The notes under the pieces: generated by a model | Database searches by the model: none | What the model was told of the DNA's origin: nothing | Seen by the model: the letters and a program-made list of their open reading frames with translations, nothing else | Shown here: in pieces, positions 1 to 64,000 of the stretch | Position numbering within the stretch: position 1 is the stretch's first letter | How the letters are laid out: the number at the start of each line of letters is the position of its first letter | Made by a program: the position numbers and the translations under genes | DNA from: an uncultured Gammaproteobacteria bacterium | GTDB taxonomy: Bacteria; Patescibacteriota; Patescibacteriia; UBA9570; JBBTWU01 | Length of the DNA: 64,000 nt | Assembly (NCBI GenBank): GCA_964364425.1 | Contig: CAYIMB010000001.1 | Location: 6,941 to 70,940 of the forward strand | Direction: 5' to 3'

Positions 1-399
1 CTAGGTGCGCAAGTGGTGTTGGGCGGCAAGCGCAAACCCGGGCAGGGATTTTTCTTTGAACCAACCGTGGTGGTTAAGGTTACGGCTGATATGCCCATTT
101 GGAAAGAAGAAGTTTTTGGGCCGGTGCTGCCGGTGATGGTGGTGGAATCTGAAGATGAGGCATTGCGTGTGGCTAACGCCAGCCGGTTTGGGTTGGGTGC
201 CAGTGTGTGGACGCATAGTCCTGAGACTGCAAATCGATTTACGCGTGAACTTCAAGCCGGTGCCGTGTTTGTCAACGGCATGGTGAAATCTGACCCGCGC
301 CTACCATTTGGCGGAATCAAAAAATCTGGGTTGGGACGGGAGTTGGGCGAATATGGTATAAAGTCATTCGTGAACGCTAAAACGTTTTGGATTAAATAA
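1..399 (+). CDS. Aldehyde dehydrogenase family protein, C-terminal fragment (5' end lies outside the window)
   Basis: Translation shows the EEVFGPV motif and the ALDH C-terminal PFGGxKxSGxGRExG motif. The frame is open from base 1. Confidence 0.8.
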   Translation, partial: LGAQVVLGGKRKPGQGFFFEPTVVVKVTADMPIWKEEVFGPVLPVMVVESEDEALRVANASRFGLGASVWTHSPETANRFTRELQAGAVFVNGMVKSDPRLPFGGIKKSGLGRELGEYGIKSFVNAKTFWIK

Positions 400-401
400 A
401 C

Positions 402-1250
402 ATGAGACTGAGCGAACAAGCAAAATCACACGGTCGCCTGCGTACTCGAAGTCAAGATATGTTGGGAGAACAGCAGAGTGAATCCAATCCCATTGCGGAG
501 TTACAATTTTTGTTTACGCCAGAAGTGAAGGAGAGGATAGAAGATCCAAGTCAAATTCTCAGTGGAGAACATCGAACCCAATATGCCATAGCATATATTT
601 TGCAACAAGCGATTCCGGATTTAGATTTTTCTCGTCTTGAAGAAACTACTCGAGCACAACTCTCAACCTCTTTAGTTTTTGGATCCATGATTGCTGCTGA
701 ACTACAGAAAGATACCTTTGATCCCGCTTTGATTCGCATACTTGCTCTTGATGTGTCCTGTGCGCCTGAGCGTCGGTCAACAGTGGTCATTCCAGACAAT
801 GTATTTAACCATTGGCTACAGTTGTTAGACCAACGAGACCGGTCTGGAGACCAAAGCGCATTTTTAGTTGCTCAAACGTTATTTGATTTGCTTGTGCTGA
901 GACCAGATAAACAAGCAGACCTGCAAGACTATTTGCATAGTCATGGTTGGGATGAAGTATTATGGCGAGGAAAGCGGATTGAGGTCAGTGCTCATGCCTT
1001 AGCCACGGCTCAAGTTCGGGTAATTGAACCGCGGTATTCACTCACTCTTCAAGAAAGGAAAGCCTATCTACGTGAATATGCAGAAGCACAACAAACTCCA
1101 ATATTAGCTCCCTCAATCACGGGTTGGGCTGCTCTTGCCATTTTACTCAGTCCTGAAGTGGAGATGAATAGTCAGGGTCGAGTCGTTTTGAAAAATCAGA
1201 AACAAGCAGTTGATCAGCTCAGGCCTCTTCCGCCAAGAATAGTTGTGTAG
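402..1250 (+). CDS. Hypothetical protein (282 aa)
   Basis: ATG at 402, three bases after the upstream stop. No motif recognised. Confidence 0.5.
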   Translation: MRLSEQAKSHGRLRTRSQDMLGEQQSESNPIAELQFLFTPEVKERIEDPSQILSGEHRTQYAIAYILQQAIPDLDFSRLEETTRAQLSTSLVFGSMIAAELQKDTFDPALIRILALDVSCAPERRSTVVIPDNVFNHWLQLLDQRDRSGDQSAFLVAQTLFDLLVLRPDKQADLQDYLHSHGWDEVLWRGKRIEVSAHALATAQVRVIEPRYSLTLQERKAYLREYAEAQQTPILAPSITGWAALAILLSPEVEMNSQGRVVLKNQKQAVDQLRPLPPRIVV

Positions 1251-1323
1251 TTCACGGGTAAATCGATTTACTTGAGTTTTTCAAGGATAATTGGTAGAGT
1301 GGAGACCAATTTTTAGTTGATGT

Positions 1324-4251
1324 ATGAAAGAAAAAGGACAGAAAATAGGGCCGGCGCAAGGACCATTAGCCAAGATGGAAGAGAAGATTATTGCCTTGTG
1401 GAAAGACAAGAATATTTTTGAGCAAGTCCTCAAGAAAAATGAGGGAAAGCCGTACTGGGTATTTTTTGAAGGGCCGCCTACAGCCAACGGACGTCCGGGA
1501 ATTCATCATGTCTTGGGCCGTACATATAAAGACCTGTACTTGCGTTATAAAACCATGCAAGGGTTTATGATTAAGCGCAAGGCCGGATGGGACACGCATG
1601 GTTTGCCGGTGGAACTGCAGGTGGAAAAGGAATTGGAGATTTCTGGGAAACAGTTTATTGAAAATTTGGTACCAGGTGATAAGCGCGCGTCAATTGAACT
1701 GTTCAACAAAAAATGTAAAGAGAGCGTGTGGAAGTTTAAGGATGAGTGGGAGAAGCTCACGGTGCGTTCCGGTGTTTGGCTGGATGTGCAACATCCTTTC
1801 ATCACCTATGAACGTTCATATATGGAATCTTTGTGGTGGATCTGCAAGCAACTTTGGGAAAAGGATTTGTTGTATCAAGGGCATAAGGTAGTACCGCATT
1901 GTCCGCGGTGTGAAACAACTTTGTCTACACATGAATTAGCGCAAGGGTATAAAGAGGTGACAGAAACCTCTGTGTACATGAAGTTTCAGTCGGCGGATGA
2001 TCCTCAGACCTATTTTTTGAGTTGGACTACTACGCCCTGGACTTTACCGGGAAACGTTGGGTTGGCCGTGGGACCAGAATTTACCTATGTGAAAATAAAA
2101 ACCCAAGGCAAACATGGTGAGGAATTTTGGTGGTTAACAAAAGAACGTTTGAGTATATTGGAAGGTGTGGCATATGCAGTAGTGGAAGAGAAATTGGGTA
2201 AGGATTTGGTTGGTATGAAGTATCAGCCATTATGGCCAGAAGCTATTCCGCAAGCAGCCACTCACGGAACGCGCGCCTTTGAAGTCTTGCCAGCTGCCTT
2301 TGTGACCACCACAGACGGTACCGGAATTGTGCACACGGCTGTGATGTACGGCGTAGATGACTATGAGTTAGGTGTTAAAGTTGGCTTGCCGCAAGTACAT
2401 ACGGTGAATATGAACGGAAAATTTGTTGACCATATTCCCGAGATCGGTGGAAAATTTGTTAAGGCTGAGGCAGTGGAGAAATCGATTTTAAATTATTTGG
2501 AGGAGCACAATAATTTATTCAAACAAGAAAAGTATACGCACGATTATCCTTTTTGTTGGCGCTGCTCCACGCCAGTCTTATACTACGCCAAGACCTCATG
2601 GTTTGTGCGCATGACTCAGGTGAAGAAAGAATTGTTAGAAAATAATGAAAGTGTGCACTGGGTTCCAGAGCATATCAAACATGGGCGCATGGGAGAGTGG
2701 TTGAATGAATTGAAGGATTGGGCATTCTCACGTGAACGGTATTGGGGAACGCCGTTGCCAATTTGGATTTGCGAAGGTTGTGGAGAAAAGCATGTGGTGG
2801 GGAGTATGGCAGAGGTAGAGAAGTTAGGCGGCAGACCGTTGCCGGACCCACACCGTCCGTTTGTGGATGATGTGGTTTGGTCATGTGACAAATGCGGAAA
2901 GACCATGCGCCGAATCCCGGAAGTGGCGGATGTCTGGTTTGATTCCGGAGCCATGCCCTATGCTCAATGGCATTATCCGTTTGAAGGTCAGGCAGAGGTT
3001 GGGAAGTTGGAAGAACTGAGTGGTGAACAATTCCCGGCCGACTTTATTGTGGAGGCCATAGATCAAGCTCGCGGTTGGTTTTATACCCTACTGGCCGTAT
3101 CCACTGCCTTGGGCAGGCCAGCACCTTTCAAGAATTGCTTGGTCTATGGCCACATTATGGATAAGCAAGGGAAAAAAATGTCTAAGTCCAAGGGCAATGT
3201 GGTTGACCCGTGGAGTATGATTGATGCGTATGGAGCTGATGCTACACGTTTATACTTGATGGCTGCCAGTCAGCCCTGGGACTCCAAAAACTTTGACCCA
3301 GAGGGCGTGGCTGAAACCATGCGTTCAAACATGATGATTTTGTGGAATGTCTTGGCCTTTTGGAATACATTTGTGAAAGAGGCTGGATTGAACCGTGGGG
3401 TGACTGAGACGCCAAAAGCACAACATATTTTGGACAAATGGATGTTGTCTCGCGTGTTCCAAACTCAGCAGGTCATGACCGAACAGTTGGATCAATTCCA
3501 GGTTACGGAAGTGGCTCGTCAGATTCCTGCGTTGATCACAGATTTGTCCACTTGGTACATTCGTCGTTCCAGAGACAGATTTAAAACGGGCACACCAGCC
3601 GAGCGCCAAGCCGCAGCCGACACGCTTAGCTTTGTCTTACTGACACTGGCCAAGTTGCTAGCCCCTATCACCCCATTCATAGCTGAACAGGTGTACCAAA
3701 CCGTGGGTGGCTCAACTGATTCGGTGCATTTAGAAGATTGGCCGCACATGGAAGTTCCTCAAGATGAAGCTAAAGTATTAATAGAAATGAAGGGGTTGCG
3801 TACTTGGGTGGAGCAAGCCTTAGCCTTGCGTCAGGAACAGGGGATCAAAATTCGCCAACCCTTACCCGCCCTTACTATACCGGCTAAAAATCTTGCCGCT
3901 GACTTAACTGCAGTCTTGCAGGATGAATTAAATGTGAAAGAAATACGTTTTGGTAAAATCCTAGAGCTAGATGTGAACATTACACCTGAATTAAAAGCTG
4001 AGGGCTTAGTGCGTGAGTTTACCCGGCAAGTGAATGCCTTACGCAAAAGCACCGGACTGACTGTGAAGGATATTCGTCCTCTGTACATTGAAACAACTCA
4101 AGAGCTAAAAGCGGCCATTCAGGCGCATGAAGCGTTTGTGGTGCAAACCACCAAAGCTTCTGCCCTTCATTTTGGGTCGCTTCCAGCAGATGTTACGCCC
4201 ACTCCGGTCAAGGTGGATGCCGCAGTCGCCCAAGTTGGTTTTGGGCAGTAA
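1324..4251 (+). CDS. ileS: Isoleucyl-tRNA synthetase
   Basis: HIGH-type motif PGIHHVLG, KMSKS motif, Zn-binding CWRC, editing domain, 975 aa. Confidence 0.93.
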   Translation: MKEKGQKIGPAQGPLAKMEEKIIALWKDKNIFEQVLKKNEGKPYWVFFEGPPTANGRPGIHHVLGRTYKDLYLRYKTMQGFMIKRKAGWDTHGLPVELQVEKELEISGKQFIENLVPGDKRASIELFNKKCKESVWKFKDEWEKLTVRSGVWLDVQHPFITYERSYMESLWWICKQLWEKDLLYQGHKVVPHCPRCETTLSTHELAQGYKEVTETSVYMKFQSADDPQTYFLSWTTTPWTLPGNVGLAVGPEFTYVKIKTQGKHGEEFWWLTKERLSILEGVAYAVVEEKLGKDLVGMKYQPLWPEAIPQAATHGTRAFEVLPAAFVTTTDGTGIVHTAVMYGVDDYELGVKVGLPQVHTVNMNGKFVDHIPEIGGKFVKAEAVEKSILNYLEEHNNLFKQEKYTHDYPFCWRCSTPVLYYAKTSWFVRMTQVKKELLENNESVHWVPEHIKHGRMGEWLNELKDWAFSRERYWGTPLPIWICEGCGEKHVVGSMAEVEKLGGRPLPDPHRPFVDDVVWSCDKCGKTMRRIPEVADVWFDSGAMPYAQWHYPFEGQAEVGKLEELSGEQFPADFIVEAIDQARGWFYTLLAVSTALGRPAPFKNCLVYGHIMDKQGKKMSKSKGNVVDPWSMIDAYGADATRLYLMAASQPWDSKNFDPEGVAETMRSNMMILWNVLAFWNTFVKEAGLNRGVTETPKAQHILDKWMLSRVFQTQQVMTEQLDQFQVTEVARQIPALITDLSTWYIRRSRDRFKTGTPAERQAAADTLSFVLLTLAKLLAPITPFIAEQVYQTVGGSTDSVHLEDWPHMEVPQDEAKVLIEMKGLRTWVEQALALRQEQGIKIRQPLPALTIPAKNLAADLTAVLQDELNVKEIRFGKILELDVNITPELKAEGLVREFTRQVNALRKSTGLTVKDIRPLYIETTQELKAAIQAHEAFVVQTTKASALHFGSLPADVTPTPVKVDAAVAQVGFGQ

Positions 4252-4258
4252 CTAGCGT

Positions 4259-5011
4259 ATGAGCCGCATGGTCAAAACACAAGCGGTGGTCCTGCGCCGG
4301 CGTGATCTGAAAGAACGCGACAAATTGCTGACTTTGTACACCCAGGAACACGGGAAGCTGACCGTCAGAGCTATTGGAGCCAAAAAGATTGAGTCTAAAC
4401 TGGGAGGTCATGTGGAACCGTTTATGCGCACAGAGGTGTGCTTGGTTACCTCAAAAACCATAGACATTCTGGCCGGAGCCCAAGTGGTGGAAGCGTATCC
4501 ACAACTCAGGTCTTCCATTTCTGGAACTCACGCGGCCCAATATCTGATGGAAGTGGTGGATCAACTCACCCCGGACGGTCAGCAAGAGCCGAGTGTGTAC
4601 GAGTTATTATGTAGCGGTCTGGATATTCTGAACCAACAATCTAGGGTCAATTTTTTGACCGTTCAAGCCACGGTCCTCAAGATTTTAGGTCGCCTTGGAT
4701 TTGAACCGGAGTTAGACAAATGTGTGCATTGCGCTTTACCCACAGTATCAGGTGACTACCTGTTTAACGTCAGTGCCGGTGGTGTAACACATAGTCGGTG
4801 CGGGGGAGACATTACCTGGGCGGCACCGCAAGTTCAGTTTGAAACTATTAAATCCTTGCGTTTTTCCTTGCGTTCACCTTTAGATGCTATGGCCAGCCTT
4901 AGGCTCTCGCCAATTATCTGGGAACAACTGAACACCTGTATTGATCAGCTGGTTCTGACCCATAGTCGTAAACCCATCCGCAGTCGGCTGTTCCTAGCCC
5001 AAGCCAATTAG
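4259..5011 (+). CDS. recO: DNA repair protein RecO
   Basis: N-terminal OB-fold region (AVVLRRRDLKERDKLLTLYT) and C-terminal Cys-containing segment; the size is typical of RecO. Confidence 0.8.
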   Translation: MSRMVKTQAVVLRRRDLKERDKLLTLYTQEHGKLTVRAIGAKKIESKLGGHVEPFMRTEVCLVTSKTIDILAGAQVVEAYPQLRSSISGTHAAQYLMEVVDQLTPDGQQEPSVYELLCSGLDILNQQSRVNFLTVQATVLKILGRLGFEPELDKCVHCALPTVSGDYLFNVSAGGVTHSRCGGDITWAAPQVQFETIKSLRFSLRSPLDAMASLRLSPIIWEQLNTCIDQLVLTHSRKPIRSRLFLAQAN

Positions 5012-5026
5012 TGGTATACTATCCAC

Positions 5027-6886
5027 ATGAAAAAGAAAAAACAGCATAAGCCACAGATGCCGAACCCTGAGGAAGAACCGTCCCGGTTAGATGAGGCGGA
5101 AGAAGGAGAGCAGGCTGAGGGTGAAGAGCAAATCGAGATAGAAAAAAAGTCCGAACGGGCTGAGTTTTCCACTTTACCTGTAGATACCGAGGATATTTCT
5201 GACTGGTATCATGATGATGAGTATGAGGGTAAGGTGGACATGACTAAGATTGACCGCTCGGCCAAACGGAATTGGTGGCCGTGGGTGTTTGCTTTGGTTG
5301 GTGTGCTGGTGGTGGGTGCAGCGTTGGCTTTTAGCTACGTTACGTATTTGTCCGGGCGGCCCGCGGCTGAAGGGTCTGCCCGCTTGGAGCTGTCTGTTCC
5401 GGAAAAAACTGCTTCAGGTGAAGCTGTTGTAGTGGAGGTCACGTATGAAAACTCAGACAGCGTAGATTTTAAAACCGGCAAAATAGAAGTGGTGTACCCT
5501 GAAGGTTTTGTATTTGAATCCGCCAACCCGCTGCCTACCAGCGGCCAAACTAACTGGGAGCTGGGTGTTATTCCCAGCGGACGCGGCGGGAAAATATACA
5601 TCACCGGACAATTGGTTGGAGAAGTGGGCAGCAGCAAAATATTTTCGTCTTTCTTTACCTACCGACCAGAAAACTTAAATTACGACTTTCAAGAAATTGC
5701 TCAAGCTGAGGTGGATATTTCCTCGTCTACCATTCAGATTGAAATTGACAGTCCGGAACAAGCCCATACAGGACAAGATATAGCATTAAAAGCCGAATTT
5801 AAGAACACTTCAAGCTCTCCCATTAAAGACGTGAAGGCCAAAGTGAAGCCTCCGTTAGGCTTCACTGTAACCTCAGTTGATCCGGAGGCCCCTGCGCCAG
5901 ATGATCTGTCTTGGCGTTTTGATGAAATTCAGCCAGGTGAGTCACAAACAGTGACTTTGCGCGGAACCGTTCAAGGTGAATCAGGTCAACAGCAAGCCTT
6001 CTCTTTTGAAGCCGGTTTTATAGAGATTGATGGTCGGTATAACGTGCAAGTGGAAAAACAAGCCTTGGTCTTACTCATCAATCCGTCCATAGAGCTGAAG
6101 TTGGATGCACCGGAAAAGGCGGCACCGGGCGAAAAAATCACCTATACCGTTACCGCCACCAATACATCTGATGTTCTGTTGAAAAATGTTAAACTACGTT
6201 TGCTGTTGGAGGGAGATTATTTTACAGAAGAACAGTTGGATCTGGCGGTGATAGACGAGTTGGCGGCTCAGGAGTCCAAAACAGTCACTGCCACCACCAC
6301 TTTGAAAGAATCAACTAAAGCCAGAGACTTAAGTCTGTCGGCGGTTGTATCCGTGCGTCAGGTGACGGTAGACGGAGAACAAACCACCATCACTTCCACT
6401 GCTTCAGTCAGCACGCAAGTAGAAGGTTCACTCTCTTTCTCGGCTCAAGCCAGATACTTTGATGACAATCTACAAAAGATTGGAGACGGTCCTATTCCGC
6501 CAAAAGTTGGTGACAAAACAACGTATGTGATCTGGTGGGATGTCACAAGTGGTCCATCTGACCTGAAACAGTTCACCGTGTCTGCACAACTGCCGGATGA
6601 TGTGACTTTTGAAACCAGTGATCCAGATATTACCTACACCGCAAAAACGCGTACAGTCAGTTACTCTTCCTCCGTATTTAAAGCAGACACCAGTAAACAC
6701 TTGGAGTTTTCCGTGTCCATTACGCCAACTCCAGATGACTTTAATGGTTTGATGGTACTGGTGGAAGCCGGTTCAGCCCAAGCCGTGGACACATCATCTA
6801 ACGACACCTTGACCGCAGATACAGAACGGCTCACCACTAATTTGGATGGAGACCCGGCCGCAGAAGGAAAGGGAGTAGTGGAGTAA
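5027..6886 (+). CDS. Membrane-anchored surface protein with DUF11-type (conserved repeat domain) Ig-like repeats
   Basis: Acidic N-terminus, one TM helix, then repeated ITYTVTxTN...LxGTVQGE-like modules. Confidence 0.6.
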   Translation: MKKKKQHKPQMPNPEEEPSRLDEAEEGEQAEGEEQIEIEKKSERAEFSTLPVDTEDISDWYHDDEYEGKVDMTKIDRSAKRNWWPWVFALVGVLVVGAALAFSYVTYLSGRPAAEGSARLELSVPEKTASGEAVVVEVTYENSDSVDFKTGKIEVVYPEGFVFESANPLPTSGQTNWELGVIPSGRGGKIYITGQLVGEVGSSKIFSSFFTYRPENLNYDFQEIAQAEVDISSSTIQIEIDSPEQAHTGQDIALKAEFKNTSSSPIKDVKAKVKPPLGFTVTSVDPEAPAPDDLSWRFDEIQPGESQTVTLRGTVQGESGQQQAFSFEAGFIEIDGRYNVQVEKQALVLLINPSIELKLDAPEKAAPGEKITYTVTATNTSDVLLKNVKLRLLLEGDYFTEEQLDLAVIDELAAQESKTVTATTTLKESTKARDLSLSAVVSVRQVTVDGEQTTITSTASVSTQVEGSLSFSAQARYFDDNLQKIGDGPIPPKVGDKTTYVIWWDVTSGPSDLKQFTVSAQLPDDVTFETSDPDITYTAKTRTVSYSSSVFKADTSKHLEFSVSITPTPDDFNGLMVLVEAGSAQAVDTSSNDTLTADTERLTTNLDGDPAAEGKGVVE

Positions 6887-6902
6887 AACAGGACGACAGT
6901 CC

Positions 6903-7496
6903 TTAATCTATATTGTTTGGGCTGATTATGTGTCTGACCATACTGGCTAGGGCAAAGGCAATGGCTAGTCCAAAGGTGATTTCCGCAACACCCAGGACCC
7001 AGGGCCAGTTCATGAGGTAGACAATCAAGAGTAACAAACCTACCACTTCAAAAACAGTTTTGAGTTTTCCATATATGTTAGCCCCGAATTTTCGGTCAGG
7101 TAAATTTTTGCTTGGTACCAGAGAGAAAATTAAGCCAGTTAGAAGAAACACTAATTCAATTAACGCCAGCAAGGTAAAAATCCTGAGGTCTAAGACTTGC
7201 CAACCTAAAATCCAGAACAAGACAAGAAAGATCACTTTATCTGCAATGGGATCCAAGACAGCGCCGGCTTTGGTCACTTGGTTGCGTGAACGGGCTAATA
7301 CCCCGTCCAGTACGTCTGTAAAGTAGGCAGCAACCAGTAAGAAAGCCGTTGGAACCGCTTGTCCGGCTAAAGCAAAGTAGCCAATGGGGACAACCATGAT
7401 CAAACGGAAGACGGCCAAGCCGTTGGGCGTAATCCACAAGGGGAGGGCATCTGCCAGCGGTTTAAACAGTTGATCTTTTGATTTTAATATGTCCAT
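6903..7496 (-). CDS. CDP-alcohol phosphatidyltransferase
   Basis: DG(x2)AR(x8)G(x3)D(x3)D motif (DVLDGVLARS...AVLDPIADK). The ORF-track start was GTG at 7505; the ATG lies at 7494-7496. Confidence 0.8.
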   Translation of the reverse strand: MDILKSKDQLFKPLADALPLWITPNGLAVFRLIMVVPIGYFALAGQAVPTAFLLVAAYFTDVLDGVLARSRNQVTKAGAVLDPIADKVIFLVLFWILGWQVLDLRIFTLLALIELVFLLTGLIFSLVPSKNLPDRKFGANIYGKLKTVFEVVGLLLLIVYLMNWPWVLGVAEITFGLAIAFALASMVRHIISPNNID

Positions 7497-7513
7497 ACTG
7501 CACACTGTAGCAT

Positions 7514-8614
7514 ATGTTGAATCAAGCGTTTACTCTTGCCCATACGCATGAGTCCGGAATTCGTCGGGGCGTGTTGCAGTTGGGTCATGGTCCGGTGGAA
7601 ACTCCGGCATTTATGCCTATAGCCACGGTTGGGGCAGTCAAGGCGTTAACCATGCAACAGGTGGCTGCCCTGAAACCCAGCATCATTTTAGCTAACACCT
7701 ATCATTTATCACTTCGTCCTGGGCTAGAAGTGATTTCTGCAGCTGGCGGATTACACAGGTTTATGGGTTGGGATAAAAATTTACTCACGGACTCGGGTGG
7801 TTTTCAGATTTTTTCTTTGGCCAAATTAGTTGAGCGGGACTTAGATGGAGTGTCTTTCCGCTCCCATATTGACGGAAGTTTAGTCCGTATGACACCGGAG
7901 CGGTCCATGGAGGTTCAAACCGTTTTGAACCCGGATATTGCCATGTCGTTTGATTGGTTTCCCGGTTTCCCGGCCAAAGAATCTGAGGTAGAGGAGTCGG
8001 TCAAACACACCTCCGCATGGGCCTCCCGGTCTAAACAGGCTTTTCGGGGTGACGGGTTGTTGTTTGGGATAGTCCAGGGAGGGATGTTTCCGGAATGGCG
8101 AGAACGTTCTGCGGCAGAACTCTCAGCCATGGACTTTCCCGGATACGCAGTTGGCGGGTTGGCCGTAGGAGAATCATTTACTGAACGTGAACGGATTTTG
8201 CAAACGACTACGCCATTTTTACCTCAACACAAACCTCGTTATGCCATGGGTGTTGGTTTACCTGAGGATATACTATCAGCCGTTCGGGCAGGGATAGACT
8301 TATTTGATTGTGTGATCCCAACGCGTGAAGGCCGTCACGGGAAAATTTATACCGGAGGAATGTTGAATGACGACCTGACCCGCGTGGAGTACCATACCAT
8401 CAATATTTCCTCGTCTGCTTATAGGCTTGATATGTCACCGCTTGACCCAAAATGCGAATGCTCAGTTTGTACCACAGGTGTTACCCGCGCTTATACCCGT
8501 CATTTGTTTACCATAGATGAACCGGCAGCTTTTACAATAACCTCTGTTCATAATCTGTATTTTTATTTGTCCTTGATGCAACGCATTCGCGACCGCACAG
8601 AACAGGCTCACTGA
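7514..8614 (+). CDS. tgt: Queuine tRNA-ribosyltransferase
   Basis: LTDSGGFQ catalytic motif and the Zn site CxCxxC...H near the C-terminus. Confidence 0.9.
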   Translation: MLNQAFTLAHTHESGIRRGVLQLGHGPVETPAFMPIATVGAVKALTMQQVAALKPSIILANTYHLSLRPGLEVISAAGGLHRFMGWDKNLLTDSGGFQIFSLAKLVERDLDGVSFRSHIDGSLVRMTPERSMEVQTVLNPDIAMSFDWFPGFPAKESEVEESVKHTSAWASRSKQAFRGDGLLFGIVQGGMFPEWRERSAAELSAMDFPGYAVGGLAVGESFTERERILQTTTPFLPQHKPRYAMGVGLPEDILSAVRAGIDLFDCVIPTREGRHGKIYTGGMLNDDLTRVEYHTINISSSAYRLDMSPLDPKCECSVCTTGVTRAYTRHLFTIDEPAAFTITSVHNLYFYLSLMQRIRDRTEQAH

Positions 8615-9210
8615 CATTTTTTCCACACGCCAAGGTTGAGACTGCGCGCGGCTGTTTGAGCTGACGTGAAATCTGTGGCATGTGCCAGATCCGGGGGATA
8701 GACTACGGCGTAAGCTAAACCCTCCTCCACCAACAACTGGTTCACAAAGACGCCATCCACATACACATAACGTAAGAGTCGACCGAATCTATCCTGATCA
8801 GAAACGTCTCTCACCAGCTGAACGGTTTTCCCCTCCACTAATTCTTTATTCCGTTTGGTAGCCGCCTGGGCATAACACTCTACGTGAGGAAAAATTTCCG
8901 GCGTATCAATCCCAATGTAGCGAACGTATGCGCCGTTACTTAAAATAATGGTATCCCCGTCTACTACTTGGGTGACCGTTAACTCTTGATCAGCTCTGCC
9001 AGTTTCTGCTAATTGGGTCAATGCGGGGAGCTGTGGCCAACCGGTCTGATCAGCAGTCTGAGCCCCAACAATTTGGAATAACCCCAATAAAAATAGGAAG
9101 GCAAAGGCTATAGCGGCAAACGCCCCTTCTCTGCGGTGGAAGTCCCGCACGGCTTTAGCGGCCCGCCGGACATGGTGATGCCATTTAGGTTTGGAGTGAC
9201 TGGTAGACAT
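8608..9210 (-). CDS. Thermonuclease (SNase-like) family nuclease with N-terminal membrane anchor
   Basis: VVDGDTI...YIGIDTPE SNase motifs and an N-terminal hydrophobic helix. Confidence 0.75.
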   Translation of the reverse strand: MSTSHSKPKWHHHVRRAAKAVRDFHRREGAFAAIAFAFLFLLGLFQIVGAQTADQTGWPQLPALTQLAETGRADQELTVTQVVDGDTIILSNGAYVRYIGIDTPEIFPHVECYAQAATKRNKELVEGKTVQLVRDVSDQDRFGRLLRYVYVDGVFVNQLLVEEGLAYAVVYPPDLAHATDFTSAQTAARSLNLGVWKKCQ

Positions 9211-9262
9211 GGGAACAGTCTAGACAGATGCGTAAAGATACGCAACTTGGTATACTGTCCCC

Positions 9263-9679
9263 ATGTTTGGATTGACTGGACAAGTGATAGGATTTATTGC
9301 CAAAGATATTGTTTGGAATACGGTGTATTTTCCCATTTGGTGGTACACCCGTGGGATTTTGCGTATCTTGGTGTTAATGAAGCACCAAGTGTCCAGCCTG
9401 GCCCGCACATTGCATTTACCCACGTTGTTCAAATATTTGTTGAAACCAATGTACGGCTACACAGACATCATTAGTCGGATCATCAGTTTTTACGTACGCA
9501 TAGTTCAGTTTATTGTTCTCTTGCTGATCACGTTGGTTGTGGTTGTAGGCCTGGTAGTCCTCTTAGCGGTGTGGATTACCGCGCCGGTCTTGGTTCTGTA
9601 TGGAGTTGCCTTCCACTTGGGTTGGATTGAGTTTAATCTTTATGCCTTGATTGCATGGAACGTTGGACTCCCAGTGTAG
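9263..9679 (+). CDS. Hypothetical integral membrane protein (138 aa)
   Basis: Several hydrophobic helices; lies directly upstream of the Clp-like gene. Confidence 0.5.
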   Translation: MFGLTGQVIGFIAKDIVWNTVYFPIWWYTRGILRILVLMKHQVSSLARTLHLPTLFKYLLKPMYGYTDIISRIISFYVRIVQFIVLLLITLVVVVGLVVLLAVWITAPVLVLYGVAFHLGWIEFNLYALIAWNVGLPV

Positions 9680-9684
9680 TTGGT

Positions 9685-12432
9685 ATGCAACTCCTCACCT
9701 GCCCTACATGCAGAGGATTTGGGTTTGAATTAACTCCAGGTGGAAGGCACGTCAAATGTGAACAATGCCAACATGAAGATTCGGTGATTGGGGTCATGCC
9801 GGACATGGTGCTGTACTTTTCTCGGCGCGTGAACAAGGTTTCCGTTCACGGACGCCGGTTTTTGCAATGGTTCCACCGCTTGGTGGATGTCATCTGTTTA
9901 GTTGCCGCTTTAGGCAGCCTGGGCTACGGCATCTGGTTTGTTGTCCAACAGACTGCGCAGGGTCAAGACACTCTTACGCTACTCATCACACCACACTCCA
10001 CAATCGCTTGGATTTGGGTTGGGGTGTTGCTGGTTTTATTTCTGATTTACCGGATAGCATCAGTCTCGGAACAGTTGAAAGTCTTACCTGAACTGTCTAT
10101 TGTCCAGTTACAAGAACACCGACTCACCGGCCTTAACCAGTGGCAAGCTGCTCACCAAATTAAAGGGAAGTCAAAGTTAAATTTGGCGGAATATTTAGCT
10201 GAAGACGGTATTCGGGCCATTGAAGATGCGGTCATTCTGGCAACACAGCTGAAGCATACTTCTGTCACGCCGGTGCATGTATTTGCCTCTGCCTTAAAGT
10301 CACCCCAAGCTTCCGTGGTGATAGGTCGGCTGGGGTTGGATTCAACCACGCTGATCAAGAAAGTTGCTTCAGCTTTACACCGACTAGATACCAAAGAGGC
10401 ATCCAAAGAAGTAGAGTTGTCCGCCAGTGCGCGTTCAGCCTTGGTTTTAGCCGGATACTTTGCCCGGCATGATAAGCGCCCCCGGGTAGAAGCCACTCAA
10501 CTGCTTCAAGCCACACTCCTACAAGATAAGTTGTTACAGGAAGTGTTTGAAGACATGGATGTAGATTTGCGCAGTGTATTCAACACTGTGGAATGGCTGC
10601 ACATCCAGAGCAATTTACGGGATAGGTTCAAACGCTGGCGGTCTACTCGGCGGGCCAAACCTAAGGGGATCATGAACCGGGCCATGACGGCTCGCCCCAC
10701 GCCGACCTTGGATTCCATTGGTCAGGATTACACCCAAGCCGCCCGGGCTGGCCACTTTGCCCCGCGCATTGGCCGAGATAAAGAAGTGGAGGAAGCCTTC
10801 CGGATTTTGCGTGAAGGAACGGGGAATGTACTTTTAGTGGGTGAGCCTGGCGCGGGTAAGTCGACCTTATTGGAGGGGATTGCCGAGCTGATGACTATGG
10901 AAGATGTGCCTAAAGCCTTGCAAGATAAACGGTTGGTGGTCATGGACCCGGGAGCTCTGGTGGCTGGGGCGTCTGGTGTGGGAGGCTTAGAACAACGCAT
11001 GCAAAATGTGATGCATGAAATTATCAAGGCGGGGAATGTGCTGCTTGGCATAGAAGATGTTCATCACTTGTTGGGAGCTTCCAGTGTTGGAGGGTCTGAA
11101 GATATTGGTCACCTTTTCATGAACTATTTGTCGCAAGGTTTTCTCCATGTTGTGGCCACTACCACAACGGAAGAGTTTCAAAAATATATCCAACCCCAGG
11201 AGACATTTTTACGTCGCTTTCAAATTGTGAAAGTGGGTGAACTGCCGCCGGAGGACGCCTTGCGGGTACTCATGGGCCGGTCTGGCATGGTGGAATACAA
11301 AGCAAAAGTATTTTTCTCGTATGCCGCACTGGCGGCATGTGTGGACCTCAGTGATAGGTATATCAAAGACCGCTATCTGCCGTCTAAAGCTTTGGACATT
11401 ATGGAAGAGGCCGCTTTGTACGCGGCGGAAAAACGTGGAGAGAAAACCATTGTGACTAAAGAAGATGTAGCCGCAGTGGTGAGTGAAAAAACCAACGTGC
11501 CAGTGACTTCAGTCGGAGCAGGGGAAGCGCAGCGTTTGTTGAATCTGGAACAAATTATGCATCAACGCATAGTCGGCCAAGATGATGCCATCTCAGCTAT
11601 TAGCTCCGCTATGCGCCGGGCGCGTGAGGAGCTGCGTGATATGAAGCGTCCCATTTCAAGCTTTTTGTTTTTAGGACCAACTGGTGTGGGTAAAACAGAA
11701 ACCGCTAAAACCCTGGCCCAAGTATACTTTGGGCAAGAAGAGCAGATGGTTCGGATTGATATGTCTGAATATCAGAATCAATATTCTTTGGACAAGCTGA
11801 TTGGCGCCTCAGGGCAACAGGGTCATTTGACTGAAGCGGTCAGGCAAAAACCATTTAGCGTTCTGTTATTTGATGAAGTGGAAAAAGCGCATCCGGATGT
11901 GTTGAATATTCTACTCCAACTCTTGGATGACGGACGGTTGACTGAAGGCACTGGCAAGACCATTGATTTTACCAACACCATTGTGATTGCTACCTCTAAC
12001 GCCGCCTCGGCACAAATTCAGCAAGCTTTCAGCGGTGGTGTGTCTTTAGAGGAGTTGAAACGTCAGTTGTTAGAGCAAGATTTACTCAAGTATTTCAGAC
12101 CTGAGTTGTTAAATCGATTTGACCATGTCACGGTCTTTACGCCTTTGAGTTTTAATGAAATCCTAGAGGTCACCCGCCGGCAGTTACAGGGAGTGGCCGA
12201 ATTAGTCGCTAAAAAGGGCATTTTCTTGGAGTTTTCTGACGAGGCCGTCCAAGATTTGGCCACCAAAGGCTATGATCCCAAGTTTGGCGCCCGGCCGCTC
12301 AGGCGCCTCATTCAGGACACGGTTGACGACGCCTTGGCAAAACTCCTATTAGAACATAAACTAAACCGTAGAGACGTCGTAGTTCTCCAAGCCGGCGGCC
12401 TCATGACTATTCGTAAAGCACAACAATTATGA
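9685..12432 (+). CDS. ClpA/ClpC-type double AAA+ unfoldase with N-terminal zinc ribbon and two TM helices (alternative start at 9655)
   Basis: CPTC...CEQC zinc ribbon, two hydrophobic helices, Clp_N-like repeats, and two AAA modules with Walker A motifs GEPGAGKST and GPTGVGKTE. No long M-domain and no IGF/VGF ClpP-docking tripeptide could be seen. Confidence 0.85.
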   Translation: MQLLTCPTCRGFGFELTPGGRHVKCEQCQHEDSVIGVMPDMVLYFSRRVNKVSVHGRRFLQWFHRLVDVICLVAALGSLGYGIWFVVQQTAQGQDTLTLLITPHSTIAWIWVGVLLVLFLIYRIASVSEQLKVLPELSIVQLQEHRLTGLNQWQAAHQIKGKSKLNLAEYLAEDGIRAIEDAVILATQLKHTSVTPVHVFASALKSPQASVVIGRLGLDSTTLIKKVASALHRLDTKEASKEVELSASARSALVLAGYFARHDKRPRVEATQLLQATLLQDKLLQEVFEDMDVDLRSVFNTVEWLHIQSNLRDRFKRWRSTRRAKPKGIMNRAMTARPTPTLDSIGQDYTQAARAGHFAPRIGRDKEVEEAFRILREGTGNVLLVGEPGAGKSTLLEGIAELMTMEDVPKALQDKRLVVMDPGALVAGASGVGGLEQRMQNVMHEIIKAGNVLLGIEDVHHLLGASSVGGSEDIGHLFMNYLSQGFLHVVATTTTEEFQKYIQPQETFLRRFQIVKVGELPPEDALRVLMGRSGMVEYKAKVFFSYAALAACVDLSDRYIKDRYLPSKALDIMEEAALYAAEKRGEKTIVTKEDVAAVVSEKTNVPVTSVGAGEAQRLLNLEQIMHQRIVGQDDAISAISSAMRRAREELRDMKRPISSFLFLGPTGVGKTETAKTLAQVYFGQEEQMVRIDMSEYQNQYSLDKLIGASGQQGHLTEAVRQKPFSVLLFDEVEKAHPDVLNILLQLLDDGRLTEGTGKTIDFTNTIVIATSNAASAQIQQAFSGGVSLEELKRQLLEQDLLKYFRPELLNRFDHVTVFTPLSFNEILEVTRRQLQGVAELVAKKGIFLEFSDEAVQDLATKGYDPKFGARPLRRLIQDTVDDALAKLLLEHKLNRRDVVVLQAGGLMTIRKAQQL

Positions 12433-13094
12433 CCATGAGTTTTGAAAAATCGTTCGGGTTTGTATTTAAAGATCCGAACTGGGTAAAAAAGTTAGTGATT
12501 GGAACGGTATTTGTTTTACTCACTCCGTTTTTGATTGGAATCCCGTTCATGTCTGGTTACATGATTCGGATTATTCGCCAGCGCTTACAAGGAAAAGAAG
12601 GTTTACCAGAGTGGGATGATATGGGCAGTCTATTTGTGGACGGGATGAAAACTCTGTTCATAGGGTTGGTATATGCTTTACCAGTGGTCGTTGTGGCTTT
12701 TGGTTTGGCTATACTCATGTTCATTGTGGGAGAAGTTGACAGTGATGCCGGAGCCTTTATGGGCTTGTTATTTTTACCTTTCCAAGGACTGAGCATGCTC
12801 TACTCTTTGTTCATTATTCTCATGCATCCACATATTTATTATGTTATTGCTACTGACGCTCCGCTGAGTCAGGCGTTTCATGTGAGAAAGTATTTTCAAG
12901 TGTTGAAAGTAGAATGGTCAAACGTGTTGATTGCCTTACTGATGGTTTGGTTGGCTGGGGCCCTGGCTTGGTTTGGTATATTTGTGTTTATTATTGGCTT
13001 CTTTATTGCTTTGGCCTACGTCAACATGGTGACTGGTGATGTCTACGGACGCTTATTGCAAGATTGGAAGTCCAGAGGATTACTCACCGCTTAA
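12429..13094 (+). CDS. DUF4013-like integral membrane protein
   Basis: FKDPNW N-terminal signature and multiple TM helices. Overlaps the Clp-like gene by 4 nt. Confidence 0.55.
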   Translation: MTMSFEKSFGFVFKDPNWVKKLVIGTVFVLLTPFLIGIPFMSGYMIRIIRQRLQGKEGLPEWDDMGSLFVDGMKTLFIGLVYALPVVVVAFGLAILMFIVGEVDSDAGAFMGLLFLPFQGLSMLYSLFIILMHPHIYYVIATDAPLSQAFHVRKYFQVLKVEWSNVLIALLMVWLAGALAWFGIFVFIIGFFIALAYVNMVTGDVYGRLLQDWKSRGLLTA

Positions 13095-13138
13095 ATTCGA
13101 TTTTCACTAGGAGCGTTTGAGTTGGCTGCCCCATAGAG

Positions 13139-13167
13139 TTGCAAATAAGCTAGGTTTTTTGTATAGT
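13139..13167 (+). promoter_or_regulatory. Sigma70-like promoter TTGCAA-N17-TATAGT, 10 nt upstream of the glyQS ATG
   Basis: Hexamers read directly from the sequence. Confidence 0.5.
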
Positions 13168-13177
13168 CAACGTCAGT

Positions 13178-14569
13178 ATGGCAACACAACCTCCTTCTGT
13201 AATGGAGCATATTATATCCTTGTGCAAACGTCGAGGCTTTGTTTTTCCTGGCTCAGAGATCTACGGAGGTCTGGCCAACTCCTGGGATTACGGTCCTTTA
13301 GGCGTGGAACTCAAAAATAATATCAGAGATCATTGGTGGAAACGTTTCGTCCACTCCCGTCCGGATGTGGTTGGTTTTGACAGCTCTATTTTTTTGAATA
13401 GCAAAGTCTGGGAAGCTTCAGGGCATGTGTCCAACTTTAATGACCCTTTGGTAGATTGCAGGGCGTGTAAAAACAGGTTCCGAGCTGACCATTTGGTAGA
13501 AAACGGTTTACATGAGCCGGTGGTTGGATTGTCTAACGCTGATCTCACTACACTCATTCAAACTCATTTGAAATGCCCGGTGTGTGGGAAAAAGGACTTC
13601 ACTGAGGTGCGTAAGTTCAGCCTGTTGTTTGAAACACAGATTGGTGTGGTCAGTGGAGACAAAAATAAAGTTTACTTACGCGGTGAGACAGCTCAAGGTA
13701 TTTTCATCAACTTCAAAAATATTTTGAATTCCAGCCACGTTGGCCTGCCTTTTGGTGTAGCTCAAGTGGGCAAAGCCTTCCGCAATGAAATCACCCCTGG
13801 AAACTTTATTTTCCGTACACTGGAGTTTGAACAAATGGAATTGGAGTATTTTGTCTATCCTAAACAAGCTGATCAAGCCTTTGAAGATTGGCTTGAGGCT
13901 ATCCACGCTTGGTTGTTGGATTTAGGTATTCGTCCAGAGTTGTTACACCGTCATGAAATAGAAAAAGAGGCTTTGGCCCACTACGCCAAACGGAATGTGG
14001 ACATAGAGTTCGATTTTCCCTTTGGACAAAAAGAACTCTACGGCTTGGCTTACCGTACGGACTTTGATCTGAAGAACCACATGGAAAAAAGTGGCCAAGA
14101 CCTTACTGTTCTAGATCCAGAGACCAATCAAAAGGTCATTCCTCATGTGATTGAGCCGGCGGTTGGTTTAACTCGTACGTTACTAGCTGTTCTGACCAGT
14201 GCCTACACAGAAGAATCCGTACCTGACGCTAAAGGTGAAGATTCTACTCGTGTAGTTTTGAAACTTCATCCTAAAATTGCTCCATTTAAAGCCGCCGTCT
14301 TACCGTTATCTAAAAAAGAAGAACTCCAAGCAGTGGCGCAACCATTGTATCAGGAACTCATCAAGTCATTTGCTTGTGAATATGACCAAACTCAGTCCAT
14401 TGGAAAACGCTACCGGAGGCAAGATGAGATTGGAACTCCGTATTGTATTACCGTAGACTTTGAATCTATCAATGATAAAGCAGTGACCATTCGTGACCGT
14501 GACACCATGCAACAGGTTCGCATCCCAATTGTCCAAGTAGAACAGTATATTAAAGACAAACTGTCATGA
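13178..14569 (+). CDS. glyQS: Glycyl-tRNA synthetase, alpha2 dimeric type
   Basis: Class II motifs and a characteristic N-terminus (FVFPGSEIYGGLANSWDYGPLG). Confidence 0.9.
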   Translation: MATQPPSVMEHIISLCKRRGFVFPGSEIYGGLANSWDYGPLGVELKNNIRDHWWKRFVHSRPDVVGFDSSIFLNSKVWEASGHVSNFNDPLVDCRACKNRFRADHLVENGLHEPVVGLSNADLTTLIQTHLKCPVCGKKDFTEVRKFSLLFETQIGVVSGDKNKVYLRGETAQGIFINFKNILNSSHVGLPFGVAQVGKAFRNEITPGNFIFRTLEFEQMELEYFVYPKQADQAFEDWLEAIHAWLLDLGIRPELLHRHEIEKEALAHYAKRNVDIEFDFPFGQKELYGLAYRTDFDLKNHMEKSGQDLTVLDPETNQKVIPHVIEPAVGLTRTLLAVLTSAYTEESVPDAKGEDSTRVVLKLHPKIAPFKAAVLPLSKKEELQAVAQPLYQELIKSFACEYDQTQSIGKRYRRQDEIGTPYCITVDFESINDKAVTIRDRDTMQQVRIPIVQVEQYIKDKLS

Positions 14570-15840
14570 AACGAGCACAAAAAATTTCTCTCAAAAATGG
14601 AGCACAACTCCTGATTTCCCCAGAGGCGGACGCAGCAAGTGTTACTATTTTGATTATGTTCAAGGTGGGTTCCCGGTACGAAACGCCAGACATTAATGGC
14701 TCATCTCACTTTATTGAACATTTGATGTTTAAAGGTACAACCAAACGCCCGACCACTTTGGATATTAGCAAGGAGTTGGACGGTGTGGGTGCGGACTACA
14801 ACGCGTTTACCTCTAAGGACACTACCGGATATTATGTGAAAGTAGACGCGCGGCAACTTCCCATGGCGATCGATATTCTTCAAGACATGTTATTTAACAG
14901 TTTGTTTGACGCTAAAGAAATAGACCGTGAGCGGGGAGTGATCATAGAGGAGATTAATATGTATGAAGATAATCCGTTGATGCATGCTGAGGAATTGTTG
15001 GAGGAGCTACTGTTTGGAAAGAAGCATCCCTTGGGGTATCAGATTGCCGGCCCACGTTCTGTCATCCGGAATGTCACACGAGAAAAAATGTTGGCCTACA
15101 AAGAAAAATTTTATGACGCCAAGCACATGGTGGTGTCTGTGGCGGGGCAGGTTATGCCTAGAGATGTAAAGAATTTGAAAAAGTCCTTTGAGTCATACCC
15201 GACCAAGCCAGGAAAACACCAATTTATTCCGTTCAAAGTCCGGCAGTCTTCCTCACGCGCTTTGGTGAGTTATAAAAAGACGGAACAAGTGCAAATGATG
15301 ATAGGAGTACCTTCAGCTTCCTTGTTTGATACGGATTTAGCCACTTTATCAGTCTTGAGTGTGATCTTAGGTGGCAATATGTCATCCCGCTTGTTTGTGA
15401 ATGTGCGGGAAAAGCGAGGATTGTGTTACATGATTCGTTCTAGCTCAAACCCGTATGAGGATGCCGGGTCATTCACTGTGCAATCAGGGGTTGCGCTCAA
15501 GAGCGTGAAACAAGCCCTGGAAGCTATCTTAGCGGAAATGAAGCGTATGAAGACTGAACCGGTCACTGCGCAAGAGTTGAAACAAGCAAAAGATTTCATT
15601 AGCGGAAAACTGACGTTGTCTTGGGAAGATTCAGAGACCGTGGCTAACTATTGGGCGCGACAATTTTTATTGGAGCGCAAACTAGAGACTCCAGATGAAA
15701 AGCTAGCCAAGATTAACCGGGTGAGCGTCAAAGATATTCAGCGAGTAGCCAAAAAATTATTCCAAACCAAGCAATTGAATTTGGTATTAATTGGTCCGTA
15801 CACTTCATCCGCTCCATTTAAGAGACTTTTGAAGGTCTAA
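14566..15840 (+). CDS. M16 family (insulinase/pitrilysin-like) zinc peptidase
   Basis: HxxEH inverted zinc motif (HFIEHLMFKGT). Confidence 0.85.
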   Translation: MKRAQKISLKNGAQLLISPEADAASVTILIMFKVGSRYETPDINGSSHFIEHLMFKGTTKRPTTLDISKELDGVGADYNAFTSKDTTGYYVKVDARQLPMAIDILQDMLFNSLFDAKEIDRERGVIIEEINMYEDNPLMHAEELLEELLFGKKHPLGYQIAGPRSVIRNVTREKMLAYKEKFYDAKHMVVSVAGQVMPRDVKNLKKSFESYPTKPGKHQFIPFKVRQSSSRALVSYKKTEQVQMMIGVPSASLFDTDLATLSVLSVILGGNMSSRLFVNVREKRGLCYMIRSSSNPYEDAGSFTVQSGVALKSVKQALEAILAEMKRMKTEPVTAQELKQAKDFISGKLTLSWEDSETVANYWARQFLLERKLETPDEKLAKINRVSVKDIQRVAKKLFQTKQLNLVLIGPYTSSAPFKRLLKV

Positions 15841-15844
15841 ATGT

Positions 15845-16951
15845 ATGAGTAAACTTCCATTTTCATTTCAACCGGTTCAGCGCATCTCAATCAGCAATAG
15901 TACATTACTGAGAGTCGTGTTGATTGGGTTCATTATGTATTTCCTGTTCTATATCCGGAGTGTTTTAGGTGTGGTGTTTATTGCTTGGGTCTTATCATCT
16001 GCCCTTGATCCGTTTGTGGATAAATTGGAACGGTACAGAATACCCCGCTGGGTGACTATTCTGGGTACGTATTTGGTCATTATTGCGGTTATCATTGCCG
16101 TATTTTCACTCTTGATTCCAGCAGTGGTACACCAACTGACAGACGTCACGGTGAACTTTGCGCCTGTGTATGGCCCTCGTCTGAATGAGCTACTGTCTAC
16201 ATTTAATGTCACTGGTCAAAATATTGCTGATCAAATTCAGCAAAACCTGTCATCTATCACCCAGAACGCCGGGAAAATTACCAGTGGTTTATTTGGTGCC
16301 GTGGGACAAGTTCTGTCTTTGCTAGCTACCACCTTGATCATTTTGGTCATGGCATTCTATATGACCATAGAGGAGGAAGGGATAAAGAAGTTTGTCCGTG
16401 CAGTGGCTCCGCTCAAGTATCATCCGTACTTGGTCCAGAAGTTAAATCGAATTCAAGAACGGATGGGTGCTTGGTTGAGGGGGCAACTACTCCTCATGTT
16501 GATCATTGGTTCATTATCCGCCATTGGATTGTGGGCTTTAGGAGTTAAATACTCCTTACTCTTAGGTATTATTGCCGGCTTCATGGAATTTGTGCCGGTG
16601 GTTGGTCCTATTTTAGCCGCCGTTCCAGCTCTGTTTTTTGCCGTCACTGATTCGCCGTTCAAAGGGTTGGCGGTGTTAATCTTGTATATAGTGATTCAGC
16701 AGTTGGAAAATCACTTAATTGTGCCACGCGTGATGAGTCGGGCCGTGGGAATTAACCCGCTGGTGGTGTTGATTGCCATCTTGGTTGGTGCCTCAGTGGC
16801 CGGTGTGGTGGGGGTGTTATTGGCTGTTCCCGCTACGCTTATTTTGTGGATCTTGTTGGAAGATTTCTTTAAGGAAAAAGAAGCGGCTGATACATCCTTA
16901 GAGATTGATGAAACGGAGGTTGAGGTGTCCAAGGATCAAACCAAAGAGTAA
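15845..16951 (+). CDS. AI-2E family transporter (PerM/UPF0118)
   Basis: About 8 TM helices and the characteristic C-terminal conserved region. Confidence 0.7.
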   Translation: MSKLPFSFQPVQRISISNSTLLRVVLIGFIMYFLFYIRSVLGVVFIAWVLSSALDPFVDKLERYRIPRWVTILGTYLVIIAVIIAVFSLLIPAVVHQLTDVTVNFAPVYGPRLNELLSTFNVTGQNIADQIQQNLSSITQNAGKITSGLFGAVGQVLSLLATTLIILVMAFYMTIEEEGIKKFVRAVAPLKYHPYLVQKLNRIQERMGAWLRGQLLLMLIIGSLSAIGLWALGVKYSLLLGIIAGFMEFVPVVGPILAAVPALFFAVTDSPFKGLAVLILYIVIQQLENHLIVPRVMSRAVGINPLVVLIAILVGASVAGVVGVLLAVPATLILWILLEDFFKEKEAADTSLEIDETEVEVSKDQTKE

Positions 16952-16977
16952 GCACGGCTAAGTAGAGTTGACGGCAT

Positions 16978-18462
16978 ATGCCAAAAGCCAAACCATACTA
17001 CATTACCATGGCTATAGCCTACGCCAACGCTAAGCCTCATATAGGCTATGCCTTAGAATGTTTGTATACGGATGTTTTAGCTCGCTACTTTCGGCTGCAG
17101 GGGAGGGAAGTATTTTTTCTCACCGGCACAGACGAACACGGTCAGAAAATTGTTCGGGCAGCCAAAAATGCCGGTCAACAACCAAAAGATTTTGTGGATG
17201 AAATGGTGTTACGTTTTCAAGCCTTGCGCGAAGTGCTAAATTTATCCTCAGATATTTTTACCCGTACCACTACACCTGACCATGCTGCGGCTGCTCAGGA
17301 TTTATGGCGGAGGTGTCTAAAAACTGGAGATATCTATAAGAAAATATTTCAAGGTTTGTACTGCGTTGGGTGTGAGTCATTTAAAACTGAGAAAGAACTG
17401 GTTGAAGGAAAGTGTCCGGACCACAAAGTTGTACCAGAAATGATAGAAGAAGAGAATTACTTTTTCCGTCTGTCCAAATACACTAACCCGTTACTTGAGT
17501 TGTATACCAAGAATCCAAACTTTGTGTATCCAGAAACTAAGTTTAACGAAATTATCAGTCTGGTGCGGGACGAAGGCTTGGAAGATATTAGTATTTCTCG
17601 GTCTAAAGACGTTTTGAGCTGGGGTGTTCCGGTGCCAGACGACCCTGGGCAAGTGATGTATGTGTGGTTTGATGCCTTGACCGTATACTTGAGCGGAGTT
17701 GGCTATCCTGAGGGCGACTGGAACAACTGGTGGCCAGCCAATGTGCAAATTGTGGGTAAAGAAATAAACCGTTTTCACTCCGCCTTATGGCCAGCCATGC
17801 TGATGAGTGCCGGATTGGAACTGCCAAATCAAGTCGCGGTACACGGTTGGATTACTGTGGACGGGCAGAAGATGAGTAAATCGATTGGCAATGTGCTTGA
17901 TCCCGTAGCTTTGGTTGAACAGTATGGCGTTGAACCGGTGCGTTACTTTTTGCTCAGAGAAATTCCGTTTGAACGGGACGGAGACTTTTCACACCGCAGA
18001 TTTCGGGACCGCTATACAGCTGATCTGGCTAATGATTTAGGCAATTTACTTTCCCGCACTACCACCATGATTGAGAAATACTTTGCCGGGAAGTTGGATC
18101 CAAAAATTCAAATCAATCCAGACATTGCAGTCATTCATTCGGAAGCACATTTGAAAGTGATTTCTCAGTTAATAGAAACTTTACGTTTTGATCTGGCTTT
18201 GGAAAAAGTTTGGCATATTCTAGATGAGGGTAACGGGTTAATTGAACGAGAAAAGCCCTGGGTCTTGGCCAAATTTGATACGGACCGCTTACACCAAGTG
18301 TTATATCAGTTAGTCATCTATTTAGAAGCTGTAGCCACGGCGCTCACTCCCTTTATGCCGGAAACGGCTCACAAGATTCAACACGCCCTGGGTCAAGATG
18401 TGATTCACAAAGCCGAACCGTTATTCCCAAGATTGCCTGAAGAAGAAACAACAACCCCATGA
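16978..18462 (+). CDS. metG: Methionyl-tRNA synthetase
   Basis: KMSKS motif (KMSKSIGNV), Zn knuckle CxxC...CPDH, N-terminus typical of class I MetRS. Confidence 0.92.
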   Translation: MPKAKPYYITMAIAYANAKPHIGYALECLYTDVLARYFRLQGREVFFLTGTDEHGQKIVRAAKNAGQQPKDFVDEMVLRFQALREVLNLSSDIFTRTTTPDHAAAAQDLWRRCLKTGDIYKKIFQGLYCVGCESFKTEKELVEGKCPDHKVVPEMIEEENYFFRLSKYTNPLLELYTKNPNFVYPETKFNEIISLVRDEGLEDISISRSKDVLSWGVPVPDDPGQVMYVWFDALTVYLSGVGYPEGDWNNWWPANVQIVGKEINRFHSALWPAMLMSAGLELPNQVAVHGWITVDGQKMSKSIGNVLDPVALVEQYGVEPVRYFLLREIPFERDGDFSHRRFRDRYTADLANDLGNLLSRTTTMIEKYFAGKLDPKIQINPDIAVIHSEAHLKVISQLIETLRFDLALEKVWHILDEGNGLIEREKPWVLAKFDTDRLHQVLYQLVIYLEAVATALTPFMPETAHKIQHALGQDVIHKAEPLFPRLPEEETTTP

Positions 18463-18935
18463 CATGGTTTGAATGGATTTTATTGGTCTGGTTGGGGATA
18501 GCCATTTTGATTGGTTGGCGGGCCGGATTTATTTTTACCGCCGGAAACCTTCTGGGGTTCTTGGCCTCTTTGTGGGTATCTAAACACTACGGCGGCGCGG
18601 TAGCTGAATGGGCCGGAGGAGGAGCGTGGGGTTCAGTCTTGTCCTCACTCGGAGTGGTTCTGGTGGTGACCAAGCTGGGGGGCGTAGCGGCTTTGATTAT
18701 AGATAAATTTGCCAAAATCAGTTTTATTATCCCCTTCGTGAAGACATTTAACCGCCTGTTGGGTGCCGGCCTCAGTTTTGTCACCCACGGGATGGCAGCT
18801 GCTCTGATTGCATTTTTAGTCAACTCAATTATTTTAGAAAAATTGATTACCCAACCTTGGGCTAAAGTCCTTGTTTCTGCTGGAAGTCTCCTGGCCGGAG
18901 CCTTACCCTCAACAGTGCAAAAGTATCTCTTATGA
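18459..18935 (+). CDS. CvpA-like membrane protein
   Basis: Four TM helices; N-terminus resembles the CvpA family. Confidence 0.5.
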   Translation: MTWFEWILLVWLGIAILIGWRAGFIFTAGNLLGFLASLWVSKHYGGAVAEWAGGGAWGSVLSSLGVVLVVTKLGGVAALIIDKFAKISFIIPFVKTFNRLLGAGLSFVTHGMAAALIAFLVNSIILEKLITQPWAKVLVSAGSLLAGALPSTVQKYLL

Positions 18936-19786
18936 AATGGAAACTCATAGATTCACACGCCCATGTGAATTTCCGTCCCTTTCAGGACGACTGGCATCAG
19001 GTGATTGAACGAGCACATGAAGCCAGCGTTGGCGTGATGAATGTAGGTTCTCAACTTTCGACCAGTCGCAGAAGTGTGGAAGTGGCTCAAGAATTTTCAG
19101 CAGATGGAGTCTGGGCCGCAGTTGGCCTCCACCCAACTCACTTGGCTGAGGACCACGTAGAAGAGGATGTGATTGATGGAGAAAAAATTTCTTTCACCAC
19201 CCGCCAAGAACGGTTTGATCACATGGCTTACTTGGGATTAGCTCAACGACCAGAGGTAGTTGCCATTGGGGAATGTGGTTTGGATTATTACCGTCTCCCG
19301 GAGGACGCGGGGAAAAAACAGGAATACATTACGCTGCAAAAGGATGTGTTGAAGCAGCAAATCGGTTTAGCCTTGCAAGTGAAGAAACCAAATATTTTTC
19401 ATTGCCGGGAAGCGTATGATGATTTTCTCAAGATTGTGGAAAAATACCGTGGGCAGGTGAGGGGAGTGGTACATTGTTATACCGGCGACGCTGATACGGT
19501 CGAGCGGTTGGTCGCCGCTGGTTTATATGTAGGGTTTACCGGAATTATTACCTTTCCTAAGACTGAGTATCTAGCTGAGGCCGTAAAACGTGTTCCGCTG
19601 GACAGATTATTGGTAGAAACTGACTGTCCATATCTTGCTCCGGTGCCATACCGGGGGAAACGTAACGAGCCAGCGTATGTGGAGTTTGTGGCGCAACAAG
19701 TGGCGAAAATCAAAGGAATCTCTTTTGACCTGGTGTGTCAGCAGACAGAGGAAAATACACGTAAATTATTTAAGTTAAACGGTTGA
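18932..19786 (+). CDS. tatD: TatD family metal-dependent deoxyribonuclease
   Basis: N-terminal IDSHAHVNF motif and a TIM-barrel hydrolase pattern. Confidence 0.88.
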   Translation: MKWKLIDSHAHVNFRPFQDDWHQVIERAHEASVGVMNVGSQLSTSRRSVEVAQEFSADGVWAAVGLHPTHLAEDHVEEDVIDGEKISFTTRQERFDHMAYLGLAQRPEVVAIGECGLDYYRLPEDAGKKQEYITLQKDVLKQQIGLALQVKKPNIFHCREAYDDFLKIVEKYRGQVRGVVHCYTGDADTVERLVAAGLYVGFTGIITFPKTEYLAEAVKRVPLDRLLVETDCPYLAPVPYRGKRNEPAYVEFVAQQVAKIKGISFDLVCQQTEENTRKLFKLNG

Positions 19787-19829
19787 AAGTTGATCTACTC
19801 TCAGGGTAGCCAGAATTTCCTTTTTTCTG

Positions 19830-19835
19830 TATAAT
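19830..19835 (+). promoter_or_regulatory. TATAAT -10 box 6 nt upstream of the rmuC ATG (leaderless or very short leader)
   Basis: Reads ctgTATAATttcagcATG. Confidence 0.4.
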
Positions 19836-19841
19836 TTCAGC

Positions 19842-20798
19842 ATGGATTGGATCCTTTTGGTTGTCATTTTGTTGGTTGCCGGGGTAGTCTTGGCGGCCTT
19901 TGCGTTGCTGTTGAAACGCCTGAAAGGTTTGGAGCAAAAATTAGGCCCATCTGAAGGAGTTATGTTGTTGAACCAAAATGTTCAGGGTATGCAAACACGT
20001 TTGGACACCATTAACGAAGGTATTAATACCCGTTTGGATAAGGCTGCCAGCGTGATTGGCGCCATGAATAAAGAGTTGGGGACTATGTCAGAGATTGGTC
20101 GGGGGATGAAAGACTTGCAAGATTTTCTTCGTTCACCCAAGTTGCGCGGAAACATAGGCGAACAAATCATGCATGACTTATTGTCACAGCATTTTCCCCG
20201 ACAATACTTTGAAGTGCAATATAAATTTAAGAATGGACAAACGGTTGACGCTTTACTCAAAACAGATCAAGGCTTTATTTCCATTGACTCTAAGTTCCCC
20301 ATGGAGAATTTTATTCGTGCTGCTAAATCAGCCACGGAAGAGGAGCATGCTGGGCATTTACGCGAGTTTAAGAAGGATGTGAAGAAACACATTACGGACA
20401 TCTCTAAAAAATATATTTTGCCGGAAGAGGGGACTGTGGATTTTGCTCTCATGTATATTCCTTCCGAAGCCGTGTATTACGAAATTATTCGAGACGATAC
20501 GGATTTGAATCAGTTTGCCCAAGAAAAGAAAGTTTTGTTGGTTTCCCCCAATAGCTTTTTTTACTTTTTGAAAGTGTTGTTGATTGGGTTAGCTGGGAAA
20601 AAGATGGAAGAAAACGCACGTAACATTTTTCAGGTGTTACAAGCGGCACAAAAAGACATGACTAGATTTGGTGATGACTTGGCTGTTTTGGCTAGACACA
20701 TGAAGAATGCTGGTGGCATGCTGGAGCAAGTGCAGTTGGATCACCAGAAGTTGTCTTCTACTATGGACCAAGTGCATTTACTCAAACAAGGCGACTGA
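19842..20798 (+). CDS. rmuC: DNA recombination protein RmuC
   Basis: N-terminal TM helix, coiled coil, and the conserved RmuC region (LRSPKLRGNIGEQ). Confidence 0.85.
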   Translation: MDWILLVVILLVAGVVLAAFALLLKRLKGLEQKLGPSEGVMLLNQNVQGMQTRLDTINEGINTRLDKAASVIGAMNKELGTMSEIGRGMKDLQDFLRSPKLRGNIGEQIMHDLLSQHFPRQYFEVQYKFKNGQTVDALLKTDQGFISIDSKFPMENFIRAAKSATEEEHAGHLREFKKDVKKHITDISKKYILPEEGTVDFALMYIPSEAVYYEIIRDDTDLNQFAQEKKVLLVSPNSFFYFLKVLLIGLAGKKMEENARNIFQVLQAAQKDMTRFGDDLAVLARHMKNAGGMLEQVQLDHQKLSSTMDQVHLLKQGD

Positions 20799-20799
20799 T

Positions 20800-21480
20800 A
20801 TGCTCAAGTTAGAAGATTTATATGACATAGCCGGATGGGAGTGGGAGGATTTGTTTGACGGGGTCACTTACCCTTGGGAAGTATTGCCAAAAATAGAAGC
20901 ATATATTTGCAGAACATTACAACCAAAAAACTTGGGACAACTGGTTGGCCAACCGTTTATAGGGGTTGATGTGCAAATTGGGGCCGGAACTATCATAGAA
21001 CATGGAGCCGTCATTTACGGTCCAACTATTATTGGTGAAAATTGTGTGATTCGGGCTGGAGCTTATATTCGGGGCTGGGTTCTCATTGGCAATCAAGTAG
21101 TGGTTGGAAATTCTTCTGAGATTAAGAACGCTGTGGTGATGGATCAAACCGCTATTGCTCACTTTAATTACGTAGGTGACAGTATTTTGGGATTCCGTAG
21201 CCACTTAGGCGCCGGCGCCATTTTATCAAACTTAAAAATTCCGGTGGGCGAGATTGTCATCCAAACCCTGGAGGGTGCTTTTCCTACCGGTCTGACCAAA
21301 TGCGGAGCGTTTGTAGGGGATGATTGTGAGATTGGTTGTAATTCTGTGTTAAACCCCGGATCAATTGTTGGTCAGGGTTCAACCATCTATCCCCTGACTT
21401 CTTTCCGTGGAGTAGTTGGTCCGCAGAGCATTGTCAAGACTAAGCAAAGGCAAGAAACAGTCATTAAACAACAACGTTGA
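20800..21480 (+). CDS. Left-handed beta-helix (hexapeptide-repeat) transferase-like protein
   Basis: Tandem [LIV]GxxxxI hexapeptide repeats. The ATG at 20800 lies just after the rmuC stop; the ORF-track start at 20707 overlaps rmuC. Confidence 0.65.
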   Translation: MLKLEDLYDIAGWEWEDLFDGVTYPWEVLPKIEAYICRTLQPKNLGQLVGQPFIGVDVQIGAGTIIEHGAVIYGPTIIGENCVIRAGAYIRGWVLIGNQVVVGNSSEIKNAVVMDQTAIAHFNYVGDSILGFRSHLGAGAILSNLKIPVGEIVIQTLEGAFPTGLTKCGAFVGDDCEIGCNSVLNPGSIVGQGSTIYPLTSFRGVVGPQSIVKTKQRQETVIKQQR

Positions 21481-21483
21481 CTT

Positions 21484-23160
21484 ATGCCAGGAGGGATTTC
21501 AGAATTAGCCGTGGTCATGGGCTTGGCTGCTGTGTTGGGAATTATTCTTCGTCTATTTAAACAACCGTTAATTTTGGCGTATGTAGCGACCGGAGCTTGC
21601 ATAGGCTTATTTGGATTATTCCAGCTTCCGGACAAAGAAACATTTCAAATCTTTTCAGATCTAGGTATTATGTTTCTCCTGTTCTTGGTTGGATTGGAGA
21701 TGAATTATGCTTCACTCAAGGTGGTAGGCAAGGCTTCCATCATAGTTGGGCTAGCGCAGATTATGTTAACCGCCCTGATTGCCTTGGGGATTGCCCTGAT
21801 CTTCCGCTTCAGCTTACTTGAGTCTGCCTACATCAGTGCAGCTTTGACCTTCTCCAGCACTATTATTGTAGTGAAGTATCTTTCGGATAAAAAGGACGTA
21901 AATAGTCTGTATGGAAAAATCAGTGTTGGGGTGTTATTGGTCCAAGACGCGGTGGCTATTTTGACTCTGTTTTTCCTGACTAGCTTTTTAACCGAATCAG
22001 CCGTTCAGGTGACGCAAGCCTTGACCACTATTGGTTTTGGAATTCTGTTATTCATGTGTATTTTCTTGATTGGACGGTTTTTGTTGCCACCGCTGATGCG
22101 CTCAATTGGGCGTTCTCCCGAATTAGTCTTTGTGGTCAGCTTAGCGTGGTTATTTCTAGTGGTGGGCGCAGTGCACCAACTAGGATTTTCTTTAGAAATT
22201 GGAGGCTTTTTGGCTGGTGTCGCCTTGGCCCAAAGCGCAGAACACATGCAGATTGCTCACCGCATAGGAGCTTTGCGCGACTTTTTTCTCCTCATCTTCT
22301 TTGTCATCCTTGGCTCCTCCTTAATCTATGCTGACTTTCAGGGGTTGTTTGTTCCCATTCTCACACTCACCCTATTTGTACTGATAGGCAAACCGTTAGC
22401 CGTCATGGGAATTATGGGCTTCTTGGGGTATAGAAAACGAACCAGCTGGTTGACCAGTGTAACTCTTGGACAGGTGTCTGAGTTCAGTTTAATTTTGGTT
22501 GCGTTAGGCTTGCAACTTGAACATATCTCAAACCAAGTGGTGAGCCTGGTGACCGCTGTAGCTATTTTGACTATTACTTTTTCCACGTATGAAATGATGT
22601 ACGCAGATAAAGTGGCCAACAAGCTTTCCAGCCTTTTATCTGTGTTTGAAAGAAAGGTGACCAAGGAACCGCATTGGTCAACACAGAAAATTAAGAAGCC
22701 AATTATCTTGATTGGCGCTCACCGGACTGGCCAAAGTATTTTGGCTAACCTACCCATGGAGGAAGCCTTGGTCATAGATTTTGACCCTGAATTAATACAG
22801 CATTTAAAACAACGCGGATATAAAACTTTATTTGGAGATATTAGTGACCCAGAAGTTTTTGAAGCAGCTAGGTTTGGTCAAGCAGAATTAGTCATCTCAA
22901 CCAGCCCAGATATTGAAGACAATGTGTTACTGTTAGAAAAAATTCGGAAGCTGAGACGTCACCCCTTAGTTATTTTACGGGCAGAAACAGAGCGAGAAGC
23001 TGAAGTACTGTATAAACAAGGCGCGGACTACGTGCTCCTCCCGCACTTTACCTCCGGATATTACATTGGCCTAGCCTTGTCCAAGAATCGCACAGCCAAA
23101 AAACTCCATGCTTTGAGGAAAAAAGACGAAAAAATGTTGAACTTACAGGTCGTGTCCTGA
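21484..23160 (+). CDS. Cation:proton antiporter (CPA2/Kef-type) with C-terminal RCK/TrkA-N domain
   Basis: About 12 TM helices followed by a Rossmann-like RCK domain. Confidence 0.8.
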   Translation: MPGGISELAVVMGLAAVLGIILRLFKQPLILAYVATGACIGLFGLFQLPDKETFQIFSDLGIMFLLFLVGLEMNYASLKVVGKASIIVGLAQIMLTALIALGIALIFRFSLLESAYISAALTFSSTIIVVKYLSDKKDVNSLYGKISVGVLLVQDAVAILTLFFLTSFLTESAVQVTQALTTIGFGILLFMCIFLIGRFLLPPLMRSIGRSPELVFVVSLAWLFLVVGAVHQLGFSLEIGGFLAGVALAQSAEHMQIAHRIGALRDFFLLIFFVILGSSLIYADFQGLFVPILTLTLFVLIGKPLAVMGIMGFLGYRKRTSWLTSVTLGQVSEFSLILVALGLQLEHISNQVVSLVTAVAILTITFSTYEMMYADKVANKLSSLLSVFERKVTKEPHWSTQKIKKPIILIGAHRTGQSILANLPMEEALVIDFDPELIQHLKQRGYKTLFGDISDPEVFEAARFGQAELVISTSPDIEDNVLLLEKIRKLRRHPLVILRAETEREAEVLYKQGADYVLLPHFTSGYYIGLALSKNRTAKKLHALRKKDEKMLNLQVVS

Positions 23161-24732
23161 GTAAGACAGGTTGAAGGATTTATTGCACAGGGGGAAATCA
23201 GGAATGATATTACCTAATACACACCAGGCCAGAGCATCCCAGTTGTGGAAGCCGGCGTCTCTGATTTTTACCCGGTTAATTTTACCTTGAGAATCAGTCA
23301 TCACCACATACTGTAATTCACCCCTATTTGATTCCACACAGCTCCAACCAAAACTATTCGGGTTAAGGTCTACGCTCGTTTGTATTTCGCCAGCTTGTTT
23401 TAAGCCCGACAAGCACTGTTCTATGATGTGAATGGATTCAAGCAATTCATCCCGGCGCAGAAGGAAGCGAGCCAGCACATCTCCTTCTTTTCTGACTGGA
23501 ACGGTAAATTGGATTTTGGCGTATTGCCAGGTGGGAAAGTCTCGTCTGGCATCAATATGTATGCCTGAAGCCCGGGCTCCAACCCCAACAACTCCTAAAT
23601 CTTCAGCCACCTGTTTCTTCAATAGGCCGGTTGTTTCCAAGCGGTCAAGAGCACTAGGCATGGCCAAAACAATCTTTAGAATCTCATTCATTTCTGCAGC
23701 AATGCGTTTGAGCTCAGCCAGCAAGCGGTGTTGCTGGTCTTGGGTAAGGTCTTGTTTCACCCCGCCTAGAGTATTTACTCCCCGTAAAAATCGACTTCCC
23801 GTCAGCTCACGGTTGAGTTCAAGTAATTGTTCACGTAAGCGCCAGAGTTGGGAAGCGCCAAAATTGCAACCAATACCAACATTCATGTTGGCCAGGTCAT
23901 GCAAGTGAGTGTTCACCCGCTCTAGCTCCAGGAAAATCATGCGCAACCATTGGGCTCTGATGGGAATAGTCACACCCGCGGCATCTTCTACAGCAGCACA
24001 CAGCCCTGCGGAGTGGGCTATACTGTTGTCGCCAGAGATTTGTTCACTTAAATGGAGCCACTTGTCCTGGGGTAGGTGTTCAAACAATTTTTCCACCCCC
24101 CGGTGTTTCCAGCCAAGACGAATTTCTAAGTTCTGAATAGGTTCTCCGGCCACTTGGAAACGGAAATGGCCTGGTTCAATCACACCAGCGTGAATGGGGC
24201 CCACCGGAACCTCATATATTCCTTCACCCTCATAGCGTTTAAATGGATATGGTCTGGCGTCAGGCGTGCGTTTGACCGGAGCGTTCCAAGCCACATCTTT
24301 GCGTAAAGGAAAAAAGTCCGTCGGCCAATCACTGTGAGCAATGACAGATTTTAGTTCTGGGTGGTTGGAGGGAATCAAACCAAACATATCCCAAATATCC
24401 CGCTCATACCTGGCGGCAGCTACAGACAGGGCGGCGAGGCTGTGGTATTCAGATGATTGTTCCGGAACAACTGTACGTAGGATCAAGATCGATTTTTCTG
24501 CGTCTACTGACCAGATCAAGTACAGTCCAAACCCCTTGCTCTGAACACGTTCGTCCGTAGCAAAGTAATTAGACACGCGGGCGTGGGTGAAGGTTCGCTT
24601 CACGGCTGAAGCCACTTGGTACCACGTCTCAACGGGAACGGTGAATTGGTAACGGTCACCGTTCTGCTCAATACTTTGAGCCAAGTGCGGCCAATCCGCT
24701 AAGGTTTTGTTGAGTTGGTCAACCAGTGTCAT
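23143..24732 (-). CDS. Fused NuoC/NuoD-like (HycE/HyfG-like) large subunit without Ni-Fe ligand cysteines
   Basis: NuoC-like N-terminus (ERYERDIWDMFGL) and large-subunit core (GPIHAGVIEPGHFRF...WKHRGVEKL). The L1 motif reads QISGDNS in place of R-x-CGxC-G, and the C-terminus reads DFPLCNKS in place of DPCxxC. Confidence 0.85.
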   Translation of the reverse strand: MTLVDQLNKTLADWPHLAQSIEQNGDRYQFTVPVETWYQVASAVKRTFTHARVSNYFATDERVQSKGFGLYLIWSVDAEKSILILRTVVPEQSSEYHSLAALSVAAARYERDIWDMFGLIPSNHPELKSVIAHSDWPTDFFPLRKDVAWNAPVKRTPDARPYPFKRYEGEGIYEVPVGPIHAGVIEPGHFRFQVAGEPIQNLEIRLGWKHRGVEKLFEHLPQDKWLHLSEQISGDNSIAHSAGLCAAVEDAAGVTIPIRAQWLRMIFLELERVNTHLHDLANMNVGIGCNFGASQLWRLREQLLELNRELTGSRFLRGVNTLGGVKQDLTQDQQHRLLAELKRIAAEMNEILKIVLAMPSALDRLETTGLLKKQVAEDLGVVGVGARASGIHIDARRDFPTWQYAKIQFTVPVRKEGDVLARFLLRRDELLESIHIIEQCLSGLKQAGEIQTSVDLNPNSFGWSCVESNRGELQYVVMTDSQGKINRVKIRDAGFHNWDALAWCVLGNIIPDFPLCNKSFNLSYSGHDL

Positions 24733-24736
24733 AGAG

Positions 24737-26242
24737 TTAGTAGTTTAATACCAGTTCGGTTAATTTAGCCAGGTATACGGTAAGGCCCAACGGCAGCATG
24801 AGGCCAAGTCCCAGCATGAGCGTTCCGTTTAAGATCATAGCCGCACTGTTCCAAGCTGAAATGCGTACACCTTCCGGAGTATGAACGTGACCATTGTCAT
24901 CCGTTGTGTCTGATACCGGTTTGTGGTTAAACACCAAGCGCATGAGGTTGTATAAGAATCCGACAAAGACAATGACCAACAGGCCCAAGAGCAGCCAGAG
25001 CATCCACCCAGGTGCGTCACTGAGCCCCCAGAGTAAACTAAACTTGCTCAGGAAAATACTGAACGGGGGGAATCCGGTCATGGCCACGGCTGCCAGCATA
25101 AGAGCTAGGCCGGTCATGGGCATAACCTTCATTAAATTTGAAATGTTGGGGATTTTGGTTGATTGGTATTTTAGGAGCACATTTCCGGCGGCAAAGAAAG
25201 AAAAACTTTTGGCAATAGAATGGTTAATGACTTGGAATAAAGCGGCAAAGACACCAAGCGGGGTGGCGAGCGCTAAGCCAATCACAATCAAACCCATGTT
25301 CTCTATGGAACTATAGGCAAACAAACGTTTGTAGTTGTTCTGTCTGAGCAAAGACAGAGCAGCAATCCCTACAGACAAGAAACCTAAAATATACAGTAAT
25401 GTTCCGGTAAATTCTGTGCCTACGGATAAGTCTGAAATCATTTTAACCCTAATCAGAGCAAATAACGCTACGTTGAGCAACACAGCTGAAAGGAGTGCGC
25501 TGATTGGAGTAGGAGCTTTACCATGCGCATCTGGCAACCACGTGTGCATAGGCACCAAACCAATTTTGGTGCCGTATCCAATCAACAAGAAGACAAAGGC
25601 AATTTTGACTAATTCAGGGTTTAACTCACTGCCTAAACTGTGTAAGTGTGTCCACAGGAGTGTGCTGGCTTCTTCTCCTCCGGCGTTTAACCCAGAGAAG
25701 TAGAGCAGCACTGTTCCGGCCAAGGCTAAGGTCAGGCCTACCGAGCTCATGATGACGTACTTCCAAGCGGCCTCAATGCTTTGTTTGTGTCTGTAAATGC
25801 CAACTAAGAATGCGCTAGCTAAGGTTGTTGCTTCAACACCCACCCAGAGTAAGCCTAAGTTGTTGCTACTCACAGCTAAACTCATGGCCAACAAAAAGAC
25901 GTTGTACAAGACGTAATACAATTTCACCTGTCTGGCGTCCATTTCCTGTTGTGCCTCTTCTGTTTTCACATACCCAATAGAGTACAAAGTGACGGAGAAA
26001 CCAATGAACGCAATTAACGCCAAGAAGAAGAATGACAGGGGATCAATGTATAACAAATCACCAAACAACCCCAGACTTTGGTCTACACTCACCACCTCCC
26101 GGTACAAGAAATACATACTCCCAATAGACACCAGACTTGAAGCTAAAGTGGCTGTCTCAAAGATGACCCGTTTCCGTGTGGCCAAACACACCAGCGCGGC
26201 AACCAGTGGAGCAATCAGATATAACCAGTAGACAAGTGTCAT
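24737..26242 (-). CDS. NuoM/N / HyfF-like antiporter-type membrane subunit
   Basis: About 14 TM helices and the Mrp/NuoLMN antiporter-family pattern. Confidence 0.8.
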   Translation of the reverse strand: MTLVYWLYLIAPLVAALVCLATRKRVIFETATLASSLVSIGSMYFLYREVVSVDQSLGLFGDLLYIDPLSFFFLALIAFIGFSVTLYSIGYVKTEEAQQEMDARQVKLYYVLYNVFLLAMSLAVSSNNLGLLWVGVEATTLASAFLVGIYRHKQSIEAAWKYVIMSSVGLTLALAGTVLLYFSGLNAGGEEASTLLWTHLHSLGSELNPELVKIAFVFLLIGYGTKIGLVPMHTWLPDAHGKAPTPISALLSAVLLNVALFALIRVKMISDLSVGTEFTGTLLYILGFLSVGIAALSLLRQNNYKRLFAYSSIENMGLIVIGLALATPLGVFAALFQVINHSIAKSFSFFAAGNVLLKYQSTKIPNISNLMKVMPMTGLALMLAAVAMTGFPPFSIFLSKFSLLWGLSDAPGWMLWLLLGLLVIVFVGFLYNLMRLVFNHKPVSDTTDDNGHVHTPEGVRISAWNSAAMILNGTLMLGLGLMLPLGLTVYLAKLTELVLNY

Positions 26243-26243
26243 A

Positions 26244-26894
26244 TTAGTCTTCCTTCAACTCACTTAATTTTTCTGTATCTGTGGAGTGCATGAGTGTATT
26301 CATCCGGGCGGTCAACAGAGAGAGAATGGTAATGCCTAAGACCACATCTACCAATAGGCCTAGTTCCACCACCGCCGGTAAGCCTAACGTTGTGGCTATG
26401 GCTAACAAGAATACACCGTTTTCCAAAACTAGAAAGCCAACCATCTGACTCAAAGCTGCGCGTTGTGAAATGACCATCAGGAAGCCCAAGAAGATCAAAG
26501 ACATGGCCACCACCAACTGCCACTCACCATGGGGTGAAATAACTGAAGCAACGGGCTGGACAATAAAGTAGGAGAACACAATCAGTAAGCCGCCAATTAA
26601 GGCGATTGGCGCCGGGTTAATGACCGTTGGGGCTTTCAGGGCCGGTTTCAGACGCTTCAACAACAGGAGCAATCCACAGGGGATAGCCACAGCCTTTACT
26701 CCAATGGTGAGTAAAGCGGTCAGCCACAGGTGTTGTTGTCCTAAGTTCACCGCCACAAGGATGGTAATGATGCCAACTAGCGCGGCCTGTCCAATATATA
26801 AGTAGACTTGTGATCTAAAGATTGGCCTGACCAGCATGATCAAGGTAATAAACAGAACTAAACCGGTAAACCATTGAATAAAGTCAGTTATCAT
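26244..26894 (-). CDS. HyfE-like small membrane subunit
   Basis: 216 aa, polytopic, in the position of hyfE between the HyfC-like and HyfF-like genes. Confidence 0.6.
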   Translation of the reverse strand: MITDFIQWFTGLVLFITLIMLVRPIFRSQVYLYIGQAALVGIITILVAVNLGQQHLWLTALLTIGVKAVAIPCGLLLLLKRLKPALKAPTVINPAPIALIGGLLIVFSYFIVQPVASVISPHGEWQLVVAMSLIFLGFLMVISQRAALSQMVGFLVLENGVFLLAIATTLGLPAVVELGLLVDVVLGITILSLLTARMNTLMHSTDTEKLSELKED

Positions 26895-27838
26895 AAGCTT
26901 GCAAAGAGTTGAGTTACTAGGGCAATCATGGCCACCACCCAGCCCATACCCAGGAGTGCCGGTACTCTGAGCAAGCGCATTTTAGCCATAGAAGACTCCA
27001 CCAAGGCAATGAGGATAGCTAAGATGAACACTTTTCCTAACCAGAGGACTGTCCCAAGCAACACTGCGCTTAACGTCCACTCCGTAGCCATGCCCCAAGG
27101 CACAACTAAGCTAGCCAAAATGCTCAACATCACCGTGAGTTTAGTCATACTCCCAATCTCCATTAAGGCCAGGTTTTTTCCGGAATTTTCCAAGATCATG
27201 GCTTCATGTACCATGGTGAGCTCTAAGTGTGTGGTTGGGTTATCAAAGGGATAACGGGCATTTTCCGCCAGGGTGATGAGGAAAAAAGACAAGAAGACCA
27301 AAATCAAGGCTGGGTCTAACCAGGCATGTGGGGTGCCTAAGACATGACTGATTATTTCCCCAGGGTAGGTAGATCCTCCGGTCAAGGCTAAAGCAAACAA
27401 GGCAGTAATAAAGACTGGTTCAGCCAAGGCGCTGATCATGGCCTCTCTAGAAGAACCCATGCCTCCAAAGGTCGTCCCTGCGTCCAAGCCGGACAGGACC
27501 AAGAAAGCAGTACCCAGGACCAGAATAAAACCGACAAAAATCATATCAGCCTGAGCGCCAAGGTTGGTGACGTTTGGAAGTAAAAATGCAGCTGTTGCGG
27601 TGGTTCCAAACACCATATATGGGGCGAGTTTAAACACCCAGGAGGTCACATCAGACACCACAGCATCTTTACGGATAAATTTGAGAATATCTCGGTATCC
27701 CTGGAGCAAGGGAGCGCCAACGCGTCCTTGCAGACGAGCTTTGACTTTACGTATAACCCCCGTGACCAGAGGCGCAACGGTCAGCAGCAGCAGACCTTGA
27801 GCGAGAGAAATCAGAATGGCTTGTGTTGTCTGAGTCAT
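26891..27838 (-). CDS. NuoH / HycD / HyfC-like membrane subunit
   Basis: N-terminal GxIRKxKARLQGRxGxPLLQxYRDxLK signature. Confidence 0.85.
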   Translation of the reverse strand: MTQTTQAILISLAQGLLLLTVAPLVTGVIRKVKARLQGRVGAPLLQGYRDILKFIRKDAVVSDVTSWVFKLAPYMVFGTTATAAFLLPNVTNLGAQADMIFVGFILVLGTAFLVLSGLDAGTTFGGMGSSREAMISALAEPVFITALFALALTGGSTYPGEIISHVLGTPHAWLDPALILVFLSFFLITLAENARYPFDNPTTHLELTMVHEAMILENSGKNLALMEIGSMTKLTVMLSILASLVVPWGMATEWTLSAVLLGTVLWLGKVFILAILIALVESSMAKMRLLRVPALLGMGWVVAMIALVTQLFASL

Positions 27839-29925
27839 ATCGTTTTGGCTAACAACAGGAGAGCAATTAACGCCAGCATCATGTAAGTGAGGTAACTATA
27901 GATGTGACCGGATTGTACTTTTTTTACGGAGTTGCCTAAGCGAATGGAAAACCGGGTGATGGGTCTGACCACATAGTCATCAAAGAAGGCCAACGTGTGG
28001 ACTGAATATGAACGGACATGCCAGAAGTAAAAGTTATCCTGCCCTTTGGTCACATGGACTTGTTCTTTAGGACGCAAGAAATAGCGCAAGGCATGCCGCA
28101 CAGGGCTGGTAAACCCAAGGCCTGAATATTGCATGCGTTCATTTAGGGGAGAACCGCAATCCCAAGACGGGCCTTTGACCACTCTGTTTTTCCCTCCCAC
28201 TAATTTCAAGATAATCCAAGCCAGTAGCATCAAGCCAAGCAGAAATACCAGAACCGTCCAAGCGCTGTTTCCAAATGAGACTGTTCCAGTGAGCTGTGCT
28301 TGATAGCTGAGGGTGGTTAGTGGCTCCAGTAGGTCAATAACGTTTGATCCAGCCGCTTGTTTTGTGATCCCCCAAAATTTAGGTAGACGTGCCAGTGTAT
28401 CTAGGACCTCACCCATGCCAAGCGAGATGCCTAAGGCACCTGCCGCCAAGACCAGCATAGAAATACGCATAGACAAAGGAGTTTTAGCCGGTGTAGGAAT
28501 ACCAGCGTCATGGGGTGTCCGGTTCCGGCCTAAGAACACAATTCCAAACATACGGGTGAAGACCACAAAGGCTAAGCCTGCGGCAAAAGCCAGGGCTCCT
28601 AAAATAAGAGGAAAGATAAAGCGCGCTCCCATACTTCCGGTCATAAAACCCTGTAACAACGTTTGTAGCATGAGCCACTCAGAGGCAAATACGCTGAGTG
28701 GAGGAAGGCCCATTAACCCAATTGCACCAACCAAGAAGATCATGGAAGTCAGAGGCAATACTTTGGCCACCCCACCTAGTAAATCCATAGACCTGGTGTG
28801 GAAGGAAAAATACACACTCCCCGCACCCAAGAATAATAACGATTTAAGCACCGCATGATTTACCGTATGCAGCAACGCAGCAATAATTGCTACGTGGGCA
28901 ATGGCCGGTTTCCCAATTGAGGTAAAATACATAGCCGCACCCAAGCCAATAAAAATAATTCCAATATTCTCTATAGAAGAGAAGGCTAAGGCTTTTTTCA
29001 TGTCGCGGCGTTCAATGGCATAAAACACGCCCACCAAAGCAGAAATTCCACCTAAGGCCATGACCAACAGCCCCCACCAGGGAGACATGACTTCCAACAT
29101 GCTTAAACCAAATACGCGGAAGAAGCCATACACCGCTACTTTTAACATCACTCCGGACATCAAGGCGGAAATATGCGACGGGGCTTGTGGGTGTGCTTCC
29201 GGCAACCACATATGCATGGGGACTAAGCCGGCTTTTGTTCCGAAGCCTAAAACTAAGAGGATAAAAGCAAAGGTGGCCATGCCCGGGGTCAGAAATCCGC
29301 CCACGCCCGTCCAATCGTTAAAAAACAGAGATCCGCTGTTATATGAGAAAATAATAAACACGGCCATCAAGAATGCGGTGCCAATCTGCGTCATAATGGC
29401 ATAGATAAATCCGGCTGGTCGGGCTTTGGCGTGGGAGTGTTGGTACACCACCAGCGCAAACGAAGTGAGCGCCATGATTTCCCAGGCAAATAAGAAAGTA
29501 AGAGCATGGGAGGCCACTAAGACCAAGGCCATAGACGCAATAAACCAGTTGGTCATGGCTCCTAGCCAGCCAAGACTATGGTGGCCAATATAGAGCTTGG
29601 CGTACCCAATTCCGTATAAGCTAGTAACAGCGGCTATACCACCCAGAAGTAGCAAAAATAGGCCAGAAAAGGCATCTATATGGATAGATCCTTGGCCAAA
29701 AATGAGGAAATAGGGAAGAGAAAAGGCTTTGTCTTGAGCGGCTTGATGTAAGGCTGTATATCCAACCAGAGCTAAGACCACGCCTCCTACCACGCCTCCC
29801 CAACCACTCACCCAGCGGGACAACACTTGGGCACGGCTACATACCAAAGCAAACGCCCCAGACGCCACTAAGATGCCTAGACTGGTGGTAAAAAGTGCCA
29901 GATTTGAGCTCCCAACCTGTATCAT
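27835..29925 (-). CDS. NuoL / HyfB-like antiporter-type membrane subunit
   Basis: 696 aa, about 17 TM helices, antiporter-family core. Confidence 0.8.
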   Translation of the reverse strand: MIQVGSSNLALFTTSLGILVASGAFALVCSRAQVLSRWVSGWGGVVGGVVLALVGYTALHQAAQDKAFSLPYFLIFGQGSIHIDAFSGLFLLLLGGIAAVTSLYGIGYAKLYIGHHSLGWLGAMTNWFIASMALVLVASHALTFLFAWEIMALTSFALVVYQHSHAKARPAGFIYAIMTQIGTAFLMAVFIIFSYNSGSLFFNDWTGVGGFLTPGMATFAFILLVLGFGTKAGLVPMHMWLPEAHPQAPSHISALMSGVMLKVAVYGFFRVFGLSMLEVMSPWWGLLVMALGGISALVGVFYAIERRDMKKALAFSSIENIGIIFIGLGAAMYFTSIGKPAIAHVAIIAALLHTVNHAVLKSLLFLGAGSVYFSFHTRSMDLLGGVAKVLPLTSMIFLVGAIGLMGLPPLSVFASEWLMLQTLLQGFMTGSMGARFIFPLILGALAFAAGLAFVVFTRMFGIVFLGRNRTPHDAGIPTPAKTPLSMRISMLVLAAGALGISLGMGEVLDTLARLPKFWGITKQAAGSNVIDLLEPLTTLSYQAQLTGTVSFGNSAWTVLVFLLGLMLLAWIILKLVGGKNRVVKGPSWDCGSPLNERMQYSGLGFTSPVRHALRYFLRPKEQVHVTKGQDNFYFWHVRSYSVHTLAFFDDYVVRPITRFSIRLGNSVKKVQSGHIYSYLTYMMLALIALLLLAKTI

Positions 29926-30464
29926 ACAGAGGTTGTTTTAGCGGCCAGACGGTCAACGGCAGCCAAGAGTCCGGCCAACAGATCTGAAGGGGTTGGTGGG
30001 TTTCCAGGAATCCAGATATCCACAGGCAAGACCGCATCCACGCCACCAACAATTCCGTAAGAACCCTTAAAAATACCACCGTCTTTAGCGTTATCTCCAA
30101 AAGCCACCACAATTTTAGGTGTTGGCATGGCGTTATACGCACGTTTTAAGGCCTCTTCCATATTTCGTGAGACCGGACCGCTGACTAACAACATATCTGC
30201 GTGCCTAGGCGAAGCAGCCACATGAATACCATAGCGTTCCATATCATAGTAGGGGTTGGCCAACATATTCACTTCAACCTCTTCCGCGTTGCTGGAACCC
30301 GGATCAACCTCACGGATATGCAAAGAACGGCCAATCAGCCGTTTTATTTTTTGACTTAACTCCCCACGCAGCAGTTCAATATCTTTTGGAACAGCGGCTT
30401 CCTGAGCGAATTTTTTTTTGGTCACTACCCCGTTTAAGAGGCTTTTTTTGAGCAACTGAAACAT
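29922..30464 (-). CDS. NuoB / HycG-like small subunit lacking all four [4Fe-4S] cysteine ligands
   Basis: Conserved NuoB scaffold (ASPRHADMLLVSGPV...YNAMPxPKxVxAFG...GGVDxxLPVDIWIPGxPP). The four Cys positions read P, S/A, N and N. Confidence 0.85.
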   Translation of the reverse strand: MFQLLKKSLLNGVVTKKKFAQEAAVPKDIELLRGELSQKIKRLIGRSLHIREVDPGSSNAEEVEVNMLANPYYDMERYGIHVAASPRHADMLLVSGPVSRNMEEALKRAYNAMPTPKIVVAFGDNAKDGGIFKGSYGIVGGVDAVLPVDIWIPGNPPTPSDLLAGLLAAVDRLAAKTTSV

Positions 30465-30636
30465 AATTGAGAATTATAACTCCTCCCGCAAATCGAATTT
30501 TATCAGACAACTGTCAAGTAGTATTAGGAATACGAATCTCCTTGTCAAATGGCCTAAAAGCGAGTTTTATACAGCATGTCAAGGCAAAAAGGGGCTTGAC
30601 GCCGGGAAAAAAAATGATCCAAAAATTTTGGCTGGG

Positions 30637-30665
30637 TTGACACAAAATCCCGTACTCCGTAGACT
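30637..30665 (+). promoter_or_regulatory. Sigma70-type promoter TTGACA-N17-TAGACT for the ATP synthase operon
   Basis: Consensus -35 with a 17-nt spacer, 24 nt upstream of the atpZ-like ATG. Confidence 0.6.
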
Positions 30666-30689
30666 GGGAACGCGTAAACTTGACAGAGT

Positions 30690-30901
30690 ATGGATAAAGA
30701 ACCGTCTTGGGCTGATTCAATGCGCCTGGTAGGTCAGCTTGGTTTTGAAATAGCGTTGCCCCTGGTGGGAGGAGCGTGGGGAGGGCACTGGCTGGACCAA
30801 CGCTATACTGCCTCACCTAAGTTTTTGTTGGTTGGGATGGTTTTAGCCGTGATTCTCTCTACACTCTTGGTGGCACACAAAATTAAACAGTTGCTGAAAT
30901 A

Positions 30902-30902
<1 letters not shown>
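30690..30902 (+). CDS. AtpZ/AtpI-like small membrane protein
   Basis: 70 aa, two TM helices, immediately upstream of atpB. Confidence 0.6.
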
Positions 30903-31977
<1,075 letters not shown>

Positions 31978-31978
31978 C

Positions 31979-32479
31979 ATGGAATTCATAGAAAAATTTG
32001 GGATCGATTGGAAACTGTTGATTGCGCAAGCGGTTAACTTTGCCATTGTGCTTTTGGTCTTATGGAAGTTTGCTTACAAACCCATCTTGAAGTTGCTGCA
32101 TGACCGGGAAAACAAAATTGATCAGAGTTTAAAAGACGCGGACAGAGTGGAAAAGTTGAAAGTGGAAATGGAGCAGGAAAAGTCCAAAGTTTTGGCTCAG
32201 GCAAAGAAGGAAGCACAGGTGGTTTTGCAGGAGGCACAGAAGAAAATCGAAATGAATAGACAGGCACAAATGGACAAAACAAAAGGGGAGGTACAGCAGC
32301 TAGTGACCAAAGCCAAACAAGAAATTGCTGCGGAAAAGGTGAAGGCCATGAAGCAAGCGGAAAAGGAATTGGGCTCAATTGCGGTGACTATTGCAGAGAA
32401 GTTAGTCAAACGTGAGCTGACTGATACAGATCATGCTCGCTTGGTGAGTGAGACTTTGAAGGAAATAGGAACCGTATGA
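31979..32479 (+). CDS. atpF: F-type ATP synthase Fo subunit b
   Basis: One TM helix then a long charged helix. The ATG at 31979 is preferred over the TTG at 31970. Confidence 0.85.
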   Translation: MEFIEKFGIDWKLLIAQAVNFAIVLLVLWKFAYKPILKLLHDRENKIDQSLKDADRVEKLKVEMEQEKSKVLAQAKKEAQVVLQEAQKKIEMNRQAQMDKTKGEVQQLVTKAKQEIAAEKVKAMKQAEKELGSIAVTIAEKLVKRELTDTDHARLVSETLKEIGTV

Positions 32480-32877
32480 AGCGCGTATCCCCGGGGCAAC
32501 TCGCCAGACAATTATTCAAAGCTTTGGAAAGCTCGCAAGAGCAGGACCTAGTCATTCAGGTATTTGCGGAGCAACTGGTGCGGCACAGACTGAGACGACA
32601 TTTGCCTCAAATCTTGCGAGCCCTAGAGACGCTTTTAGATGAGAAAGAAGGATTGGTTAAAGCGAAGTTTACTAGTCCAGTAGAGGTAACGAACCACTTA
32701 AAAAAACAAGTTGAGCAGGCCGTTTCTCAAGCTGTGGGTAAACGTGTGGAACTAGAGACGCACCAGGACCAAGACTTACTTGGTGGAGCCGTGCTCAAAA
32801 TAGGGGATACCGTGTACGACGCTTCAATTCGTACACAATTAGCAAAATTGAAACTTTCGGTAGAGAACTATGGATAA
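32476..32877 (+). CDS. atpH: F-type ATP synthase subunit delta (short)
   Basis: Position in the operon and OSCP-like C-terminal region. Confidence 0.75.
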
Positions 32878-34369
32878 AGAAAAAATATTAGACTCGCTTA
32901 AACAACACATTTCTAGCTTTGCCGCTACGGTGGATAAAGCAGAAGTGGGAACCGTGATTGAAGTGGGAGACGGCGTGGCCAAATTATCTGGACTAACCCA
33001 AGCGGTGGCAGATGAAATGATTGAATTTGCCAACGGTGCGTATGGAGTGGTGTTGAACTTAGAGTCAGAACAAGTGGGCGCTATGGTGTTGGGTGATTTT
33101 TCTACCATCCGTGAAGGTGAAACGGTCAAACGAACCAATCGTATTTTGTCTGTTCCGGTGTCTGATGCCTTGATTGGTCGCGTGGTCAATCCTTTAGGCA
33201 TGCCTTTGGATGGAAAAGCAGCTATCTCATCCAAGGAATTCTATCCAGTAGAACGTATTGCACCTGGTGTTATTCAACGTCAAAAAGTGGATCAACCGGT
33301 ACAAACGGGTATCAAAGCTATAGACGCCATGATCCCAATTGGTCGTGGTCAACGTGAGTTGATTATTGGTGACCGGCAAACTGGTAAAACGGCCATTGCT
33401 ATAGACGCCATCATCAACCAAAAGGGGAAAGACCTGATTTGTATTTACGTAGCTATAGGTCAAAAGGAATCTAAGACCGCTCGGATTGTGGCCAAACTGC
33501 AAGAGACCGGAGCTATGGACTACACTATAGTGGTGAACGCTCCAGCTTCTAGCCCAGCTTCCTTGCAATATATTGCTCCATACGCCGGTGTAGCTATAGC
33601 TGAATTCTTCATGGACCAAGGGAAAGATGTATTGGTTGTATATGATGATTTGTCCAAGCATGCTTGGGCCTACCGTCAGATCTCTTTGATCTTACGTCGT
33701 CCACCGGGTCGTGAAGCCTACCCGGGTGATATTTTCTATGCTCACTCTCGTTTGTTGGAACGGGCTAACCGTCGAGCCAAAGAATTTGGTGGAGGTTCCA
33801 TCACTGCCTTACCAATTATTGAAACTCAAGCCGGTGACGTGTCTGCCTATATTCCAACCAACGTGATTTCCATTACTGACGGTCAAATCTACTTGGAGTC
33901 AGACTTGTTCTACCAAGGTATTCGTCCAGCCTTGAACGTAGGTTTGTCTGTGTCTCGTGTAGGTTCAGCAGCCCAACTCAAGCCTATGAAAAAAGTAGCT
34001 GGAAAATTACGTTTAGACTTAGCTCAATACCGTGAGTTGGCCGCTTTTGCCCAATTTGGGTCTGACTTGGATGAGGCAACCAAAAAGCAGCTAGAGCGCG
34101 GTAAACGCACCATTGAAATCTTGAAACAAGATCAATACCAACCAGCTTCTGTGGCGCATCAAGTGTTGGCCATATACGCTGTGTCTAACGGATTCATGGA
34201 TGATGTAGAAGTAGACAGCGTTCGTCGTTTTGAAAATGAAATGACGGAATATGTTGATCAATCCGCTCGTGAGTTAGTGGAAAAAGTGGAAAGTGGTGAT
34301 TGGAGTGATGAAACTGCAGACAAAGTGAAAAAATTGATTGAGGACTTTAAGCAAGTGTGGAGTAAGTAA
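32870..34369 (+). CDS. atpA: F-type ATP synthase subunit alpha
   Basis: Walker A motif GDRQTGKT and alpha-specific motifs. Confidence 0.95.
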
Positions 34370-34370
34370 T

Positions 34371-36708
<2,338 letters not shown>

Positions 36709-36725
36709 ATCGATTATTACGCGAC

Positions 36726-37190
36726 ATGAAACTGACACTCAAAGTCACTACTCCAGACCGAACGTTGATCAACGCTGAAGTTGATCAGGTGACGGTACCT
36801 ACAAAAGAAGGGGAGATCACCATTCTCCCTGGACACGTGTCCTTAATGGGTGTGCTGGCACCAGGGGAATTAAGTATGAAAACTGATGCGAAGGAAGAAG
36901 CTGTTGTGGTCTACGGTGGCTTTGTGGATATCAGAGATGGAAGAGAAGTCAGAATTTTAGCTGATGAAGCTGCTCACGTTGCGGAGTTGGATTTAGAAAA
37001 GGCGGAAGCCGCACACGCTCTCGCGGTGCGGGTTATGGCTGAAAAGTTCAACCCAAGCGACTATGAAGATGCAGCACTTGCTGTTGAAAGAGAATTGGCG
37101 ACCATTCGAGTTGCTCGCAAATGGAAAGCCAAAGGCTTTGGAACAAGTACGGTGACAAGTGGGATCCCTGGGGCGCAAAGAAAAGAATAA
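36726..37190 (+). CDS. atpC: F-type ATP synthase subunit epsilon
   Basis: Beta-sandwich N-terminus, helical C-terminus, last gene of the operon. Confidence 0.85.
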   Translation: MKLTLKVTTPDRTLINAEVDQVTVPTKEGEITILPGHVSLMGVLAPGELSMKTDAKEEAVVVYGGFVDIRDGREVRILADEAAHVAELDLEKAEAAHALAVRVMAEKFNPSDYEDAALAVERELATIRVARKWKAKGFGTSTVTSGIPGAQRKE

Positions 37191-37193
37191 AAT

Positions 37194-37291
37194 AAAAACC
37201 GCAACAGCGGCTCAGAGGAGCGGGCTCATCCGGGAGCTTCAATCACCCTTCTTCGCCCATCTCCTCCTGCGCCGCTGTTTTTGCGTTTTTT
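37194..37291. terminator. Bidirectional Rho-independent terminator; its loop holds copy B of the hairpin repeat
   Basis: Stem AACAGCGGC (37203-37211) pairs with GCCGCTGTT (37271-37279). An A-tract precedes it and a T-tract follows. It sits between the convergent atpC gene and the minus-strand gene ending at 37290. Confidence 0.55.
37215..37276 (+). repeat. Copy B of the ~60-nt hairpin repeat
   Basis: Aligns with 34989-35053. The inner stem GGAG..GGGC/GCCC..CTCC carries two compensatory changes relative to copy A. Confidence 0.7.
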
Positions 37292-37673
37292 ATTTCTCTT
37301 CCTGGATCTGCGCCCTGAGTTTCTTCACTTTGTCAGCATCCTTCTTTTTCATTGCAGACTTGGTTGTCTGATGCACGGCATGTTCAATTTGATCAACTTC
37401 ATCCTCATATTTTTCAAACGCCTGGTTCATGAGTTTTTGAGCAAAACTAACTTCAACTGGATTATCTGGAAGGTCAGTTTCTAAGTCAGCCAATCTGGCC
37501 AAATCGCCCTCAATCGCTTTGACGGCTTGGTCTATAGCTTTGTTGATGGCTTCTTGGACACTGGCACTTAAACCGTGTTTTTCTAATTTATCTAAAAGTT
37601 TCTCCTTGATTTCAGGAGCTAGTTCTGCGGCCTCTAAAATTTCACGTGCCTCGACAGTTGTCATATATGCCAA
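37290..37673 (-). CDS. Hypothetical charged coiled-coil protein (127 aa)
   Basis: Protein-like composition, unlike the S/A-rich antisense plus-strand ORF 37519-38046. Confidence 0.5.
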   Translation of the reverse strand: MAYMTTVEAREILEAAELAPEIKEKLLDKLEKHGLSASVQEAINKAIDQAVKAIEGDLARLADLETDLPDNPVEVSFAQKLMNQAFEKYEDEVDQIEHAVHQTTKSAMKKKDADKVKKLRAQIQEEK

Positions 37674-37687
37674 ACAGACTACAGGAT

Positions 37688-38032
37688 TTATGCAGCCTGG
37701 GCAAATCGACCCTGAGCTTCAAGTAAGCCTCTACCTTTCTGAACTAAGGCTTGAGCTTGTGGAGCTTTTTTCTTTTCAGCCAAACCACCCAAAGTCCTCA
37801 GGACTTCCATATGTAAATTCCGGGAAGCAGAGCGTAAATCCACTACAGCTCCATCTAAGTCATGTTCTTGTGGAGTGCCGCGCAGGTCCGCTTGTTCTTT
37901 ACGCAACGTTTCTTTGGCTCCAGCAGTACGATCTTCAGCCCGAGTCATCCCACGAGCCAAAATTTCCTGGTTGGTTACAACTGGAGTCTCCTTTTTTTCA
38001 GATTTTGGCGCGCCGTGTTCAAGTGATGGCAT
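37688..38032 (-). CDS. Hypothetical charged protein (114 aa)
   Basis: Same reasoning as for 37290-37673. Confidence 0.45.
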   Translation of the reverse strand: MPSLEHGAPKSEKKETPVVTNQEILARGMTRAEDRTAGAKETLRKEQADLRGTPQEHDLDGAVVDLRSASRNLHMEVLRTLGGLAEKKKAPQAQALVQKGRGLLEAQGRFAQAA

Positions 38033-38122
38033 GGAGTTGTGATTAATTTGATTAAATGGAACCTAACAGAAATATATGGTTTTGTCAATCATTGGGCCAA
38101 AAAGACTCTATTTTCTATTGTT

Positions 38123-38150
38123 TTGACTCTCAGTGGTGGACTGATAGTAT
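38123..38150 (+). promoter_or_regulatory. Promoter TTGACT-N16-TAGTAT, 9 nt upstream of the helicase ATG
   Basis: Hexamers read directly from the sequence. Confidence 0.5.
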
Positions 38151-38159
38151 GTGGGAAGT

Positions 38160-41100
38160 ATGGAAAAAATCTTAGACGGTCTGAATTCAGCTCAAGCCGA
38201 AGCGGTGTGCCACCGGAATGGTCCATTGTTGTTGGTGGCCGGAGCGGGGACGGGAAAAACGACAGTCATTACCAGGCGCTTGGCCAAGCTCATTCAGGAT
38301 GGGGTGGCTACTCCTGATCAGGTATTAGCTCTGACCTTTACTGACAAGGCAGCGGGTGAGATGGAAGAGCGTATAGATACTTTGATGCCCTATGGGTATA
38401 CAGATTTATGGGTATCTACATTTCATTCTTTTGGAGAACGTTTGCTCCATGAGTATGGGCTGGACATAGGCCTGCCGCATCAATTCAAATTGTTGAATCA
38501 AACGGATCAATGGTTACTCTTGCGCGAACATATTGAGGAATTGGGCCTGGAGTACTACCGGCCAAAAGGCAATCCGACCAAATTTGTTGAAGCGTTATCT
38601 CACCATTTTTCTCGTTTGAAAGATGAGATGATTACACCGGAGCAATATGTGGAATATGCAGAAAAGTTGTGTCTAAACTTAGACGCAGAAGTTGCGCGGA
38701 CAAAACAAACCTTAACAGATGAAGAACGGGCAGGTGCAGATGAAGCCATACGTATTCGCGAGTTAGCCCACGCCTACCATGTATATCAACAGTTATTACT
38801 GGCAGAAAACGCTTTAGACTTTGGTGATCTGATTTTCCATACCGTGCAGTTACTAAAAAAACGTCCGGCTATTTTAAAAAAATTGCGTGATCAATTTCGC
38901 TATATTATGGTAGATGAGTTTCAAGATACCAACTTGGCACAATACGAGCTGATCAAGTTAATTGCTTCACCTAAAAATAATTTGGTGGCCGTGGGTGATG
39001 ATGACCAATGCCTCCCGGTAGGAACAAAAGTAACCATCCCCGGCGGAGAAAAAAGTATTGAGAGCATTAAATCTGGCGATGTGGTTTTGACTGCAGTCGG
39101 GAAAGGAAGTTTGAGCACTTCCGTAGTTTTAGCCTGTTCAAAAAAGAAAAAGACTTCAAGATTTCTTACATTTCAACTAGAAGATGGTCATTCATTAACT
39201 GCTACAGATAATCACAAGCTTTTTTGTTACGTCCCAAGAATTGATCAAGGGGGTAGAACCTATGTTTATGTGATGCATAGTTCATTGTTTGGGTGGAGGA
39301 TTGGAATAACAAATGATTTGGCCACCAGGTTATCTTTAGAAAGGGGTGCTGATAAAATTATAGCTTTACGCTCATTTTCTGATCCAGATGAAGCGAAGTT
39401 CTATGAAATACTGTGGGTTCTGCGTTATCAAATTCCGCCTGTTTGTTTTAAAGAAAGAGAGGGGGTAGCCATTAAGGGGGAATGGTTGAGTCGTCTATAC
39501 CATGAAATAGACACTGAAAAGAATATACAAAAGTTAGCAAAAGATCTGAGGGTAGATTTGCATAGTCATCATGTTGGTTTAGATAGTGTCAATAGAGGTC
39601 GGGGCAAGCGGCTAAAGATTCATTTTAAACTTTGCTATAGAAGTCATAAAATAAAAGGGAGGAATGATTCGATTCTATCTCAACCCCTTGTTCAACATAT
39701 AGTTGAGTTCCAAACTTCCCAATTAGACATCATCCGGAAATTAAAGTTAGCGGGAATTGAAACTCAGAAAGCTAAAAAAGGAATCAGGATCAGAAAGGCA
39801 GGTGTTGACTTAACTGTATTAGAAAACTTTGCACAAAAGGTTGCAGAGATTACAACAGGCTACATTGAATACTCTTTCGATGTCGGGAGAGTAAATATAC
39901 AATCTAAAAAAGCTTTATGTATGCCAGCAGGGAATGTTGTGATTGGTCATTTTTTGCCCGTACAAGTTAAAAATCATATTGAGTATAAAAAGGTTATTGC
40001 TATTCAAGAAAAAGTTACTACGGAGAATGTATATGATTTGGAGATTGCCAGAAGTCACAACTTTTTGGCTAATGGAGTAGTAGTACATAATTCGATTTTC
40101 AAATGGCGTGGAGCATCCGTGTCTAATATTCTGCACTTCCAAAAAGATTTTCCAAACCTGAAGCAAATCGTGCTCACAGAAAATTACCGGTCAGGGCAAC
40201 CTATTCTGGATTTAGCCTACCAATTCATTCAGCAAAATAATCCGGACCGTTTGGAATCAAAACTAGAGATTCAAAAACGGTTGGTGGCTAAGTCAGGACG
40301 TGAGGGAAAGGTATTTCATTTGCGCAGTATGACCGGAGAAGGTGAGGCGCATACTATTGTGAGAAAGATTGCGGAGTTGAAACAGGAACATCCGGACTGG
40401 ACCTGGAGTGATTTTGCCGTTTTGGTTAGGGCGAATGATCATGCGGAAAGTATTTTACCGTTGTTGGAACGGGCCAACATTCCTTACCAGTATGTAGCTT
40501 CCACGGGATTATTTTTGAAACCGCTTATGTTGGATATTTTGTCGTATTTGCGCGTGGTGGAAAATGTGCATAACAATTTGGCTTTGTACCGCGTGCTGAC
40601 CATGCCCATGTGGAAGCTGGCGGCAGAAGATGTGATGGCAGTGTTGAATTACACTGCCCGCAAACCGGTGGGGATGTTGGACACGCTGAAGAACTGTCGA
40701 GCCATTGGGGGCCTGAGCGTTCCAGCGTGTGTGACCATAGAACGCATGCTTTCACTCATGGCCCAGCACTCCCAATTGGTGCGTGAAAAACATGCGGGAG
40801 AGGCGGTCTTGAAGATTGTTCAAGACGTTGGATTGATGAAATGGATGACGGATCAAGAGGAACAGAAGGCGGCACAACATTTGGTCTTACTCAACCAATT
40901 ATTCCAACTGATCGCCTCGTTTGAACAAAGTGCTGAGGATAAGCGGGTTAAATACTTTCTACACAACGTAGATTTAATGCTTGAGGCTGGGGATGCTGGT
41001 GCACTGAAAGTAGATATTGATGAAGGGCCGGAATCAGTTAAAGTCATGACGGTACACGCTTCCAAGGGTCTGGAGTTTCAAGCCGTATTTGTCACCAATC

Positions 41101-42182
41101 TAGTGGATAAACGATTTCCTTCAGTTGGTCGGAACGAACCTATTTCTGTTCCGGATGATTTGCTCCAAGAAATTTTACCCACCGGGGATGCGCATCTTCA
41201 AGAGGAACGTCGTTTATTTTATGTTGCCTGTACCCGGGCTAAACAATACTTATTCCTTACCAGTGCGGAAGATTACGGTGGTATGCGGAAGAAAAAACCC
41301 AGCCGGTTTTTAGTTGAATGTGGATTGGCTGAAGTCAAAGCTGAACCAACCGGCGTGGTGGCCTTTGCAGCGCAAGATCAGGCCATTCCTGCGGAACGCG
41401 CTGTGGTGTTGTCGCATGCCCCTGAGACGTTTAGCTTCTCCCAATTTGAGGCCTATGAACGCTGTCCCTGGCAATACCGGTACCGGTTTGTCCTCAAAGT
41501 ACCGGCCCCCGGAAACTACTCAGCTTCCTTTGGTCGTAGCGTGCATGACACCTTGTTGGAGTTTTTTAAACGTGTGCGGTCTAACACAGAAGCCTCACAG
41601 GGCACGTTGTTTGGTCCGGCGGAAAAACTTACGCTTCCCACAGACAAAGACCTCCTCCAAATTTTTGAAGACAAATGGCAGTCTGATTGGTATGCTACAC
41701 CCAAAGCTGAACAAGAATATAAAGAAGCCGGTCGTAACGCCTTAAAAGAGTTTTACAACATCCATCATCAGGCCTGGCCCAAGGTGAAGTATTTGGAAAA
41801 AGGATTTTCTTTGCGTCTAAAAGACGTCACGGTGAAAGGTAAAATTGACCGGGTAGATGGAGTGGGAGATTCAAAGGTTCAGGTCAATGTGGTGGATTAT
41901 AAAACTGGGCGGTTCAAAGAAAAGAAAGACTTCAACCAGTTGTTTATTTACGCCATGGCCATTCAGGACGTGTTTAAAGAAGAACCGCAACAGGTTGGAT
42001 ATTATTTTATTGAAGAAAATAAACCTTTGGATAAACCGGTGACTCAGCAGGCCTTAGACAAAACGCGTGATTGGGTGCTGAACCTAGCTGAGCAAATTCT
42101 GTCCGGCGACTTTACGCCCTCCCCAGGCCAGCAATGCCAATTTTGTGATTACCGCTCCATTTGTGAATTTAGAGCGGTTTAA
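38160..42182 (+). CDS. UvrD/PcrA-family helicase fused to a C-terminal Cas4/AddB-like PD-(D/E)xK nuclease with a Cys cluster; interrupted by an intein
   Basis: Walker A motif GAGTGKT, motif II DEFQD, motif III VGDDDQ/SIFKWRGA split by the intein, C-terminal VVDYKTG nuclease motif and C...CxxCx5C cysteines. The ATG at 38160 is preferred over the GTG at 38151. Confidence 0.85.
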   Translation: MEKILDGLNSAQAEAVCHRNGPLLLVAGAGTGKTTVITRRLAKLIQDGVATPDQVLALTFTDKAAGEMEERIDTLMPYGYTDLWVSTFHSFGERLLHEYGLDIGLPHQFKLLNQTDQWLLLREHIEELGLEYYRPKGNPTKFVEALSHHFSRLKDEMITPEQYVEYAEKLCLNLDAEVARTKQTLTDEERAGADEAIRIRELAHAYHVYQQLLLAENALDFGDLIFHTVQLLKKRPAILKKLRDQFRYIMVDEFQDTNLAQYELIKLIASPKNNLVAVGDDDQCLPVGTKVTIPGGEKSIESIKSGDVVLTAVGKGSLSTSVVLACSKKKKTSRFLTFQLEDGHSLTATDNHKLFCYVPRIDQGGRTYVYVMHSSLFGWRIGITNDLATRLSLERGADKIIALRSFSDPDEAKFYEILWVLRYQIPPVCFKEREGVAIKGEWLSRLYHEIDTEKNIQKLAKDLRVDLHSHHVGLDSVNRGRGKRLKIHFKLCYRSHKIKGRNDSILSQPLVQHIVEFQTSQLDIIRKLKLAGIETQKAKKGIRIRKAGVDLTVLENFAQKVAEITTGYIEYSFDVGRVNIQSKKALCMPAGNVVIGHFLPVQVKNHIEYKKVIAIQEKVTTENVYDLEIARSHNFLANGVVVHNSIFKWRGASVSNILHFQKDFPNLKQIVLTENYRSGQPILDLAYQFIQQNNPDRLESKLEIQKRLVAKSGREGKVFHLRSMTGEGEAHTIVRKIAELKQEHPDWTWSDFAVLVRANDHAESILPLLERANIPYQYVASTGLFLKPLMLDILSYLRVVENVHNNLALYRVLTMPMWKLAAEDVMAVLNYTARKPVGMLDTLKNCRAIGGLSVPACVTIERMLSLMAQHSQLVREKHAGEAVLKIVQDVGLMKWMTDQEEQKAAQHLVLLNQLFQLIASFEQSAEDKRVKYFLHNVDLMLEAGDAGALKVDIDEGPESVKVMTVHASKGLEFQAVFVTNLVDKRFPSVGRNEPISVPDDLLQEILPTGDAHLQEERRLFYVACTRAKQYLFLTSAEDYGGMRKKKPSRFLVECGLAEVKAEPTGVVAFAAQDQAIPAERAVVLSHAPETFSFSQFEAYERCPWQYRYRFVLKVPAPGNYSASFGRSVHDTLLEFFKRVRSNTEASQGTLFGPAEKLTLPTDKDLLQIFEDKWQSDWYATPKAEQEYKEAGRNALKEFYNIHHQAWPKVKYLEKGFSLRLKDVTVKGKIDRVDGVGDSKVQVNVVDYKTGRFKEKKDFNQLFIYAMAIQDVFKEEPQQVGYYFIEENKPLDKPVTQQALDKTRDWVLNLAEQILSGDFTPSPGQQCQFCDYRSICEFRAV
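39009..40091 (+). mobile_element. Intein (361 aa) in helicase motif III
   Basis: Begins with Cys directly after VGDDDQ, has a block-B TxxH (TATDNH), and ends VVVHN followed by Ser. The extein halves rejoin to the canonical GDDDQSIFKWRGA. Confidence 0.8.
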
Positions 42183-42220
42183 CTGGACAAAACTACTTTT
42201 TTCGGCTAGACTGTCCACAT

Positions 42221-42814
42221 ATGAAAGAATCAAGACGATTAGCTCGCGTAGGTATGGCAGCCTTGGGTTTAGCAGCCGCCGGTGCGCCCGGTCAGGCAGA
42301 AGCCGGTATCACTCATAAGAAACCCGGAATGGAAACACACCAAATAGCTGATGTGGTTGCTCCGGTTGACCATGAAACCAGAAAGCTCATGGAAAAATGG
42401 GGCATTGATTTTAATGGCAGAGAAATTCGGTTGAAGCTTGATCCTAGAGATGACGGAAGACCCTTGGTCGCCGGAGAACCAAATGCTGTTGTACAAGTTT
42501 CACATGTCGGAAATGACAAAGTTGTATTCCGTTTTGTTGAGCGTGATGGGGGAGTTGGATCAGTCTCTATTGTACGAGGATATGAGGCAGGTTCATTTGA
42601 ATTCGATTTGAATGTCAGTCAAGGCCACCCACGTAGTGGGTCCGTTGAACAAGGGCTTGGTAAGCATACCTATGGAGAGTACGGAAAGGTTCGAGTGTTT
42701 GGGATGCATACGCATAAACCACCGTCTGATCCTGGAATGAAATGGTATTATCATAACCCTAAAGGAGAAGAGAAAGAGGGTTGGTGGTACCAGGCGCGTG
42801 AGGGCTCAAGATAA
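42221..42814 (+). CDS. Hypothetical secreted protein (197 aa) with C-terminal GMHT...PGMKWYY...G..WY motif
   Basis: N-terminal signal-like sequence (SRRLARVGMAALGLAAAGAPGQAEA). Confidence 0.6.
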   Translation: MKESRRLARVGMAALGLAAAGAPGQAEAGITHKKPGMETHQIADVVAPVDHETRKLMEKWGIDFNGREIRLKLDPRDDGRPLVAGEPNAVVQVSHVGNDKVVFRFVERDGGVGSVSIVRGYEAGSFEFDLNVSQGHPRSGSVEQGLGKHTYGEYGKVRVFGMHTHKPPSDPGMKWYYHNPKGEEKEGWWYQAREGSR

Positions 42815-42840
42815 AATCCAAATCAGTCTATAATCAGCAG

Positions 42841-42864
42841 AACGCCCGCTCCTGGGCGTTTTTG
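42841..42864 (+). terminator. Rho-independent terminator
   Basis: Reads AACGCCC-gctcct-GGGCGTT followed by TTTT. Confidence 0.65.
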
Positions 42865-42986
42865 ATGTGACTTATACTGTTTTTTTGGGTATATCAGGCC
42901 TGACCCCTTGATTTTATATCGATTTTCAGCTATTATCTCTGGCCATCATGGAAGGAATTCCGTGCTCTGCAACCCAGGAGACTCCC

Positions 42987-43244
42987 ATGTTGCAACCCCT
43001 CATGTTTCTTGTCCTCGTCATGGGGCTGTTCGCCGCCCCGTCCACCGCCAACGCCCGGCCGCCCAAGCACCACCAGGCGGCGGCGAGTCACCACGTCCGC
43101 GCCTACGGCCACCACCGCCCGCCCCCGACCCGCATCTACGGCATGCACACCCCGCTGCCCATCCCGCCCGCGGGCATGAAGTGGTACTACAAGGACGGGT
43201 CCAAGGGCCACTACTGGTACCTGGCCCCGGCGCCGGCCTACTAG
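42987..43244 (+). CDS. Small secreted protein (85 aa), paralog of the C-terminus of 42221-42814, encoded with near-100 % GC3 codons
   Basis: AGGAG Shine-Dalgarno 6 nt upstream of the ATG. Signal peptide MLQPLMFLVLVMGLFAAPSTANA, His-rich middle, C-terminal GMHTPLPIPPAGMKWYYKDGSKGHYWY. Confidence 0.6.
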   Translation: MLQPLMFLVLVMGLFAAPSTANARPPKHHQAAASHHVRAYGHHRPPPTRIYGMHTPLPIPPAGMKWYYKDGSKGHYWYLAPAPAY

Positions 43245-43375
43245 GGCCAGCCTGTCCAGCCCACATCCCGCTGCACCTTGCCATGTTGCGGGTCGAATGG
43301 AGCTTCTTCGGAAGCACCTTCGGCCCGCACCTCGTCTCTCTTTTCAAATATACAACAAACCTTTATCATGCCTCC

Positions 43376-45577
43376 ATGCAAGACCAAGTCATTCTCAAAT
43401 TACGCTTTCCCTTTGAAGACGCTTTGCGAGACCCAGTTGAACGTGTGGGAAAATTTGAGTCATTTTTTTACAACGTGTTTCATTTGATGCTCAAGCGCGG
43501 TGAAGTCATGTCATTTGAAATTGTGCAGATTAACGGGATCATGGATTTTTATATTGTGGCACCACGTATTTTGGTTCCCGCAGTACAATCTTTTCTGTAC
43601 GGTGTGATGCCAGATGCTTCTATTGATGAAGTGCAAACCTATGAACACCTTGATGCACTTCCATCTCAAGCCGTTGGGTTTCACCCGCGCTTAAAAGGAA
43701 GTGAAGCCTTCAGCTTACGATCATTCCGTTCCTCAGCCGGGGATCCGTTAAACGCATTTTTTAATTTACTGTCGGCTGTCCCTTCAACCGACGCAGTGTT
43801 TTATCAAGTCTTAGTCCGCACCATTGACGAGTCTTTAACTGGAGAAGAGGGGACAAGTGTGTATGGCTTTACAGAAAAACAAGAAACGGAAGAAGCGAAA
43901 CCAAAGTTCAGCACCACGGTGCGTATGTTGTACTTTCCTCAAGACGCTGAAGATATTAAAACGCGTAGCTTGTCATTTGAAAACGTGTTTAGCCCATTCT
44001 CTACAGAACACAATCATATTGAAGTACAAACCGTGGCCAACATTCAACAGTTTGTAGATGAATATTTCCGGCGCACAGAACAGGCGACTGGTGTGTTTAC
44101 CACAGAAGAAATCGCGTCCTTTTTCCACTCACCGGATCCAGCCGCAAAAATCCGTGGTGTGAACTGGTTGTATTCAAGACGAGCTGAACCACCTATGAAT
44201 CTGCCTTCCTTGAAGAACTGTGAGGAAGATGAATTGTCCATGTTTGGTGAAACCAACTTTCGCGGTCAGCAATTAGAATTTGGAGTGAAGCGGGAAGACC
44301 GTAGACGGCATTTGTATATTGTGGGTAAGAGCGGTACGGGTAAATCGAAGTTATTGGAGAAACTGATTAGTGACGATATTAAGGCAGGTAAAGGGGTGTG
44401 CGTCATAGACCCGCACGGTGACTTGATTCAAGCCTTGTTGTATCACATTCCGCAAGAACGCGTAGAGGATTTGGTGTATTTTAATCCTGCGGACTTGGAT
44501 TTTCCCATTGCGTTTAATCCCATTGCCAACGTGACCCGAGAGTTCAAGCAACAGGTGGCGCAAGGCATGATTGAAATTTTCAAGAAATTTTTTGGTGCGG
44601 ACTGGAGTCCCAAGATTGAACACGTGTTCCGCTTTACTGTTTTGGCCTTGTTGGATTATAAGAAAGCCACGTTGATGGGTATGCAGAAAATGTTGACCGA
44701 CCGACCATACCGCCAAAGTGTCATTTCAGAAATTCAAGATCATGTGGTTAAAAAATTCTGGGCCAATGAATTTTCTAGTTGGTCAGAAAAATTTGATAAT
44801 GAAGCTATTGTGCCTTTGGTGAACAAATTAGGACAGTTTTTGGCAAATGAGATGGTGCGCAACATAGTCTCACAAACTCAAAATAAGATTGACTTTGATG
44901 ATATTATGAATAACCAACGGATTCTGTTGGTTGAATTATCTAAAGGAAAATTGGGTGAAGAGAATTCTGCTTTACTTGGTTCTTTGATTATCACCAAGAT
45001 TGAACAAGCTGGTATGGCACGGGCCTTTGTTTCGGCTCAAGAACGTAAGGACTTCTACCTGTATGTAGATGAGTTCCAAAATTTTGCCACCAAAACGTTT
45101 GATAACATTTTGTCTGAGGCCCGTAAGTATAAACTCAACCTCACCATCTCACATCAATACTTAGGACAACTCTTAAGCTCTACCCGTGAGACGGTGTTTG
45201 GAAACGTTGGTTCTATTATTACTTTCCGTTTAGGCGCAGAAGATGCCGGATATATTGCCAATGAGTTTACTCCACGCTTTACGGCCTATGATGTGATGAA
45301 CCTATCTGTACGAGAAATGTACGTCAAAATGTCCATTGCTGGTGTAGTGGCGCCGCCTTTCTCGGCTCGTACCATGAATGTAGAAGACCCAGAATTTAAT
45401 GAGACCATGCACAATCGTCTGATTGAAGCTTCCCGGAATAAGTATGCAACCCCACTGGCTGAGGTGGAAGCTGAGATTGCCGGAATTGATCAGATAGTTG
45501 TCAGTTCTAATGGAACGGGCAAGCTGGCGGCGCAAGCGGAGTCAACAGATACCGTATTTGAGGCACCTCTGGTGTAA
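43376..45577 (+). CDS. VirD4/TraG-like (AAA_10 superfamily) coupling-type ATPase with no N-terminal TM anchor (alternative start at 43283)
   Basis: Walker A motif VGKSGTGKSKL, VIDPHGD, Walker B motif LYVDEFQNF, and the TISHQYLGQL motif (Q-S/H-x-x-QL). No hydrophobic N-terminal helices. Confidence 0.6.
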   Translation: MQDQVILKLRFPFEDALRDPVERVGKFESFFYNVFHLMLKRGEVMSFEIVQINGIMDFYIVAPRILVPAVQSFLYGVMPDASIDEVQTYEHLDALPSQAVGFHPRLKGSEAFSLRSFRSSAGDPLNAFFNLLSAVPSTDAVFYQVLVRTIDESLTGEEGTSVYGFTEKQETEEAKPKFSTTVRMLYFPQDAEDIKTRSLSFENVFSPFSTEHNHIEVQTVANIQQFVDEYFRRTEQATGVFTTEEIASFFHSPDPAAKIRGVNWLYSRRAEPPMNLPSLKNCEEDELSMFGETNFRGQQLEFGVKREDRRRHLYIVGKSGTGKSKLLEKLISDDIKAGKGVCVIDPHGDLIQALLYHIPQERVEDLVYFNPADLDFPIAFNPIANVTREFKQQVAQGMIEIFKKFFGADWSPKIEHVFRFTVLALLDYKKATLMGMQKMLTDRPYRQSVISEIQDHVVKKFWANEFSSWSEKFDNEAIVPLVNKLGQFLANEMVRNIVSQTQNKIDFDDIMNNQRILLVELSKGKLGEENSALLGSLIITKIEQAGMARAFVSAQERKDFYLYVDEFQNFATKTFDNILSEARKYKLNLTISHQYLGQLLSSTRETVFGNVGSIITFRLGAEDAGYIANEFTPRFTAYDVMNLSVREMYVKMSIAGVVAPPFSARTMNVEDPEFNETMHNRLIEASRNKYATPLAEVEAEIAGIDQIVVSSNGTGKLAAQAESTDTVFEAPLV

Positions 45578-45604
45578 ATCGAACTGGTCTGATACTGTTT
45601 TGGC

Positions 45605-47359
45605 ATGTCCACTTGCCAAAATTGTCATACGAATTTTCCTATCACGCAGCGTGAAGCGGACTTTCACGCCCGCTTATCTGTTCCAGCCCCAACTTGGTGT
45701 TTTGAATGCCGTTTGCAACGGAAAATGATGTTCCGGAATTATCAAAACCTATCTCGTCAGAAGTGCTTGAAGTGTGGGAAAGAAATAATTTCCATGTTTT
45801 CTGAACAGAGCCCAGTCACGGTCTGGTGTTCAGATTGTTTTGTTTCGGACACTTGGGAGGCCCAAGACTTTGCGTTGGAGGTTGATTTCTCAAGACCATT
45901 TTTATCTCAAGTCCGTGAACTGATGCAGACTGTTCCTCAACAACATTTGAACCAAAAGCAGAATGAAAATAGTCCTTGGAACAACCACCAAAGTCAGAGT
46001 AAAAATTGTTACATGAATTTTGGTGGAATAGCTAATGAAGATGGAGCTTACAACCATTGGTCTGGCTTCACAGCCAACTGTTTGGATAACTATGCCCTGC
46101 TGAATTCACAGGTCTGTTATGAAACAAACTTAGTGACTGAATGTTACCAAACATTTTTTTCCCATTTTGTTTTTAACTCGCATGAAGTGTATTTTTCTGA
46201 AAATTGTTTTAACTCTTCCAACATCATTGGCTGCTTCAATTTAAAAAGTAAATCGTATCATATTATTAATCAACCGGTGGCTCCGGATGAATTTAGACAA
46301 GAATTGAAGAAACTCCGCAGTTACGCCTACCAGCAAGAGTTCAAACAACGGTTTTGTGCTTTCAAGCTCACTCAACCATATCCTGCCGTTCACCATGTGG
46401 CCACCACTGATTCTACCGGCGACTATTTGGTCCGGAGCCATAATAATGTCAACATTTTTACTGCGGTTGAAGTTCAAAATTGCACTAATGCCTTCAGTGT
46501 TGGCTTTATAAAGGATTGTATGGATATGTTTTCCAGTAGTTTGGGGACGGAGTTATGTTATGAGTATGGTGGTGATGGCCAGAAATGCTATAAGGTACTT
46601 TTTTCTTTTGATTGTGAACAATCTCAGGACTTATTCTATAGCTATCATTGTTTTAATTGCTCTGATTGTTTTGGCTGCGTTGGTCTGAAAAATAAACAAT
46701 ATTGTATTTTGAACAAGCAATATAGCAAAGAGGAGTACCAAGCGTTGCTGCCAAAATTAAAACAGCACATGGGTAATCTCCCATATACAGATGCCAAGGG
46801 GAGAGTCTATCCGTTTGGAGAATTTTTTCCGGGAGAACTCTCGTCTTTTCCCTATAATGACAGCATTGCACAAGATTTTTATCCCCTCACGGCTGAACAA
46901 GCTCAAACACAAGGCATGAGATGGCGGCCAGAAAAATCAGCTCAGTATACTCCAACCGTTCAAGCCACTAACTTACCAGATCAGATTGACCAGGTACCAG
47001 ACTCCATCTTAAAAGAGATTATAGCCTGCGAACATGAAGGAACCTGTAGTGACCACTGCACCCGGGTGTTTCCTATTATTCCCATGGAGCTGGAATTTTT
47101 GAGAACCTACGGGATGCCCCTGCCTCACCTCTGCCCAAATTGTAGACACATCAGGCGGGTGAAACAAAAGAACTCTATGAAACTGTGGGAACGAGCATGC
47201 CAATGCGCTGGCACCACTAGCCAAAGCAAAGCCTACCAGAACCAGGTTGCTCATGATCATAGGGCTTCCGCCTGTCCGCGCGTGTTTTCCACCACCTACG
47301 CCCCAGAACGGCTGGAGATGATTTACTGCCAAGAATGCTACCAGGCGGAAGTGGTCTAG
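45605..47359 (+). CDS. Cysteine-rich repeat protein flanked by zinc-ribbon-like CxxC pairs
   Basis: CxxC pairs at both termini. The centre is a ~11-13-aa periodic C-[YF]-x-N/x ladder (NCYMNF, NCLDNY, VCYETN, ECYQTF, NCFNSS, GCFNLK, NCTNAF, DCMDMF, LCYEYG, KCYKVL, HCFNCS, DCFGCV). Confidence 0.55.
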   Translation: MSTCQNCHTNFPITQREADFHARLSVPAPTWCFECRLQRKMMFRNYQNLSRQKCLKCGKEIISMFSEQSPVTVWCSDCFVSDTWEAQDFALEVDFSRPFLSQVRELMQTVPQQHLNQKQNENSPWNNHQSQSKNCYMNFGGIANEDGAYNHWSGFTANCLDNYALLNSQVCYETNLVTECYQTFFSHFVFNSHEVYFSENCFNSSNIIGCFNLKSKSYHIINQPVAPDEFRQELKKLRSYAYQQEFKQRFCAFKLTQPYPAVHHVATTDSTGDYLVRSHNNVNIFTAVEVQNCTNAFSVGFIKDCMDMFSSSLGTELCYEYGGDGQKCYKVLFSFDCEQSQDLFYSYHCFNCSDCFGCVGLKNKQYCILNKQYSKEEYQALLPKLKQHMGNLPYTDAKGRVYPFGEFFPGELSSFPYNDSIAQDFYPLTAEQAQTQGMRWRPEKSAQYTPTVQATNLPDQIDQVPDSILKEIIACEHEGTCSDHCTRVFPIIPMELEFLRTYGMPLPHLCPNCRHIRRVKQKNSMKLWERACQCAGTTSQSKAYQNQVAHDHRASACPRVFSTTYAPERLEMIYCQECYQAEVV

Positions 47360-47417
47360 GGAAAATCGAAACACCCAATCCTTCCCAACTTAGCTAAAAA
47401 TCAGTATAATTTTTGGC

Positions 47418-47858
47418 ATGTCTTTACCCCGTTTTTTGTTTTTCACCGCAGTTGGTACGCTGGTGTGTATATTGGCCTGGTTGTTTGTGTTGTTTTTTAT
47501 AGATCCGACTCAGGGTGGGGCCATTGGACCCACATTATTTTTCATCAGTCTCTACTTAAGCGTATTTGGAATATTTCTCTTGATTGGCTTCTTTATCCGC
47601 TTAATCATTCACAAACAAGAGCCTCCCTTCCACCATGTTGCTATCTCCTTGCGCCAATCCTTTTGGCTCGCTACTCTGCTGGTACTCTCCTTAATCCTCC
47701 AGTGGAACGGTCTATTTGAATGGTGGATAGGAGTCCTGCTAGTTATAGGCTTCTCTGTACTTGAAGCATTTTTCCTCTCCCGGGCTGTGGATAAACGTTC
47801 CAAGCGTCGTCCAGTCCATCACCCTCAATCCCACGAAATTGAACACCCAGTCAACTAA
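47418..47858 (+). CDS. Hypothetical 4-TM membrane protein
   Basis: Hydrophobic helices; TATAAT 9 nt upstream of the ATG. Confidence 0.5.
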   Translation: MSLPRFLFFTAVGTLVCILAWLFVLFFIDPTQGGAIGPTLFFISLYLSVFGIFLLIGFFIRLIIHKQEPPFHHVAISLRQSFWLATLLVLSLILQWNGLFEWWIGVLLVIGFSVLEAFFLSRAVDKRSKRRPVHHPQSHEIEHPVN

Positions 47859-47859
47859 T

Positions 47860-48879
47860 ATGTACGAAAAAGAAATAGAACAAGCCAAAGAGCAATTGCG
47901 AAAAATTGATTCCCCGCAGACGTTGGAAGAGTTTCGTGTGAGATGGTTGGGACGCAAAGACGGCATGGTGACCCAAGCCATGAAGAAGATTGCTGAGTTG
48001 CCAAAACAAGAACGGGCGGAGGCGGGGCAGTCAGCAAATCGATTTAAAAGTATCATTGAAACCGAATTTGAGTTAGTCAAACAACAACTGGAGCAAGCCA
48101 CGCACAAACAAACGGTGGTAGACCCAACCTGGCCAGGAACAGTTCCACCCTCTGGCTCCATTCACCCGGTGACTCAAATGATTTTCAAAATCTGGGAAGT
48201 GTTCTCTGATATGAATTTTAAAATCTGTGAGGGTCCTGAAATAGAAACAGACTGGAACAACTTTGAAGCGTTGAATGTCCCAAAGCATCATCCAGCTCGG
48301 GATATGCAGGATACCTTTTATACCCCAGGCGGATTTTTGTTGCGCACACATACCACGGCAACGAACGCAAGGGTCATTCTTGGGGAACAGAGAAAGTCAC
48401 CGATTCGGATTTTATCAACGGGTAAATGTTACCGGCGTGATTCTTCCTTGCGGCATAGTCCTATGTTTCATCAATTTGACGGGGTGATGATTGATAAGGA
48501 TATTTCAATGAGTAACCTCAAGTGGACTTTAGAAGTTGCCTTATCAAAGACATTGGAGCAGGAGATAAAAGTTCGCTTACGCTATTCATATTTTCCGTTT
48601 GTTGAGCCTGGAGCAGAATTTGATGTGACCTGTACCATTTGTGCCGGCTCAGGTTGCGCGGTATGTAAGCACTCAGGTTGGTTGGAATTAGGTGGTTGCG
48701 GCATGTTGCATCCTAATGTGTTGCGTAATTTGGGCTTGGATCCAAAAGAAGTGCAAGGATGGGCCTTTGGATTCGGGATTGAGCGGCCTATGATGATTAA
48801 ACACCGTATTCCAAACATCCGCCTCTTCTTTGATAATGACCCGCGCTTCTTATCTCAATTTCAAGCACCATCTGTATGA
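47860..48879 (+). CDS. pheS: Phenylalanyl-tRNA synthetase alpha subunit
   Basis: Class II motifs (FRxxYFPFxEPGAE). The ATG at 47860 is preferred over the ORF-track start at 47761. Confidence 0.9.
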   Translation: MYEKEIEQAKEQLRKIDSPQTLEEFRVRWLGRKDGMVTQAMKKIAELPKQERAEAGQSANRFKSIIETEFELVKQQLEQATHKQTVVDPTWPGTVPPSGSIHPVTQMIFKIWEVFSDMNFKICEGPEIETDWNNFEALNVPKHHPARDMQDTFYTPGGFLLRTHTTATNARVILGEQRKSPIRILSTGKCYRRDSSLRHSPMFHQFDGVMIDKDISMSNLKWTLEVALSKTLEQEIKVRLRYSYFPFVEPGAEFDVTCTICAGSGCAVCKHSGWLELGGCGMLHPNVLRNLGLDPKEVQGWAFGFGIERPMMIKHRIPNIRLFFDNDPRFLSQFQAPSV

Positions 48880-51254
48880 AAGTAATTCAATCTTGGTTAG
48901 CTGATTACATCCTACGCTTCAATATCTCACCTGAAAAATTGAGCGCTTTACTGACGGCGCGAGCGGTGGAGGTGGATGAAGTCCTTGATCTCAAAGATAA
49001 ACTTCAATCCATTGTGGTGGGAAAAATTCTGACCATGGAAAAGCATCCAAATGCTGCCCGTTTACGCGTGGCTAAAGTCAGTCTTGGAGCTAAACGGTTA
49101 TCTATTGTATGTGGTGCGCCAAATATATACGCCGGAATGTACGTGGCTGTGGCTCAACCCGGTGCTCATGTGGTGGATATGCAGAGCGGGGAGTGGAAAC
49201 AACTTGAGGCAGCCACTATCCGTGGTGTAGCCAGTGAAGGGATGATTGTGGGAGCAGATGAGTTGGCTTTGGCGACTGGAGCAGCTGCGCAGAATGAACG
49301 ACTGGTCATGGACTTAACTGAGGTGGCAAAAGATACTCACGTAGGGAAATCAATTGTCTCTGTACTAGATGTTTCCCCGGTATACGACTTGGATGTGTTG
49401 GCCAATAGACCAGACTTGATGAGTCACCGCGGTGTGGCCAAAGAAATTGCAGGCTTGTTGAAATTGAAATATACCGAACCAACGTTGTCGCTTCCAAAAG
49501 CACGTAGTAAAAAAGCCCCAATCACCATTCAAATTCAGGCTAAACGGTTAGTTCCACGGTATGCTGGCTTGGTGCTGAGTGGAGTGAAGTTTCAACCGTC
49601 ACCACTCTGGATGCAACACCGATTGCGTCGTGCTGGCATTAGGCCAATTAATCTGGTCGTAGATGTGACCAACTACGTTATGTTGGATGTGGGGCAACCT
49701 CTGCACGCTTTTGATTTGGACAAAGTGGTGAAATTCATGAGAGTGAGAGAGTCTAAAAAAGGGGAGAAGCTGATGACTTTAGATGGCAAGCAACATGAGC
49801 TTCCACCGGGAGCTATAGTGATTGAAGATGGTAGCGGTTTGATTGATTTGGCTGGAATTATGGGCGGACAGTCCAGCATGATCACTGACCAAACTCAAAG
49901 AATTTTCATACAAGCAGCGGTGTTTAGTCCTGAACGTGTGCGCATGACTTCTCGGGCACTGGGACACCGCACAGAAGCTTCAGGTCGATATGAAAAAGGT
50001 GTTTCACCAGTATTAGTGGATCAAGCCTTACAACTGGCCTATGACTTATTGCACCGCCTGATGCCATCCGTGCAGTTGGAATCTATGGTTGATATCAAGC
50101 AGCCGGTCAGTGCTCCAGTGCAGGTTGTTATACGCACAGCTAAAACCAATTCACTCTTGGGCTCTAGAGTCACCCCTCAACAGATTGAAACAGTCATAAA
50201 GACTTTAGGGTTTACTGTATTGAAGAAAACCCAAGATAGTTTAAAGGTTCGTCCACCGCTCCACCGCTTAGATGTGAAGATTGAAGAAGACGTGATTGAA
50301 GAAGTTGGACGCTACATGGATTATAACTCCTTGCCTAAAACCGGACCTGTCCTACAACTTGAACCAGCCCCAACTACAGACGCCATTCGTTTGCGGCCAA
50401 TGATTTTTTCTACACTGGCTACTGCAGGCTGGACTGAAGTGATGCAGTTGTCGTTCACCAATGCGCAGCATATAAAACTTACCGGAAAGACGGAAAAGGA
50501 ATATATGCGTCTGGTCAATCCCATGAGCGAAGATCAAGCATTCATGCGTTCTGAGTTGTTGTCTACGTTAGTTACTTTGGCCAAGAAACACCTACGTCTA
50601 GGAACTACTCCAAAAATCTTTGAACTCGCCAAGGTATTTATTGCCCAGGGAACAGACTGGGCAGAAATTCCGCACCTGGCTGGCATGACTGTAGGCAAAG
50701 ACAGCTTTGCTCAGGTAAAGGGGGGTGCTGAGGCGCTACTGAAACGCCTACATATAGACCAAGTAAGGTTTGAACCAGCAACTCACTGGGCTTTTTATCC
50801 AGATACTTGTCTCAGTCTTAAGCTCGGAAAGGAATCAATAGGAACTATTGGCCAAATTAATCCAGAACTAGCTAAACAACTAGGAGTAGATCAACCTTGT
50901 GCCGGGTTTGAGTTATCTTATGATCAACTTATTCACTTAACTTCACCTCGCTTTGCTTATCAAGATATCCCAGTCTTCCCCAACATCATTTTAGATATTT
51001 CAGTGATCATTCCTGAGAACATCCAGTGGAAAGCGGTAGAAGAAGTGGTGCGGAATTTCGGCGGGGAGTTTTTATCTGAAGTAAAACCTTTTGATATTTA
51101 TACTGGAGATCCCATTCCGAAGGGTAAAAAGAACCTCGCTTTCAGGGTAGAATTTCAGGCCAAAGACAGAACGTTGGAGATGTCGGAAGCGGAAAACGCC
51201 AGAACTCAAATTGTGGCCCAGTTGAACCAAAAATGGGGTGCAAATTTGCGCTAA
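48876..51254 (+). CDS. pheT: Phenylalanyl-tRNA synthetase beta subunit
   Basis: tRNA-binding N-terminus, B3/B4 and B5 domains, 792 aa, overlaps pheS by 4 nt. Confidence 0.9.
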   Translation: MKVIQSWLADYILRFNISPEKLSALLTARAVEVDEVLDLKDKLQSIVVGKILTMEKHPNAARLRVAKVSLGAKRLSIVCGAPNIYAGMYVAVAQPGAHVVDMQSGEWKQLEAATIRGVASEGMIVGADELALATGAAAQNERLVMDLTEVAKDTHVGKSIVSVLDVSPVYDLDVLANRPDLMSHRGVAKEIAGLLKLKYTEPTLSLPKARSKKAPITIQIQAKRLVPRYAGLVLSGVKFQPSPLWMQHRLRRAGIRPINLVVDVTNYVMLDVGQPLHAFDLDKVVKFMRVRESKKGEKLMTLDGKQHELPPGAIVIEDGSGLIDLAGIMGGQSSMITDQTQRIFIQAAVFSPERVRMTSRALGHRTEASGRYEKGVSPVLVDQALQLAYDLLHRLMPSVQLESMVDIKQPVSAPVQVVIRTAKTNSLLGSRVTPQQIETVIKTLGFTVLKKTQDSLKVRPPLHRLDVKIEEDVIEEVGRYMDYNSLPKTGPVLQLEPAPTTDAIRLRPMIFSTLATAGWTEVMQLSFTNAQHIKLTGKTEKEYMRLVNPMSEDQAFMRSELLSTLVTLAKKHLRLGTTPKIFELAKVFIAQGTDWAEIPHLAGMTVGKDSFAQVKGGAEALLKRLHIDQVRFEPATHWAFYPDTCLSLKLGKESIGTIGQINPELAKQLGVDQPCAGFELSYDQLIHLTSPRFAYQDIPVFPNIILDISVIIPENIQWKAVEEVVRNFGGEFLSEVKPFDIYTGDPIPKGKKNLAFRVEFQAKDRTLEMSEAENARTQIVAQLNQKWGANLR

Positions 51255-51285
51255 GGTTAGCTGAAAAATGTACATCGAACTGGAC

Positions 51286-54011
<2,726 letters not shown>

Positions 54012-54025
54012 TACGGCTGATAGTC

Positions 54026-54586
54026 ATGGGAGGTTATACTTGGCCACAACTTATCCTTGGATCGCTCTGGTTTATTTTACCTATTGGCTTGGCTAACATG
54101 GCCCCGGTGCTCTTTCGTTCGGCCATGAAGTTTTTGGCTAAACCAATAGACGGTGGCCGCCTGGTTATGGGCAGGCCGTTATTTGGTTCACACAAAACTT
54201 GGCGCGGATTGATATTTGCTACTGGAGCCGGGGAAATTATTTTTTTGATGCAACTTGGGATCATTGTGACCTTTCCAGATGTGAGGCACATCACCCTGTT
54301 TGATTATTTTAGCGTTCCCTTATGGACTGGGTTCATTCTTGGGTTTGGTGCCATCTTTGGCGACTTATTTAAGAGTTTTGTGAAGCGGCGGGTGAGTGTC
54401 AAACCTGGAGAACGCTGGTTTCCTTTTGATCAAATCGATTATCTGCTGGGAGGGCTGATTGCTATTTCTCTAGTGAATCCCGTGGCCTGGTTTGTGTGGG
54501 TTGCTGTTTTGGTCGGGGGGTTGATTCTCCACTTGTTGGTCAACAATATTGGTTATGCTTTGGGCTTGAAAGATACACGCTGGTAG
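54026..54586 (+). CDS. CDP-archaeol synthase-like (CarS/DUF46 family) membrane protein
   Basis: KPIDGGR...G...KTWRG signature and polytopic topology. Confidence 0.6.
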   Translation: MGGYTWPQLILGSLWFILPIGLANMAPVLFRSAMKFLAKPIDGGRLVMGRPLFGSHKTWRGLIFATGAGEIIFLMQLGIIVTFPDVRHITLFDYFSVPLWTGFILGFGAIFGDLFKSFVKRRVSVKPGERWFPFDQIDYLLGGLIAISLVNPVAWFVWVAVLVGGLILHLLVNNIGYALGLKDTRW

Positions 54587-54593
54587 GCGCTGC

Positions 54594-54622
54594 TTGACTC
54601 CACGCATTCCGTTCTGTATAGT
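54594..54622 (+). promoter_or_regulatory. Promoter TTGACT-N17-TATAGT upstream of secE
   Basis: Hexamers read directly from the sequence. Confidence 0.5.
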
Positions 54623-54630
54623 GTCAACAG

Positions 54631-54653
54631 AAATCCCGCCGCGGGGATTTTTT
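54631..54653 (+). terminator. Terminator-like hairpin plus T-tract (AAATCCCGCCGCGGGGATTTTTT) between the promoter and secE
   Basis: GC-rich stem followed by six T. It may terminate the upstream gene or act as a leader attenuator. Confidence 0.45.
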
Positions 54654-54674
54654 AAGATCGAATATTGATTTGCC

Positions 54675-54905
54675 ATGGATCAACCAGTCCCAACCTCAAT
54701 CCAGCCCCGTGTCACCATACGGACCCTACCTTCGTATTTTAAGACCTCCTGGCAAGAGTTGAAGAAAGTGTCTTGGCCAACTCGCAAGGAAACTTGGCGC
54801 AACACCTGGGTCGTGATCTTGGTCAGCGTGTTTTTTGGCCTCTTTTTGGGGGCTTTGGATTACGCCTTAAATCGATTGCTTGAATATATTTTGTCCTATG
54901 CCTAA
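54675..54905 (+). CDS. secE: Preprotein translocase subunit SecE
   Basis: 76 aa, single TM helix, conserved WPTRKE region. Confidence 0.85.
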   Translation: MDQPVPTSIQPRVTIRTLPSYFKTSWQELKKVSWPTRKETWRNTWVVILVSVFFGLFLGALDYALNRLLEYILSYA

Positions 54906-55443
54906 ACAAACAGGGGAACAAGGTCGTCGTTGGTACGTCATTCATACCTATTCCGGATACGAAGAAAACGTGGCACACAACTTGAAACAACGTATTGAAT
55001 CCATGGATATGGAGGACAAAATTTTTGATGTTCTCATTCCAACGGAGAAAAAAATTAAAATCCGCAACGGCAAACGCCGCGTGGTGATTGAGAAAATTTT
55101 TCCAGGCTACGTCTTGGTGAATATGATTGTAACGGATGATTCATGGTATGTGGTGCGAAATACACCTAATGTGACTGGATTTGTAGGAAGTGGAACCACT
55201 CCAACTCCAATTGATGATAAAGAAGTAGAAGGCTTGAAGAAACGAATGGGTGCTGAAGAACCAACGTATAAAATTGACGTCAACACTGGGGATACGGTAC
55301 GGATCACTGATGGTCCGTTCAAAGACATGGAGGGGAAAGTGTCAGAGGTGGATGAAACCCGTGGTAAGGTCAAAGTCATGGTGTCTATGTTTGGCCGTGA
55401 GACTCCGGTAGAACTTGATTCACTCCAAGTAAAGAAAATCTAA
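54898..55443 (+). CDS. nusG: Transcription antitermination factor NusG
   Basis: NGN domain ([12 protein letters not shown]) and KOW domain. The ATG at 54898 overlaps secE by 8 nt. Confidence 0.9.
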
Positions 55444-55445
55444 AT

Positions 55446-55868
55446 ATGGCAAAAAAAGTTAAGGTTCAGATTAAATTACAAATCCCAGCCGGCAAGGCTA
55501 ACCCAGCACCTCCAATTGGTCCTGCTTTAGGTCAACACGGTGTGGCTATTCAGGAATTTTGTACCAAGTTTAATGCAGAAACCAAAGACAAGATGGGAGA
55601 CATATTGCCTACGGTGATTACGGTATATGAAGACCGGTCTTTCACCTTTGTGGTGAAGACTCCTCCAGCAGCTGAGTTGTTAAAAAAGGCAGCCAAGATT
55701 CAAAAAGGTTCAGGTAAGTCGTTGACTGAAAAGGTCGGCAGCGTGACCAAAGCGCAAATCAAGGAAATAGCTGAAATGAAAATGCCTGACCTGAATGCCA
55801 ATACCATTGAGGCAGCCATGAAGATTATTGAGGGCACAGCACGCCAAATGGGAATCACGGTCAAGTAG
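55446..55868 (+). CDS. rplK: 50S ribosomal protein L11
   Basis: Conserved L11 sequence ([20 protein letters not shown]). Confidence 0.95.
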
Positions 55869-55939
55869 CTAGAAGTTAAATTGAAATTAATTAACGTGGG
55901 AGGGCTTGAGGCCCGCTTGAACCACTAAACCAGAAACAT

Positions 55940-56617
55940 ATGCCAAGATCAAAACGGTACAAAGCGCTCGTTGAAAAGATAGAAAAGGGAAAGGTCTACC
56001 CAGTCCAAGAAGCGCTTGCTGTGTTGAAAGAAAGTCCGGTCAAGTTTGATGCTGCCGTGGAAGTTCACATGCGGTTAGGAATTGATCCAAAAAAAGGTGA
56101 ACAAATGGTACGTGGTACCGTGGTGTTGCCTCATGGATCAGGCAAAACCCGCAAGATTGCCGCTTTTGTCTCTCCTGAAAAAGAAGCTGAAGCCAAGGCA
56201 GCTGGTGCTGATATTATAGGAACTGCTGACGTGATTGAGAAAATTAAATCTACAGGAAAGATAGACTTTGATATTGCTGTAGCTACTCCTGATATGATGA
56301 AGAAACTAGCACCCATTGCCAAGAACTTGGGTCAAGCGGGTGTGATGCCAAACCCCAAGACTGAAACGGTGAGCCCCAACGTGACGAAAATGATTACTGA
56401 ACTGAAAGGTGGAAAAGTGGCGTATAAAAACGATGACACTGCCAACGTCCACCAAATTGTTGGTCGCATAAGTTTTCCCGCTGATCACTTGGCAGAAAAC
56501 GTCAAAACATTTGTTGATGTCGTCAAAAAGGCTAAACCAGCTGACTCTAAGGGAACCTACGTTAGATCCATCACCCTGACCACCACTATGGGGCCAGGTA
56601 TTGCCATTAGCGTCTAG
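55940..56617 (+). CDS. rplA: 50S ribosomal protein L1
   Basis: Conserved L1 sequence, 225 aa. Confidence 0.95.
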   Translation: MPRSKRYKALVEKIEKGKVYPVQEALAVLKESPVKFDAAVEVHMRLGIDPKKGEQMVRGTVVLPHGSGKTRKIAAFVSPEKEAEAKAAGADIIGTADVIEKIKSTGKIDFDIAVATPDMMKKLAPIAKNLGQAGVMPNPKTETVSPNVTKMITELKGGKVAYKNDDTANVHQIVGRISFPADHLAENVKTFVDVVKKAKPADSKGTYVRSITLTTTMGPGIAISV

Positions 56618-56620
56618 CCT

Positions 56621-57724
56621 ATGGCACTGGGAGCATTTCCATCCCAGTATATCCGCAGGCTGATTGAGGAAGGTGCTGTTATTGGTGCCAGTCAAACCAA
56701 TATTCAACCTTCTTCTTTGGATTTGACCTTGTCTGAAGAGGCGTGGCGCATGCCTGGCATATTTTTACCGCGGCCAGGGGAAACCATTCATGACATTATC
56801 AAAACTGGCGGGGGAGAGCCCTGGGATTTATCCAAGCCCCTGCCTTTGCGCGGAATCTTTTTTGTGCGCTTGCGTGAGTCTTTGAAATTACCTTCAACGG
56901 TGATTTTTGCTTACGCTAACAACAAAAGCTCAACCGGGCGTATTAATTTACAAACTCGTTTGATTTGTGACGGAGTGAGTCAGTTTGACAAAGTGCCTCG
57001 TGGCTACGCCGGTGAGTTGTGGTTAGTGATTAGTCCGCGCTCTTTTAATATTCAAATGCATCCAGGGGCAGCTTTGAATCAACTCCGTTTCTTTAATTCT
57101 GATACGCGCCTGAACTACACAGATCATTTGGCCTTGTATGAGTATTTCAACTTACTCTGGAATCCAGATCATACTCCTATCTCACGGGATGAAGTCCATT
57201 TCGATCTGCACGGGGGAATCACCATGTCGGTGAACTTAGACCAAGACGTCATAGGATACTCCGCCACACAGAATCCAAATGTGACTCTGGATATTTCACG
57301 CTCTGATCATGATCCACATGATTTTTTCCGTCCACTCCACCGACCAGAAAATGGGCGCTTGATGTTGTTGCGTGATGAATTTTATATTCTTTCCACCATA
57401 GAACAGATTGCTGTTCCGCCGGAATTTTCTGTAGAGATGGTAGCGTATGATCCATCTAAGGGTGAATTCCGTAGCCATTATGCCGGTTTCTTTGATCCGG
57501 GCTTTGGGTTTGGAGAGAAGGGTGAGGTCAAGGGCACAACGGCTGTTTTAGAGGTATATCCGCATGATAACGACTTCTTTTTGCGTCATGGGCAACCAAT
57601 CTGTAAAATGGTGTATGAGCGTTTGGCTACGTTTCCGGAGTTGGTTTATGGCACCGGCAACCTGAAGTCGAATTACCAGAAACAGTCAGGACCTCGTCTC
57701 AGTAAATATTTTAAATCAGCTTAA
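56621..57724 (+). CDS. dcd: 2'-deoxycytidine 5'-triphosphate deaminase, long form (DCD family)
   Basis: N-terminus resembles the dCTP deaminase/dUTPase fold, and the ~360-aa size is typical of long-form DCD. Confidence 0.6.
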   Translation: MALGAFPSQYIRRLIEEGAVIGASQTNIQPSSLDLTLSEEAWRMPGIFLPRPGETIHDIIKTGGGEPWDLSKPLPLRGIFFVRLRESLKLPSTVIFAYANNKSSTGRINLQTRLICDGVSQFDKVPRGYAGELWLVISPRSFNIQMHPGAALNQLRFFNSDTRLNYTDHLALYEYFNLLWNPDHTPISRDEVHFDLHGGITMSVNLDQDVIGYSATQNPNVTLDISRSDHDPHDFFRPLHRPENGRLMLLRDEFYILSTIEQIAVPPEFSVEMVAYDPSKGEFRSHYAGFFDPGFGFGEKGEVKGTTAVLEVYPHDNDFFLRHGQPICKMVYERLATFPELVYGTGNLKSNYQKQSGPRLSKYFKSA

Positions 57725-57819
57725 ATATCTCGATCGCGAGGCTCAGAGAGTGCATGCTTTGACGGAGCCCCAATCACCGTCACGCACGCATCTCTCTTGC
57801 GCCTCGCTCTCAAAATTCT

Positions 57820-59256
57820 ATGTCAGATTGGCCAGTCTACTTTAAAGAGAACTTGATTGTTGGAAATCTTGACTCCGGAGTTGGAGTCGCTACGCTTTGG
57901 TCTCCGCGGGAAGCTATTGCCAAGGGTCTAGACCCTAAGACCTATTGCGTGATTGGTCAGTTGTATGCCAATGATGGGATTAATCCCATGATTCGGAATA
58001 TCATGGCCAGGCCGCAAATCAGAACACTGGTGCTATGCGGTCAGGATAAAATTGGTTCAGCCGATTCTTTGGCTCATTTGATTAACAACGGCATAGATGA
58101 AAAAGGGAAGGTGGTAGGCAAGCCGGAGTCAAAAGTGGAAAAAGAAATTCCACGGGAAGCGGTGGAGAAATTCCGGCAGAATGTGAAGCTGGTGGATATG
58201 CGTGGAGTGTTTGATACGGTTAAAATCCAGACCGCCATTAATGAGGTGTCTCAAGACAATACGGCGTTTGCAGAACCACAATTATTCCCGGAGCCGGAGA
58301 TTTCCACTGACCGGTACCCAACAGATGCTTCCACCATCAAAATTCGGGGAAAGTTTGTTGGCGACGTGTGGCTGCGTCTACTCTGGCACATCATGCGGTT
58401 TGGGGCAGAAAAACAGTCACATCACGGGACGAACCAGAAAGAGTTGTGGAATGTAGTCACTGTCATAGAGGAAGAAGATCCGACTCATATCAAATGGTCG
58501 CCGTGGTTTAATTTCACACAGGAACATTTTGAAGGGTATAAGCCGCAAGTGATGACTAAAGAGAAAATTCCTTCGTTGGAATATACCTACGGTCAACGCC
58601 TGAGAGATCATGACGGGATTGACCAGATTGCTTCCATTAAAGAAAAGCTCAAAAAAGAGCCGTTCAGCCGGCGGGCTGTGGGCGTGACTTGGAATGTGCA
58701 GTTGGATGATTCCAGCACCCATCCACCATGTTTAGATATTGTGCAGTGTGTGGTTCAAGATGAACTGTTGTTGATGAATTGTTACTTCCGTTCCAATGAC
58801 ATGTTTAGAGCTTGGCCGGAAAACGCTTTGGCTTTGCGCACCATGCAAAAAGAAATTGCAGACGAACTGGGAATCATGTTGGGTTCTTTGACCATTGTTT
58901 CAGCTTCTGCACATGTGTACGAAGAAAGTTACGCGGCGATCAAGGAGATGTTGAAGGAGTATTATCCTAAGGCCCTTGATTTTTGTGAATTTGATCCACG
59001 AGGTAATTTTGTCATCTCAGTCTCAAACGGAACTATCAACTTGATTCAGATGAATCCCACCGGATCAAAAATTGGAACGTACTCAGGAAAGACTGCCATG
59101 CAAGTCTATCAAAAGCTGGTTGAAGATTATGCGGTATCTATTATTGGACATGCCTTAGATTTAGGCGGAGAGTTACAAAAAGCTGAGATGTGTTTGCGTT
59201 TAGGTATTCAGTATACGCAGGACCGCCCAGTGCCGTTTCAGGATTTGAAAAAGTAG
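57820..59256 (+). CDS. thyA: Thymidylate synthase (ThyA family) with an uncharacterised N-terminal extension of about 175 aa
   Basis: HPPCLD catalytic-Cys motif, YFRSNDMF...WPEN, SAHVYEE, and an upstream GTNQKELWNV region. Confidence 0.7.
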   Translation: MSDWPVYFKENLIVGNLDSGVGVATLWSPREAIAKGLDPKTYCVIGQLYANDGINPMIRNIMARPQIRTLVLCGQDKIGSADSLAHLINNGIDEKGKVVGKPESKVEKEIPREAVEKFRQNVKLVDMRGVFDTVKIQTAINEVSQDNTAFAEPQLFPEPEISTDRYPTDASTIKIRGKFVGDVWLRLLWHIMRFGAEKQSHHGTNQKELWNVVTVIEEEDPTHIKWSPWFNFTQEHFEGYKPQVMTKEKIPSLEYTYGQRLRDHDGIDQIASIKEKLKKEPFSRRAVGVTWNVQLDDSSTHPPCLDIVQCVVQDELLLMNCYFRSNDMFRAWPENALALRTMQKEIADELGIMLGSLTIVSASAHVYEESYAAIKEMLKEYYPKALDFCEFDPRGNFVISVSNGTINLIQMNPTGSKIGTYSGKTAMQVYQKLVEDYAVSIIGHALDLGGELQKAEMCLRLGIQYTQDRPVPFQDLKK

Positions 59257-59310
59257 AAAGAGACGCAACCCCTTTACCAATCAGATCAGTATGATATACT
59301 CATATCAAGT

Positions 59311-59967
59311 ATGAAAAACCCATTCGAAGGACTGTTTAGCCATAAAGGAAAGTTCATTGTGTTTGAGGGGGGTGAGGGCTCGGGCAAATCGACTCAGGCG
59401 AAATTATTGTTGGAACGGCTGCAAAAAGAAGGCAAAGACGTGATCTATACCAAGGAACCAGGAGGAACCCCGGTGGCTGACAAGATTCGGGAGATTATTT
59501 TGTATCAAAATACTGAACCAGTGGTTCCCAAGACGGAACTCTTTTTGTTATTGGCTTCCCGGGCGCAACATGTGACACAGAAAATTGCACCAGCTTTGAA
59601 GGAAAGCAAGCACGTGATTTGTGACCGTTTTTCCGGTTCAACTTATGCCTACCAAATTGGCGCGCGTAAGATGCCTAACGGTACATTTATTGAGGCTATG
59701 GATGCGTATGCACGGGACGGGCTAGAACCGGATTTGGTGATTTTTTTTGATGTGGACCCGGAGATTGGTTTAGCACGGAAAAAACAAGGCAATGAAGAGC
59801 TGAACCGCTTAGATAAAGAAGAGCTAGACTTTCACCGTAAAGTCCGTGGTCATTTCAAAAAACTGGCCAAACACAATGACGACAATTGGGTGGAACTGGA
59901 TGGCAGCTTACCTATCCAAGACCTGCATGTGCTGGTGTATGACCAGGTGAGTAAATTGTTGGCATGA
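59311..59967 (+). CDS. tmk: Thymidylate kinase
   Basis: P-loop FEGGEGSGKST, DR(F/Y) motif and lid region. Confidence 0.9.
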   Translation: MKNPFEGLFSHKGKFIVFEGGEGSGKSTQAKLLLERLQKEGKDVIYTKEPGGTPVADKIREIILYQNTEPVVPKTELFLLLASRAQHVTQKIAPALKESKHVICDRFSGSTYAYQIGARKMPNGTFIEAMDAYARDGLEPDLVIFFDVDPEIGLARKKQGNEELNRLDKEELDFHRKVRGHFKKLAKHNDDNWVELDGSLPIQDLHVLVYDQVSKLLA

Positions 59968-60389
59968 CACTCAAGGTACAGAAAGTTCGACCTGAGGCAC
60001 AACTCCCCGTTTACGCCCACCCCGGAGATGCTGGGTTAGATATCAGAGCAGCGCTAGCTGCTCAAATCCCATCCGGAGAACGCGTGGCCGTGGCTACCGG
60101 CCTGGCGCTTGAACTCCCCCAAGGAACGGTCGGATTGGTCTGGGATAAAAGCGGTCGAGCCTTAAAACAAGGGCTAAAAACCATGGCCGGGGTGATTGAT
60201 GCAGGATTCCGGGGAGAGTTTTTGGTGGTATTACTCAATACCTCGGACCAGGTGGTGAAGATCGAACCTGGAGATAAAATAGCCCAACTGCTGATCCAGC
60301 CTGTCAACCAAGTTGAGGTGGAAGAAGTGACCTCCGTTGCGGATTCTACGCGTGGTCAGGGCGGTTTTGGCTCAACTGGACTGCAATAA
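59964..60389 (+). CDS. dut: dUTP diphosphatase
   Basis: dUTPase motifs (AGLDI, GVIDAGFRGE, RGQGGFGSTG). Confidence 0.9.
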   Translation: MTLKVQKVRPEAQLPVYAHPGDAGLDIRAALAAQIPSGERVAVATGLALELPQGTVGLVWDKSGRALKQGLKTMAGVIDAGFRGEFLVVLLNTSDQVVKIEPGDKIAQLLIQPVNQVEVEEVTSVADSTRGQGGFGSTGLQ

Positions 60390-60411
60390 GGTTTTTTGTC
60401 ATGCTACCGCT

Positions 60412-61935
60412 ATGTCTAAATATGAAGTAGTTGTTGGAATTGAAGTGCACTTGCAGCTTAAAACTGCAAGCAAGATGTATTGTGCTTGCCGAAATGAAGA
60501 CAACGCAACGCCAAATGTGAATATTTGTCCTATTTGTACTGGGCAACCTGGGACGTTGCCGGTGTTGAACCAAAAGGCCGTTGAGTTGGTCGGGATTTTA
60601 TCTATTGCGCTGGAGGCGGAAATTTTACAGGAATCTGTGTTTGCACGGAAAAACTATTTTTATCCTGACTTACCTAAAGGCTACCAGATTTCCCAATATG
60701 AACTTCCTTTTTCAAAGGATGGTAAAGCAGAGATTGAAACGCGAGCTTTGCATAAAAAAGTGATTCGGATTGAGCGTCTGCAGTTAGAAGAAGATTCAGC
60801 CAAGATGATGCATGCTGTTGACGGTTCCAGTTTAGTCGATTTTAATCGAGCTGGAGCGCCGTTGGTGGAAATTGTGAGTCTGACGGATATTCGTTCTGCT
60901 GAGGAGGCAAAGTTGTATGTGTTGCAGCTGCAATCCATTGCGCGGTTTTGCGGTGTGTCTGACGCTGATATGGAAAAAGGTCAGATGAGATGTGACGTGA
61001 ATGTGAGTATTCGGCCGGTGGGGGATACAAAGTTATATACTAAGATTGAAGTTAAAAATCTGAATTCTGTTCGGGCGGTTGAACGCACGATTGAATTTGA
61101 ATTGAACCGGCAAGCCTCGTTGTGGGAAGCCGGAACTCCTCCGACCAAATCTGAAACCAGAGGCTGGAATGACGCAAGCGGTGAAACGGTCGCTCAACGC
61201 ACTAAAGAAGGGGCGGCAGACTACCGTTACTTTAATGAACCGGATATTCCCCCGCTCAGAATTACCCCAGAGCAAGTGGCTCATTGGCGAGCTGAAGTGC
61301 CAGAACTTCCAGCCGTGCGCCAACAACGGCTAATGAGCGAATACGAATTGTCTAAGCATGATGCCGGGGTGTTGGTTGGTGATGCTAGGATAGCTGAGTT
61401 TTTTGAAACAACCATGTCTGAACTGAGGGCTTGGTTGAACTCTATAGAGTCAACAGAAGGAAATGAGGAGGAGATTTGGAAGGTTAACCGTTTGAAGTTA
61501 GTCAGAGGCGCCTTTGGCTGGATTACTGGTGACCTATTCAAGCTGCTTAACCGGCAAGGTAAAACTTTGGCTGACCTTAAAATTACCCCAGAAAATTTTG
61601 CTGAACTGTTAATTTTGGTGTTTGATAAAAAACTCAATCGCACTGCTGCGGCTCAAGTCTTGGAAATGATGTTGGAAAAACAACATGTTCCCAACGGTTC
61701 TGATCCTTCCATGATTATGCAGAACCTTGGTGTGGAACAACAACATGATACGGGGGCATTGAGCGCGGCTGTTGATACAGTCCTGAATGAGCACCCTAGC
61801 GTGGCAGCTGATGTGAGAGGCGGGAAAGATCAAGCTGTCATGTTTTTGGTGGGTAAAGTCATGAAGTTGACCAAAGGTTCGGCTAATCCAGAAAAAGTAG
61901 CTGAATTGATTCGGGACCGGATTGGGCTTATATAA
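60412..61935 (+). CDS. gatB: Asp/Glu-tRNA amidotransferase subunit B
   Basis: N-terminus VVGIEVHLQL...K(M/L)(Y/F)C and GatB/YqeY C-terminal domain. The ATG at 60412 follows the dut stop. Confidence 0.9.
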   Translation: MSKYEVVVGIEVHLQLKTASKMYCACRNEDNATPNVNICPICTGQPGTLPVLNQKAVELVGILSIALEAEILQESVFARKNYFYPDLPKGYQISQYELPFSKDGKAEIETRALHKKVIRIERLQLEEDSAKMMHAVDGSSLVDFNRAGAPLVEIVSLTDIRSAEEAKLYVLQLQSIARFCGVSDADMEKGQMRCDVNVSIRPVGDTKLYTKIEVKNLNSVRAVERTIEFELNRQASLWEAGTPPTKSETRGWNDASGETVAQRTKEGAADYRYFNEPDIPPLRITPEQVAHWRAEVPELPAVRQQRLMSEYELSKHDAGVLVGDARIAEFFETTMSELRAWLNSIESTEGNEEEIWKVNRLKLVRGAFGWITGDLFKLLNRQGKTLADLKITPENFAELLILVFDKKLNRTAAAQVLEMMLEKQHVPNGSDPSMIMQNLGVEQQHDTGALSAAVDTVLNEHPSVAADVRGGKDQAVMFLVGKVMKLTKGSANPEKVAELIRDRIGLI

Positions 61936-61951
61936 ATACCCTACACAGCCT

Positions 61952-62392
61952 ATGGCTTTTTATCCTCTACTGGTCACTACTGATGTGGTCGTCCGTAACC
62001 CAAAGGGTCAGGTCTTGGTGGTAAAACGCAACATAGACCCATTTAGAGGGTTGTGGGTGAATCCAGGTGGTCACTTGGAAAAAGGCCAGACGGTAGAAGA
62101 GTGTGCCTTAACCGAATTGGCTGAAGAAACGGGCTTGGTGGTTGGACCTCAAGACCTTAAATTGATTAATGTGTTTTCCAGTCCTGAGCGTGATACCAGA
62201 ACGGATTACCAACGGATTAGCGTGGCTTACCTGGTGGAGGCGCCAGACGGCTGGGAGCCACGGTTGAATGAAGAAGCAAATGAGTGGAAATGGATTGACC
62301 CAAAAGACGTTTCCAGATCAGATATGGGTTTTGATCATTTTGACGTGATTACCCAAGTCAGAAAAAAATACCCAAGGCGGACTACTTCATAA
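61952..62392 (+). CDS. NUDIX hydrolase (alternative start at 61922)
   Basis: Nudix box GGHLEKGQTVEECALTELAEETGL. Confidence 0.8.
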   Translation: MAFYPLLVTTDVVVRNPKGQVLVVKRNIDPFRGLWVNPGGHLEKGQTVEECALTELAEETGLVVGPQDLKLINVFSSPERDTRTDYQRISVAYLVEAPDGWEPRLNEEANEWKWIDPKDVSRSDMGFDHFDVITQVRKKYPRRTTS

Positions 62393-63281
62393 ATTGCTGC
62401 ACCAGCTTACTCGCCTTATCTGGTTTAATCCAATGAATCCGTTTATCTCGCTTGAACCAGGTCATTTGACGGCGAGCGTATTGGCGGGTATGTAGTTTGA
62501 TTTGGTCTATTGCCTCAGGCAGATCGATCTTCCCTTGCACATAAGCCCCTATTTCCTTATATCCAATTCCTGACAGAGCCGGTAAGTCCCAAGTATAGTG
62601 TTGGGCTAACCCTTTTACCTCTTCTACTAACCCGTCCTTGATCTGCTGGTCAACCCGCTGGTTAATCCTTTTGTCTAACACGCTCGTTTCCGGTTTTAAC
62701 CCAAGCATCAGGGTGTTAAAAACCGCCGGCCCGCGTTTATTGAGGATAGGCGCAAGCTTGGAATTCGCTTGGGCAATTTCTATTGCCCTAATCACTCGGC
62801 GTTTATTTTTTAGCTGAACCATCTGAGCGGCTTCAGGCTCAAGTTTTAAAAGTTGGCCGACTAATTGGTCGAGTGGTTGTTGTTCCCATTTTGTTCTTTG
62901 GCCTGACGGCTTTCCCGTTGGGAGCAGCCAGTTATCCACCACAGAGTTTATATACAAACCAGTTCCGCCAACTAAAAACGGAATTTGGTCCGGATGTGTG
63001 TTGTGGCGTGTTTGAATAATTTCAAAGATGCGTGTTTGTATTTCGTTCAGGGCCAAGGGTTGATCAGGGGTAGTGATATCAATTAAAAAATGTGGTAGTT
63101 GAGCCCGTTCCTCAGCTGTCATTTTGGCTGTACCAATGTCCATTCCCATGTAGATCTGTCTAGAATCAGCTGAAATAATATAGCCGTTGAACTGTTTGGC
63201 CAGACGTATAGACAATCCGGTTTTTCCGGAGGCAGTGGGGCCAACAATGCAAATTAATTTTGGTAGGGCAGGCAAGTTCAT
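62382..63281 (-). CDS. miaA: tRNA dimethylallyltransferase
   Basis: P-loop GPTASGKT and the DSRQIYxGMDIGTAK motif. Confidence 0.9.
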   Translation of the reverse strand: MNLPALPKLICIVGPTASGKTGLSIRLAKQFNGYIISADSRQIYMGMDIGTAKMTAEERAQLPHFLIDITTPDQPLALNEIQTRIFEIIQTRHNTHPDQIPFLVGGTGLYINSVVDNWLLPTGKPSGQRTKWEQQPLDQLVGQLLKLEPEAAQMVQLKNKRRVIRAIEIAQANSKLAPILNKRGPAVFNTLMLGLKPETSVLDKRINQRVDQQIKDGLVEEVKGLAQHYTWDLPALSGIGYKEIGAYVQGKIDLPEAIDQIKLHTRQYARRQMTWFKRDKRIHWIKPDKASKLVQQFMK

Positions 63282-64000
63282 GACAATACTAAATCACCGC
63301 TGAGTGAAAAGGGCCGAGCTGAGCAAATTATTACGTCCACGAATGTTCCTACCAAGGCGGTTGATGCAGGAGATTCTTTTTGGTTGATACGCACAATTTT
63401 TAAACCCTCGTTTTTTCCAGTTAAGAACCCAGCCCGGTCGTACCCGTCAACTAATACGCGAATAGTTTTTCCTACAAACGTCTGGCTTTTTTCAAGGGCG
63501 GTTTGGCGCAGAACTTCAGTCAGTATTTTCCACCGTTCCTCTTTTTCTTCTTTGGGGACATTGTCTGCAAATCGACTTGAAACGGCTCCCGGGCGAGGGG
63601 AATACTTGGCAATATAGGCCATATCAAATTTAGCCGTCTTAAATACTTTTACGGTTTGTTCAAATTGTTCCCGTGTTTCACCCGGGAATCCCACAATACA
63701 ATCCGTGCTTAAGTCAGCCGTTGGTAATATGTTTCTAAACCGTTCAACCTGAGCTAAAAACTGCGCCTGCGTATACGGACGGTTCATGCGTTTGAGCACC
63801 AAGTCGTCTCCAGCTTGAAGAGGCAAGTGAATTTGGTTGGCTAATTTGGGATATTGGGCAATCACTTGCAACACCTCATCTGTCATATCTCTGGGGTGAG
63901 GTGAAGTGAAGTGGACCCAAAAGTCACCTTCGATTTTGGCCGTCTGACGCAACAACTCAGCAAAAGAAATTTCTTCACCTGGTTTATCTAAACCGTATGA
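63278..64000 (-). CDS. miaB: tRNA methylthiotransferase MiaB-like radical-SAM enzyme, C-terminal part (N-terminus lies beyond the window end)
   Basis: Radical-SAM distal half (LHLPLQAGDD...FPGET) and TRAM domain. The frame continues open to base 64000. Confidence 0.8.
   Translation of the reverse strand, partial: SYGLDKPGEEISFAELLRQTAKIEGDFWVHFTSPHPRDMTDEVLQVIAQYPKLANQIHLPLQAGDDLVLKRMNRPYTQAQFLAQVERFRNILPTADLSTDCIVGFPGETREQFEQTVKVFKTAKFDMAYIAKYSPRPGAVSSRFADNVPKEEKEERWKILTEVLRQTALEKSQTFVGKTIRVLVDGYDRAGFLTGKNEGLKIVRINQKESPASTALVGTFVDVIICSARPFSLSGDLVLS

Follow-up and report, generated by a model that had tools for sequence, protein, structure and literature searches.

The hairpin between atpC and the gene that converges on it is probably one member of a lineage-restricted family of palindromic repeats, akin to REP/REPIN, RPE, and SPRITE elements, in a clade of groundwater Patescibacteria (Candidate Phyla Radiation, or CPR). 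In the 64,000-nucleotide stretch of DNA that we analyzed (here called the window), which belongs to a metagenome-assembled genome of Patescibacteria from Hainich groundwater, the family would be represented at three sites: copy B, the hairpin in question, would serve as a terminator; copy A appears to be tolerated inside atpG; and copy C, a diverged third copy, would occupy an intergenic spacer (Table 1). Counting the window and its relatives, 10 copies on 7 contigs were significant against a covariance model (CM) of the element, and a nested variant was found in L008, one of the relatives. Short palindromic repeats have been well studied in proteobacteria, Rickettsia, Neisseria, and pneumococci. 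CPR genomes are roughly 1 Mb in size and are usually thought to be nearly repeat-free, and a literature search found no report of short palindromic repeats in this radiation.

Table 1. Positions in the window of the three repeat copies, the tracts beside copy B, and the neighboring genes
Feature	Position	Strand	Context and evidence
Copy A, full hairpin, 88 nt	34972..35059	+	core 34982-35048; inside atpG, in frame; CM score 99.5 bits
atpG (ATP synthase gamma), host of copy A	34371..35336	+	Pfam PF00231, homologues
atpC (epsilon)	36726..37190	+	PF02823; last gene of the atp operon, upstream of copy B
A-rich tract AATAAAAACCGC	37191..37202	+	5' of the copy B hairpin; U-tract source for a minus-strand transcript
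Copy B, full hairpin	37198..37285	+	fold z-scores; CM score 96.9 bits
Copy B, conserved core, 67 nt	37208..37274	+	from CGGCTCAG to CCTGCGCCG; direct repeat, end signature
T-rich tract TGTTTTTGCGTTTTTT	37276..37289	+	3' of the copy B hairpin; U-tract source for the atp operon transcript
Convergent ORF, about 124-127 aa	37290..37673	-	ORF list; stop codon abuts the T-tract
dcd (dCTP deaminase)	56621-57724		upstream of copy C; Pfam
Copy C, diverged third copy	57731..57814	+	core 57739-57804; CM score 41.3 bits, E = 4e-8
Thymidylate-synthase-like gene	57820-59256		downstream of copy C; Pfam

The spacer between atpC and the convergent ORF is 99 nt long (37191-37289), and nearly all of it is one imperfect palindrome. 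The ORF itself has a weak match to DUF6657, and the gene is also called in L001, L003, and L009. The hairpin stems that the first-pass annotation had described at 37194-37291 were all found: the arms AACAGCGGC (37203-37211) and GCCGCTGTT (37271-37279), the A-tract and T-tract outside them, and an inner stem, GGAG-C-GGGC...GCCC-AT-CTCC, seen in the sequence. The resulting layout, AATAAAATAAAAA-hairpin-TGTTTTTGCGTTTTTT, gives a GC-rich stem-loop with a U-tract on its 3' side on both strands, between genes that converge. Because the same order of tracts and hairpin is seen in L003 and with the reversed copy of L008, and is thus kept in all three genomes whichever way the element is oriented, it is reasonable to infer that copy B forms the stem-loop of a bidirectional rho-independent terminator serving atpC and the convergent gene. 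The loop of copy B is ~29 nt long and contains an inner 3-bp helix, which places it outside the 3 to 8 nt of compact terminator hairpins; such a loop is atypical of intrinsic terminators, and we count this against our main reading. A consensus terminator scanner passed over the large hairpin of copy B because its loop is too long, and reported a small alternative site on the minus strand with the tail TTATTTTATT.

The comparison with shuffled sequences that the first-pass annotation had proposed came out in favor of the hairpins. As RNA, all three copies in the window fold better than shuffled controls: copy B reaches a minimum free energy of -41.7 kcal/mol (z = -5.07 on the plus strand and -5.67 on the minus strand), copy A has z-scores of -3.99 and -4.12 on the two strands, and copy C has z-scores of -5.81 (plus) and -8.16 (minus), with none of 200 shuffles folding as well as copy A or copy B. 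As DNA, copy B again exceeds all of its shuffles (z = -4.32; 0/200 equal). Copy A is marginal at this level (z = -1.86; 10/200 shuffles equal), a second point against the main reading.

Copy A is the other repeat copy that the first-pass annotation had reported. Copies A and B form a direct repeat of 66 nt (34984-35049 and 37210-37275; 58/66 positions identical), and a 21-nt core pattern matches copies A and B only, with 0.00 matches expected by chance in the 64-kb window. It had been overlooked that copy A lies in frame inside atpG, where it is translated as a stretch of ~25 amino acids of the gamma subunit. In the AlphaFold model of AtpG, residues 196 to 241 have pLDDT values below 50, and this low-pLDDT loop sits between the strand at residues 185 to 190 and the C-terminal helix. 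We take it to be the same variable loop that holds the redox-regulatory insertion of chloroplast and cyanobacterial gamma subunits. Judging from this model, copy A would be a tolerated, disordered stretch in a variable surface loop of gamma. Of the 10 closest AtpG homologues, 8 carry the insert, which is absent from P0007/L009, P0010/L010, and all more distant homologues, and a search with the 31-residue insert against 1.84 billion representative proteins gave 0 matches. The reading frame of atpG remains open with the element in either orientation, and the forward and reversed copies encode unrelated peptides (GDARGRVIEAPERARS is one of them). Since the peptides are unrelated and the region is predicted to be disordered, a function of the insert at the protein level is unlikely.

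Copy C, which had likewise escaped notice, was found with a CM built from eight copies. It occupies a spacer of 95 nt between dcd and the thymidylate-synthase-like gene, has co-directional genes on both sides, and carries no T-tract, so that only one of the three window copies (copy B) has such tracts. Copies A and B are 2.2 kb apart in one operon, and copy C is 20 kb off. An end signature, GCTCRG...CYTGYGC, matches just these three copies in the window, where 0.21 matches are expected. Two weak CM matches (8582-8672 and 9205-9268) fall outside the family, the latter being an unrelated palindrome of 62 nt. Further copies, for which the first-pass annotation had suggested a census, are therefore present both in the window and at orthologous positions in relatives: the 64-kb window holds 3, the 18.5 kb of L003 hold 2, and the 21 kb of L014 hold 1. 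With three copies in 64 kb, two of them in a single operon, the case for a dispersed family rests on three sites, and this too we count against the main reading.

Syntenic contigs of relatives were gathered via AtpG and DCD homologues. At the site downstream of atpC, L003 and L008 carry the element, and the spacer of L009 measures only 15 nt. At the dcd-thy site, an orthologous copy is present in L014 (11111-11192), and the spacer of L015 is empty (8 nt). The CM scan found no copies anywhere in the contigs of L009, L010, and L015, of which L010 and L015 derive from the same sample. As the three sites are occupied among close relatives and empty in more distant ones, the family is confined to a subclade. 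Two patterns that each fit all known copies had 0 matches in the GTDB representative genomes, the JGI metagenomes, and IMG/VR, collections that do not include even the window's own genome. A blastn search against plasmids and phages gave no match. The lack of matches in these collections offers no sign of activity or horizontal spread and is a further point against the main reading. Rfam 15 had 0 matches in the window at gathering threshold, and a permissive Rfam search returned miRNA-precursor hairpins only, at 15-22 bits against thresholds of 62-184. Three other identities were considered and rejected: an integron attC site, whose R''/R' core sites (RYYYAAC/GTTRRRY) are not conserved across the copies; a CRISPR repeat, as there is no array; and a tRNA-like element, as there is no cloverleaf.

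The orthologous copies differ in orientation. Among the atpG copies, those of the window, L005, and L007 are forward, and those of L004, L003, and L008 have the asymmetric hairpin reversed as a whole. At the terminator, the window and L003 share the forward orientation, and L008 has the reverse one. On the AtpG tree, the forward and reversed states are interleaved and require at least three flips and one loss. The window, L004, L003, and L008 have exactly the same 5' insertion boundary, 32 nt past LPFS, with related flanking sequences, which favors inversion in place. Recombination between the arms that inverts the element where it stands would be the economical explanation of the orientation pattern seen in these sequences. 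The forward "type 1" loop, read in the reverse frame, would contain an in-frame TGA, and all reversed atpG copies are of a variant that lacks this TGA. The atpG copy of L008 looks nested, with two sets of element ends.

The element comprises a core of 66-67 nt and extends to about 88 nt with site-specific additions to its stem. In the common orientation, its ends are of the type CRGCTCRG (5') and CYTGCGCYG (3'), exact in 8 of the 10 copies. The pair CRGC...GCYG closes 8/10 aligned copies, and the outermost pair differs (A/T) in the two dcd-thy copies. The outer stem covaries, being CAGC/GCTG in some copies and CGGC/GCCG in others; the apical motif GGAGC..CAA..ACC is common to all ten; and the arms hold small palindromes of their own (GCTC-N4-GAGC and GCGCA-N8-TGCGC). 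The ends are imperfectly inverted (CRGC/GCYG plus RG/CY) over about 4-8 bp, a feature that is indistinguishable from the general palindromy of the element. Target-site duplications, which the first-pass annotation had proposed to look for, were not found at these copies: the flanks are inverted-complementary rather than direct, and the only direct match, 4 nt in L007 (TCGC/TCGC), is a coincidence. The missing duplications and the weakness of the terminal inverted repeats also speak against the main reading. Outside the core, the atpG copies also have complementary flanks, which differ from lineage to lineage and make use of some host codons: the window has GGAGATG/CATCTCC, L007 has TCTCTG/CAGAGA, and L005 has GCTGG/CCAGC (P = 0.001-0.008 when compared to random pairs of flanks).

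The first-pass annotation had counted two differences between copies A and B and had called them compensatory. The change from C to G on one arm and from G to C on the other is truly compensatory (CG to GC at alignment columns 25/61), but the copies differ at 8/66 positions (10/70 alignment columns) rather than at two. Three of these differences fall in unpaired columns and seven in stems, and all seven keep the pairing: there are three double changes (AT to GC, GC to AT, and CG to GC) and one change from GU to AU. Over the ten copies on 7 contigs, double changes occur in 13 of 23 conserved pairs, and 95.1% of the cells are paired compared to 79.9% in column shuffles (0/500 as high). When the partners are slid as a control, pairing drops to 41-57%. 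A MAFFT/RNAalifold alignment that was not fitted to the structure gave similar covariation. These results uphold the view that the sequence is a structure-conserving, REP/MITE-like repeat rather than a chance similarity.

Whether the covariation also demonstrates selection, as had been argued, is a different matter. The covariation is far stronger than had been noted, but template switching confounds the inference. Template-switch events copy one arm of a palindrome from the other and can so produce "compensatory" pairs in a single event. One report (PMC7202029) describes imperfect palindromes as hotspots for mutations of this kind. Because template switching within the palindrome is possible, the step from covariation to selection is insecure. 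The same ambiguity gives the family a wider use, as it provides a clean natural test of whether "compensatory" hairpin changes arise from selection or from palindrome-driven mutation.

In another assembly of this population, which differs by 3 SNPs over 13,086 nt, window position 37222 is C and not G. The inner stem then reads GCGC...GCCC with a C-C mismatch, a half-compensated state. Since C is also the base of copy A at this position, gene conversion or assembly cross-talk is possible in place of a true intermediate, and the state may represent a genuine intermediate, gene conversion, or cross-talk of reads from copy A. Separately, one Logan contig stops at 37201, at the foot of the copy B hairpin, which suggests that the repeat disrupts assembly. 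Hairpins of this sort break assemblies and can create false SNPs between copies in metagenome-assembled genomes, a practical reason for attending to them.

The copies within a genome resemble one another more than they resemble their orthologues. Loop identity is 0.97 within a genome (wA-wB and L003A-L003B, where wA, wB, and wC are window copies A, B, and C) and 0.76 between orthologous copies. Three subtypes can be distinguished that do not follow the host tree, and the terminator copy of L008 belongs to the copy C subtype. The likeness within genomes and the mismatch between subtypes and host tree together indicate exchange among copies, by gene conversion or replacement. The element is also conserved beyond neutral expectation: the core is 0.72-0.91 identical, compared to 0.42-0.65 at the 4-fold sites of atpG, and wC and L014C share 37/39 central positions where 4-fold identity is 0.55 in dcd and 0.47 in thy (P about 4e-8). 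Conservation of this kind at orthologous sites is explained by a host function as easily as by selfish persistence. For the apical motif in particular, it fits recognition by a dedicated enzyme, as in REPIN-RAYT systems, or, equally, a host function at the DNA or RNA level, and we regard it as the most interesting unexplained point of the analysis.

The variation pattern is consistent with a history in which a non-coding element, presumably a non-autonomous one, reached several sites and has been retained in hairpin form. Arm-to-arm template switching, selection, or both would keep the stems paired and extend them into the flanks, ectopic gene conversion would homogenize the copies within a genome, and recombination between the arms would flip whole hairpins in place. 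More speculatively, the apical sequence might be held constant because a protein yet to be seen, such as a RAYT-like enzyme, recognizes it. A stronger version of this idea, which we consider rather improbable, makes the repeat one half of a persistent two-partner CPR system, in which an unseen RAYT-like or other hairpin-recognizing recombinase reads the apical motif and homogenizes and flips the copies. If this were true, the atpG copy would act as an in-frame cassette whose inversion changes the peptide displayed on a loop of the gamma subunit. A scan of the ~50 ORFs of the window found no transposase, RAYT, or other candidate mobilizing gene, only housekeeping genes and two inteins, and this absence weighs against the main reading as well. 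To our knowledge, no autonomous insertion sequence is related to the element, and none is present in the window or the loci of the relatives.

Two alternatives would have the element serve its host directly. It may be a cis-acting structured RNA in mRNAs, either an RNase III-type processing site or a barrier to 3' exonucleases that tunes the expression of atp and dcd/thy. The three copies of the window share one element orientation and belong to the transcribed strand of plus-strand operons, their stems are long (20+ bp with bulges) and covary strongly, G-U pairs are tolerated at columns 16/72 (4/10 copies), and conservation exceeds the neutral expectation, all as such an RNA would have it. 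We nevertheless think this explanation unlikely, because orthologous sites carry the element in either orientation, which speaks against a structured RNA tied to one strand: across the two atp sites, the orthologues in L003, L004, and L008 are reversed, so that the loop becomes its complement and the G-U pairs become A-C mismatches. In addition, both strands fold equally well, no Rfam family reaches the gathering threshold, and the relatives L009, L010, and L015 live without the element. Orientation independence fits a role at the DNA level, where the apical motif GGAGCTTCAAWYACC, presented on a cruciform or hairpin or in the duplex, would be read by a nucleoid, topoisomerase, or recombination protein, much as REP/BIME elements of Escherichia coli are bound by gyrase and IHF. 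The unpaired apical sequence is indeed (nearly) invariant in 10 copies in either orientation, even where synonymous sites are saturated. Against such a host site stand the element-free relatives and the sparseness of three sites per 64 kb for nucleoid organization. Nor is the motif enriched elsewhere in the window (10 matches with up to 3 mismatches compared to 5.5 expected, only the three copies being close), and we know of no protein that binds it. On balance, a DNA site of this kind also strikes us as improbable.

The first-pass annotation itself had offered another arrangement, in which a mobile repeat with a preference for terminator loops entered an older atpC terminator (AACAGCGGC/GCCGCTGTT). 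This arrangement would accord with the outermost 5 bp of copy B (AACAG/CTGTT) and its A/T tracts, which are peculiar to the site, with the nested appearance of the L008 atpG copy, and with the known insertion of MITE-like elements into each other (PMC10969869). The stem itself speaks differently. CRGC/GCYG is the outer stem of the repeat and is also present in copy A, in coding sequence, and therefore the CGGC/GCCG of the supposed terminator stem, along with everything inside it, belongs to the repeat. Only about 5 bp and the tracts are left to the atpC site, and copy B would itself be the terminator hairpin rather than a later arrival in an existing loop. A preference for terminator loops likewise finds no echo in copy A, which is coding, or in copy C, which lies between co-directional genes without a T-tract, and the L009 site, with its 15-nt spacer and no hairpin, shows no evident ancestral terminator. 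We judge an invaded terminator to be very unlikely. The last and least credible alternative, to which we assign only a marginal chance, is that there is no repeat family at all, the resemblance being due to chance or else to one local event, a duplication or gene conversion, that involved atpG and the atpC terminator. It could draw on the fact that two of the three window copies are close neighbors in one operon and are homogenized. Chance is countered by the 0.00 matches expected for the core pattern, and a purely local event by the unlinked copy C, which has an orthologue of its own in L014, and by the terminator copy of L008 with its copy C subtype. Copy C refutes this alternative unless it is an unrelated hairpin, and its score (41 bits, E = 4e-8) and the end signature that it has in common with the other copies argue that it is not.

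Taken as a dispersed palindromic repeat family, the element is best compared with systems already described. REP and REPIN sequences occur in tens to hundreds of dispersed copies per genome, and the associated RAYT is an IS200/IS605-type Y1 transposase that is usually flanked by REPs. A REPIN consists of two inverted REPs that form a hairpin and persists vertically together with its RAYT. Our element resembles these in being a short, GC-rich imperfect palindrome, in combining two inverted arms and a spacer into one long hairpin, in the small palindromes within its arms, in leaving no target duplication, in its vertical persistence with conserved sequence, and in its location at the 3' ends of operons. 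It differs in having no sequence similarity to known REPs, a CPR host, no RAYT in view in 64 kb, and what looks like a low copy number; furthermore, copy A and its orthologues are intragenic and translated, whereas copies B and C are extragenic.

In-frame insertions of RPEs, terminator-like SPRITE repeats, and elements inserted into one another have all been described (PMC10969869). As with RPEs, a palindromic repeat sits in frame in a housekeeping protein and adds a surface peptide without destroying the protein, and intergenic copies exist too (for RPEs, see PMC10969869). The differences are that RPEs are about 100-150 bp long and encode a conserved peptide in many genes, while here one coding insertion is known, and its translation in either orientation across relatives yields unrelated peptides. 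The Patescibacteria host and the lack of an Rfam or BLAST relative are the grounds on which we set the element further apart from RPEs. With SPRITE-type repeats it shares dispersal and a hairpin plus T-tract that resembles an intrinsic terminator, copy B being placed exactly where a terminator is needed. Unlike in those repeats, T-tracts accompany one copy in three, and the T/A tracts belong to the site and not to the core.

Its size, stable fold, presence/absence polymorphism, and effects on transcripts are those of MITEs such as Correia, ERIC, and BOX, from which it departs in having no target-site duplication and a terminal inverted repeat that is imperfect and only about 4-8 bp long. Finally, hairpin-bounded micro-inversions are homoplasious in other systems. 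The recurrent, homoplasious flipping between short inverted repeats at orthologous sites recalls the hairpin-associated minute inversions of chloroplast non-coding DNA and the microinversions of birds, except that the flipped unit here is a whole repeat element and in one case lies inside an essential ORF. The family is uncatalogued but of a familiar kind, rather than a new kind of system. What sets it apart is that one small locus brings together four behaviors that are usually documented separately: probable co-option as a bidirectional terminator, RPE-style in-frame insertion, concerted evolution, and recurrent inversion in place.

Inside atpG, the hairpin repeat occurs in both orientations. 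Read in the reverse frame, the forward subtype (window 34998-35006, minus strand) gives ...EAPG*ARS, in which the stop is TGA; every reversed atpG copy carries CGA/GAG at this place, yielding the peptides APERARS and APEREDS. Variants that lack the stop appear to be the only ones that persist in the reversed state within atpG. The reversed atpG copy of a close relative, contig L008, contains the family end motifs twice, and its interior deviates from the family (GGACGCG...CGCGTCC). The AtpG homologue P0003 codes for the identical variant. On its sequence, the L008 copy looks like either a nested insertion or an element with a replaced centre.

The gamma-subunit loop that holds the atpG copy carries an insertion elsewhere too. 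P0012, a distant Patescibacteria gamma subunit (an AtpG homologue with 48% identity), has its own unrelated insertion of ~20 aa there, AQAVADREAAAGKKDKGE (columns 215-245 of alignment A2), which suggests that the site tolerates insertions in general.

Copy B, 3' of atpC, differs between assemblies at its compensating base. Contig L001 comes from a further assembly of this population and has only 3 differences from the window over 13,086 nt. Among them is window 37222 (L001 4971), the compensating base itself, where the window has G and L001 has C, the base of copy A. The C may be a real intermediate, or it may reflect gene conversion or assembly cross-talk. The Logan contig L002 ends at window 37201, the foot of the copy B hairpin.

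Coordinates of repeat copies, inverted repeats and neighbouring genes (fold z, folding energy against shuffled controls)
Feature	Location	Description
Reversed atpG copies compared	L004 4400-4486; L003 8119-8205	
L008 atpG insert	L008 1139-1285	two sets of element ends on the minus strand, 1173-1244 and 1193-1244
15-nt inverted repeat in IleRS gene	window 3054-3068 / 3137-3151	arms 93% complementary
62-nt palindrome	window 9204-9268	fold z -3.9; not related to repeat family
14-nt inverted repeat	window 9602-9615 / 9681-9694	fold z -3.3
UvrD/AddB-like helicase-nuclease	window 38151-42182	1343 aa; intein, Hint/Intein_splicing domains
GyrB	window 51315-54011	898 aa; intein, Hint/Intein_splicing domains
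Thymidylate-synthase-like gene	window 57820-59256	multidomain fusion

Other inverted repeats are present in the window. The arms of that in the IleRS gene are 68 nt apart (fold z -3.3), and it has no sequence kinship with the hairpin family. The palindrome occupies the spacer that separates ORF 9263 from a divergent SNase-like gene, and the start codons of both lie in its complementary arms. The 14-nt repeat spans the junction of a 138-aa ORF and the ClpB-like AAA+ gene (9655-12432; 925 aa) that follows this ORF and overlaps it by ~25 nt.

In the relatives, the orthologues of both intein-bearing proteins lack the intein: the helicases of L003 and L009 have 967 and 979 aa, and the GyrB proteins of L014 and L015 have 679 and 688 aa, respectively. 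The thymidylate-synthase-like gene beside copy C joins an N-terminal MtrA-like domain, a thymidylate-synthase domain and a C-terminal pterin-binding DUF4346 within a dcd-thy-tmk-dut cluster.

Follow-up and report, generated by a model that had tools for sequence, protein, structure and literature searches.

A coupling-type ATPase and a Cys-rich protein as the probable conserved pair in a composite gene block upstream of pheST in Kerfeldbacteria

A block of five consecutive genes upstream of pheST in a groundwater Kerfeldbacteria genome (Patescibacteria/CPR) is very likely an assemblage of four juxtaposed units and not one system. With similar assurance, we regard a P-loop ATPase resembling type IV coupling proteins (T4CPs) and the Cys-rich protein encoded next to it as the block's one conserved functional pair, and the remaining genes as separate units. 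Only these two proteins are linked beyond close relatives.

Layout and boundaries of the block

The window, by which we mean the whole 64,000-nucleotide stretch of DNA analyzed, carries five same-strand open reading frames in series on the plus strand, 5′ of pheS and pheT (47860..51254, plus strand), which form the downstream boundary of the block. The first, g1 (42221..42814, plus strand, an ORF call), encodes an orphan protein of 197 aa that probably begins with an Ala-rich signal peptide (AEA|G) and has a C-terminal motif rich in Trp and Tyr. The gene is followed by an intrinsic-terminator-like hairpin (42839..42862, plus strand) with a 9-bp stem, a 6-nt loop and a U-run, for which fold computation gave a dG of -13.6 kcal/mol (z -2.8). 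At the matching position, the hairpin of locus L004 is more stable (-31.9 kcal/mol, z -6.6), and a GC-rich inverted repeat was seen by eye in the sequences of L092 and L093. The preliminary description had set this terminator ahead of the block; the hairpin is present, but it lies inside the block, 3′ of g1, and four genes, not five, separate it from pheS. The hairpin cuts off g1, which constitutes a separate transcription unit. No match to g1 was found in Pfam, NCBIfam, PHROG or PADLOC, only 4 homologs (69–100% identity) were present among 5.8 billion clusters searched, and orthologs come after uvrD in L004, L005, L006, L092 and L093. The g1 product is probably a secreted orphan restricted to this lineage (species-group-specific).

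The second gene, g2 (42987..43244, plus strand), lies in a GC-rich island (42970..43340, no strand; GC 0.65–0.73) that extends past the gene as a non-coding, likewise GC-rich tail of about 95 nt. As reported previously, no other part of the window deviates as strongly in composition: the island peaks at a GC of 0.73 against a window mean of 0.46 (z=6.1), and the next-highest 200-nt stretch elsewhere reaches 0.61. GC1/GC2/GC3 values of g2 are 0.64/0.50/0.95, compared with a GC3 of 0.36–0.49 in neighboring genes. The likely start is at 42987, with AGGAG 6 nt 5′ of the ATG, rather than at 42948. Public gene sets carry no annotation of g2. Its 85-aa product consists of a signal peptide (hydrophobic N-terminus), a His/Pro-rich linker and a C-terminal motif common to g1 (BLASTP E=1e-7, ~40 aa); the motif also matches the L006 ortholog (E=4e-9), and no true homolog was found among 1.84 billion representatives. 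The two proteins had been taken for paralogs, a relationship we do not retain since the common part is limited to this C-terminal stretch of ~40 aa and g2 lacks the core domain of g1. Immediately upstream, an AT-rich conserved segment (42904..42969, plus strand) encloses a promoter-like site (TTGATT-17-TATTAT) detected by promoter scan; the segment is 77% identical to L005 3712-3777, which is located directly 5′ of the ATPase gene there. In L004, L005 and L092 the island site is occupied by a minus-strand Nudix gene in GC-rich DNA, and in L006 by a minus-strand Nudix gene plus a g2 homolog. No repeats, integrase or tRNA were found in the island flanks. Within the four-unit reading, g2 is very probably the remnant of a small GC-rich insertion that separates the ATPase gene from its promoter segment.

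An assembly chimera could in principle produce such an island, given the metagenome origin, the abrupt GC jump and the fact that public contigs of the source genome end a few kb away (around window positions 45337-45389). Yet ENA contig L002 contains the island as well; it departs from the window at 3 of 13,086 positions and may not be independent data. L006, an independent assembly, has a homologous GC-rich g2, and GC-rich Nudix DNA occupies the site in four other read sets (L004, L005, L006 and L092). Moreover, the motif of g1 is written in different codons in g2, so shared sequence does not explain the join. We consider a chimeric island hardly credible.

At the other end of the block, a gene for a 146-aa membrane protein (47418..47858, plus strand) is preceded by the region's best promoter-like site (TTCCCA-17-TATAAT, 47382..47410, plus strand, 10/12 matches), which ends 8 nt 5′ of its ATG. 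Hydropathy indicates about four hydrophobic, presumably transmembrane, segments, bearing out the earlier prediction of a small membrane protein, and no family match was found in Pfam or NCBIfam. The stop codon (47856-47858) and the pheS ATG (47860) are 1 nt apart, which places the gene in the pheST operon; it abuts pheS in L004 and L006 as well, with products 79–81% identical to that of the window. As part of the four-unit decomposition, it very probably leads the pheST transcription unit as its first gene and stands outside the ATPase unit.

The five genes had been proposed to form a single accessory secretion or adhesion module. On such a reading, g1 and g2 would be secreted adhesins or substrates, the ATPase would be the energizer, the Cys-rich protein would have a structural role and the membrane protein would be the channel. 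The shared strand, close spacing throughout, signal-like N-termini and common motif of g1 and g2, and retention of gene order in L004 and L006 are all consistent with this. However, a terminator separates g1 from g2, the membrane gene and pheS are coupled, a minus-strand DUF975 gene is inserted between the Cys gene and the membrane gene in L004 and L006, and L004 and L005 lack g2 and have the Nudix gene in its stead. Synteny in relatives, the check suggested at the outset, largely refutes a single five-gene module: linkage holds for the ATPase and the Cys-rich protein but not for g1, g2 and the membrane gene, which accompany the ATPase in near relatives only (ATPases 86–93% identical); in these genomes synteny extends to the housekeeping flanks uvrD and pheST. 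Gene order is gone at 68–80% ATPase identity. In L003 (80% identical) the Cys gene is followed by a different small membrane gene and then by TrmB-like genes, and in L007 (68% identical) no Cys gene, g1 or pheS lies beside the ATPase. The families of g1, g2 and the membrane protein were absent at every locus outside the close relatives. Finally, a coupling ATPase would not be required for proteins with Sec-type signals. A five-gene module is thus very improbable.

The ATPase and its Cys-rich neighbor

The ATPase gene (43376..45577, plus strand) encodes a 733-aa protein. A longer reading frame starting at 42908 was rejected, as the extension is not conserved among homologs. The previous assignment to coupling-type ATPases is upheld by Pfam and NCBIfam matches: DUF87 and TrwB_AAD_bind score above gathering thresholds, and VirD4-like NCBIfam models match, all under their cut-offs. 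Walker A (GKSGTGKS, 317-324) and Walker B (D565/E566) are both intact. They are preceded by an N-terminal alpha/beta domain of ~300 aa, and a disordered C-terminal tail ends in a conserved F-x-x-P (F728, P731). Searches of the AF2 model (pLDDT 82.5) with Foldseek gave TrwK/VirB4 (E 7.5e-13) and HerA (1e-11), and superposition on TrwB covered ~410 columns at a target-normalized TM-score of 0.62–0.65. Hydropathy analysis found no transmembrane segment. The protein has more than 3000 homologs at 40–93% identity and is a soluble motor of the TrwB/VirD4/VirB4/HerA class.

The Cys-rich protein (45605..47359, plus strand; 584 aa with 35 Cys and 19 His) is encoded 27 nt downstream, with no terminator in between; from spacing only, we infer that the two genes are co-transcribed. 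It has neither a signal peptide nor a transmembrane segment. CxxC zinc-ribbon/treble-clef modules at the N- and C-termini accompany two beta-solenoid regions (AF2 model, pLDDT 84.7, pTM 0.84), and most of the conserved Cys and His residues belong to zinc-site pairs of CxxC type at the two termini. Neither a solved structure with sequence similarity nor a hexapeptide-repeat Pfam match was found; structural comparison with the PDB returned only left-handed beta-helices, weakly (E 2.8e-3, probability 0.16, TM ~0.1). The protein also shows a weak Elf1-like match. All of its 6431 full-length homologs (~40% identity) are unnamed, and every named source is from Patescibacteria. The Cys-rich protein is a cytoplasmic beta-solenoid protein with multiple zinc sites, and its family is uncharacterized. 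No finding speaks for an export or adhesion function of the block: the ATPase lacks a membrane anchor, the Cys-rich protein is cytoplasmic and no type IV secretion system (T4SS) component occurs among the window ORFs examined. Similarly, the earlier view that none of the genes has a housekeeping role is doubtful, both families being very widespread in Patescibacteria.

Orthologous ATPase loci were defined by an HMM score of at least 840. By this measure, 15 of 16 assessable loci contain one to nine Cys-family genes (9 in L012, 6 in L003, 5 in L016), all within 2.3 kb of the ATPase, mostly directly adjacent and placed upstream, downstream or convergently; L007 has the ATPase and no Cys gene. 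Paired loci range over Kerfeldbacteria, Peribacteria/Peregrinibacteria, Abawacabacteria and Daviesbacteria, and many come from related Peribacteria, so the locus counts are not phylogenetically independent. Cys genes were also found at seven loci with paralogous ATPases (L019, L022, L023, L027, L032, L037 and L060), and in L089 two ATPases are interleaved with Cys genes, one of the two ATPases having a zf_Tbcl_2 finger that resembles those of Cys-family members. Starting from the Cys family, the association is loose: an ATPase was found within 400 nt for only 16 of 51 full-length copies, and two of three Cys-centered loci have none within 10 kb. Within the slot beside the ATPase, the window and L004 carry one type of Cys protein (type A, 55% identical to each other) and L003, L005 and L006 another (type B); the two types are only ~29% identical although the ATPases are 80–93% identical. 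The adjacent Cys copy is therefore exchanged between close relatives. TrmB-like winged helix-turn-helix (wHTH) genes recur within the Cys arrays. Paralogous ATPases have a sigma70-r4/HARE-HTH protein immediately upstream in 43 of 69 loci, and this partner almost never occurs together with the Cys family. In Saccharibacteria, dprA and topA lie further upstream of the paralogs, a linkage that was seen in this group only and may be plain synteny.

Candidate functions of the pair

We infer a cytoplasmic nucleic-acid motor with an adaptor in preference to export or adhesion. The ATPase would be a hexameric cytoplasmic translocase or remodeler acting on nucleic acid, with the Cys-rich proteins as exchangeable zinc-finger subunits that would serve as adaptors or confer specificity, bringing the motor to its substrate. 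For the block as a whole, four units including such a motor-adaptor pair has about an even chance of being correct; that the Cys proteins are nucleic-acid adaptors to the ATPase we put forward more tentatively, as a possibility short of even. The nucleic-acid reading draws on the fold class of the ATPase, which is that of DNA translocases and coupling proteins, on the sigma70-r4/HARE-HTH partner upstream of its paralogs, on the several zinc-ribbon/treble-clef modules and the Elf1-like match of the Cys proteins, and on the TrmB-like genes in their arrays. It also draws on a 2025 Microb Genom survey (PMC12102498) that counted 5,713 VirD4-type T4CP homologues in Patescibacteria, most of them distant from virB4, and raised exaptation. 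An adaptor role leaves the beta-solenoid domains and the paralog turnover unexplained. Both features would suit polymorphic cargo or conflict proteins just as well.

Cargo is the essence of one alternative, in which the ATPase is a true T4CP for the patescibacterial T4SS encoded elsewhere and the polymorphic Cys proteins are substrates sent into host cells; of the original proposal, cut to two genes, this version comes closest to surviving. The T4CP-type sequence and fold of the ATPase agree with it, as do the lack of Sec signals in the Cys proteins, the variable arrays beside a conserved motor with non-orthologous replacement among close relatives, and the presence of T4SS genes in the ABY1 class and of variable VirB2 arrays in Patescibacteria (PMC12102498); zinc-finger proteins could also work in a reducing host cytoplasm. 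On the other hand, the ATPase has no membrane anchor and no T4SS gene nearby. The same survey places only 148 of the 5,713 homologues near virB4 and describes t4cp as not essential for S. epibionticum epibiotic growth, other T4SS genes being essential (PMC12102498). About four zinc sites and two solenoids per protein would make for poor unfolding substrates, many Cys genes lie away from any ATPase and adjoin TrmB-like regulators, and paralogous ATPases pair instead with a DNA-binding HTH protein. We consider such effector coupling unlikely.

Less probable still is a role in conflict or defense, whereby a HerA/FtsK-like ATPase, fast-evolving zinc-finger sensors or effectors and wHTH regulators would counter phage or foreign DNA. 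Similarity to mad8 (E 2.5e-16) and to HerA models in PADLOC, structural matches to the HerA-partner anti-phage complexes 8xaw and 9c1m, matches of CasR wHTH models to the TrmB-like proteins, a PHROG without assigned function that matches the ATPase (E 3.6e-68) and the paralog turnover all point in this direction. Nevertheless, the ATPase is widespread at 40–93% identity across classes, whereas defense islands are patchy. The module sits among housekeeping genes and is absent from viral contigs, known defense partner genes were not found, and PADLOC gave no match for the Cys, g1, g2 and membrane proteins.

Comparison with known systems

Like the T4CPs TrwB of R388, VirD4, TraD, Cagbeta and DotL, the ATPase combines a P-loop domain with an inserted helical domain. 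Unlike them, it has a soluble ~300-aa alpha/beta domain in place of an N-terminal transmembrane anchor, scores far under every curated NCBIfam T4CP cut-off and has no relaxase or T4SS genes nearby; its gene is chromosomal and conserved across Patescibacteria rather than carried on a mobile element. It is evidently one of the orphan T4CP homologues among the 5,713 VirD4-type proteins of the survey (PMC12102498). That work considered virB4 neighborhoods only, and the passages searched mention neither the Cys-rich family nor the sigma70-r4/HARE-HTH protein (PMC12102498); nothing on either was found in the other literature searched. Compared with VirB4 and the HerA/FtsK-class hexameric translocases, the best Foldseek E-values were to TrwK/VirB4 and HerA, and VirB4 is likewise soluble with an N-terminal domain followed by the ATPase domain. 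Whole-chain TM-scores to these are nonetheless low (0.24–0.34), sequence profiles favor VirD4/TraG-type families, and no VirB3/VirB6 or NurA-type partner is adjacent.

For the Cys-rich protein, zf_Tbcl or zf_Tbcl_2 treble-clef fingers match the terminal CxxC modules in 10 of 41 family members, and the left-handed beta-helices of LpxA, LpxD and GlmU are the weak PDB matches to its solenoids; the full 590-aa architecture is without a described counterpart. A conserved motor flanked by divergent, swapped tandem paralogs recalls T7SS EssC with Esx/LXG proteins and the VirB2 pilin arrays of Patescibacteria (PMC12102498), an analogy of gene layout only, with neither homology nor evidence of export here. 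In having a dedicated neighboring partner gene, the ATPase resembles TrwB with TrwA and TraD with TraM. The proposed role of the Cys-rich proteins would parallel that of the accessory proteins that bind DNA alongside conjugative coupling proteins and, among the paralogous ATPases, that of the preceding sigma70-r4/HARE-HTH protein.

Composite structure of the locus

Five open reading frames occupy the plus strand between an upstream flank with the ATP synthase operon and a uvrD/addB-type helicase gene, and a downstream flank with pheST, gyrB, secE-nusG and rplKA. In order, they are g1 (42221-42814, 197 aa), g2 (42987-43244, 85 aa), the gene of a coupling-protein-like ATPase (43376-45577, 733 aa), that of a Cys-rich protein (hereafter Cys protein; 45605-47359, 584 aa) and that of a membrane protein (47418-47858, 146 aa), followed by pheS on the same strand (start at 47860). 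The sequence recurs with 0 mismatches in a groundwater Patescibacteria assembly (L001, NCBI GCA_038062635.1) and with 3 mismatches in a Hainich aquifer contig (L002, ENA), and the nearest named ATPase homologs belong to Candidatus Kerfeldbacteria. The preliminary description had treated the five genes as one candidate secretion or host-interaction module. All five reading frames are real, as are the class of the ATPase, the cysteine richness and the membrane protein, while the ATPase and the Cys protein both lack a hydrophobic segment.

Synteny among relatives gave the five-gene module no support. Relatives with 86-93% identical ATPases show uvrD, g1, GC-rich DNA, ATPase and Cys gene in this order, and their housekeeping flanks are likewise syntenic; the membrane gene and pheST are also present downstream in L004 and L006, the contigs that reach that far. 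In contig L003 (ATPase 80% identical) another gene, of 85 aa, comes after the Cys gene, ahead of TrmB-like genes and further Cys genes. In L007, a named Kerfeldbacteria MAG (ATPase 68% identical), fatty-acid-oxidation-type genes and an RNase T gene flank the ATPase, and the other four families of the block are all missing from the locus. Outside the species group only the ATPase and Cys families co-localize. The comparison shows that the locus is a composite whose sole conserved functional unit is the ATPase with the Cys protein, and its reading as a secretion island is a tempting misreading.

The boundaries within the block point the same way at both ends. A hairpin terminator does exist, but inside the block rather than before it as originally placed: a GC-rich stem-loop with a U-tract, characteristic of intrinsic terminators, lies 25 nt past the g1 stop codon (42839-42862, plus strand, 24 nt; dG -13.6 kcal/mol, z -2.8) and therefore sets g1 apart from the other genes. 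This hairpin is missing from the output of a consensus scan; a much stronger one occupies the matching place after g1 in L004. Homologs of g1 number four among 5.8 billion protein clusters. At the other end, the stop codon of the membrane gene is separated from the pheS start codon by 1 nt and the region's top promoter-like site is immediately 5' of the membrane gene, which we therefore assign to pheST. Three transcription units are predicted: g1 by itself, g2 with the ATPase and Cys genes, and the membrane gene with pheST. Overall, the three genes outside the conserved unit (g1, g2 and the membrane gene) are ordinary and lineage-specific. A DUF975/UPF0259 membrane-protein gene, missing from the window, lies on the opposite strand between the Cys and membrane genes of L004 (14015-14683, minus) and L006 (8504-9184, minus). 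The Cys gene (45596-45607) and the membrane gene (47411-47422) have a 12-nt start context in common, TTTTGGCATGTC, which may reflect chance or a shared initiation signal.

Several features elsewhere in the window were recorded along the way. The uvrD/addB-type helicase-nuclease (38151-42182) contains an intein with Hint and Intein_splicing matches, its product being 1343 aa long versus 967-981 aa for the intein-free proteins of L004 and L092, another relative; a low-GC trough (0.33 near 39900) corresponds to the intein region. A second intein is found in gyrB (51315-54011), where Intein_splicing lies between the DNA_gyraseB and Toprim domains, and the longer L004 ortholog (1112 aa) suggests an intein of different size. 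A minus-strand cluster (23143-29925) combines the gene of a complex-I-like subunit, in which the 30 kDa and 49 kDa parts are fused, with those of two antiporter-like subunits of Mrp/NuoL type. The cluster looks like a module of the Mrp or membrane-bound hydrogenase kind, a notable energy-metabolism trait for a Patescibacteria genome. Finally, a 619-aa protein (5027-6886) carries DUF11, CARDB and Ig-like repeats and, because such repeats typify cell-surface proteins, is a better adhesin candidate than the five-gene block.

A GC-rich island between g1 and the ATPase gene

The island containing g2 is indeed the strongest compositional anomaly in the window, with a GC peak of 0.73 versus a mean of 0.46 (sd 0.044, z = 6.1) and 0.61 in the next-highest 200-nt window elsewhere. 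A weaker second peak (10576-10876, 0.59-0.61, just above +3 sd) falls within the ClpB-like gene (9655-12432). The GC3 of g2 is 0.95, compared with 0.36-0.49 in its neighbors, and GC3 periodicity shows that the island is coding. A structured RNA was rejected on the same periodicity and on an Rfam match at chance level (E 0.3). The g2 product comprises a signal peptide, a His/Pro-rich linker and a C-terminal motif common with g1, [FY]GMH..P.G.KW.Y...G.WW. The earlier pairing of g1 and g2 as paralogs holds for this motif of ~40 residues (E = 1e-7) and for nothing beyond it. The compositionally foreign g2 encodes the motif with codons different from those of g1, its native neighbor.

GC-rich DNA separates the g1 terminator from the ATPase in all relatives examined, and its content varies. 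L004 (9096-9692), L092 (4259-4528) and a further relative, L005 (2896-3612), carry a minus-strand Nudix-like gene with a weak Pfam NUDIX match. L006 has both such a gene (1410-2123, minus) and a plus-strand g2 homolog (E = 4e-9 against the window g2), and the window has g2 alone, the Nudix-like gene being missing from its g1-to-ATPase gap. The Nudix genes of relatives are themselves GC-rich (GC 0.61-0.65, GC3 0.70-0.83). An AT-rich promoter-like segment (42904-42969) is the counterpart of the segment directly 5' of the ATPase in L005, so that the insert separates the ATPase from its promoter region. Most simply, an ancestral insert would have carried both Nudix and g2, with differential loss thereafter. 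As the island is seen in independent read sets, it is no assembly artefact.

Horizontal acquisition had been proposed for this DNA. The deviant composition and codon usage stand, but neither mobility genes nor an RNA gene nor noteworthy flanking repeats were found at the island, and the absence of flanking repeats led us to reject signs of a mobile-element origin. No donor emerged from the g2 or Nudix searches: an exhaustive HMMER search of 1.84 billion representatives returned no g2 homologs (3 low-complexity false matches), and a scan of metagenome contigs with the Nudix alignment (234 pattern matches) returned no Nudix relatives. It is therefore by its composition that the island appears foreign.

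Public gene calls miss g2 and stretch the ATPase reading frame upstream across it in another frame (42908-43375; from 10711 onward in L002), giving 889 aa in the window instead of 733 aa from the conserved MQDQVILK start. ATPase homologs begin at M(T/Q)DQVILK. Consequently, g2 has no protein entry in large databases, and the locus exposes both an unannotated gene and an over-extended ATPase call in public data.

Partner genes of the ATPase family

The family of the Cys protein (~590 aa) counts 6431 scored homologs, none of them named, and all its named sources are Patescibacteria. Its conserved Cys/His residues form CxxC-type pairs at both termini, with a few central positions. A confident AF2 model (pLDDT 84.7, pTM 0.84) predicts zinc-ribbon modules on either side of two beta-solenoid regions; the lowest-GC stretch of the window (46076-46326, 0.31-0.33, at or below -3 sd) falls in a poorly conserved solenoid region. 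Among 41 family members, zf_Tbcl was matched in 6/41 and zf_Tbcl_2 in 4/41, with the L003 homolog scoring 30.8 bits against a zf_Tbcl-type cut-off of 27; the window protein has no match. Fold searches of PDB and viral structures returned only weak left-handed beta-helix and zinc-ribbon matches, the best in PDB being LpxD (E 2.8e-3, probability 0.16), and a PDB sequence search with the family profile gave nothing meaningful.

We fetched 80 loci by ATPase alignment and scanned them with the Cys-family HMM, defining orthologous ATPases by an HMM score of at least 840. In 15 of 16 assessable orthologous loci, the window included, 1-9 Cys-family genes lie within 2.3 kb of the ATPase (nine copies in contig L012), most of them directly adjoining it in an upstream, downstream or convergent position. 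De novo clustering of neighbors found no other family in common with the window, and a TrmB-like wHTH family recurs within Cys arrays. These wHTH genes (~250-270 aa) occur in L090 (9098-21442) and in seven other loci (L003, L008, L011, L014-L016 and L060), often as one half of a divergent pair with a Cys gene; window positions 33000-58000 contain none. From the Cys side the link looks looser: ATPases, interleaved with Cys genes, were present in 1/3 Cys-centered loci, and 16 of 51 full-length Cys copies are ATPase-adjacent.

The copy in the post-ATPase slot is non-orthologous among close relatives. One Cys type is found in the window and L004 (55% identical) and another in L003, L005 and L006; the two types are ~29% identical, against 80-93% for the ATPases. 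We rejected a Cys subfamily dedicated to the ATPase, since the neighbor-joining tree is star-like with ATPase-adjacent copies scattered. The main rival to the reading favored below, in which the Cys proteins would be polymorphic substrates of a true coupling protein serving a type IV secretion system (T4SS) encoded elsewhere, gives the better account of this paralog turnover. Three further observations concern the arrays. The Cys gene of L006 is tandemly duplicated after the ATPase (5145-8497, copies 64% identical). In contig L089 an ATPase variant (3314-5458) lies interspersed among Cys genes and a dnaJ gene; it has no N-terminal domain, its residues 452-484 form a zf_Tbcl_2 finger and its tail is long and of low complexity. 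Its reading as an ATPase-Cys fusion was rejected as too weak, only this short finger being common to both. In several loci Cys genes are linked with genes of aminoacyl-tRNA synthetases, which we attribute to chance, the genomes being small and gene-dense.

Paralogous ATPases are found in Saccharibacteria and in numerous further classes that encode the N-terminal domain in a reading frame of its own. Apart from 7 loci carrying Cys-family genes, they have no Cys neighbors. Instead, 43 of 69 paralogous loci (within L024-L087; for example, L024 8611-9711) encode, immediately 5' of the ATPase, a ~360-aa protein with Sigma70_r4, HARE-HTH and DUF3320; further upstream, beyond this HTH protein, Saccharibacteria loci carry dprA and topA. 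Neither the window nor the orthologous loci contain the HTH partner. We found no report pairing an ATPase resembling type IV coupling proteins (T4CPs) with either the Cys family or the HARE-HTH protein in the portions of the literature searched. The consistent association of one T4CP-like subfamily with an uncharacterized zinc/beta-solenoid family may thus be new, as may that of the paralogous ATPases with the HARE-HTH protein.

The ATPase and its possible role

The ATPase has an FtsK/HerA-clade P-loop domain with Walker A (GKSGTGKS, 317-324) and Walker B (D565/E566) motifs that are invariant across 20 homologs, and its C-terminal tail contains the conserved residues F728 and P731. It matches Pfam DUF87 (34.6 bits, cut-off 23.2) and TrwB_AAD_bind (29.5 bits, cut-off 20.5, residues 308-599); an all-alpha domain is inserted in the nucleotide-binding domain and the fold is TrwB-like. 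Its AF2 model (pLDDT 82.5) matches TrwK/VirB4, HerA, TrwB, Cagbeta and DotL; the top Foldseek matches, to TrwK/VirB4, span ~870 columns at a TM of just 0.24-0.34, and the best superposition is on TrwB (target-normalized TM-score 0.62-0.65, rmsd ~5 A, ~410 columns). Matches to VirD4- and TraD-type NCBIfam models are all sub-threshold (TraD, 43 and 27 bits against cut-offs of 366 and 648), and no curated NCBIfam/TIGRFAM T4CP score is reached (best, conju_CD1115, 49 bits against 250).

There is no transmembrane anchor, as no 19-residue window reaches Kyte-Doolittle 1.6 in the 733 aa, and AF2 predicts that the N-terminal ~300 aa form a soluble alpha/beta domain. No VirB3/6/8 genes adjoin the ATPase, and no relaxase or T4SS genes (virB4, virB6, others) were found in its flanks or among nine other large reading frames of the window, all of which are housekeeping; the nine encode tRNA synthetases, the ClpB-like ATPase, a cation antiporter, subunits resembling Mrp/complex I and a single protein of cell-surface type. 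No second ATPase of the same class was found in the window. The absent anchor and the absent T4SS linkage both fit poorly with Cys proteins as coupling-protein substrates. So does the non-essentiality of t4cp to epibiotic growth of S. epibionticum, reported in a 2025 study (PMC12102498).

The family is widespread, with more than 3000 scored homologs at 40-93% identity, at least 600 matches in species-representative genomes, and members in Kerfeld-, Uhr-, Magasanik-, Peregrini-, Gracili- and Abawacabacteria. Nine contigs (L023, L031, L045, L052, L069, L070, L077, L084 and L086) carry a Patescibacteria-type ATPase under labels of Alpha- or Gammaproteobacteria, Chlamydiae, Bdellovibrionales or Bulleidia and are probably mis-binned Patescibacteria. 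The ATPase also strongly matches a PHROG of unknown function; a viral or prophage origin of the pair was rejected, 2.9 million viral contigs yielding no ATPase relative and one marginal Cys fragment. Much of bacterial diversity belongs to Patescibacteria, whose conserved genes mostly lack an assigned function. The family is already known as an orphan: the same study counts 5,713 such T4CP homologs in 2,918 Patescibacteria genomes, just 148 of them near virB4, leaving thousands away from any secretion system, and its authors raise exaptation (PMC12102498). The neighborhoods analyzed in that study are the virB4 ones only (PMC12102498).

The best-supported reading, which we hold tentatively, is that the ATPase would be a cytoplasmic motor directed at nucleic acid, with the Cys proteins as its zinc-finger adaptor subunits. 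It is favored because both proteins are cytoplasmic, because the fold class of the ATPase is that of DNA translocases and coupling proteins, because paralogs pair with a DNA-binding HTH protein, and because zinc ribbons are the building blocks of the Cys proteins. A role of the pair in defense is less likely: PADLOC matches of the ATPase to mad8 (E 2.5e-16) and HerA models would suit it, and it sits poorly with the breadth and conservation of the ATPase, the lack of PADLOC matches in the other four proteins and the missing cognate partner genes. A known HerA-partner or MADS system was rejected, the similarity being generic to the ATPase.

The nucleic-acid motor could be extended to a broader scheme, which we regard as unlikely but worth stating: a phylum-wide soluble, coupling-protein-derived motor with interchangeable nucleic-acid-binding partners, forming the DNA-handling arm of T4SS/competence in Patescibacteria. 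The partners would be polymorphic multi-zinc beta-solenoid proteins in one subfamily and the sigma70-r4/HARE-HTH protein in others; motor and partners might form the cytoplasmic arm by which auxotrophic epibionts acquire or process host DNA, and swapped Cys paralogs might fix substrate or host specificity. Whatever the putative mechanism, the pairings supply concrete, testable partners for a widespread Patescibacteria ATPase.

Left-handed beta-helix acyltransferases differ from the Cys protein in their hexapeptide signature, for which no Pfam match was found in the window protein or 41 homologs, and a confident fold match to them is likewise missing. Coupling proteins are defined by a transmembrane anchor, whereas the ATPase described here instead has a soluble N-terminal domain of ~300 aa.

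What the first reader, a model, noticed from the sequence alone, without database searches (positions are those of the whole stretch)
42987..43340. ~350-bp island with near-100 % GC3 codon usage that encodes a paralog of the adjacent gene
From about 42990 to 43340 the composition jumps to about 70 % GC, with almost every codon of the 85-aa ORF ending in G or C (ccc ctc ... gcc gcc ccg tcc acc ...). The flanking genes and the ORF's own Shine-Dalgarno and start region have the genome's normal composition. The protein is homologous to the C-terminus of the upstream gene (42221-42814), which uses normal codons. This fits recent horizontal acquisition, or gene conversion, from a high-GC donor. For an episymbiont with an Actinobacteria-like host this would be a host-derived surface factor. 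The alternative is an assembly chimera.
Basis: partly seen in the sequence, partly recalled or inferred. Interest (0 to 1): 0.75.

Follow-up and report, generated by a model that had tools for sequence, protein, structure and literature searches.

The report
GC-rich small secreted-protein gene cassette
A real 366-bp gene cassette for a tiny secreted protein is far richer in G+C than the groundwater Patescibacteria genome around it; related species carry GC-rich genes in the same slot, so it is neither an assembly error nor a one-off recent import, and why it stays GC-rich is unexplained.

Summary
Window 42990-43340 is 71% GC against 46% (z about 6.5), and the 85-codon ORF 42987-43244 has GC3 of 95% against 46% for other genes. 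Its C-terminus is homologous to that of the upstream 197-aa gene.

- It is not a chimera. A second public contig is identical across both junctions, and four other related species (contigs L005, L006/L007, L031, L046) carry homologous GC-rich small genes (GC3 0.85-0.88). All have the same normal-GC promoter, 5' hairpin, ribosome-binding site and GC-rich 3' stem-loop; three sit directly upstream of the same VirD4-like coupling-protein (T4CP) gene.
- The neighbouring slot holds another GC-rich gene (Nudix-like) in eight of the related contigs.
- Core genes of these species are saturated at synonymous sites, so the GC-richness is an old, clade-wide feature of a variable locus.
- No donor was found in any search, Actinobacterial or otherwise.
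- The organism is a Kerfeldbacteria-related groundwater Patescibacterium, not a Saccharibacterium.

Best reading: a lineage-restricted secreted-protein cassette from an unidentified GC-rich gene pool, exchanged within the clade and slowly losing GC. Active maintenance of high GC is a serious rival.

The parts
42221..42814 (+). 197-aa secreted-looking protein gene with normal composition (GC3 0.36). Its C-terminal 60 residues carry the same module as the island ORF.
   Evidence: Public name 'hypothetical protein AAB558_00915, Patescibacteria group bacterium'. No Pfam family.
42842..42863 (+). Hairpin acgccc-gctcct-gggcgt followed by TTTT, the likely terminator of the 197-aa gene. Equivalent GC-clamped hairpins follow the homologous gene in L002, L003 and L004.
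   Evidence: Read directly. It was not called by the consensus scan, so this is an inference.
42908..42936 (+). Sigma-70-like promoter TTGATT-17-TATTAT with normal AT-rich composition. The same site is present in L031, L004, L006 and L005.
   Evidence: 9 of 12 matches. Alignments. Sequences.
42947..42964 (+). Conserved 5'-leader hairpin catggaa-GGAA-ttccgtg. L031 and L004 have cacggaa-ggaa-ttccgtg, L006 has cacggg-aa-ttccgtg and L005 has cacgg-aaaaa-ccgtg.
   Evidence: The fold is not unusually stable on its own (z = 0.13), so its role is inferred from conservation only.
42972..43338 (.). The variable cassette, which equals the GC island. Homology to L031 and L004 in the leader fades after GTGCTCTGCA and resumes at TCTTTTCAAAT. 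L004 has about 17 nt here instead.
   Evidence: Pairwise alignments. GC profile.
42976..42981 (+). Ribosome-binding site AGGAGA, 5 nt before the ATG. It is conserved in L005 and L006; L031 has GGGAG.
42987..43244 (+). 85-codon ORF with GC3 of 0.95. Its parts are a signal peptide, a His/Pro-rich linker and a C-terminal beta module.
   Evidence: Family HMM hits of 44.2 bits (small GC-rich family) and 40.9 bits (197-aa family). dN/dS of 0.30-0.46 among the closer homologues.
42987..43055 (+). Sec-type signal peptide MLQPLMFLVLVMGLFAAPSTANA, with cleavage after ANA. Homologues end in GLA, ALA, ADA or ANA.
   Evidence: Read from the alignments. No signal-peptide predictor was available, so this is an inference.
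43119..43241 (+). C-terminal module PPTRIYGMHTPLPIPPAGMKWYYKDGSKGHYWYLAPAPAY. The model shows a three-stranded beta meander.
   Evidence: AlphaFold2 gives strands 49-51, 64-71 and 74-81, with decile-block mean pLDDT of 72-85 over residues 51-80; the N-terminal half is below 56.
43287..43329 (+). 43-nt GC-rich stem-loop followed by a C/U-rich tail (43330-43346). It is terminator- or attenuator-like and lies between the small gene and T4CP.
   Evidence: -39.6 kcal/mol for the 106-nt 3'UTR, z = -4.0. Equivalent long hairpins fold in L006 and L005 and one is visible in the L031 sequence. The window and L006 3'UTRs are 79% identical over 68 nt. The terminator scan did not call it.
43376..45577 (+). 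733-aa VirD4/TraG/HerA-like coupling ATPase (T4CP) with normal composition. It is 89-98% identical in the related genomes.
   Evidence: Pfam DUF87, TrwB_AAD_bind and TraG-D_C. Identities. Public gene calls wrongly start this gene at 42962, inside the island.

Best explanation
WHAT IT IS (well supported). The island is a complete small gene cassette, made of these parts in order:
- a normal-GC sigma-70-like promoter;
- a conserved leader hairpin;
- an AGGAGA ribosome-binding site;
- an 85-codon ORF;
- a 43-nt GC-rich stem-loop, which ends the unit just upstream of a VirD4-like type-IV coupling-ATPase gene.

The protein has a Sec-type signal peptide, a His/Pro-rich disordered linker and a roughly 40-residue beta module (GMH..PP.GMKWYY..G.YWYL.P).

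It is this genome's member of a lineage-restricted family of small secreted proteins. Every relative that has the gene has it GC-rich (GC3 0.85-0.88, against about 0.44 for neighbouring genes). The gene shares a variable two-gene slot with a second GC-rich gene, usually Nudix-like and on the opposite strand. That slot lies between a 197-aa paralogue or helicase gene and T4CP. The window copy is a shortened form that has lost the Cys-containing central domain (PGDY[IL]CTT..VPLDTKV). Its C-terminal module resembles the 197-aa family at least as closely as it resembles its own family.

WHY IT IS GC-RICH (inferred). GC is raised at all three codon positions and in the 3'UTR, which is the signature of DNA long exposed to strong GC pressure. 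I think the most likely history is this:
- The module entered the ancestor of this clade from an unsampled GC-rich gene pool, or is periodically re-supplied from one.
- It is exchanged among clade members by recombination in the highly conserved flanks.
- It drifts towards the genome's composition more slowly than expected.
- The window allele was replaced or remodelled after the split from its nearest relative.

FUNCTION (inferred from context only). A secreted or surface accessory factor, expressed from the promoter that otherwise drives T4CP, with the stem-loop limiting read-through into T4CP.
For: Real gene, not an artefact.
- An independent contig is identical across both junctions.
- Homologues lie in L006/L007, L005, L031 and L046, with the same promoter, hairpin, ribosome-binding site and 3' stem-loop.
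- There is strong codon periodicity.
- dN/dS is 0.30-0.46 for the closer pairs.
- HMM scores are 44 and 41 bits.

Cassette and variable slot.
- The homology breakpoints at 42972 and 43338 coincide with the GC boundaries.
- The small gene is absent from L004 and L045. The Nudix-like gene is absent from the window. L046 carries a different GC-rich 256-aa gene in that place.
- Across 132 kb from 8 contigs of the clade, windows of 60% GC or more occur almost only at this locus.

Foreign-type composition that is decaying.
- GC1/2/3 is 0.65/0.51/0.95 and the UTR is also GC-rich.
- The unrelated GC-rich genes cluster together while the interspersed native genes are unaffected: the 197-aa family has GC3 of 0.30-0.36 and T4CP 0.38-0.44.
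- The L006 Nudix-like gene shows 28 GC-to-AT against 2 AT-to-GC third-position changes, beyond what parsimony bias gives in simulation (P < 0.0005). L005 shows 13 against 1 (P about 0.03).

Exchange within the clade.
- Nudix-like dS between L031 and L004 is 0.38, against 1.32 for T4CP and 1.57 for the helicase C-terminus.
- The window and L031 have 97-98% identical T4CP proteins, but their small proteins are only 29-38% identical, depending on the alignment.
Against: - No donor exists in any collection searched. All known homologues of both GC-rich families sit in low- or mid-GC Patescibacteria-like contexts.
- The flanking genes are synonymous-saturated (pS 0.51-0.75). On my rough two-state estimate, a module inherited from the common ancestor should have lost most of its excess GC3. 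It still has 0.70-0.95.
- L031 and L004 show no net GC loss.
- The Nudix-like family is GC3-richer than its neighbours in 14 of 16 loci, including very distant lineages. That looks like a property of the gene rather than a history of transfer.
- No mobility gene, tRNA or target-site duplication was seen at the borders.
- Expression and secretion are untested.
Confidence: 0.45

Rival explanations
1. The family is endogenous and its high GC is actively maintained. Both the small secreted-protein gene and the Nudix-like gene are old residents of this lineage. A gene-specific force holds them GC-rich against the genome's mutational drift. That force could be selection on GC-rich mRNA or DNA, such as stability, expression level or nuclease avoidance. 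It could also be GC-biased repair in a recombination hot spot.
For: - Position, orientation and regulatory signals are conserved across species whose core genes are synonymous-saturated.
- GC3 is 0.70-0.95 in every copy.
- Synonymous divergence in the island genes is lower than in the flanks (Nudix-like L031-L004 dS 0.38 against 1.32; small gene L006-L046 dS 0.81 against T4CP 1.49).
- L031 and L004 are compositionally stationary.
- The Nudix-like family exceeds its neighbours' GC3 in 14 of 16 loci across distant lineages.
- No donor is known.
- The GC boundaries coincide with the mRNA unit, that is, CDS plus stem-loop.
Against: - Several unrelated GC-rich genes cluster in one variable locus, while the native genes interleaved with them show no elevation at all. 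That is hard to reconcile with regional biased conversion, and it is an odd coincidence for gene-specific selection.
- L006, and marginally L005, are clearly losing GC.
- Presumably highly expressed genes in the window, such as ATP synthase, reach a GC3 of only about 0.5, so ordinary translational selection cannot give 0.95.
- GC1 and GC2 are raised too.
Confidence: 0.3
2. One reading: a single recent transfer, or gene conversion, into this genome from a high-GC host such as an Actinobacterium, yielding a host-derived surface factor.
For: - The window copy has the highest GC3 of all (0.95, and 76 of 77 codons after codon 8).
- It is very unlike the copy in the nearest relative L031 (29-38% identity against 97-98% for T4CP). 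This is compatible with a late replacement of this particular allele.
Against: - The gene belongs to a family already present and GC-rich in four other species of the clade, with the same leader and a 3'UTR 79% identical to that of L006.
- There is no Actinobacterial or other outside homologue.
- The genome is Kerfeldbacteria-like, from groundwater, with an unknown host.
- The junctions fall inside a native transcription unit.
Confidence: 0.1
3. Assembly chimera: a fragment of a GC-rich organism was mis-joined into a Patescibacteria contig.
For: Abrupt composition change, a low-coverage metagenome (coverage 4 in the ENA contig name), and gene callers that mis-handle the region.
Against: - A second contig has identical junctions.
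- The ORF starts at a native ribosome-binding site and ATG.
- Homologous GC-rich genes lie in the same place in at least six other assemblies from four other species.
- The 3'UTR is conserved with L006.
Confidence: 0.01
4. The island is not protein-coding. It is a GC-rich structured RNA or regulatory leader of the T4CP gene, and the ORF is incidental.
For: - GC-rich intergenic islands in AT-richer genomes are often structured RNAs (general knowledge).
- The 3' part folds strongly.
- The 3' part is better conserved than the ORF between the window and L006.
Against: - Extreme three-base periodicity, 0.65/0.51/0.95.
- The signal peptide and C-terminal motif are conserved at the protein level while the DNA has diverged beyond blastn detection.
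- dN/dS is below 0.5.
- There is no Rfam match at E <= 1.
Confidence: 0.03
5. T-DNA-like reading. The GC-rich genes are written in the codon dialect of a GC-rich host because they are delivered to that host through the adjacent type-IV machinery and expressed there.
For: Only circumstantial. All the GC-rich genes flank a VirD4-like coupling-protein gene. Nudix hydrolases are known effector types in other pathogens (general knowledge).
Against: - The small gene has a native promoter and ribosome-binding site, plus a Sec signal peptide suited to expression in the symbiont.
- No transfer origin, relaxase or border repeats were seen.
- In L005 the small gene is not next to a T4CP gene.
- The host is unknown.
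Confidence: 0.02

Closest known systems
Horizontally acquired genomic islets or ORFans of atypical base composition, with amelioration (Lawrence and Ochman framework; cited from general knowledge)
   Same: Sharp compositional discontinuity at all codon positions, an orphan gene, patchy gene content in a variable locus flanked by conserved core genes, and measurable GC loss in at least one lineage.
   Different: - No donor is known, and there are no mobility genes, tRNA or direct repeats.
- The gene sits precisely inside a native transcription unit.
- The anomaly persists across species whose synonymous sites are saturated, which simple amelioration does not predict.
Arrays of small Sec-signal proteins next to type-IV secretion genes in Saccharibacteria and other CPR (McLean et al. 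2020, PMC7427843, legend of the figure on the T4SS region)
   Same: Small hypothetical proteins with N-terminal signal peptides encoded beside type-IV secretion components in reduced CPR genomes. Here the 197-aa and 85-aa genes lie in tandem, upstream of a VirD4-like gene.
   Different: - Sequence relatedness to those proteins was not tested.
- The partner gene here is a coupling ATPase. VirB4, VirB6 or VirB2 homologues were not looked for.
- That paper's passages retrieved here do not mention a compositional anomaly.
Integron gene cassettes
   Same: A promoterless ORF with its own ribosome-binding site and a structured 3' element, in a fixed site downstream of a resident promoter. Slot content differs between relatives and cassette composition differs from the host.
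   Different: - No integron integrase is among the called genes of any locus.
- No RYYYAAC or GTTRRRY core sites are visible in the 3' element (read).
- The neighbouring GC-rich gene is on the opposite strand.
- This is a resemblance of layout only.
The adjacent 197-aa protein family (P0001-P0004, P0015, P0016)
   Same: Signal peptide and C-terminal module (Y/F)GMH..P..G(M/K)KWYY..G(W/Y)WY; 40.9 bits against the family HMM.
   Different: - It lacks that family's roughly 100-residue central domain.
- GC3 is 0.95 against 0.30-0.36.
- It occupies the slot, leader and 3' stem-loop of the small GC-rich family.

Membership tests
Small GC-rich secreted-protein family of this clade (L005, L006/L007, L031, L046) | Normal-GC promoter, leader hairpin and ribosome-binding site, followed by a GC-rich CDS | tested here: met
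   Alignments. Sequences. GC3 of 0.85-0.95.
Small GC-rich secreted-protein family of this clade (L005, L006/L007, L031, L046) | Signal peptide plus C-terminal G(M/L)H..P.G(Y/M)KW.Y..G..W.L.P module | tested here: met
   Family HMM gives 44.2 bits in two segments. Alignments.
Small GC-rich secreted-protein family of this clade (L005, L006/L007, L031, L046) | Central domain PYPLTEPKPGDY[IL]CTT..VPLDTKV with two cysteines | tested here: not met
   Absent from the 85-aa protein (alignments). The window copy is a short variant.
Small GC-rich secreted-protein family of this clade (L005, L006/L007, L031, L046) | Long GC-rich 3' stem-loop with a C/U-rich tail | tested here: met
   (window, L006, L005). 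(L031, by reading). 79% identity to L006. Covariation support is weak with only 4 sequences.
197-aa paralogue family | C-terminal module | tested here: met
   BLASTP E = 1e-7. HMM 40.9 bits.
197-aa paralogue family | Central domain of about 100 residues (profile positions 39-121) | tested here: not met
   Gap in alignment A1.
Horizontally acquired islet | Atypical composition and codon usage relative to the genome | tested here: met
Horizontally acquired islet | A closer homologue in a distant, compositionally matching donor lineage | tested here: not met
   No outside homologue.
Horizontally acquired islet | Mobility signatures at the borders (integrase, transposase, tRNA, direct repeats) | tested here: not met
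   None among the called genes of the loci. No repeats of the island in the window. No target duplication is evident.
Horizontally acquired islet | Ongoing drift towards the recipient's composition | tested here: inconclusive
   Shown for the Nudix-like gene in L006 and marginally in L005, but not in L031 or L004. Not testable for the 85-aa gene itself.
Assembly chimera | Junctions that are unique to one assembly | tested here: not met
Assembly chimera | Break in read support or coverage at the junctions | not testable with these tools
   No read data were available.
Integron cassette | IntI integrase and attC core sites | tested here: not met
   No recombinase in the neighbouring gene calls. 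No RYYYAAC or GTTRRRY in 43245-43340 (read). The whole genome was not searched.
Diversity-generating retroelement target | A template repeat matching the variable 3' end of the gene | tested here: not met
   blastn with word size 9 against the 64-kb window finds only 11-nt chance matches. The rest of the genome was not searched.
Known RNA families (Rfam 15) | Covariance-model match | tested here: not met
   No match at E <= 1 in 42700-43500.
CPR arrays of small secreted proteins associated with T4SS (McLean 2020) | Sec signal peptide and adjacency to type-IV secretion genes | tested here: inconclusive
   Adjacency to a VirD4-like gene is shown. The signal peptide is judged by eye only. Sequence relatedness to the published proteins was not tested.

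The most novel reading that the evidence does not exclude
A few specific genes beside the T4CP gene are actively held at very high GC inside a 45% GC Patescibacteria genome, over evolutionary times long enough to saturate synonymous sites elsewhere. These genes are the small secreted protein, the Nudix-like gene and its substitutes. GC3 reaches 0.99 after codon 8 in the window copy. This would mean a gene-specific GC-favouring force in a bacterium. Candidates are selection on GC-rich nucleic acid, strongly localised biased gene conversion, or repeated conversion from a co-diverging GC-rich partner.
Probability: 0.3. Interest if true: 0.7.

Novelty: new variant of a known kind. Interest (0 to 1): 0.5.

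Why it matters
- Annotation. Public gene calls are wrong at every one of these islands. The 85-aa gene is swallowed by an N-terminally extended T4CP call, and relatives have opposite-strand phantom ORFs. This secreted-protein family is therefore invisible in protein databases. A secreted factor expressed from the promoter of a type-IV coupling-protein gene is a reasonable candidate for the symbiont-host interface in an uncultured lineage.
- Evolution. Compositional outliers are routinely read as recent transfers. Here the outlier state is shared by species that have diverged beyond synonymous saturation, with a measurable decay in only some lineages. This is a compact natural test of how fast amelioration really runs. 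It also asks whether GC content can be held up gene by gene, a long-standing question about what sets bacterial GC content.

Tried and rejected
- Protein word search with the 85-aa ORF. Only 4 candidates shared words with the query and none scored.
- Exact look-up of the 98-aa alternative ORF: not on record.
- Exhaustive profile search. It found only the 197-aa family and weak, probably spurious, hits to repeat proteins through the central domain.
- Pattern scans of JGI metagenomes and IMG/VR with the small-family alignment: nothing.
- blastn against plasmids and phages: nothing.
- Pfam on all island proteins. There was only a sub-threshold NUDIX hit for the 238-aa gene (16.5 bits against a 21.1 cutoff) and nothing for the small family.
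- Rfam: nothing.
- The GTDB scan with T4CP gave Kerfeldbacteria, Uhrbacteria and Magasanikbacteria loci. Their mild GC bumps upstream of T4CP are the Pro/Gln-rich tails of a second T4CP paralogue, not homologues of the island.
- Consensus folding of the four 3'UTRs gave only 7 pairs and no useful covariation.
- The integron and DGR readings were considered and dropped. There is no integrase, no core sites and no template repeat.
- Translational selection was dropped as the cause of the GC3, because other genes, including ATP synthase, stay at or below about 0.55.
- Regional biased gene conversion is considered unlikely, because the interleaved native genes have unchanged or lower GC3.
- A fold search of the 85-aa model was not run. 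Only about 35 residues are modelled with confidence.
- My first helicase comparison used wrong window coordinates and is void (rows involving 'window'). It was redone on the C-terminus.
Full report
**1. The observation**

- The 300-bp window with the highest GC in the whole 64 kb is 43031-43330, at 71.3%. The mean is 46.0% with sd 3.9%. The runner-up region reaches 59%.
- At 30-bp resolution the rise begins near 42980-43010 and ends sharply at 43340.
- ORF 42987-43244 (85 aa) has GC1/GC2/GC3 of 0.65/0.51/0.95, with 81 of 85 codons ending in G or C. Three of the four exceptions fall in the first eight codons.
- The 41 long ORFs of the window average GC3 of 0.46 +/- 0.05, and the highest is 0.55.
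- The chance of 81 of 85 is 5e-9 even if a uniform 70% GC is assumed.
- The upstream gene 42221-42814 has GC3 of 0.36.
- Its C-terminus aligns with the ORF at 35% identity over 65 residues, E = 1e-7. The shared pattern is (Y/F)GMH..P..GMKWYY..G.(W/Y)WY.

**2. Source and artefact check**

The 197-aa protein is on record as a hypothetical protein of a 'Patescibacteria group bacterium' MAG (locus tag AAB558_00915). It also occurs on a separately deposited 13-kb ENA contig, whose name (Hain_H32_02um) suggests a 0.2-um groundwater fraction. That contig matches the window at 8116 of 8117 bases, and the single difference is at its very end. Both junctions are therefore reproduced.

With the downstream protein as query, the nearest species representatives are Kerfeldbacteria (66-71% identity), followed by Uhrbacteria and Magasanikbacteria MAGs from groundwater. 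From general knowledge these belong to class ABY1, not to Saccharibacteria.

Public gene calling starts the downstream gene at 42962, inside the island. This explains why the 85-aa protein is absent from protein collections.

**3. Anatomy**

Upstream of the ORF lie three normal-GC elements:
- a sigma-70-like site TTGATT-17-TATTAT at 42908-42936;
- an 18-nt hairpin at 42947-42964;
- AGGAGA, 5 nt before the ATG.

The protein starts with a typical signal peptide (MLQPLMFLVLVMGLFAAPSTANA), judged by eye. A His/Pro-rich stretch follows and is modelled as disordered. The last 40 residues or so are modelled as a three-stranded beta meander, with decile-block mean pLDDT of 72-85 over residues 51-80.

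The 3' 95 nt contain a 43-nt stem-loop at 43287-43329, followed by a C/U-rich tail. The 106-nt UTR folds at -39.6 kcal/mol, with z = -4.0 against shuffles. The next gene, 43376-45577, is a DUF87/TrwB/TraG-type coupling ATPase (T4CP). There is no Rfam match and no second copy of the island in the window.

**4. Relatives change the picture**

Homologues of the 197-aa gene (69-77% identity) led to contigs L002-L004 from other assemblies. L003 and L004 also have a GC island directly after that gene. However, it encodes a 238-aa Nudix-like protein on the opposite strand. Its Pfam NUDIX score is 16.5 bits, below the cutoff.

Following that protein and further 197-family members produced L005-L008, L031, L045 and L046.

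tblastn and ORF inspection then revealed true homologues of the 85-aa gene:

| Contig | Coordinates (strand) | Length | GC3 |
|---|---|---|---|
| L006 (also L007) | 8297-8710 (-) | 137 aa | 0.85 |
| L005 | 6877-7290 (-) | 137 aa | 0.88 |
| L031 | 2284-2808 (-) | 174 aa | 0.86 |
| L046 | 2251-2706 (+) | 151 aa | 0.88 |

Each has the same promoter, leader hairpin and ribosome-binding site in normal-GC sequence, followed by a GC-rich CDS and a long GC-rich 3' stem-loop. In L006, L031 and L046 the gene sits directly upstream of T4CP, as in the window. In L004 and L045 it is absent, and in L004 the same promoter and hairpin lead straight into T4CP.

Gene callers placed phantom ORFs on the wrong strand or frame in L005, L006 and L045.

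The ancestral layout appears to be: helicase, 197-aa gene, Nudix-like gene (minus strand), AT-rich promoter gap, small gene (plus strand), T4CP. Individual genomes show different losses:
- The window lacks the Nudix-like gene.
- L031 and L005 lack the 197-aa gene.
- L046 has a different GC-rich 256-aa gene in the Nudix position, with GC3 of 0.89 and a weak Hexose_dehydrat hit.

Across 132 kb from eight contigs of the clade, 200-bp windows of 60% GC or more are confined to this neighbourhood. The exceptions are a mild bump inside a ClpB-like gene in the window and a 152-aa gene beside the helicase in L005.

**5. Cassette boundaries**

Against L031 the leader is nearly identical up to about 42971. 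Homology resumes at 43339 (TCTTTTCAAAT). L004 has about 17 nt in between. The GC island is therefore exactly the replaceable segment.

**6. What the 85-aa protein is related to**

It scores 44.2 bits against an HMM of the small GC-rich family, through the signal-peptide region and the C-terminal module. It scores 40.9 bits against an HMM of the 197-aa family, through a single 59-residue match. It lacks both the Cys-containing central domain of the former and the central domain of the latter.

'Paralogue of the adjacent gene' is thus true for the C-terminal module. By position, leader, signal peptide and 3' stem-loop, however, the gene belongs to the small GC-rich family. The 3' stem-loop is 79% identical to that of L006 over 68 nt, although the proteins are only about 40% identical.

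**7. Age**

Nei-Gojobori estimates between these genomes give pS of 0.51-0.74 for T4CP, 0.72-0.75 for PheS, 0.47-0.79 for the helicase C-terminus and 0.64-0.80 for the 197-aa family. All are near or at saturation. The island genes nevertheless keep GC3 of 0.70-0.95 in every genome.

On a simple two-state model (my estimate, not a fitted one), a neutral sequence inherited from the common ancestor should have lost most of its excess GC3 by now.

Two further observations bear on this.
- Synonymous divergence inside the islands is lower than in the flanks. For the Nudix-like gene, L031-L004 dS is 0.38, against 1.32 for T4CP. For the small gene, L006-L046 dS is 0.81, against 1.49. This fits either constraint on synonymous sites or later exchange of the cassettes within the clade.
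- Polarised third-position changes in the Nudix-like gene were calibrated against a stationary F81 simulation that reproduces the parsimony bias. L006 shows real GC loss (28 against 2, P < 0.0005) and L005 marginal loss (13 against 1, P about 0.03). L031 and L004 show none.

The small-gene tree agrees with T4CP for L006 and L046 (69% against 98%) but not for the window and L031 (29-38%, depending on the alignment, against 97-98%). The window allele was therefore replaced or heavily remodelled in its own lineage. dN/dS of 0.30-0.46 for the closer pairs supports translation in the stated frame.

**8. Search for a source**

Nothing outside this clade carries the module:
- the word-indexed search of 5.8 billion proteins;
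- an exhaustive HMMER profile search of 1.84 billion representatives, which returned only three full-length 197-family members;
- degenerate-pattern scans of JGI metagenome contigs and IMG/VR;
- blastn against plasmids and phages.

One caveat applies. A donor copy only about 40% identical over 40 residues would fall below significance in the billion-sequence searches.

The Nudix-like family does have distant relatives (39-53% identity). They lie in other Patescibacteria-like contigs, including a Spechtbacterales MAG. In 14 of 16 such loci its GC3 exceeds that of neighbouring genes, by 0.07-0.38.

**9. Interpretation**

Firmly supported:
- it is a real gene cassette for a small secreted protein;
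- it belongs to a lineage-restricted family;
- it lies in a variable slot upstream of T4CP;
- it is not a chimera;
- it is not a one-off recent event.

The cause of the composition is unresolved.

For import from a GC-rich pool:
- GC pressure is visible at all codon positions and in the UTR.
- Unrelated GC-rich genes cluster in one variable locus.
- The boundaries are sharp and the interleaved native genes are untouched.
- GC loss is demonstrable in L006.

Against import, and for active maintenance:
- There is no donor anywhere.
- The anomaly persists beyond synonymous saturation.
- L031 and L004 are compositionally stationary.
- Synonymous rates in the island genes are low.
- The GC excess of the Nudix-like gene is family-wide.

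I put import with slow decay at about 0.45 and active maintenance at about 0.3.

**10. Comparison with what is known**

The layout recalls three things:
- compositional islets from horizontal transfer;
- the small Sec-signal proteins beside type-IV secretion genes reported for Saccharibacteria and other CPR (PMC7427843);
- integron cassettes, superficially.

Integron and DGR membership fail on defining features: no integrase or core sites, and no template repeat. A general survey of transfer in groundwater Patescibacteria exists (PMC12455944). The passages retrieved do not describe single-gene GC islands like this one.

**11. Verdict**

The gene family is new and misannotated. The persistent GC-richness at one locus is an unusual variant of a familiar phenomenon. 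Interest is moderate.

Noticed in passing
window 42962-45577; L005 6849-7289(+); L006 8204-8791(+); L045 8734-9387(+): Public gene calls are wrong at every GC island. The T4CP call is extended upstream through the island, and phantom ORFs are called on the wrong strand or frame. As a result the small secreted proteins are missing from protein databases.
   Followed up: yes
L004 2896-3612(-), L005 10001-10720, L006 8900-9613, L031 2982-3698, L045 ~8767-9470(-), L009, L032, L033-L044: A Nudix-like protein family without a Pfam assignment (P0005-P0014) is richer in GC3 than its neighbours in 14 of 16 loci. These include distant Patescibacteria-like lineages with only 39-53% identity. In L045 the gene may be frameshifted, because tblastn returns two segments.
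   Followed up: partly
L046 1147-1917(-): In one relative the Nudix slot holds a different GC-rich 256-aa gene (GC3 0.89). It has only a weak precomputed hit to Hexose_dehydrat.
   Followed up: partly
L005 13861-14319(+): There is a third GC-rich gene (152 aa, GC3 0.67, no Pfam) between the helicase and a 115-aa gene in L005. The window has no counterpart there.
   Followed up: partly
window 38151-42182 and 51315-54011: Both the UvrD/PD-(D/E)XK helicase-nuclease (1343 aa) and GyrB (898 aa) carry inteins (Intein_splicing and Hint hits). The orthologues in L003, L005 and L045 (967-981 aa), and GyrB in L005 (676 aa), show no intein hits and are shorter by about the size of an intein.
   Followed up: partly
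window 42947-42964; L004 3757-3774; L031 ~2843-2860(-): An 18-nt leader hairpin (cayggaa-GGAA-ttccgtg) is conserved right after the promoter, whether the first gene is the small secreted protein or T4CP. A C/U difference in the stem keeps pairing as G-U. Its function is unknown.
   Followed up: partly
window 23143-29925 (- strand): A cluster encodes a fused Complex1_30kDa/49kDa protein and two Proton_antipo_M (NuoL/Mrp-like) membrane proteins. A Na/H exchanger-TrkA_N gene lies next to it at 21484-23160, and an F-type ATP synthase operon lies further downstream at about 30.9-37.2 kb (identified only by ORF-size and synteny match to the Pfam-annotated L005 and L045 operons). This is respiratory-complex-like or hydrogenase-like equipment that is not typical of reduced Patescibacteria genomes.
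   Followed up: no
window 10568-10878: This is the only other stretch of 60% GC or more in the window. It is a mild bump (GC3 0.63 against 0.50 in the rest of the gene) inside a ClpB-like AAA+ gene (9655-12432).
   Followed up: yes
window 57820-59256: A 478-aa protein combines MtrA-like, thymidylate-synthase-like and PterinBD-DUF4346 domains, which is an unusual fusion.
   Followed up: no
L012 3818-5998; L019 4010-6001: In Kerfeldbacteria and Magasanikbacteria relatives, the gene directly upstream of the T4CP orthologue is a second T4CP-like paralogue with a long Pro/Gln-rich tail. This tail accounts for the mild GC rise there.
   Followed up: partly

Follow-up and report, generated by a model that had tools for sequence, protein, structure and literature searches.

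The Tenebrio molitor antifreeze protein (TmAFP, PDB 1EZG) is made up of 12-residue TCTxSxxCxxAx coils, and a beta-solenoid coil of 12 residues has essentially no lumen. To our knowledge, a solenoid geometry of 12 residues per coil with a Cys/Ser core is otherwise known from the insect antifreeze proteins. The genomes of Patescibacteria are roughly 1 Mb in size. A 2025 census of these bacteria found VirD4-like ATPases in thousands of genomes, approximately two per genome and remote from any T4SS, and left their function open; only 148 of the 5,713 Patescibacteria T4CPs were located near virB4 (PMC12102498). A precedent for a coupling ATPase that works with dedicated cytoplasmic adaptors is the Legionella DotL-DotM-DotN-IcmSW complex, a type IV coupling complex in which several adaptors widen the range of the clients (PMC7280309). 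In the 64-kb stretch of DNA that was analysed in this work (the window), the gene that follows a VirD4-like ATPase encodes a protein with predicted zinc modules at both ends and two predicted beta-solenoids between them, and its family is a new one that is made from known fold types.

Gene and domain organisation

The position that an earlier note on this DNA had given for the gene, an ORF of 584 aa at 45605-47359, was confirmed exactly on the + strand, and its product contains 35 Cys residues (6.0%). The start at 45605 is supported because the invariant C4/C7 finger lies inside the resulting protein, while the 543-aa database call P0001 would truncate this finger. More than 6,431 full-length homologues were found at approximately 40% identity. 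A hydrophobic-segment scan of the protein revealed neither a signal peptide nor a TM segment, and the domain map (Table 1) shows what is predicted from the sequence and the model to be a cytoplasmic, rigid, multi-zinc scaffold with the order ZnA, solenoid 1, solenoid 2, region X and ZnA'.

The conserved residues of the helical linker include D82-x-W84, F99, Q102 and P111, while region X, which is acidic (family mean net charge -5), carries the motif PYxDxxGR..YGEFFPxExSxFxYNxxxAQ, and the C-terminal end of the protein (...CYQAEVV) is also conserved. The zinc modules had a pairwise identity of 50% and region X with its helix one of 46-52%, compared with 35-37% for the solenoids and 29% for the helices between them, which is a modest difference in conservation between the domains.

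Table 1. Positions of the twin-solenoid gene, its domains and the adjoining genes in the window.
Feature	Position	Strand	Description and evidence
VirD4/TrwB/HerA-type (T4CP-like) P-loop ATPase, 733 aa	43376..45577	+	Pfam DUF87, TrwB_AAD_bind; NCBIfam VirD4-like/TraD
Gene of the zinc-capped twin-solenoid protein (predicted)	45605..47359	+	complete ORF, ATG start, 584 aa
ZnA, N-terminal zinc module, aa 1-85	45605..45859	+	treble-clef finger, then second zinc ribbon
Helical linker, aa 86-120	45860..45964	+	AlphaFold2 helices 86-89 and 99-109; conservation
Solenoid module 1, aa 121-226	45965..46282	+	lag-12 z=6.2 (first half of the central region); pLDDT 92-97; homology to module 2
Two-helix linker, aa 227-262	46283..46390	+	least conserved segment, 29% pairwise identity
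Solenoid module 2, aa 263-372	46391..46720	+	homologue of module 1 (hhalign E=4.8e-39); lag-12 z=4.2 (second half)
Helix aa 373-391 and region X aa 392-470	46721..47014	+	conserved; region X mostly irregular
ZnA', C-terminal zinc module, aa 471-584	47015..47356	+	homologous to ZnA; treble clef and ribbon
146-aa protein, 4 predicted TM segments	47418..47858	+	58-nt gap downstream of the twin-solenoid gene

Terminal zinc modules

The CxxC pairs that had been described as capping both termini are real, of the zinc type by sequence and invariant in the family. Invariance was restricted to the terminal Cys and His residues, the invariant Cys being C4, C7, C32, C35, C475, C485, C510, C513, C532, C534, C557, C575 and C578. 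The treble-clef finger of ZnA (C4, C7, C32 and C35; motif F-x-I...FY...VPxPTxCxxCR) is followed by a second zinc ribbon (C54, C57, C75 and C78), which is present on an all-or-none basis in 56% of the family. ZnA' contains a treble clef (C481, C485, C510 and C513), whose residues were conserved at 95-100% in the 60-sequence alignment, with C481 dropping to 60% in the wider set of 185 sequences, and a ribbon (C532, C557, C575 and C578). A 23-aa insertion (C534, H550 and H552) probably forms a further zinc site in ZnA' together with C475/H477. The N-terminal and C-terminal modules are homologous to each other (hhalign E=4.7e-19), and, because each consists of a treble clef and a ribbon, four to five structural zinc sites are predicted for the window protein.

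Weak matches to PF13451 (zf_Tbcl) and PF23477 (zf_Tbcl_2) were obtained for 26 (best E 2e-5) and 15 (best E 7e-5) of the 60 homologues, respectively, and every match of the family lay below or near the threshold. Both are 'probable treble clef' Pfam families that likewise have no known function. A paralogue from the Kerfeldbacteria locus (L087) matched a zf_Tbcl-type model with E=0.006 and 17 bits against a cut-off of 24, while the window protein had no match to either family at E<=1. Two conserved CxxC pairs approximately 25 residues apart and a helix after the second pair are common to all of them; however, in the twin-solenoid family, a second ribbon is attached to the finger, and each protein contains two such finger-ribbon pairs. 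Phage models that are annotated as a 'putative zinc-ribbon domain' superposed on the zinc part with a probability of 1.00 over 61 columns.

Solenoid modules

The periodic Cys-aromatic repeat that had been noticed in the sequence is significant and has a period of 12 residues. Profile autocorrelation of the 60-sequence alignment peaked at lag 12 (z=7.8 over aa 125-370) with lags 3, 9 and 24 also scoring, and the termini gave no periodicity signal in the same analysis. In the single sequence, 30 of the 39 nearby Cys-Cys spacings were multiples of 3, which was reached by 1 of 5000 shuffles, and an aromatic residue (Y/F/W) followed Cys 12 times compared to the 4.6 expected (binomial p=0.001); this was the case for 9/17 Cys of the central region (p=0.0006). 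The earlier note had described one ladder over the central 300 aa. The repeats do exist there, but they are divided into two homologous modules of about 110 aa that are split by helices, with aa 128-236 aligning to aa 274-384 (hhalign E=4.8e-39). Two of the checks that the note had proposed came out in favour of a solenoid, since the autocorrelation and the duplication revealed internal repeats and AlphaFold2 gave a confident solenoid model (pLDDT 91.3, pTM 0.88).

This model contains the strand patterns EEEE--E--E-- and EEEE--EEEE-- with a period of 12 at aa 121-226 and 323-372. Its pLDDT was 69-81 over aa 261-330 and above 93 beyond, and the middle part of module 2 (aa 270-320) is variable and was modelled with lower confidence. 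Module 1 comprises approximately nine coils of 12 residues in the register [K/E][N/D][C/S][Y/F]....C..[C/S] with the terminal cap motif CFGCxNLxNKxYxIxN, while module 2 ends with the motif CFGCVGLKNKQYCILN. Cys is found at every third position of the solenoids in a register that is fixed within each ungapped stretch, and the variable-Cys columns of module 1 (positions 123, 126, 135 ... 219) all share one 3-residue register. In the model, each solenoid is a narrow beta-helix whose coils have 12 residues, which agrees with the beta-solenoid with an internal Cys ladder that had been suggested. Every third residue is small (Cys, Ser, Thr or Gly) and presumably fills a tight core, and the adjacent aromatic (Y/F) and Asn/Asp residues were shown to form ladders as well.

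Database searches and related folds

Scans of Pfam, NCBIfam, PADLOC and PHROG with the protein returned no significant match, and the family profile likewise found none in these or among the PDB sequences. The PDB sequence search was negative for the single protein as well as for the full profile, and the zinc-module profile produced only LIM-domain noise (E>=0.29). The view that no known family can be recognised was therefore upheld by these searches. An Elf1-like zinc-ribbon match (E=8e-4) was far below its cut-off. We found no literature on this family, on zf_Tbcl or on DUF8128.

With TmAFP, the solenoids share the 12 residues per coil and the small, presumably inward residue at every third position, which is often Cys. 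An outward-inward-outward triplet is also common to both, as T-C-T in TmAFP and as [N/D]-C-[Y/F] in the twin-solenoid family, but there is no detectable homology between them (Foldseek 1EZG E=1.4, rank 50). Moreover, TmAFP is secreted, whereas the twin-solenoid protein is predicted to be cytoplasmic, has no Thr (TxT) ice-binding face and carries its solenoids as two modules inside a 584-aa multi-zinc protein. Among its correlated Cys columns, no i/i+6 pairs of the TmAFP disulfide-ladder type were found, and, because the Cys are not obligatory pairs, there is no sign of a disulfide ladder. The family would provide a case of a beta-solenoid with a Cys/Ser core and 12-residue coils in a bacterial protein of the cytoplasm.

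The pentapeptide-repeat proteins (MfpA, Qnr and AlbG) are also mildly acidic beta-helices, but they have 20-residue square coils of 5-residue repeats rather than 12-residue coils; neither a signal at lag 5, 10 or 20 nor a match to Pfam Pentapeptide was found in the twin-solenoid protein. DNA mimicry, an idea that arose from the pentapeptide-repeat matches, was not persuasive with a solenoid charge of only -2 to -5. In the viral BFVD library, the full model had only generic beta-helix and zinc-ribbon matches.

Family distribution and genomic context

At 90% identity, the family falls into more than 6,400 clusters; at 50%, it has 5,450 representatives. All of the named sources are Patescibacteria (CPR) and all of the members are annotated as 'hypothetical'. 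The genes occur in tandem arrays of up to 11 copies per 22 kb. Paralogues that share a locus have an average identity of 41%; for 96% of them, a closer relative (59%) is found in another genome, and the clusters at 50% identity contain approximately one member per locus. These figures indicate that the paralogues are ancient, i.e., that they are conserved orthogroups of uniform architecture. Despite the small genomes, many Patescibacteria carry several to eleven copies of a 1.75-kb gene in a row. A mobile-element origin was considered and rejected, as tblastn found no match in 50,697 phage or 72,556 plasmid records and one partial match in 2.9 million viral contigs.

In the window, the gene lies between the ATPase and the 4-TM protein as had been stated, with a gap of 27 nt to the ATPase stop and of 58 nt to the 4-TM gene; PheS starts at 47860, right after the latter, and is followed by PheT. 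Only in close relatives does the 4-TM gene accompany the twin-solenoid gene, and none of the other 84 loci contained a homologue of it. No TM segment was predicted in the ATPase, hence we call it soluble. Its start was set by the L086 orthologue (MQDQVILKL), its orthologues are 60-93% identical and approximately 740 aa long, and its relatives have a DUF8128-type N-terminal domain. Scans of the window with Rfam found nothing, and those for promoters and terminators found no more sites than in shuffles.

VirD4-like ATPases were the commonest neighbours from outside the family (49 genes in 31/85 loci; the next commonest neighbour family was found in 12 loci), and they make up approximately 4% of the genes in these loci. 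Of the full-size ATPase genes, 29/44 directly adjoin a twin-solenoid gene in the same direction with gaps of 6-755 nt (median ~77), and this adjacency extends from the window and L086 to Kerfeldbacteria (L087) and many Paceibacteria-type loci. However, no ATPase was present within ~10 kb in 54/85 loci. Orthologues of the window ATPase in Peregrinibacteria and Abawacabacteria have no adjoining twin-solenoid gene, and the ATPase can therefore do without the twin-solenoid protein. One ATPase subfamily has a treble-clef CxxC...CxxC finger of its own (PF23477), which is followed by a long tail, and the zinc-module HMM of the family matched none of the ATPases, including this finger. No T4SS channel genes (VirB4, VirB6 etc.) were present among the scanned ORFs of the 64-kb window, which leaves 'coupling' to a secretion channel without support. 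The wider conserved cluster includes SecD/SecF and small membrane proteins, and clusters of the Paceibacteria type combine two ATPases (A and B) with a 172-aa TM protein and paralogues of the family. Genes for aminoacyl-tRNA synthetases (aaRS) are also found near the family (MetRS in 12 loci and CysRS in 7), but a specific link was rejected in favour of a conserved housekeeping gene order. DnaJ and a sigma70_r4/HARE-HTH protein are neighbours elsewhere.

Discussion

The reading that we prefer, to which we give a probability of about 40%, is that the twin-solenoid protein may serve the soluble VirD4-like ATPase encoded upstream as an accessory or adaptor subunit. In this reading, docking onto the ATPase or a nucleic acid would be the task of a constant part, which comprises the conserved basic zinc modules together with region X. 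Each ancient paralogue would owe its own client specificity to its more variable solenoid surfaces, and the ATPase would supply the energy for moving or remodelling whatever the adaptor holds. By analogy from gene adjacency, this resembles the Legionella DotL-DotM-DotN-IcmSW-LvgA system, in which a VirD4-family ATPase is likewise encoded with non-ATPase cytoplasmic partners; however, the ATPase that is linked to the twin-solenoid genes is soluble, has no TM segment and lies away from a T4SS channel. Gene adjacency alone would look the same for a partner, for cargo and for genes that are simply co-regulated.

Two alternatives concern the solenoids themselves. A divergent left-handed beta-helix (LbH, hexapeptide-repeat) enzyme of the acyltransferase type was suggested by the fold search, in which the only PDB matches of the full model at E<1e-3 were the LbH proteins 3c8v, GlmU and LpxD (3e-4 to 9e-4), and by a BFVD phage 'hexapeptide repeat' model (probability 0.95 over 139 columns). 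Short strands and small corner residues in a parallel beta-solenoid are common to the family and to LbH proteins such as GlmU, LpxD and gamma-carbonic anhydrase. However, the TM-scores of the matches were ~0.1 with an rmsd of 17-23 A, the period is 12 rather than 18 (lag 6 reached only z=2.6 and lag 18 was outside the top lags) and neither the window protein at E<=1 nor any of the 60 homologues matched Hexapep (PF00132). In addition, the isolated solenoid 1 model (pLDDT 80.7) had no PDB match at E<1e-3, its best match being a pentapeptide-repeat protein (E=0.03, TM 0.24), there are no trimer or active-site features and the invariant residues do not have a catalytic His/Asp pattern. This reading is already largely refuted. 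It is also very improbable that the protein is a metal store or metallochaperone, in which the Cys-lined lumen of the solenoids and the terminal sites would bind Zn, Cu(I) or Fe-S. The 9-30 central Cys per protein (mean 18), all in the 3-residue register and presumably facing the core, would suit such a role, as would the CutA1 gene (divalent-ion tolerance) that lies between the ATPase and the family genes in six loci. However, each central Cys is replaceable, mostly by Ser (frequencies 0.12-0.88), and their presence or absence showed no pairwise covariation (best phi 0.3-0.5), unlike the genuine optional zinc ribbon C57/C75/C78, which served as the positive control (phi 0.98-1.0). The metal-binding rungs that the earlier note had considered are not borne out by these frequencies. 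Moreover, general beta-solenoid geometry leaves a coil of this size almost no room to be lined. Because they recur at every third residue, are freely swapped with Ser and do not covary, the central Cys are best read from the alignment as small core-filling residues, and the ladder would be a pure packing device without disulfides or metals, neither a catalytic nor a metal site.

The other two alternatives keep the predicted architecture and assign it a different task. An autonomous nucleic-acid-binding or regulatory housekeeping protein, in which the treble clefs bind DNA or RNA, the solenoids serve as a spacer and operon co-regulation alone accounts for the link to the ATPase, is unlikely in our judgement. 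It agrees with the basic treble-clef cores (family mean net charge +3 and +7), with a setting in housekeeping operons (PheS/PheT in the window; aaRS, DnaJ and sigma70_r4/HARE-HTH elsewhere) and with the majority of loci, in which the ATPase is missing from the surrounding 10 kb. However, the whole protein is mildly acidic (-8 for the window protein and -3 as the family mean), the Pfam, NCBIfam and PDB searches showed no similarity to known DNA- or RNA-binding families, the adjacency to the ATPase is far stronger than any other and the aaRS neighbours are explicable by the conserved gene order. We consider it improbable, too, that the protein is cargo which the VirD4-like ATPase passes on for export (by a T4SS or another route), for example, so that it can act on or in the host cell of these epibiotic bacteria. 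T4CPs recruit substrates and the two genes adjoin, arrays of many tandem copies are a typical feature of host-interaction repertoires and the SecD/SecF genes and small membrane proteins of the wider cluster would fit an export function. Against this, the protein would be costly to unfold because of its predicted zinc sites and its compact, confident fold, it has no signal peptide and it ends in a structured zinc ribbon, invariant in the family, instead of a flexible signal tail. The paralogues, as ancient orthogroups that are conserved and share one architecture, are also unlike fast-diversifying effectors, and no T4SS channel genes are nearby (for the census, see PMC12102498).

Returning to the adaptor reading, a bolder extension of it, which is speculative and which we hold to be improbable as a whole, is that the orphan VirD4-like ATPases of Parcubacteria-type Patescibacteria may belong to an unrecognised cytoplasmic machine. 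Such a machine would consist of one or more soluble ATPases, a small membrane anchor and approximately ten twin-solenoid paralogues as client-specific adaptors, which would select DNA, RNA or protein for translocation or remodelling without a classical T4SS. If true, it would explain why up to ~20 kb is spent on this family in reduced genomes as well as the purpose of the orphan coupling proteins. No other family adjoins the VirD4-like ATPases directly as often as this one, which makes it a concrete and testable candidate partner for the ATPases whose function was left open by the census (PMC12102498).

Architecture and fold of the family

The ORF was confirmed as it had been read in the earlier note, with an ATG start and 584 aa, 35 of which are cysteines; a cysteine is followed by an aromatic residue 12 times versus about 4.6 expected (p=0.001). 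In a formal internal-repeat check, which was based on the autocorrelation of the profile of an alignment of 60 homologue sequences (A1) and scored against column shuffles, the peak for aa 125-370 lay at lag 12 (z=7.8), lags 3, 9 and 24 likewise scored, and the periodicity was absent from both termini. In the window protein alone, 30 of the 39 nearby Cys-Cys spacings were multiples of three, which was reached by one of 5,000 shuffles. The periodicity that had been described as a repeat every 11-13 residues is therefore real, but its spacing is that of a true 12-residue repeat. The centre does not form the single ladder that had been proposed; it consists of two homologous modules, aa 128-236 and aa 274-384 (hhalign E=4.8e-39, 109 columns), both of which close with the motif CFGCxxLxNKxYCIxNxxY(S/T)xEEY and then a helix. 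Homology likewise links the two termini (aa 6-81 and aa 484-581, hhalign E=4.7e-19). Each has a CxxC...CxxCR finger and then a second four-Cys ribbon, the CxxC pairs previously seen at both ends being family-invariant in A1. A 23-residue insertion, which holds C534, H550 and H552, is present in the C-terminal copy. The homology of the modules and of the termini therefore gives the order N-terminal zinc module (ZnA), solenoid 1, helices, solenoid 2, helix, the conserved region X (aa 392-470) and C-terminal zinc module (ZnA').

The AlphaFold2 model that was built with A1 (pLDDT 91.3, pTM 0.88) contained the 12-residue strand patterns EEEE--E--E-- and EEEE--EEEE-- at aa 121-226 and 323-372, and the rows-of-twelve consensus was [K/E][N/D][C/S][Y/F]....C..[C/S]. 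Across 185 members, the variable-Cys columns of module 1 all fell at 123, 126, 135 ... 219, in one 3-residue register, which module 2 shares except for shifts at indels. The geometry is that of a very narrow solenoid that requires a small residue at every third position. The same arrangement is found in the Tenebrio antifreeze beta-helix, in whose coil (TCTxSxxCxxAx) every third residue is small; homology to this protein was undetectable with the isolated solenoid 1 model (1ezg, Foldseek E=1.4).

While the beta-solenoid with a Cys ladder that was suggested in the earlier note was borne out, its metal-binding rungs were not. The central cysteines have family frequencies of 0.12-0.88 with serine as the usual substitute, number 9 to 30 per protein, and showed no pairwise co-variation in their presence or absence among 185 members (best phi 0.3-0.5), unlike the positive control, the optional N-terminal ribbon, in which C57, C75 and C78 are all-or-none and occur in 56% of members (phi 0.98-1.0). 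Because of the serine exchange, the variable counts and the lack of pairwise co-variation, we conclude that the ladder probably serves packing and that metal would be bound at the ends. The terminal modules are predicted to bind zinc, and the window protein should have two sites in ZnA and two or three in ZnA'.

That no known family could be recognised was upheld by the profile, PDB sequence and fold searches. Pfam gave no match to the window protein at E<=1, NCBIfam only a far sub-threshold Elf1-type ribbon match, and PADLOC and PHROGs none. Neither the protein nor the profiles of the family and of the zinc module had a significant match among PDB sequences. When the 60 homologues were scanned singly, 26 touched PF13451 (zf_Tbcl) and 15 touched PF23477 (zf_Tbcl_2), both labelled "probable treble clef" with the function unassigned. 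Foldseek matched the full model in the PDB to left-handed beta-helix proteins only (E 3e-4 or worse, TM about 0.1), while the isolated solenoid 1 model (pLDDT 80.7) had no PDB match with E<1e-3, its top match being the pentapeptide-repeat protein MfpA (E=0.03). In a viral structure library, generic beta-helices matched the full model, and small phage "zinc-ribbon domain" proteins superposed on the finger. The beta-solenoid and treble clef are known fold classes; the family itself is not known, and it is the arrangement that is new.

Distribution and tandem arrays

A word-indexed search returned at least 6,431 homologue clusters at E<=1e-3, all full length, about 590 aa and about 40% identical, which were "hypothetical" or "uncharacterized" where named and came from Uhr-, Niyogi-, Lipton-, Jorgensen-, Giovannoni-, Nomura-, Staskawicz- and Wolfebacteria and Paceibacteria/Minisyncoccia. 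An exhaustive profile search gave 5,450 representatives at 50% identity (2,328 below 1e-30). The family was not found in the phage or plasmid records searched, and 2.9 million viral contigs yielded one partial match. The family to which the gene belongs is very large and uncharacterised, and it is restricted to Patescibacteria.

The 85 surveyed loci (about ±10 kb each) contained 221 family ORFs, almost all co-directional, with two or more in 53 loci and up to 11 in 22 kb in the densest array (L075); the immediate neighbour was another family gene in 146 of 219 cases. Same-locus paralogues were on average 41% identical (maximum 55%), 96% of them had a closer relative in another genome (mean 59%), and 50%-identity clusters had essentially one member per locus. 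A recent amplification was rejected on the basis of these identities, which point to old arrays of long-maintained, probably sub-functionalised paralogues. Loci L075, L056, L039, L013 and L063 each carry 9-11 co-directional paralogues per ~20 kb, among which one to three VirD4-like ATPase genes are scattered.

Genomic context

When all neighbours in the 85 loci were clustered, the commonest family was a VirD4/TrwB/HerA-type ATPase (49 genes, 31 loci), followed by one found in 12 loci. Full-size ATPase genes directly adjoined a family gene co-directionally in 29 of 44 cases, with gaps of 6-755 nt; in the window, where the ATPase had already been named as the neighbour, its stop lies 27 nt before the family start. 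The listed 889-aa ATPase ORF extends across a separate small gene, its Pro/Arg-rich first ~150 codons probably do not belong to the translated ATPase, and the true start most likely encodes MQDQVILKL, as in the 737-aa orthologue in L086, the locus of a close relative. The ATPase is predicted to be soluble. Its orthologues have ~740 aa, annotations that include "DUF87" and, in many, an N-terminal DUF8128; those in Peregrinibacteria and Abawacabacteria lack an adjacent family gene. The window ATPase matched the phage family phrog_5156 (unknown function, E=4e-68) and the PADLOC model mad8 (E=3e-16), and relatives therefore also occur in phages and candidate defence systems. One subfamily of the VirD4-like ATPases (620-815 aa) has its own CxxC-x17-CxxC finger at about aa 450-500, which in L003 is PF23477, and after it a long low-complexity charged C-terminal tail, often ending ...EVPEDVLRKILE.

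The L086 locus has, in this order, the orthologous ATPase, three family paralogues, the same 146-aa 4-TM protein and PheS/PheT. The Kerfeldbacteria locus L087 reads SecD, SecF, sigma70_r4/HARE-HTH protein, DUF8128 protein, two ATPases, toxin-antitoxin pair and family member, and Paceibacteria-type loci read SecD, SecF, HARE-HTH, ATPase A, 172-aa TM protein, ATPase B, sometimes CutA1, and family array. The order from SecD through ATPase B is shared between these genomes; the sigma70_r4/HARE-HTH protein (~340-377 aa) precedes the DUF8128-like/ATPase A gene, and the ~172-aa protein is single-TM and without a Pfam match.

The 64-kb window has only housekeeping genes, including those for IleRS, RecO, a ClpB-like ATPase, MetRS, an Mrp/complex-I-like cluster, F-ATP synthase, UvrD, PheST and GyrB, and no T4SS channel genes were found within it. 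A 4-TM protein follows the family gene, as previously noted, and lies before the phenylalanyl-tRNA synthetase genes. Synthetase and family genes are separated by a small membrane protein every time; that of L025 is an unrelated one of the YGGT family. The synthetase of L006 and L025, from distant lineages, is of the monomeric tRNA-synt_2d+FDX-ACB type, and its proximity may be conserved gene order only.

Coordinates of the family gene, its neighbours and other features (window positions unless a locus is given)
Feature	Location	Strand	Remark
Family gene	45605-47359	+	
VirD4/TrwB/HerA-type ATPase	43376-45577	+	most likely start
Two small paralogous proteins	42221-42814; 42948-43244	+	signal-peptide-like N-termini
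UvrD/PcrA-type helicase	38151-42182	+	putative intein
GyrB	51315-54011	+	putative intein
Mrp/complex-I-like membrane module	23143-29925	-	fused 30-kDa/49-kDa subunit, two Proton_antipo_M proteins, NuoH-like NADHdh
478-aa fusion	57820-59256	+	MtrA-like, thymidylate-synthase-like and pterin-binding DUF4346 domains
Phenylalanyl-tRNA synthetase genes near family genes	47860-51254; L006:17623-18777; L025:15644-16795		distant lineages
DUF433/PIN toxin-antitoxin pair	L087:10327-10925		between ATPase and family gene, Kerfeldbacteria
Conserved upstream gene order	L013:3313-9971; L005:2950-9815; L017:13392-20069; L036:1401-9946; L087:1-10253		
Finger-bearing ATPase subfamily	L003:1314-3458; L036:12228-14291; L053:7789-9975; L063:13070-15517; L064:7562-9664; L075:1091-3163; L084:11-2053		

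Possible function

Beside the architecture, periodicity, conservation pattern and gene linkage, which are established, we tentatively propose (probability about 0.4) that the family protein, which its sequence places in the cytoplasm, may assist the soluble VirD4-like ATPase as an accessory protein or adaptor. A constant docking part would be made up of the zinc modules and region X, and the solenoids with their intervening helices would provide paralogue-specific surfaces. This fits the pairwise identities of 46-52% for the former and 29-37% for the latter, a modest difference. The cores of the treble clefs carry basic charge (+3, +7). An analogy, not a homology, is the Legionella DotL complex, in which a coupling ATPase works with dedicated cytoplasmic adaptors (PMC7280309). 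Across 2,918 Patescibacteria genomes, a 2025 census counted 5,713 VirD4-like coupling proteins, of which just 148 lay near virB4, and assigned them no role (PMC12102498). Its size, its new arrangement of known fold types and its tie to this ATPase raise the family above the usual hypothetical protein in interest.

An autonomous nucleic-acid-binding housekeeping protein is the least doubtful of the four rival readings, though an unlikely one. That the protein is cargo of the ATPase is somewhat less likely still, as several structural zinc sites are predicted, the C-terminus is structured and invariant, and the orthogroups are conserved. A metal store is highly improbable and an LbH-type enzyme even more so, with the rest of the probability falling to something else.

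Other genes in the window

The two small paralogous proteins upstream of the ATPase share the C-terminal motif GMKWYY...G..W(Y), and neither has a Pfam match; the gene for the second is the one concealed within the over-extended ATPase ORF, and L086 keeps a 196-aa homologue of the first. Judged by sequence, both the UvrD/PcrA-type helicase and GyrB seem to contain an intein; the putative inserts start with Cys after DDDQ and GDSAGG and end ...VHN/S, the slash marking the junction, and GyrB has 898 aa versus 679 aa in its L086 orthologue. The Mrp/complex-I-like module is, to our knowledge, uncommon in Patescibacteria genomes. The 478-aa fusion protein is conserved in L086.
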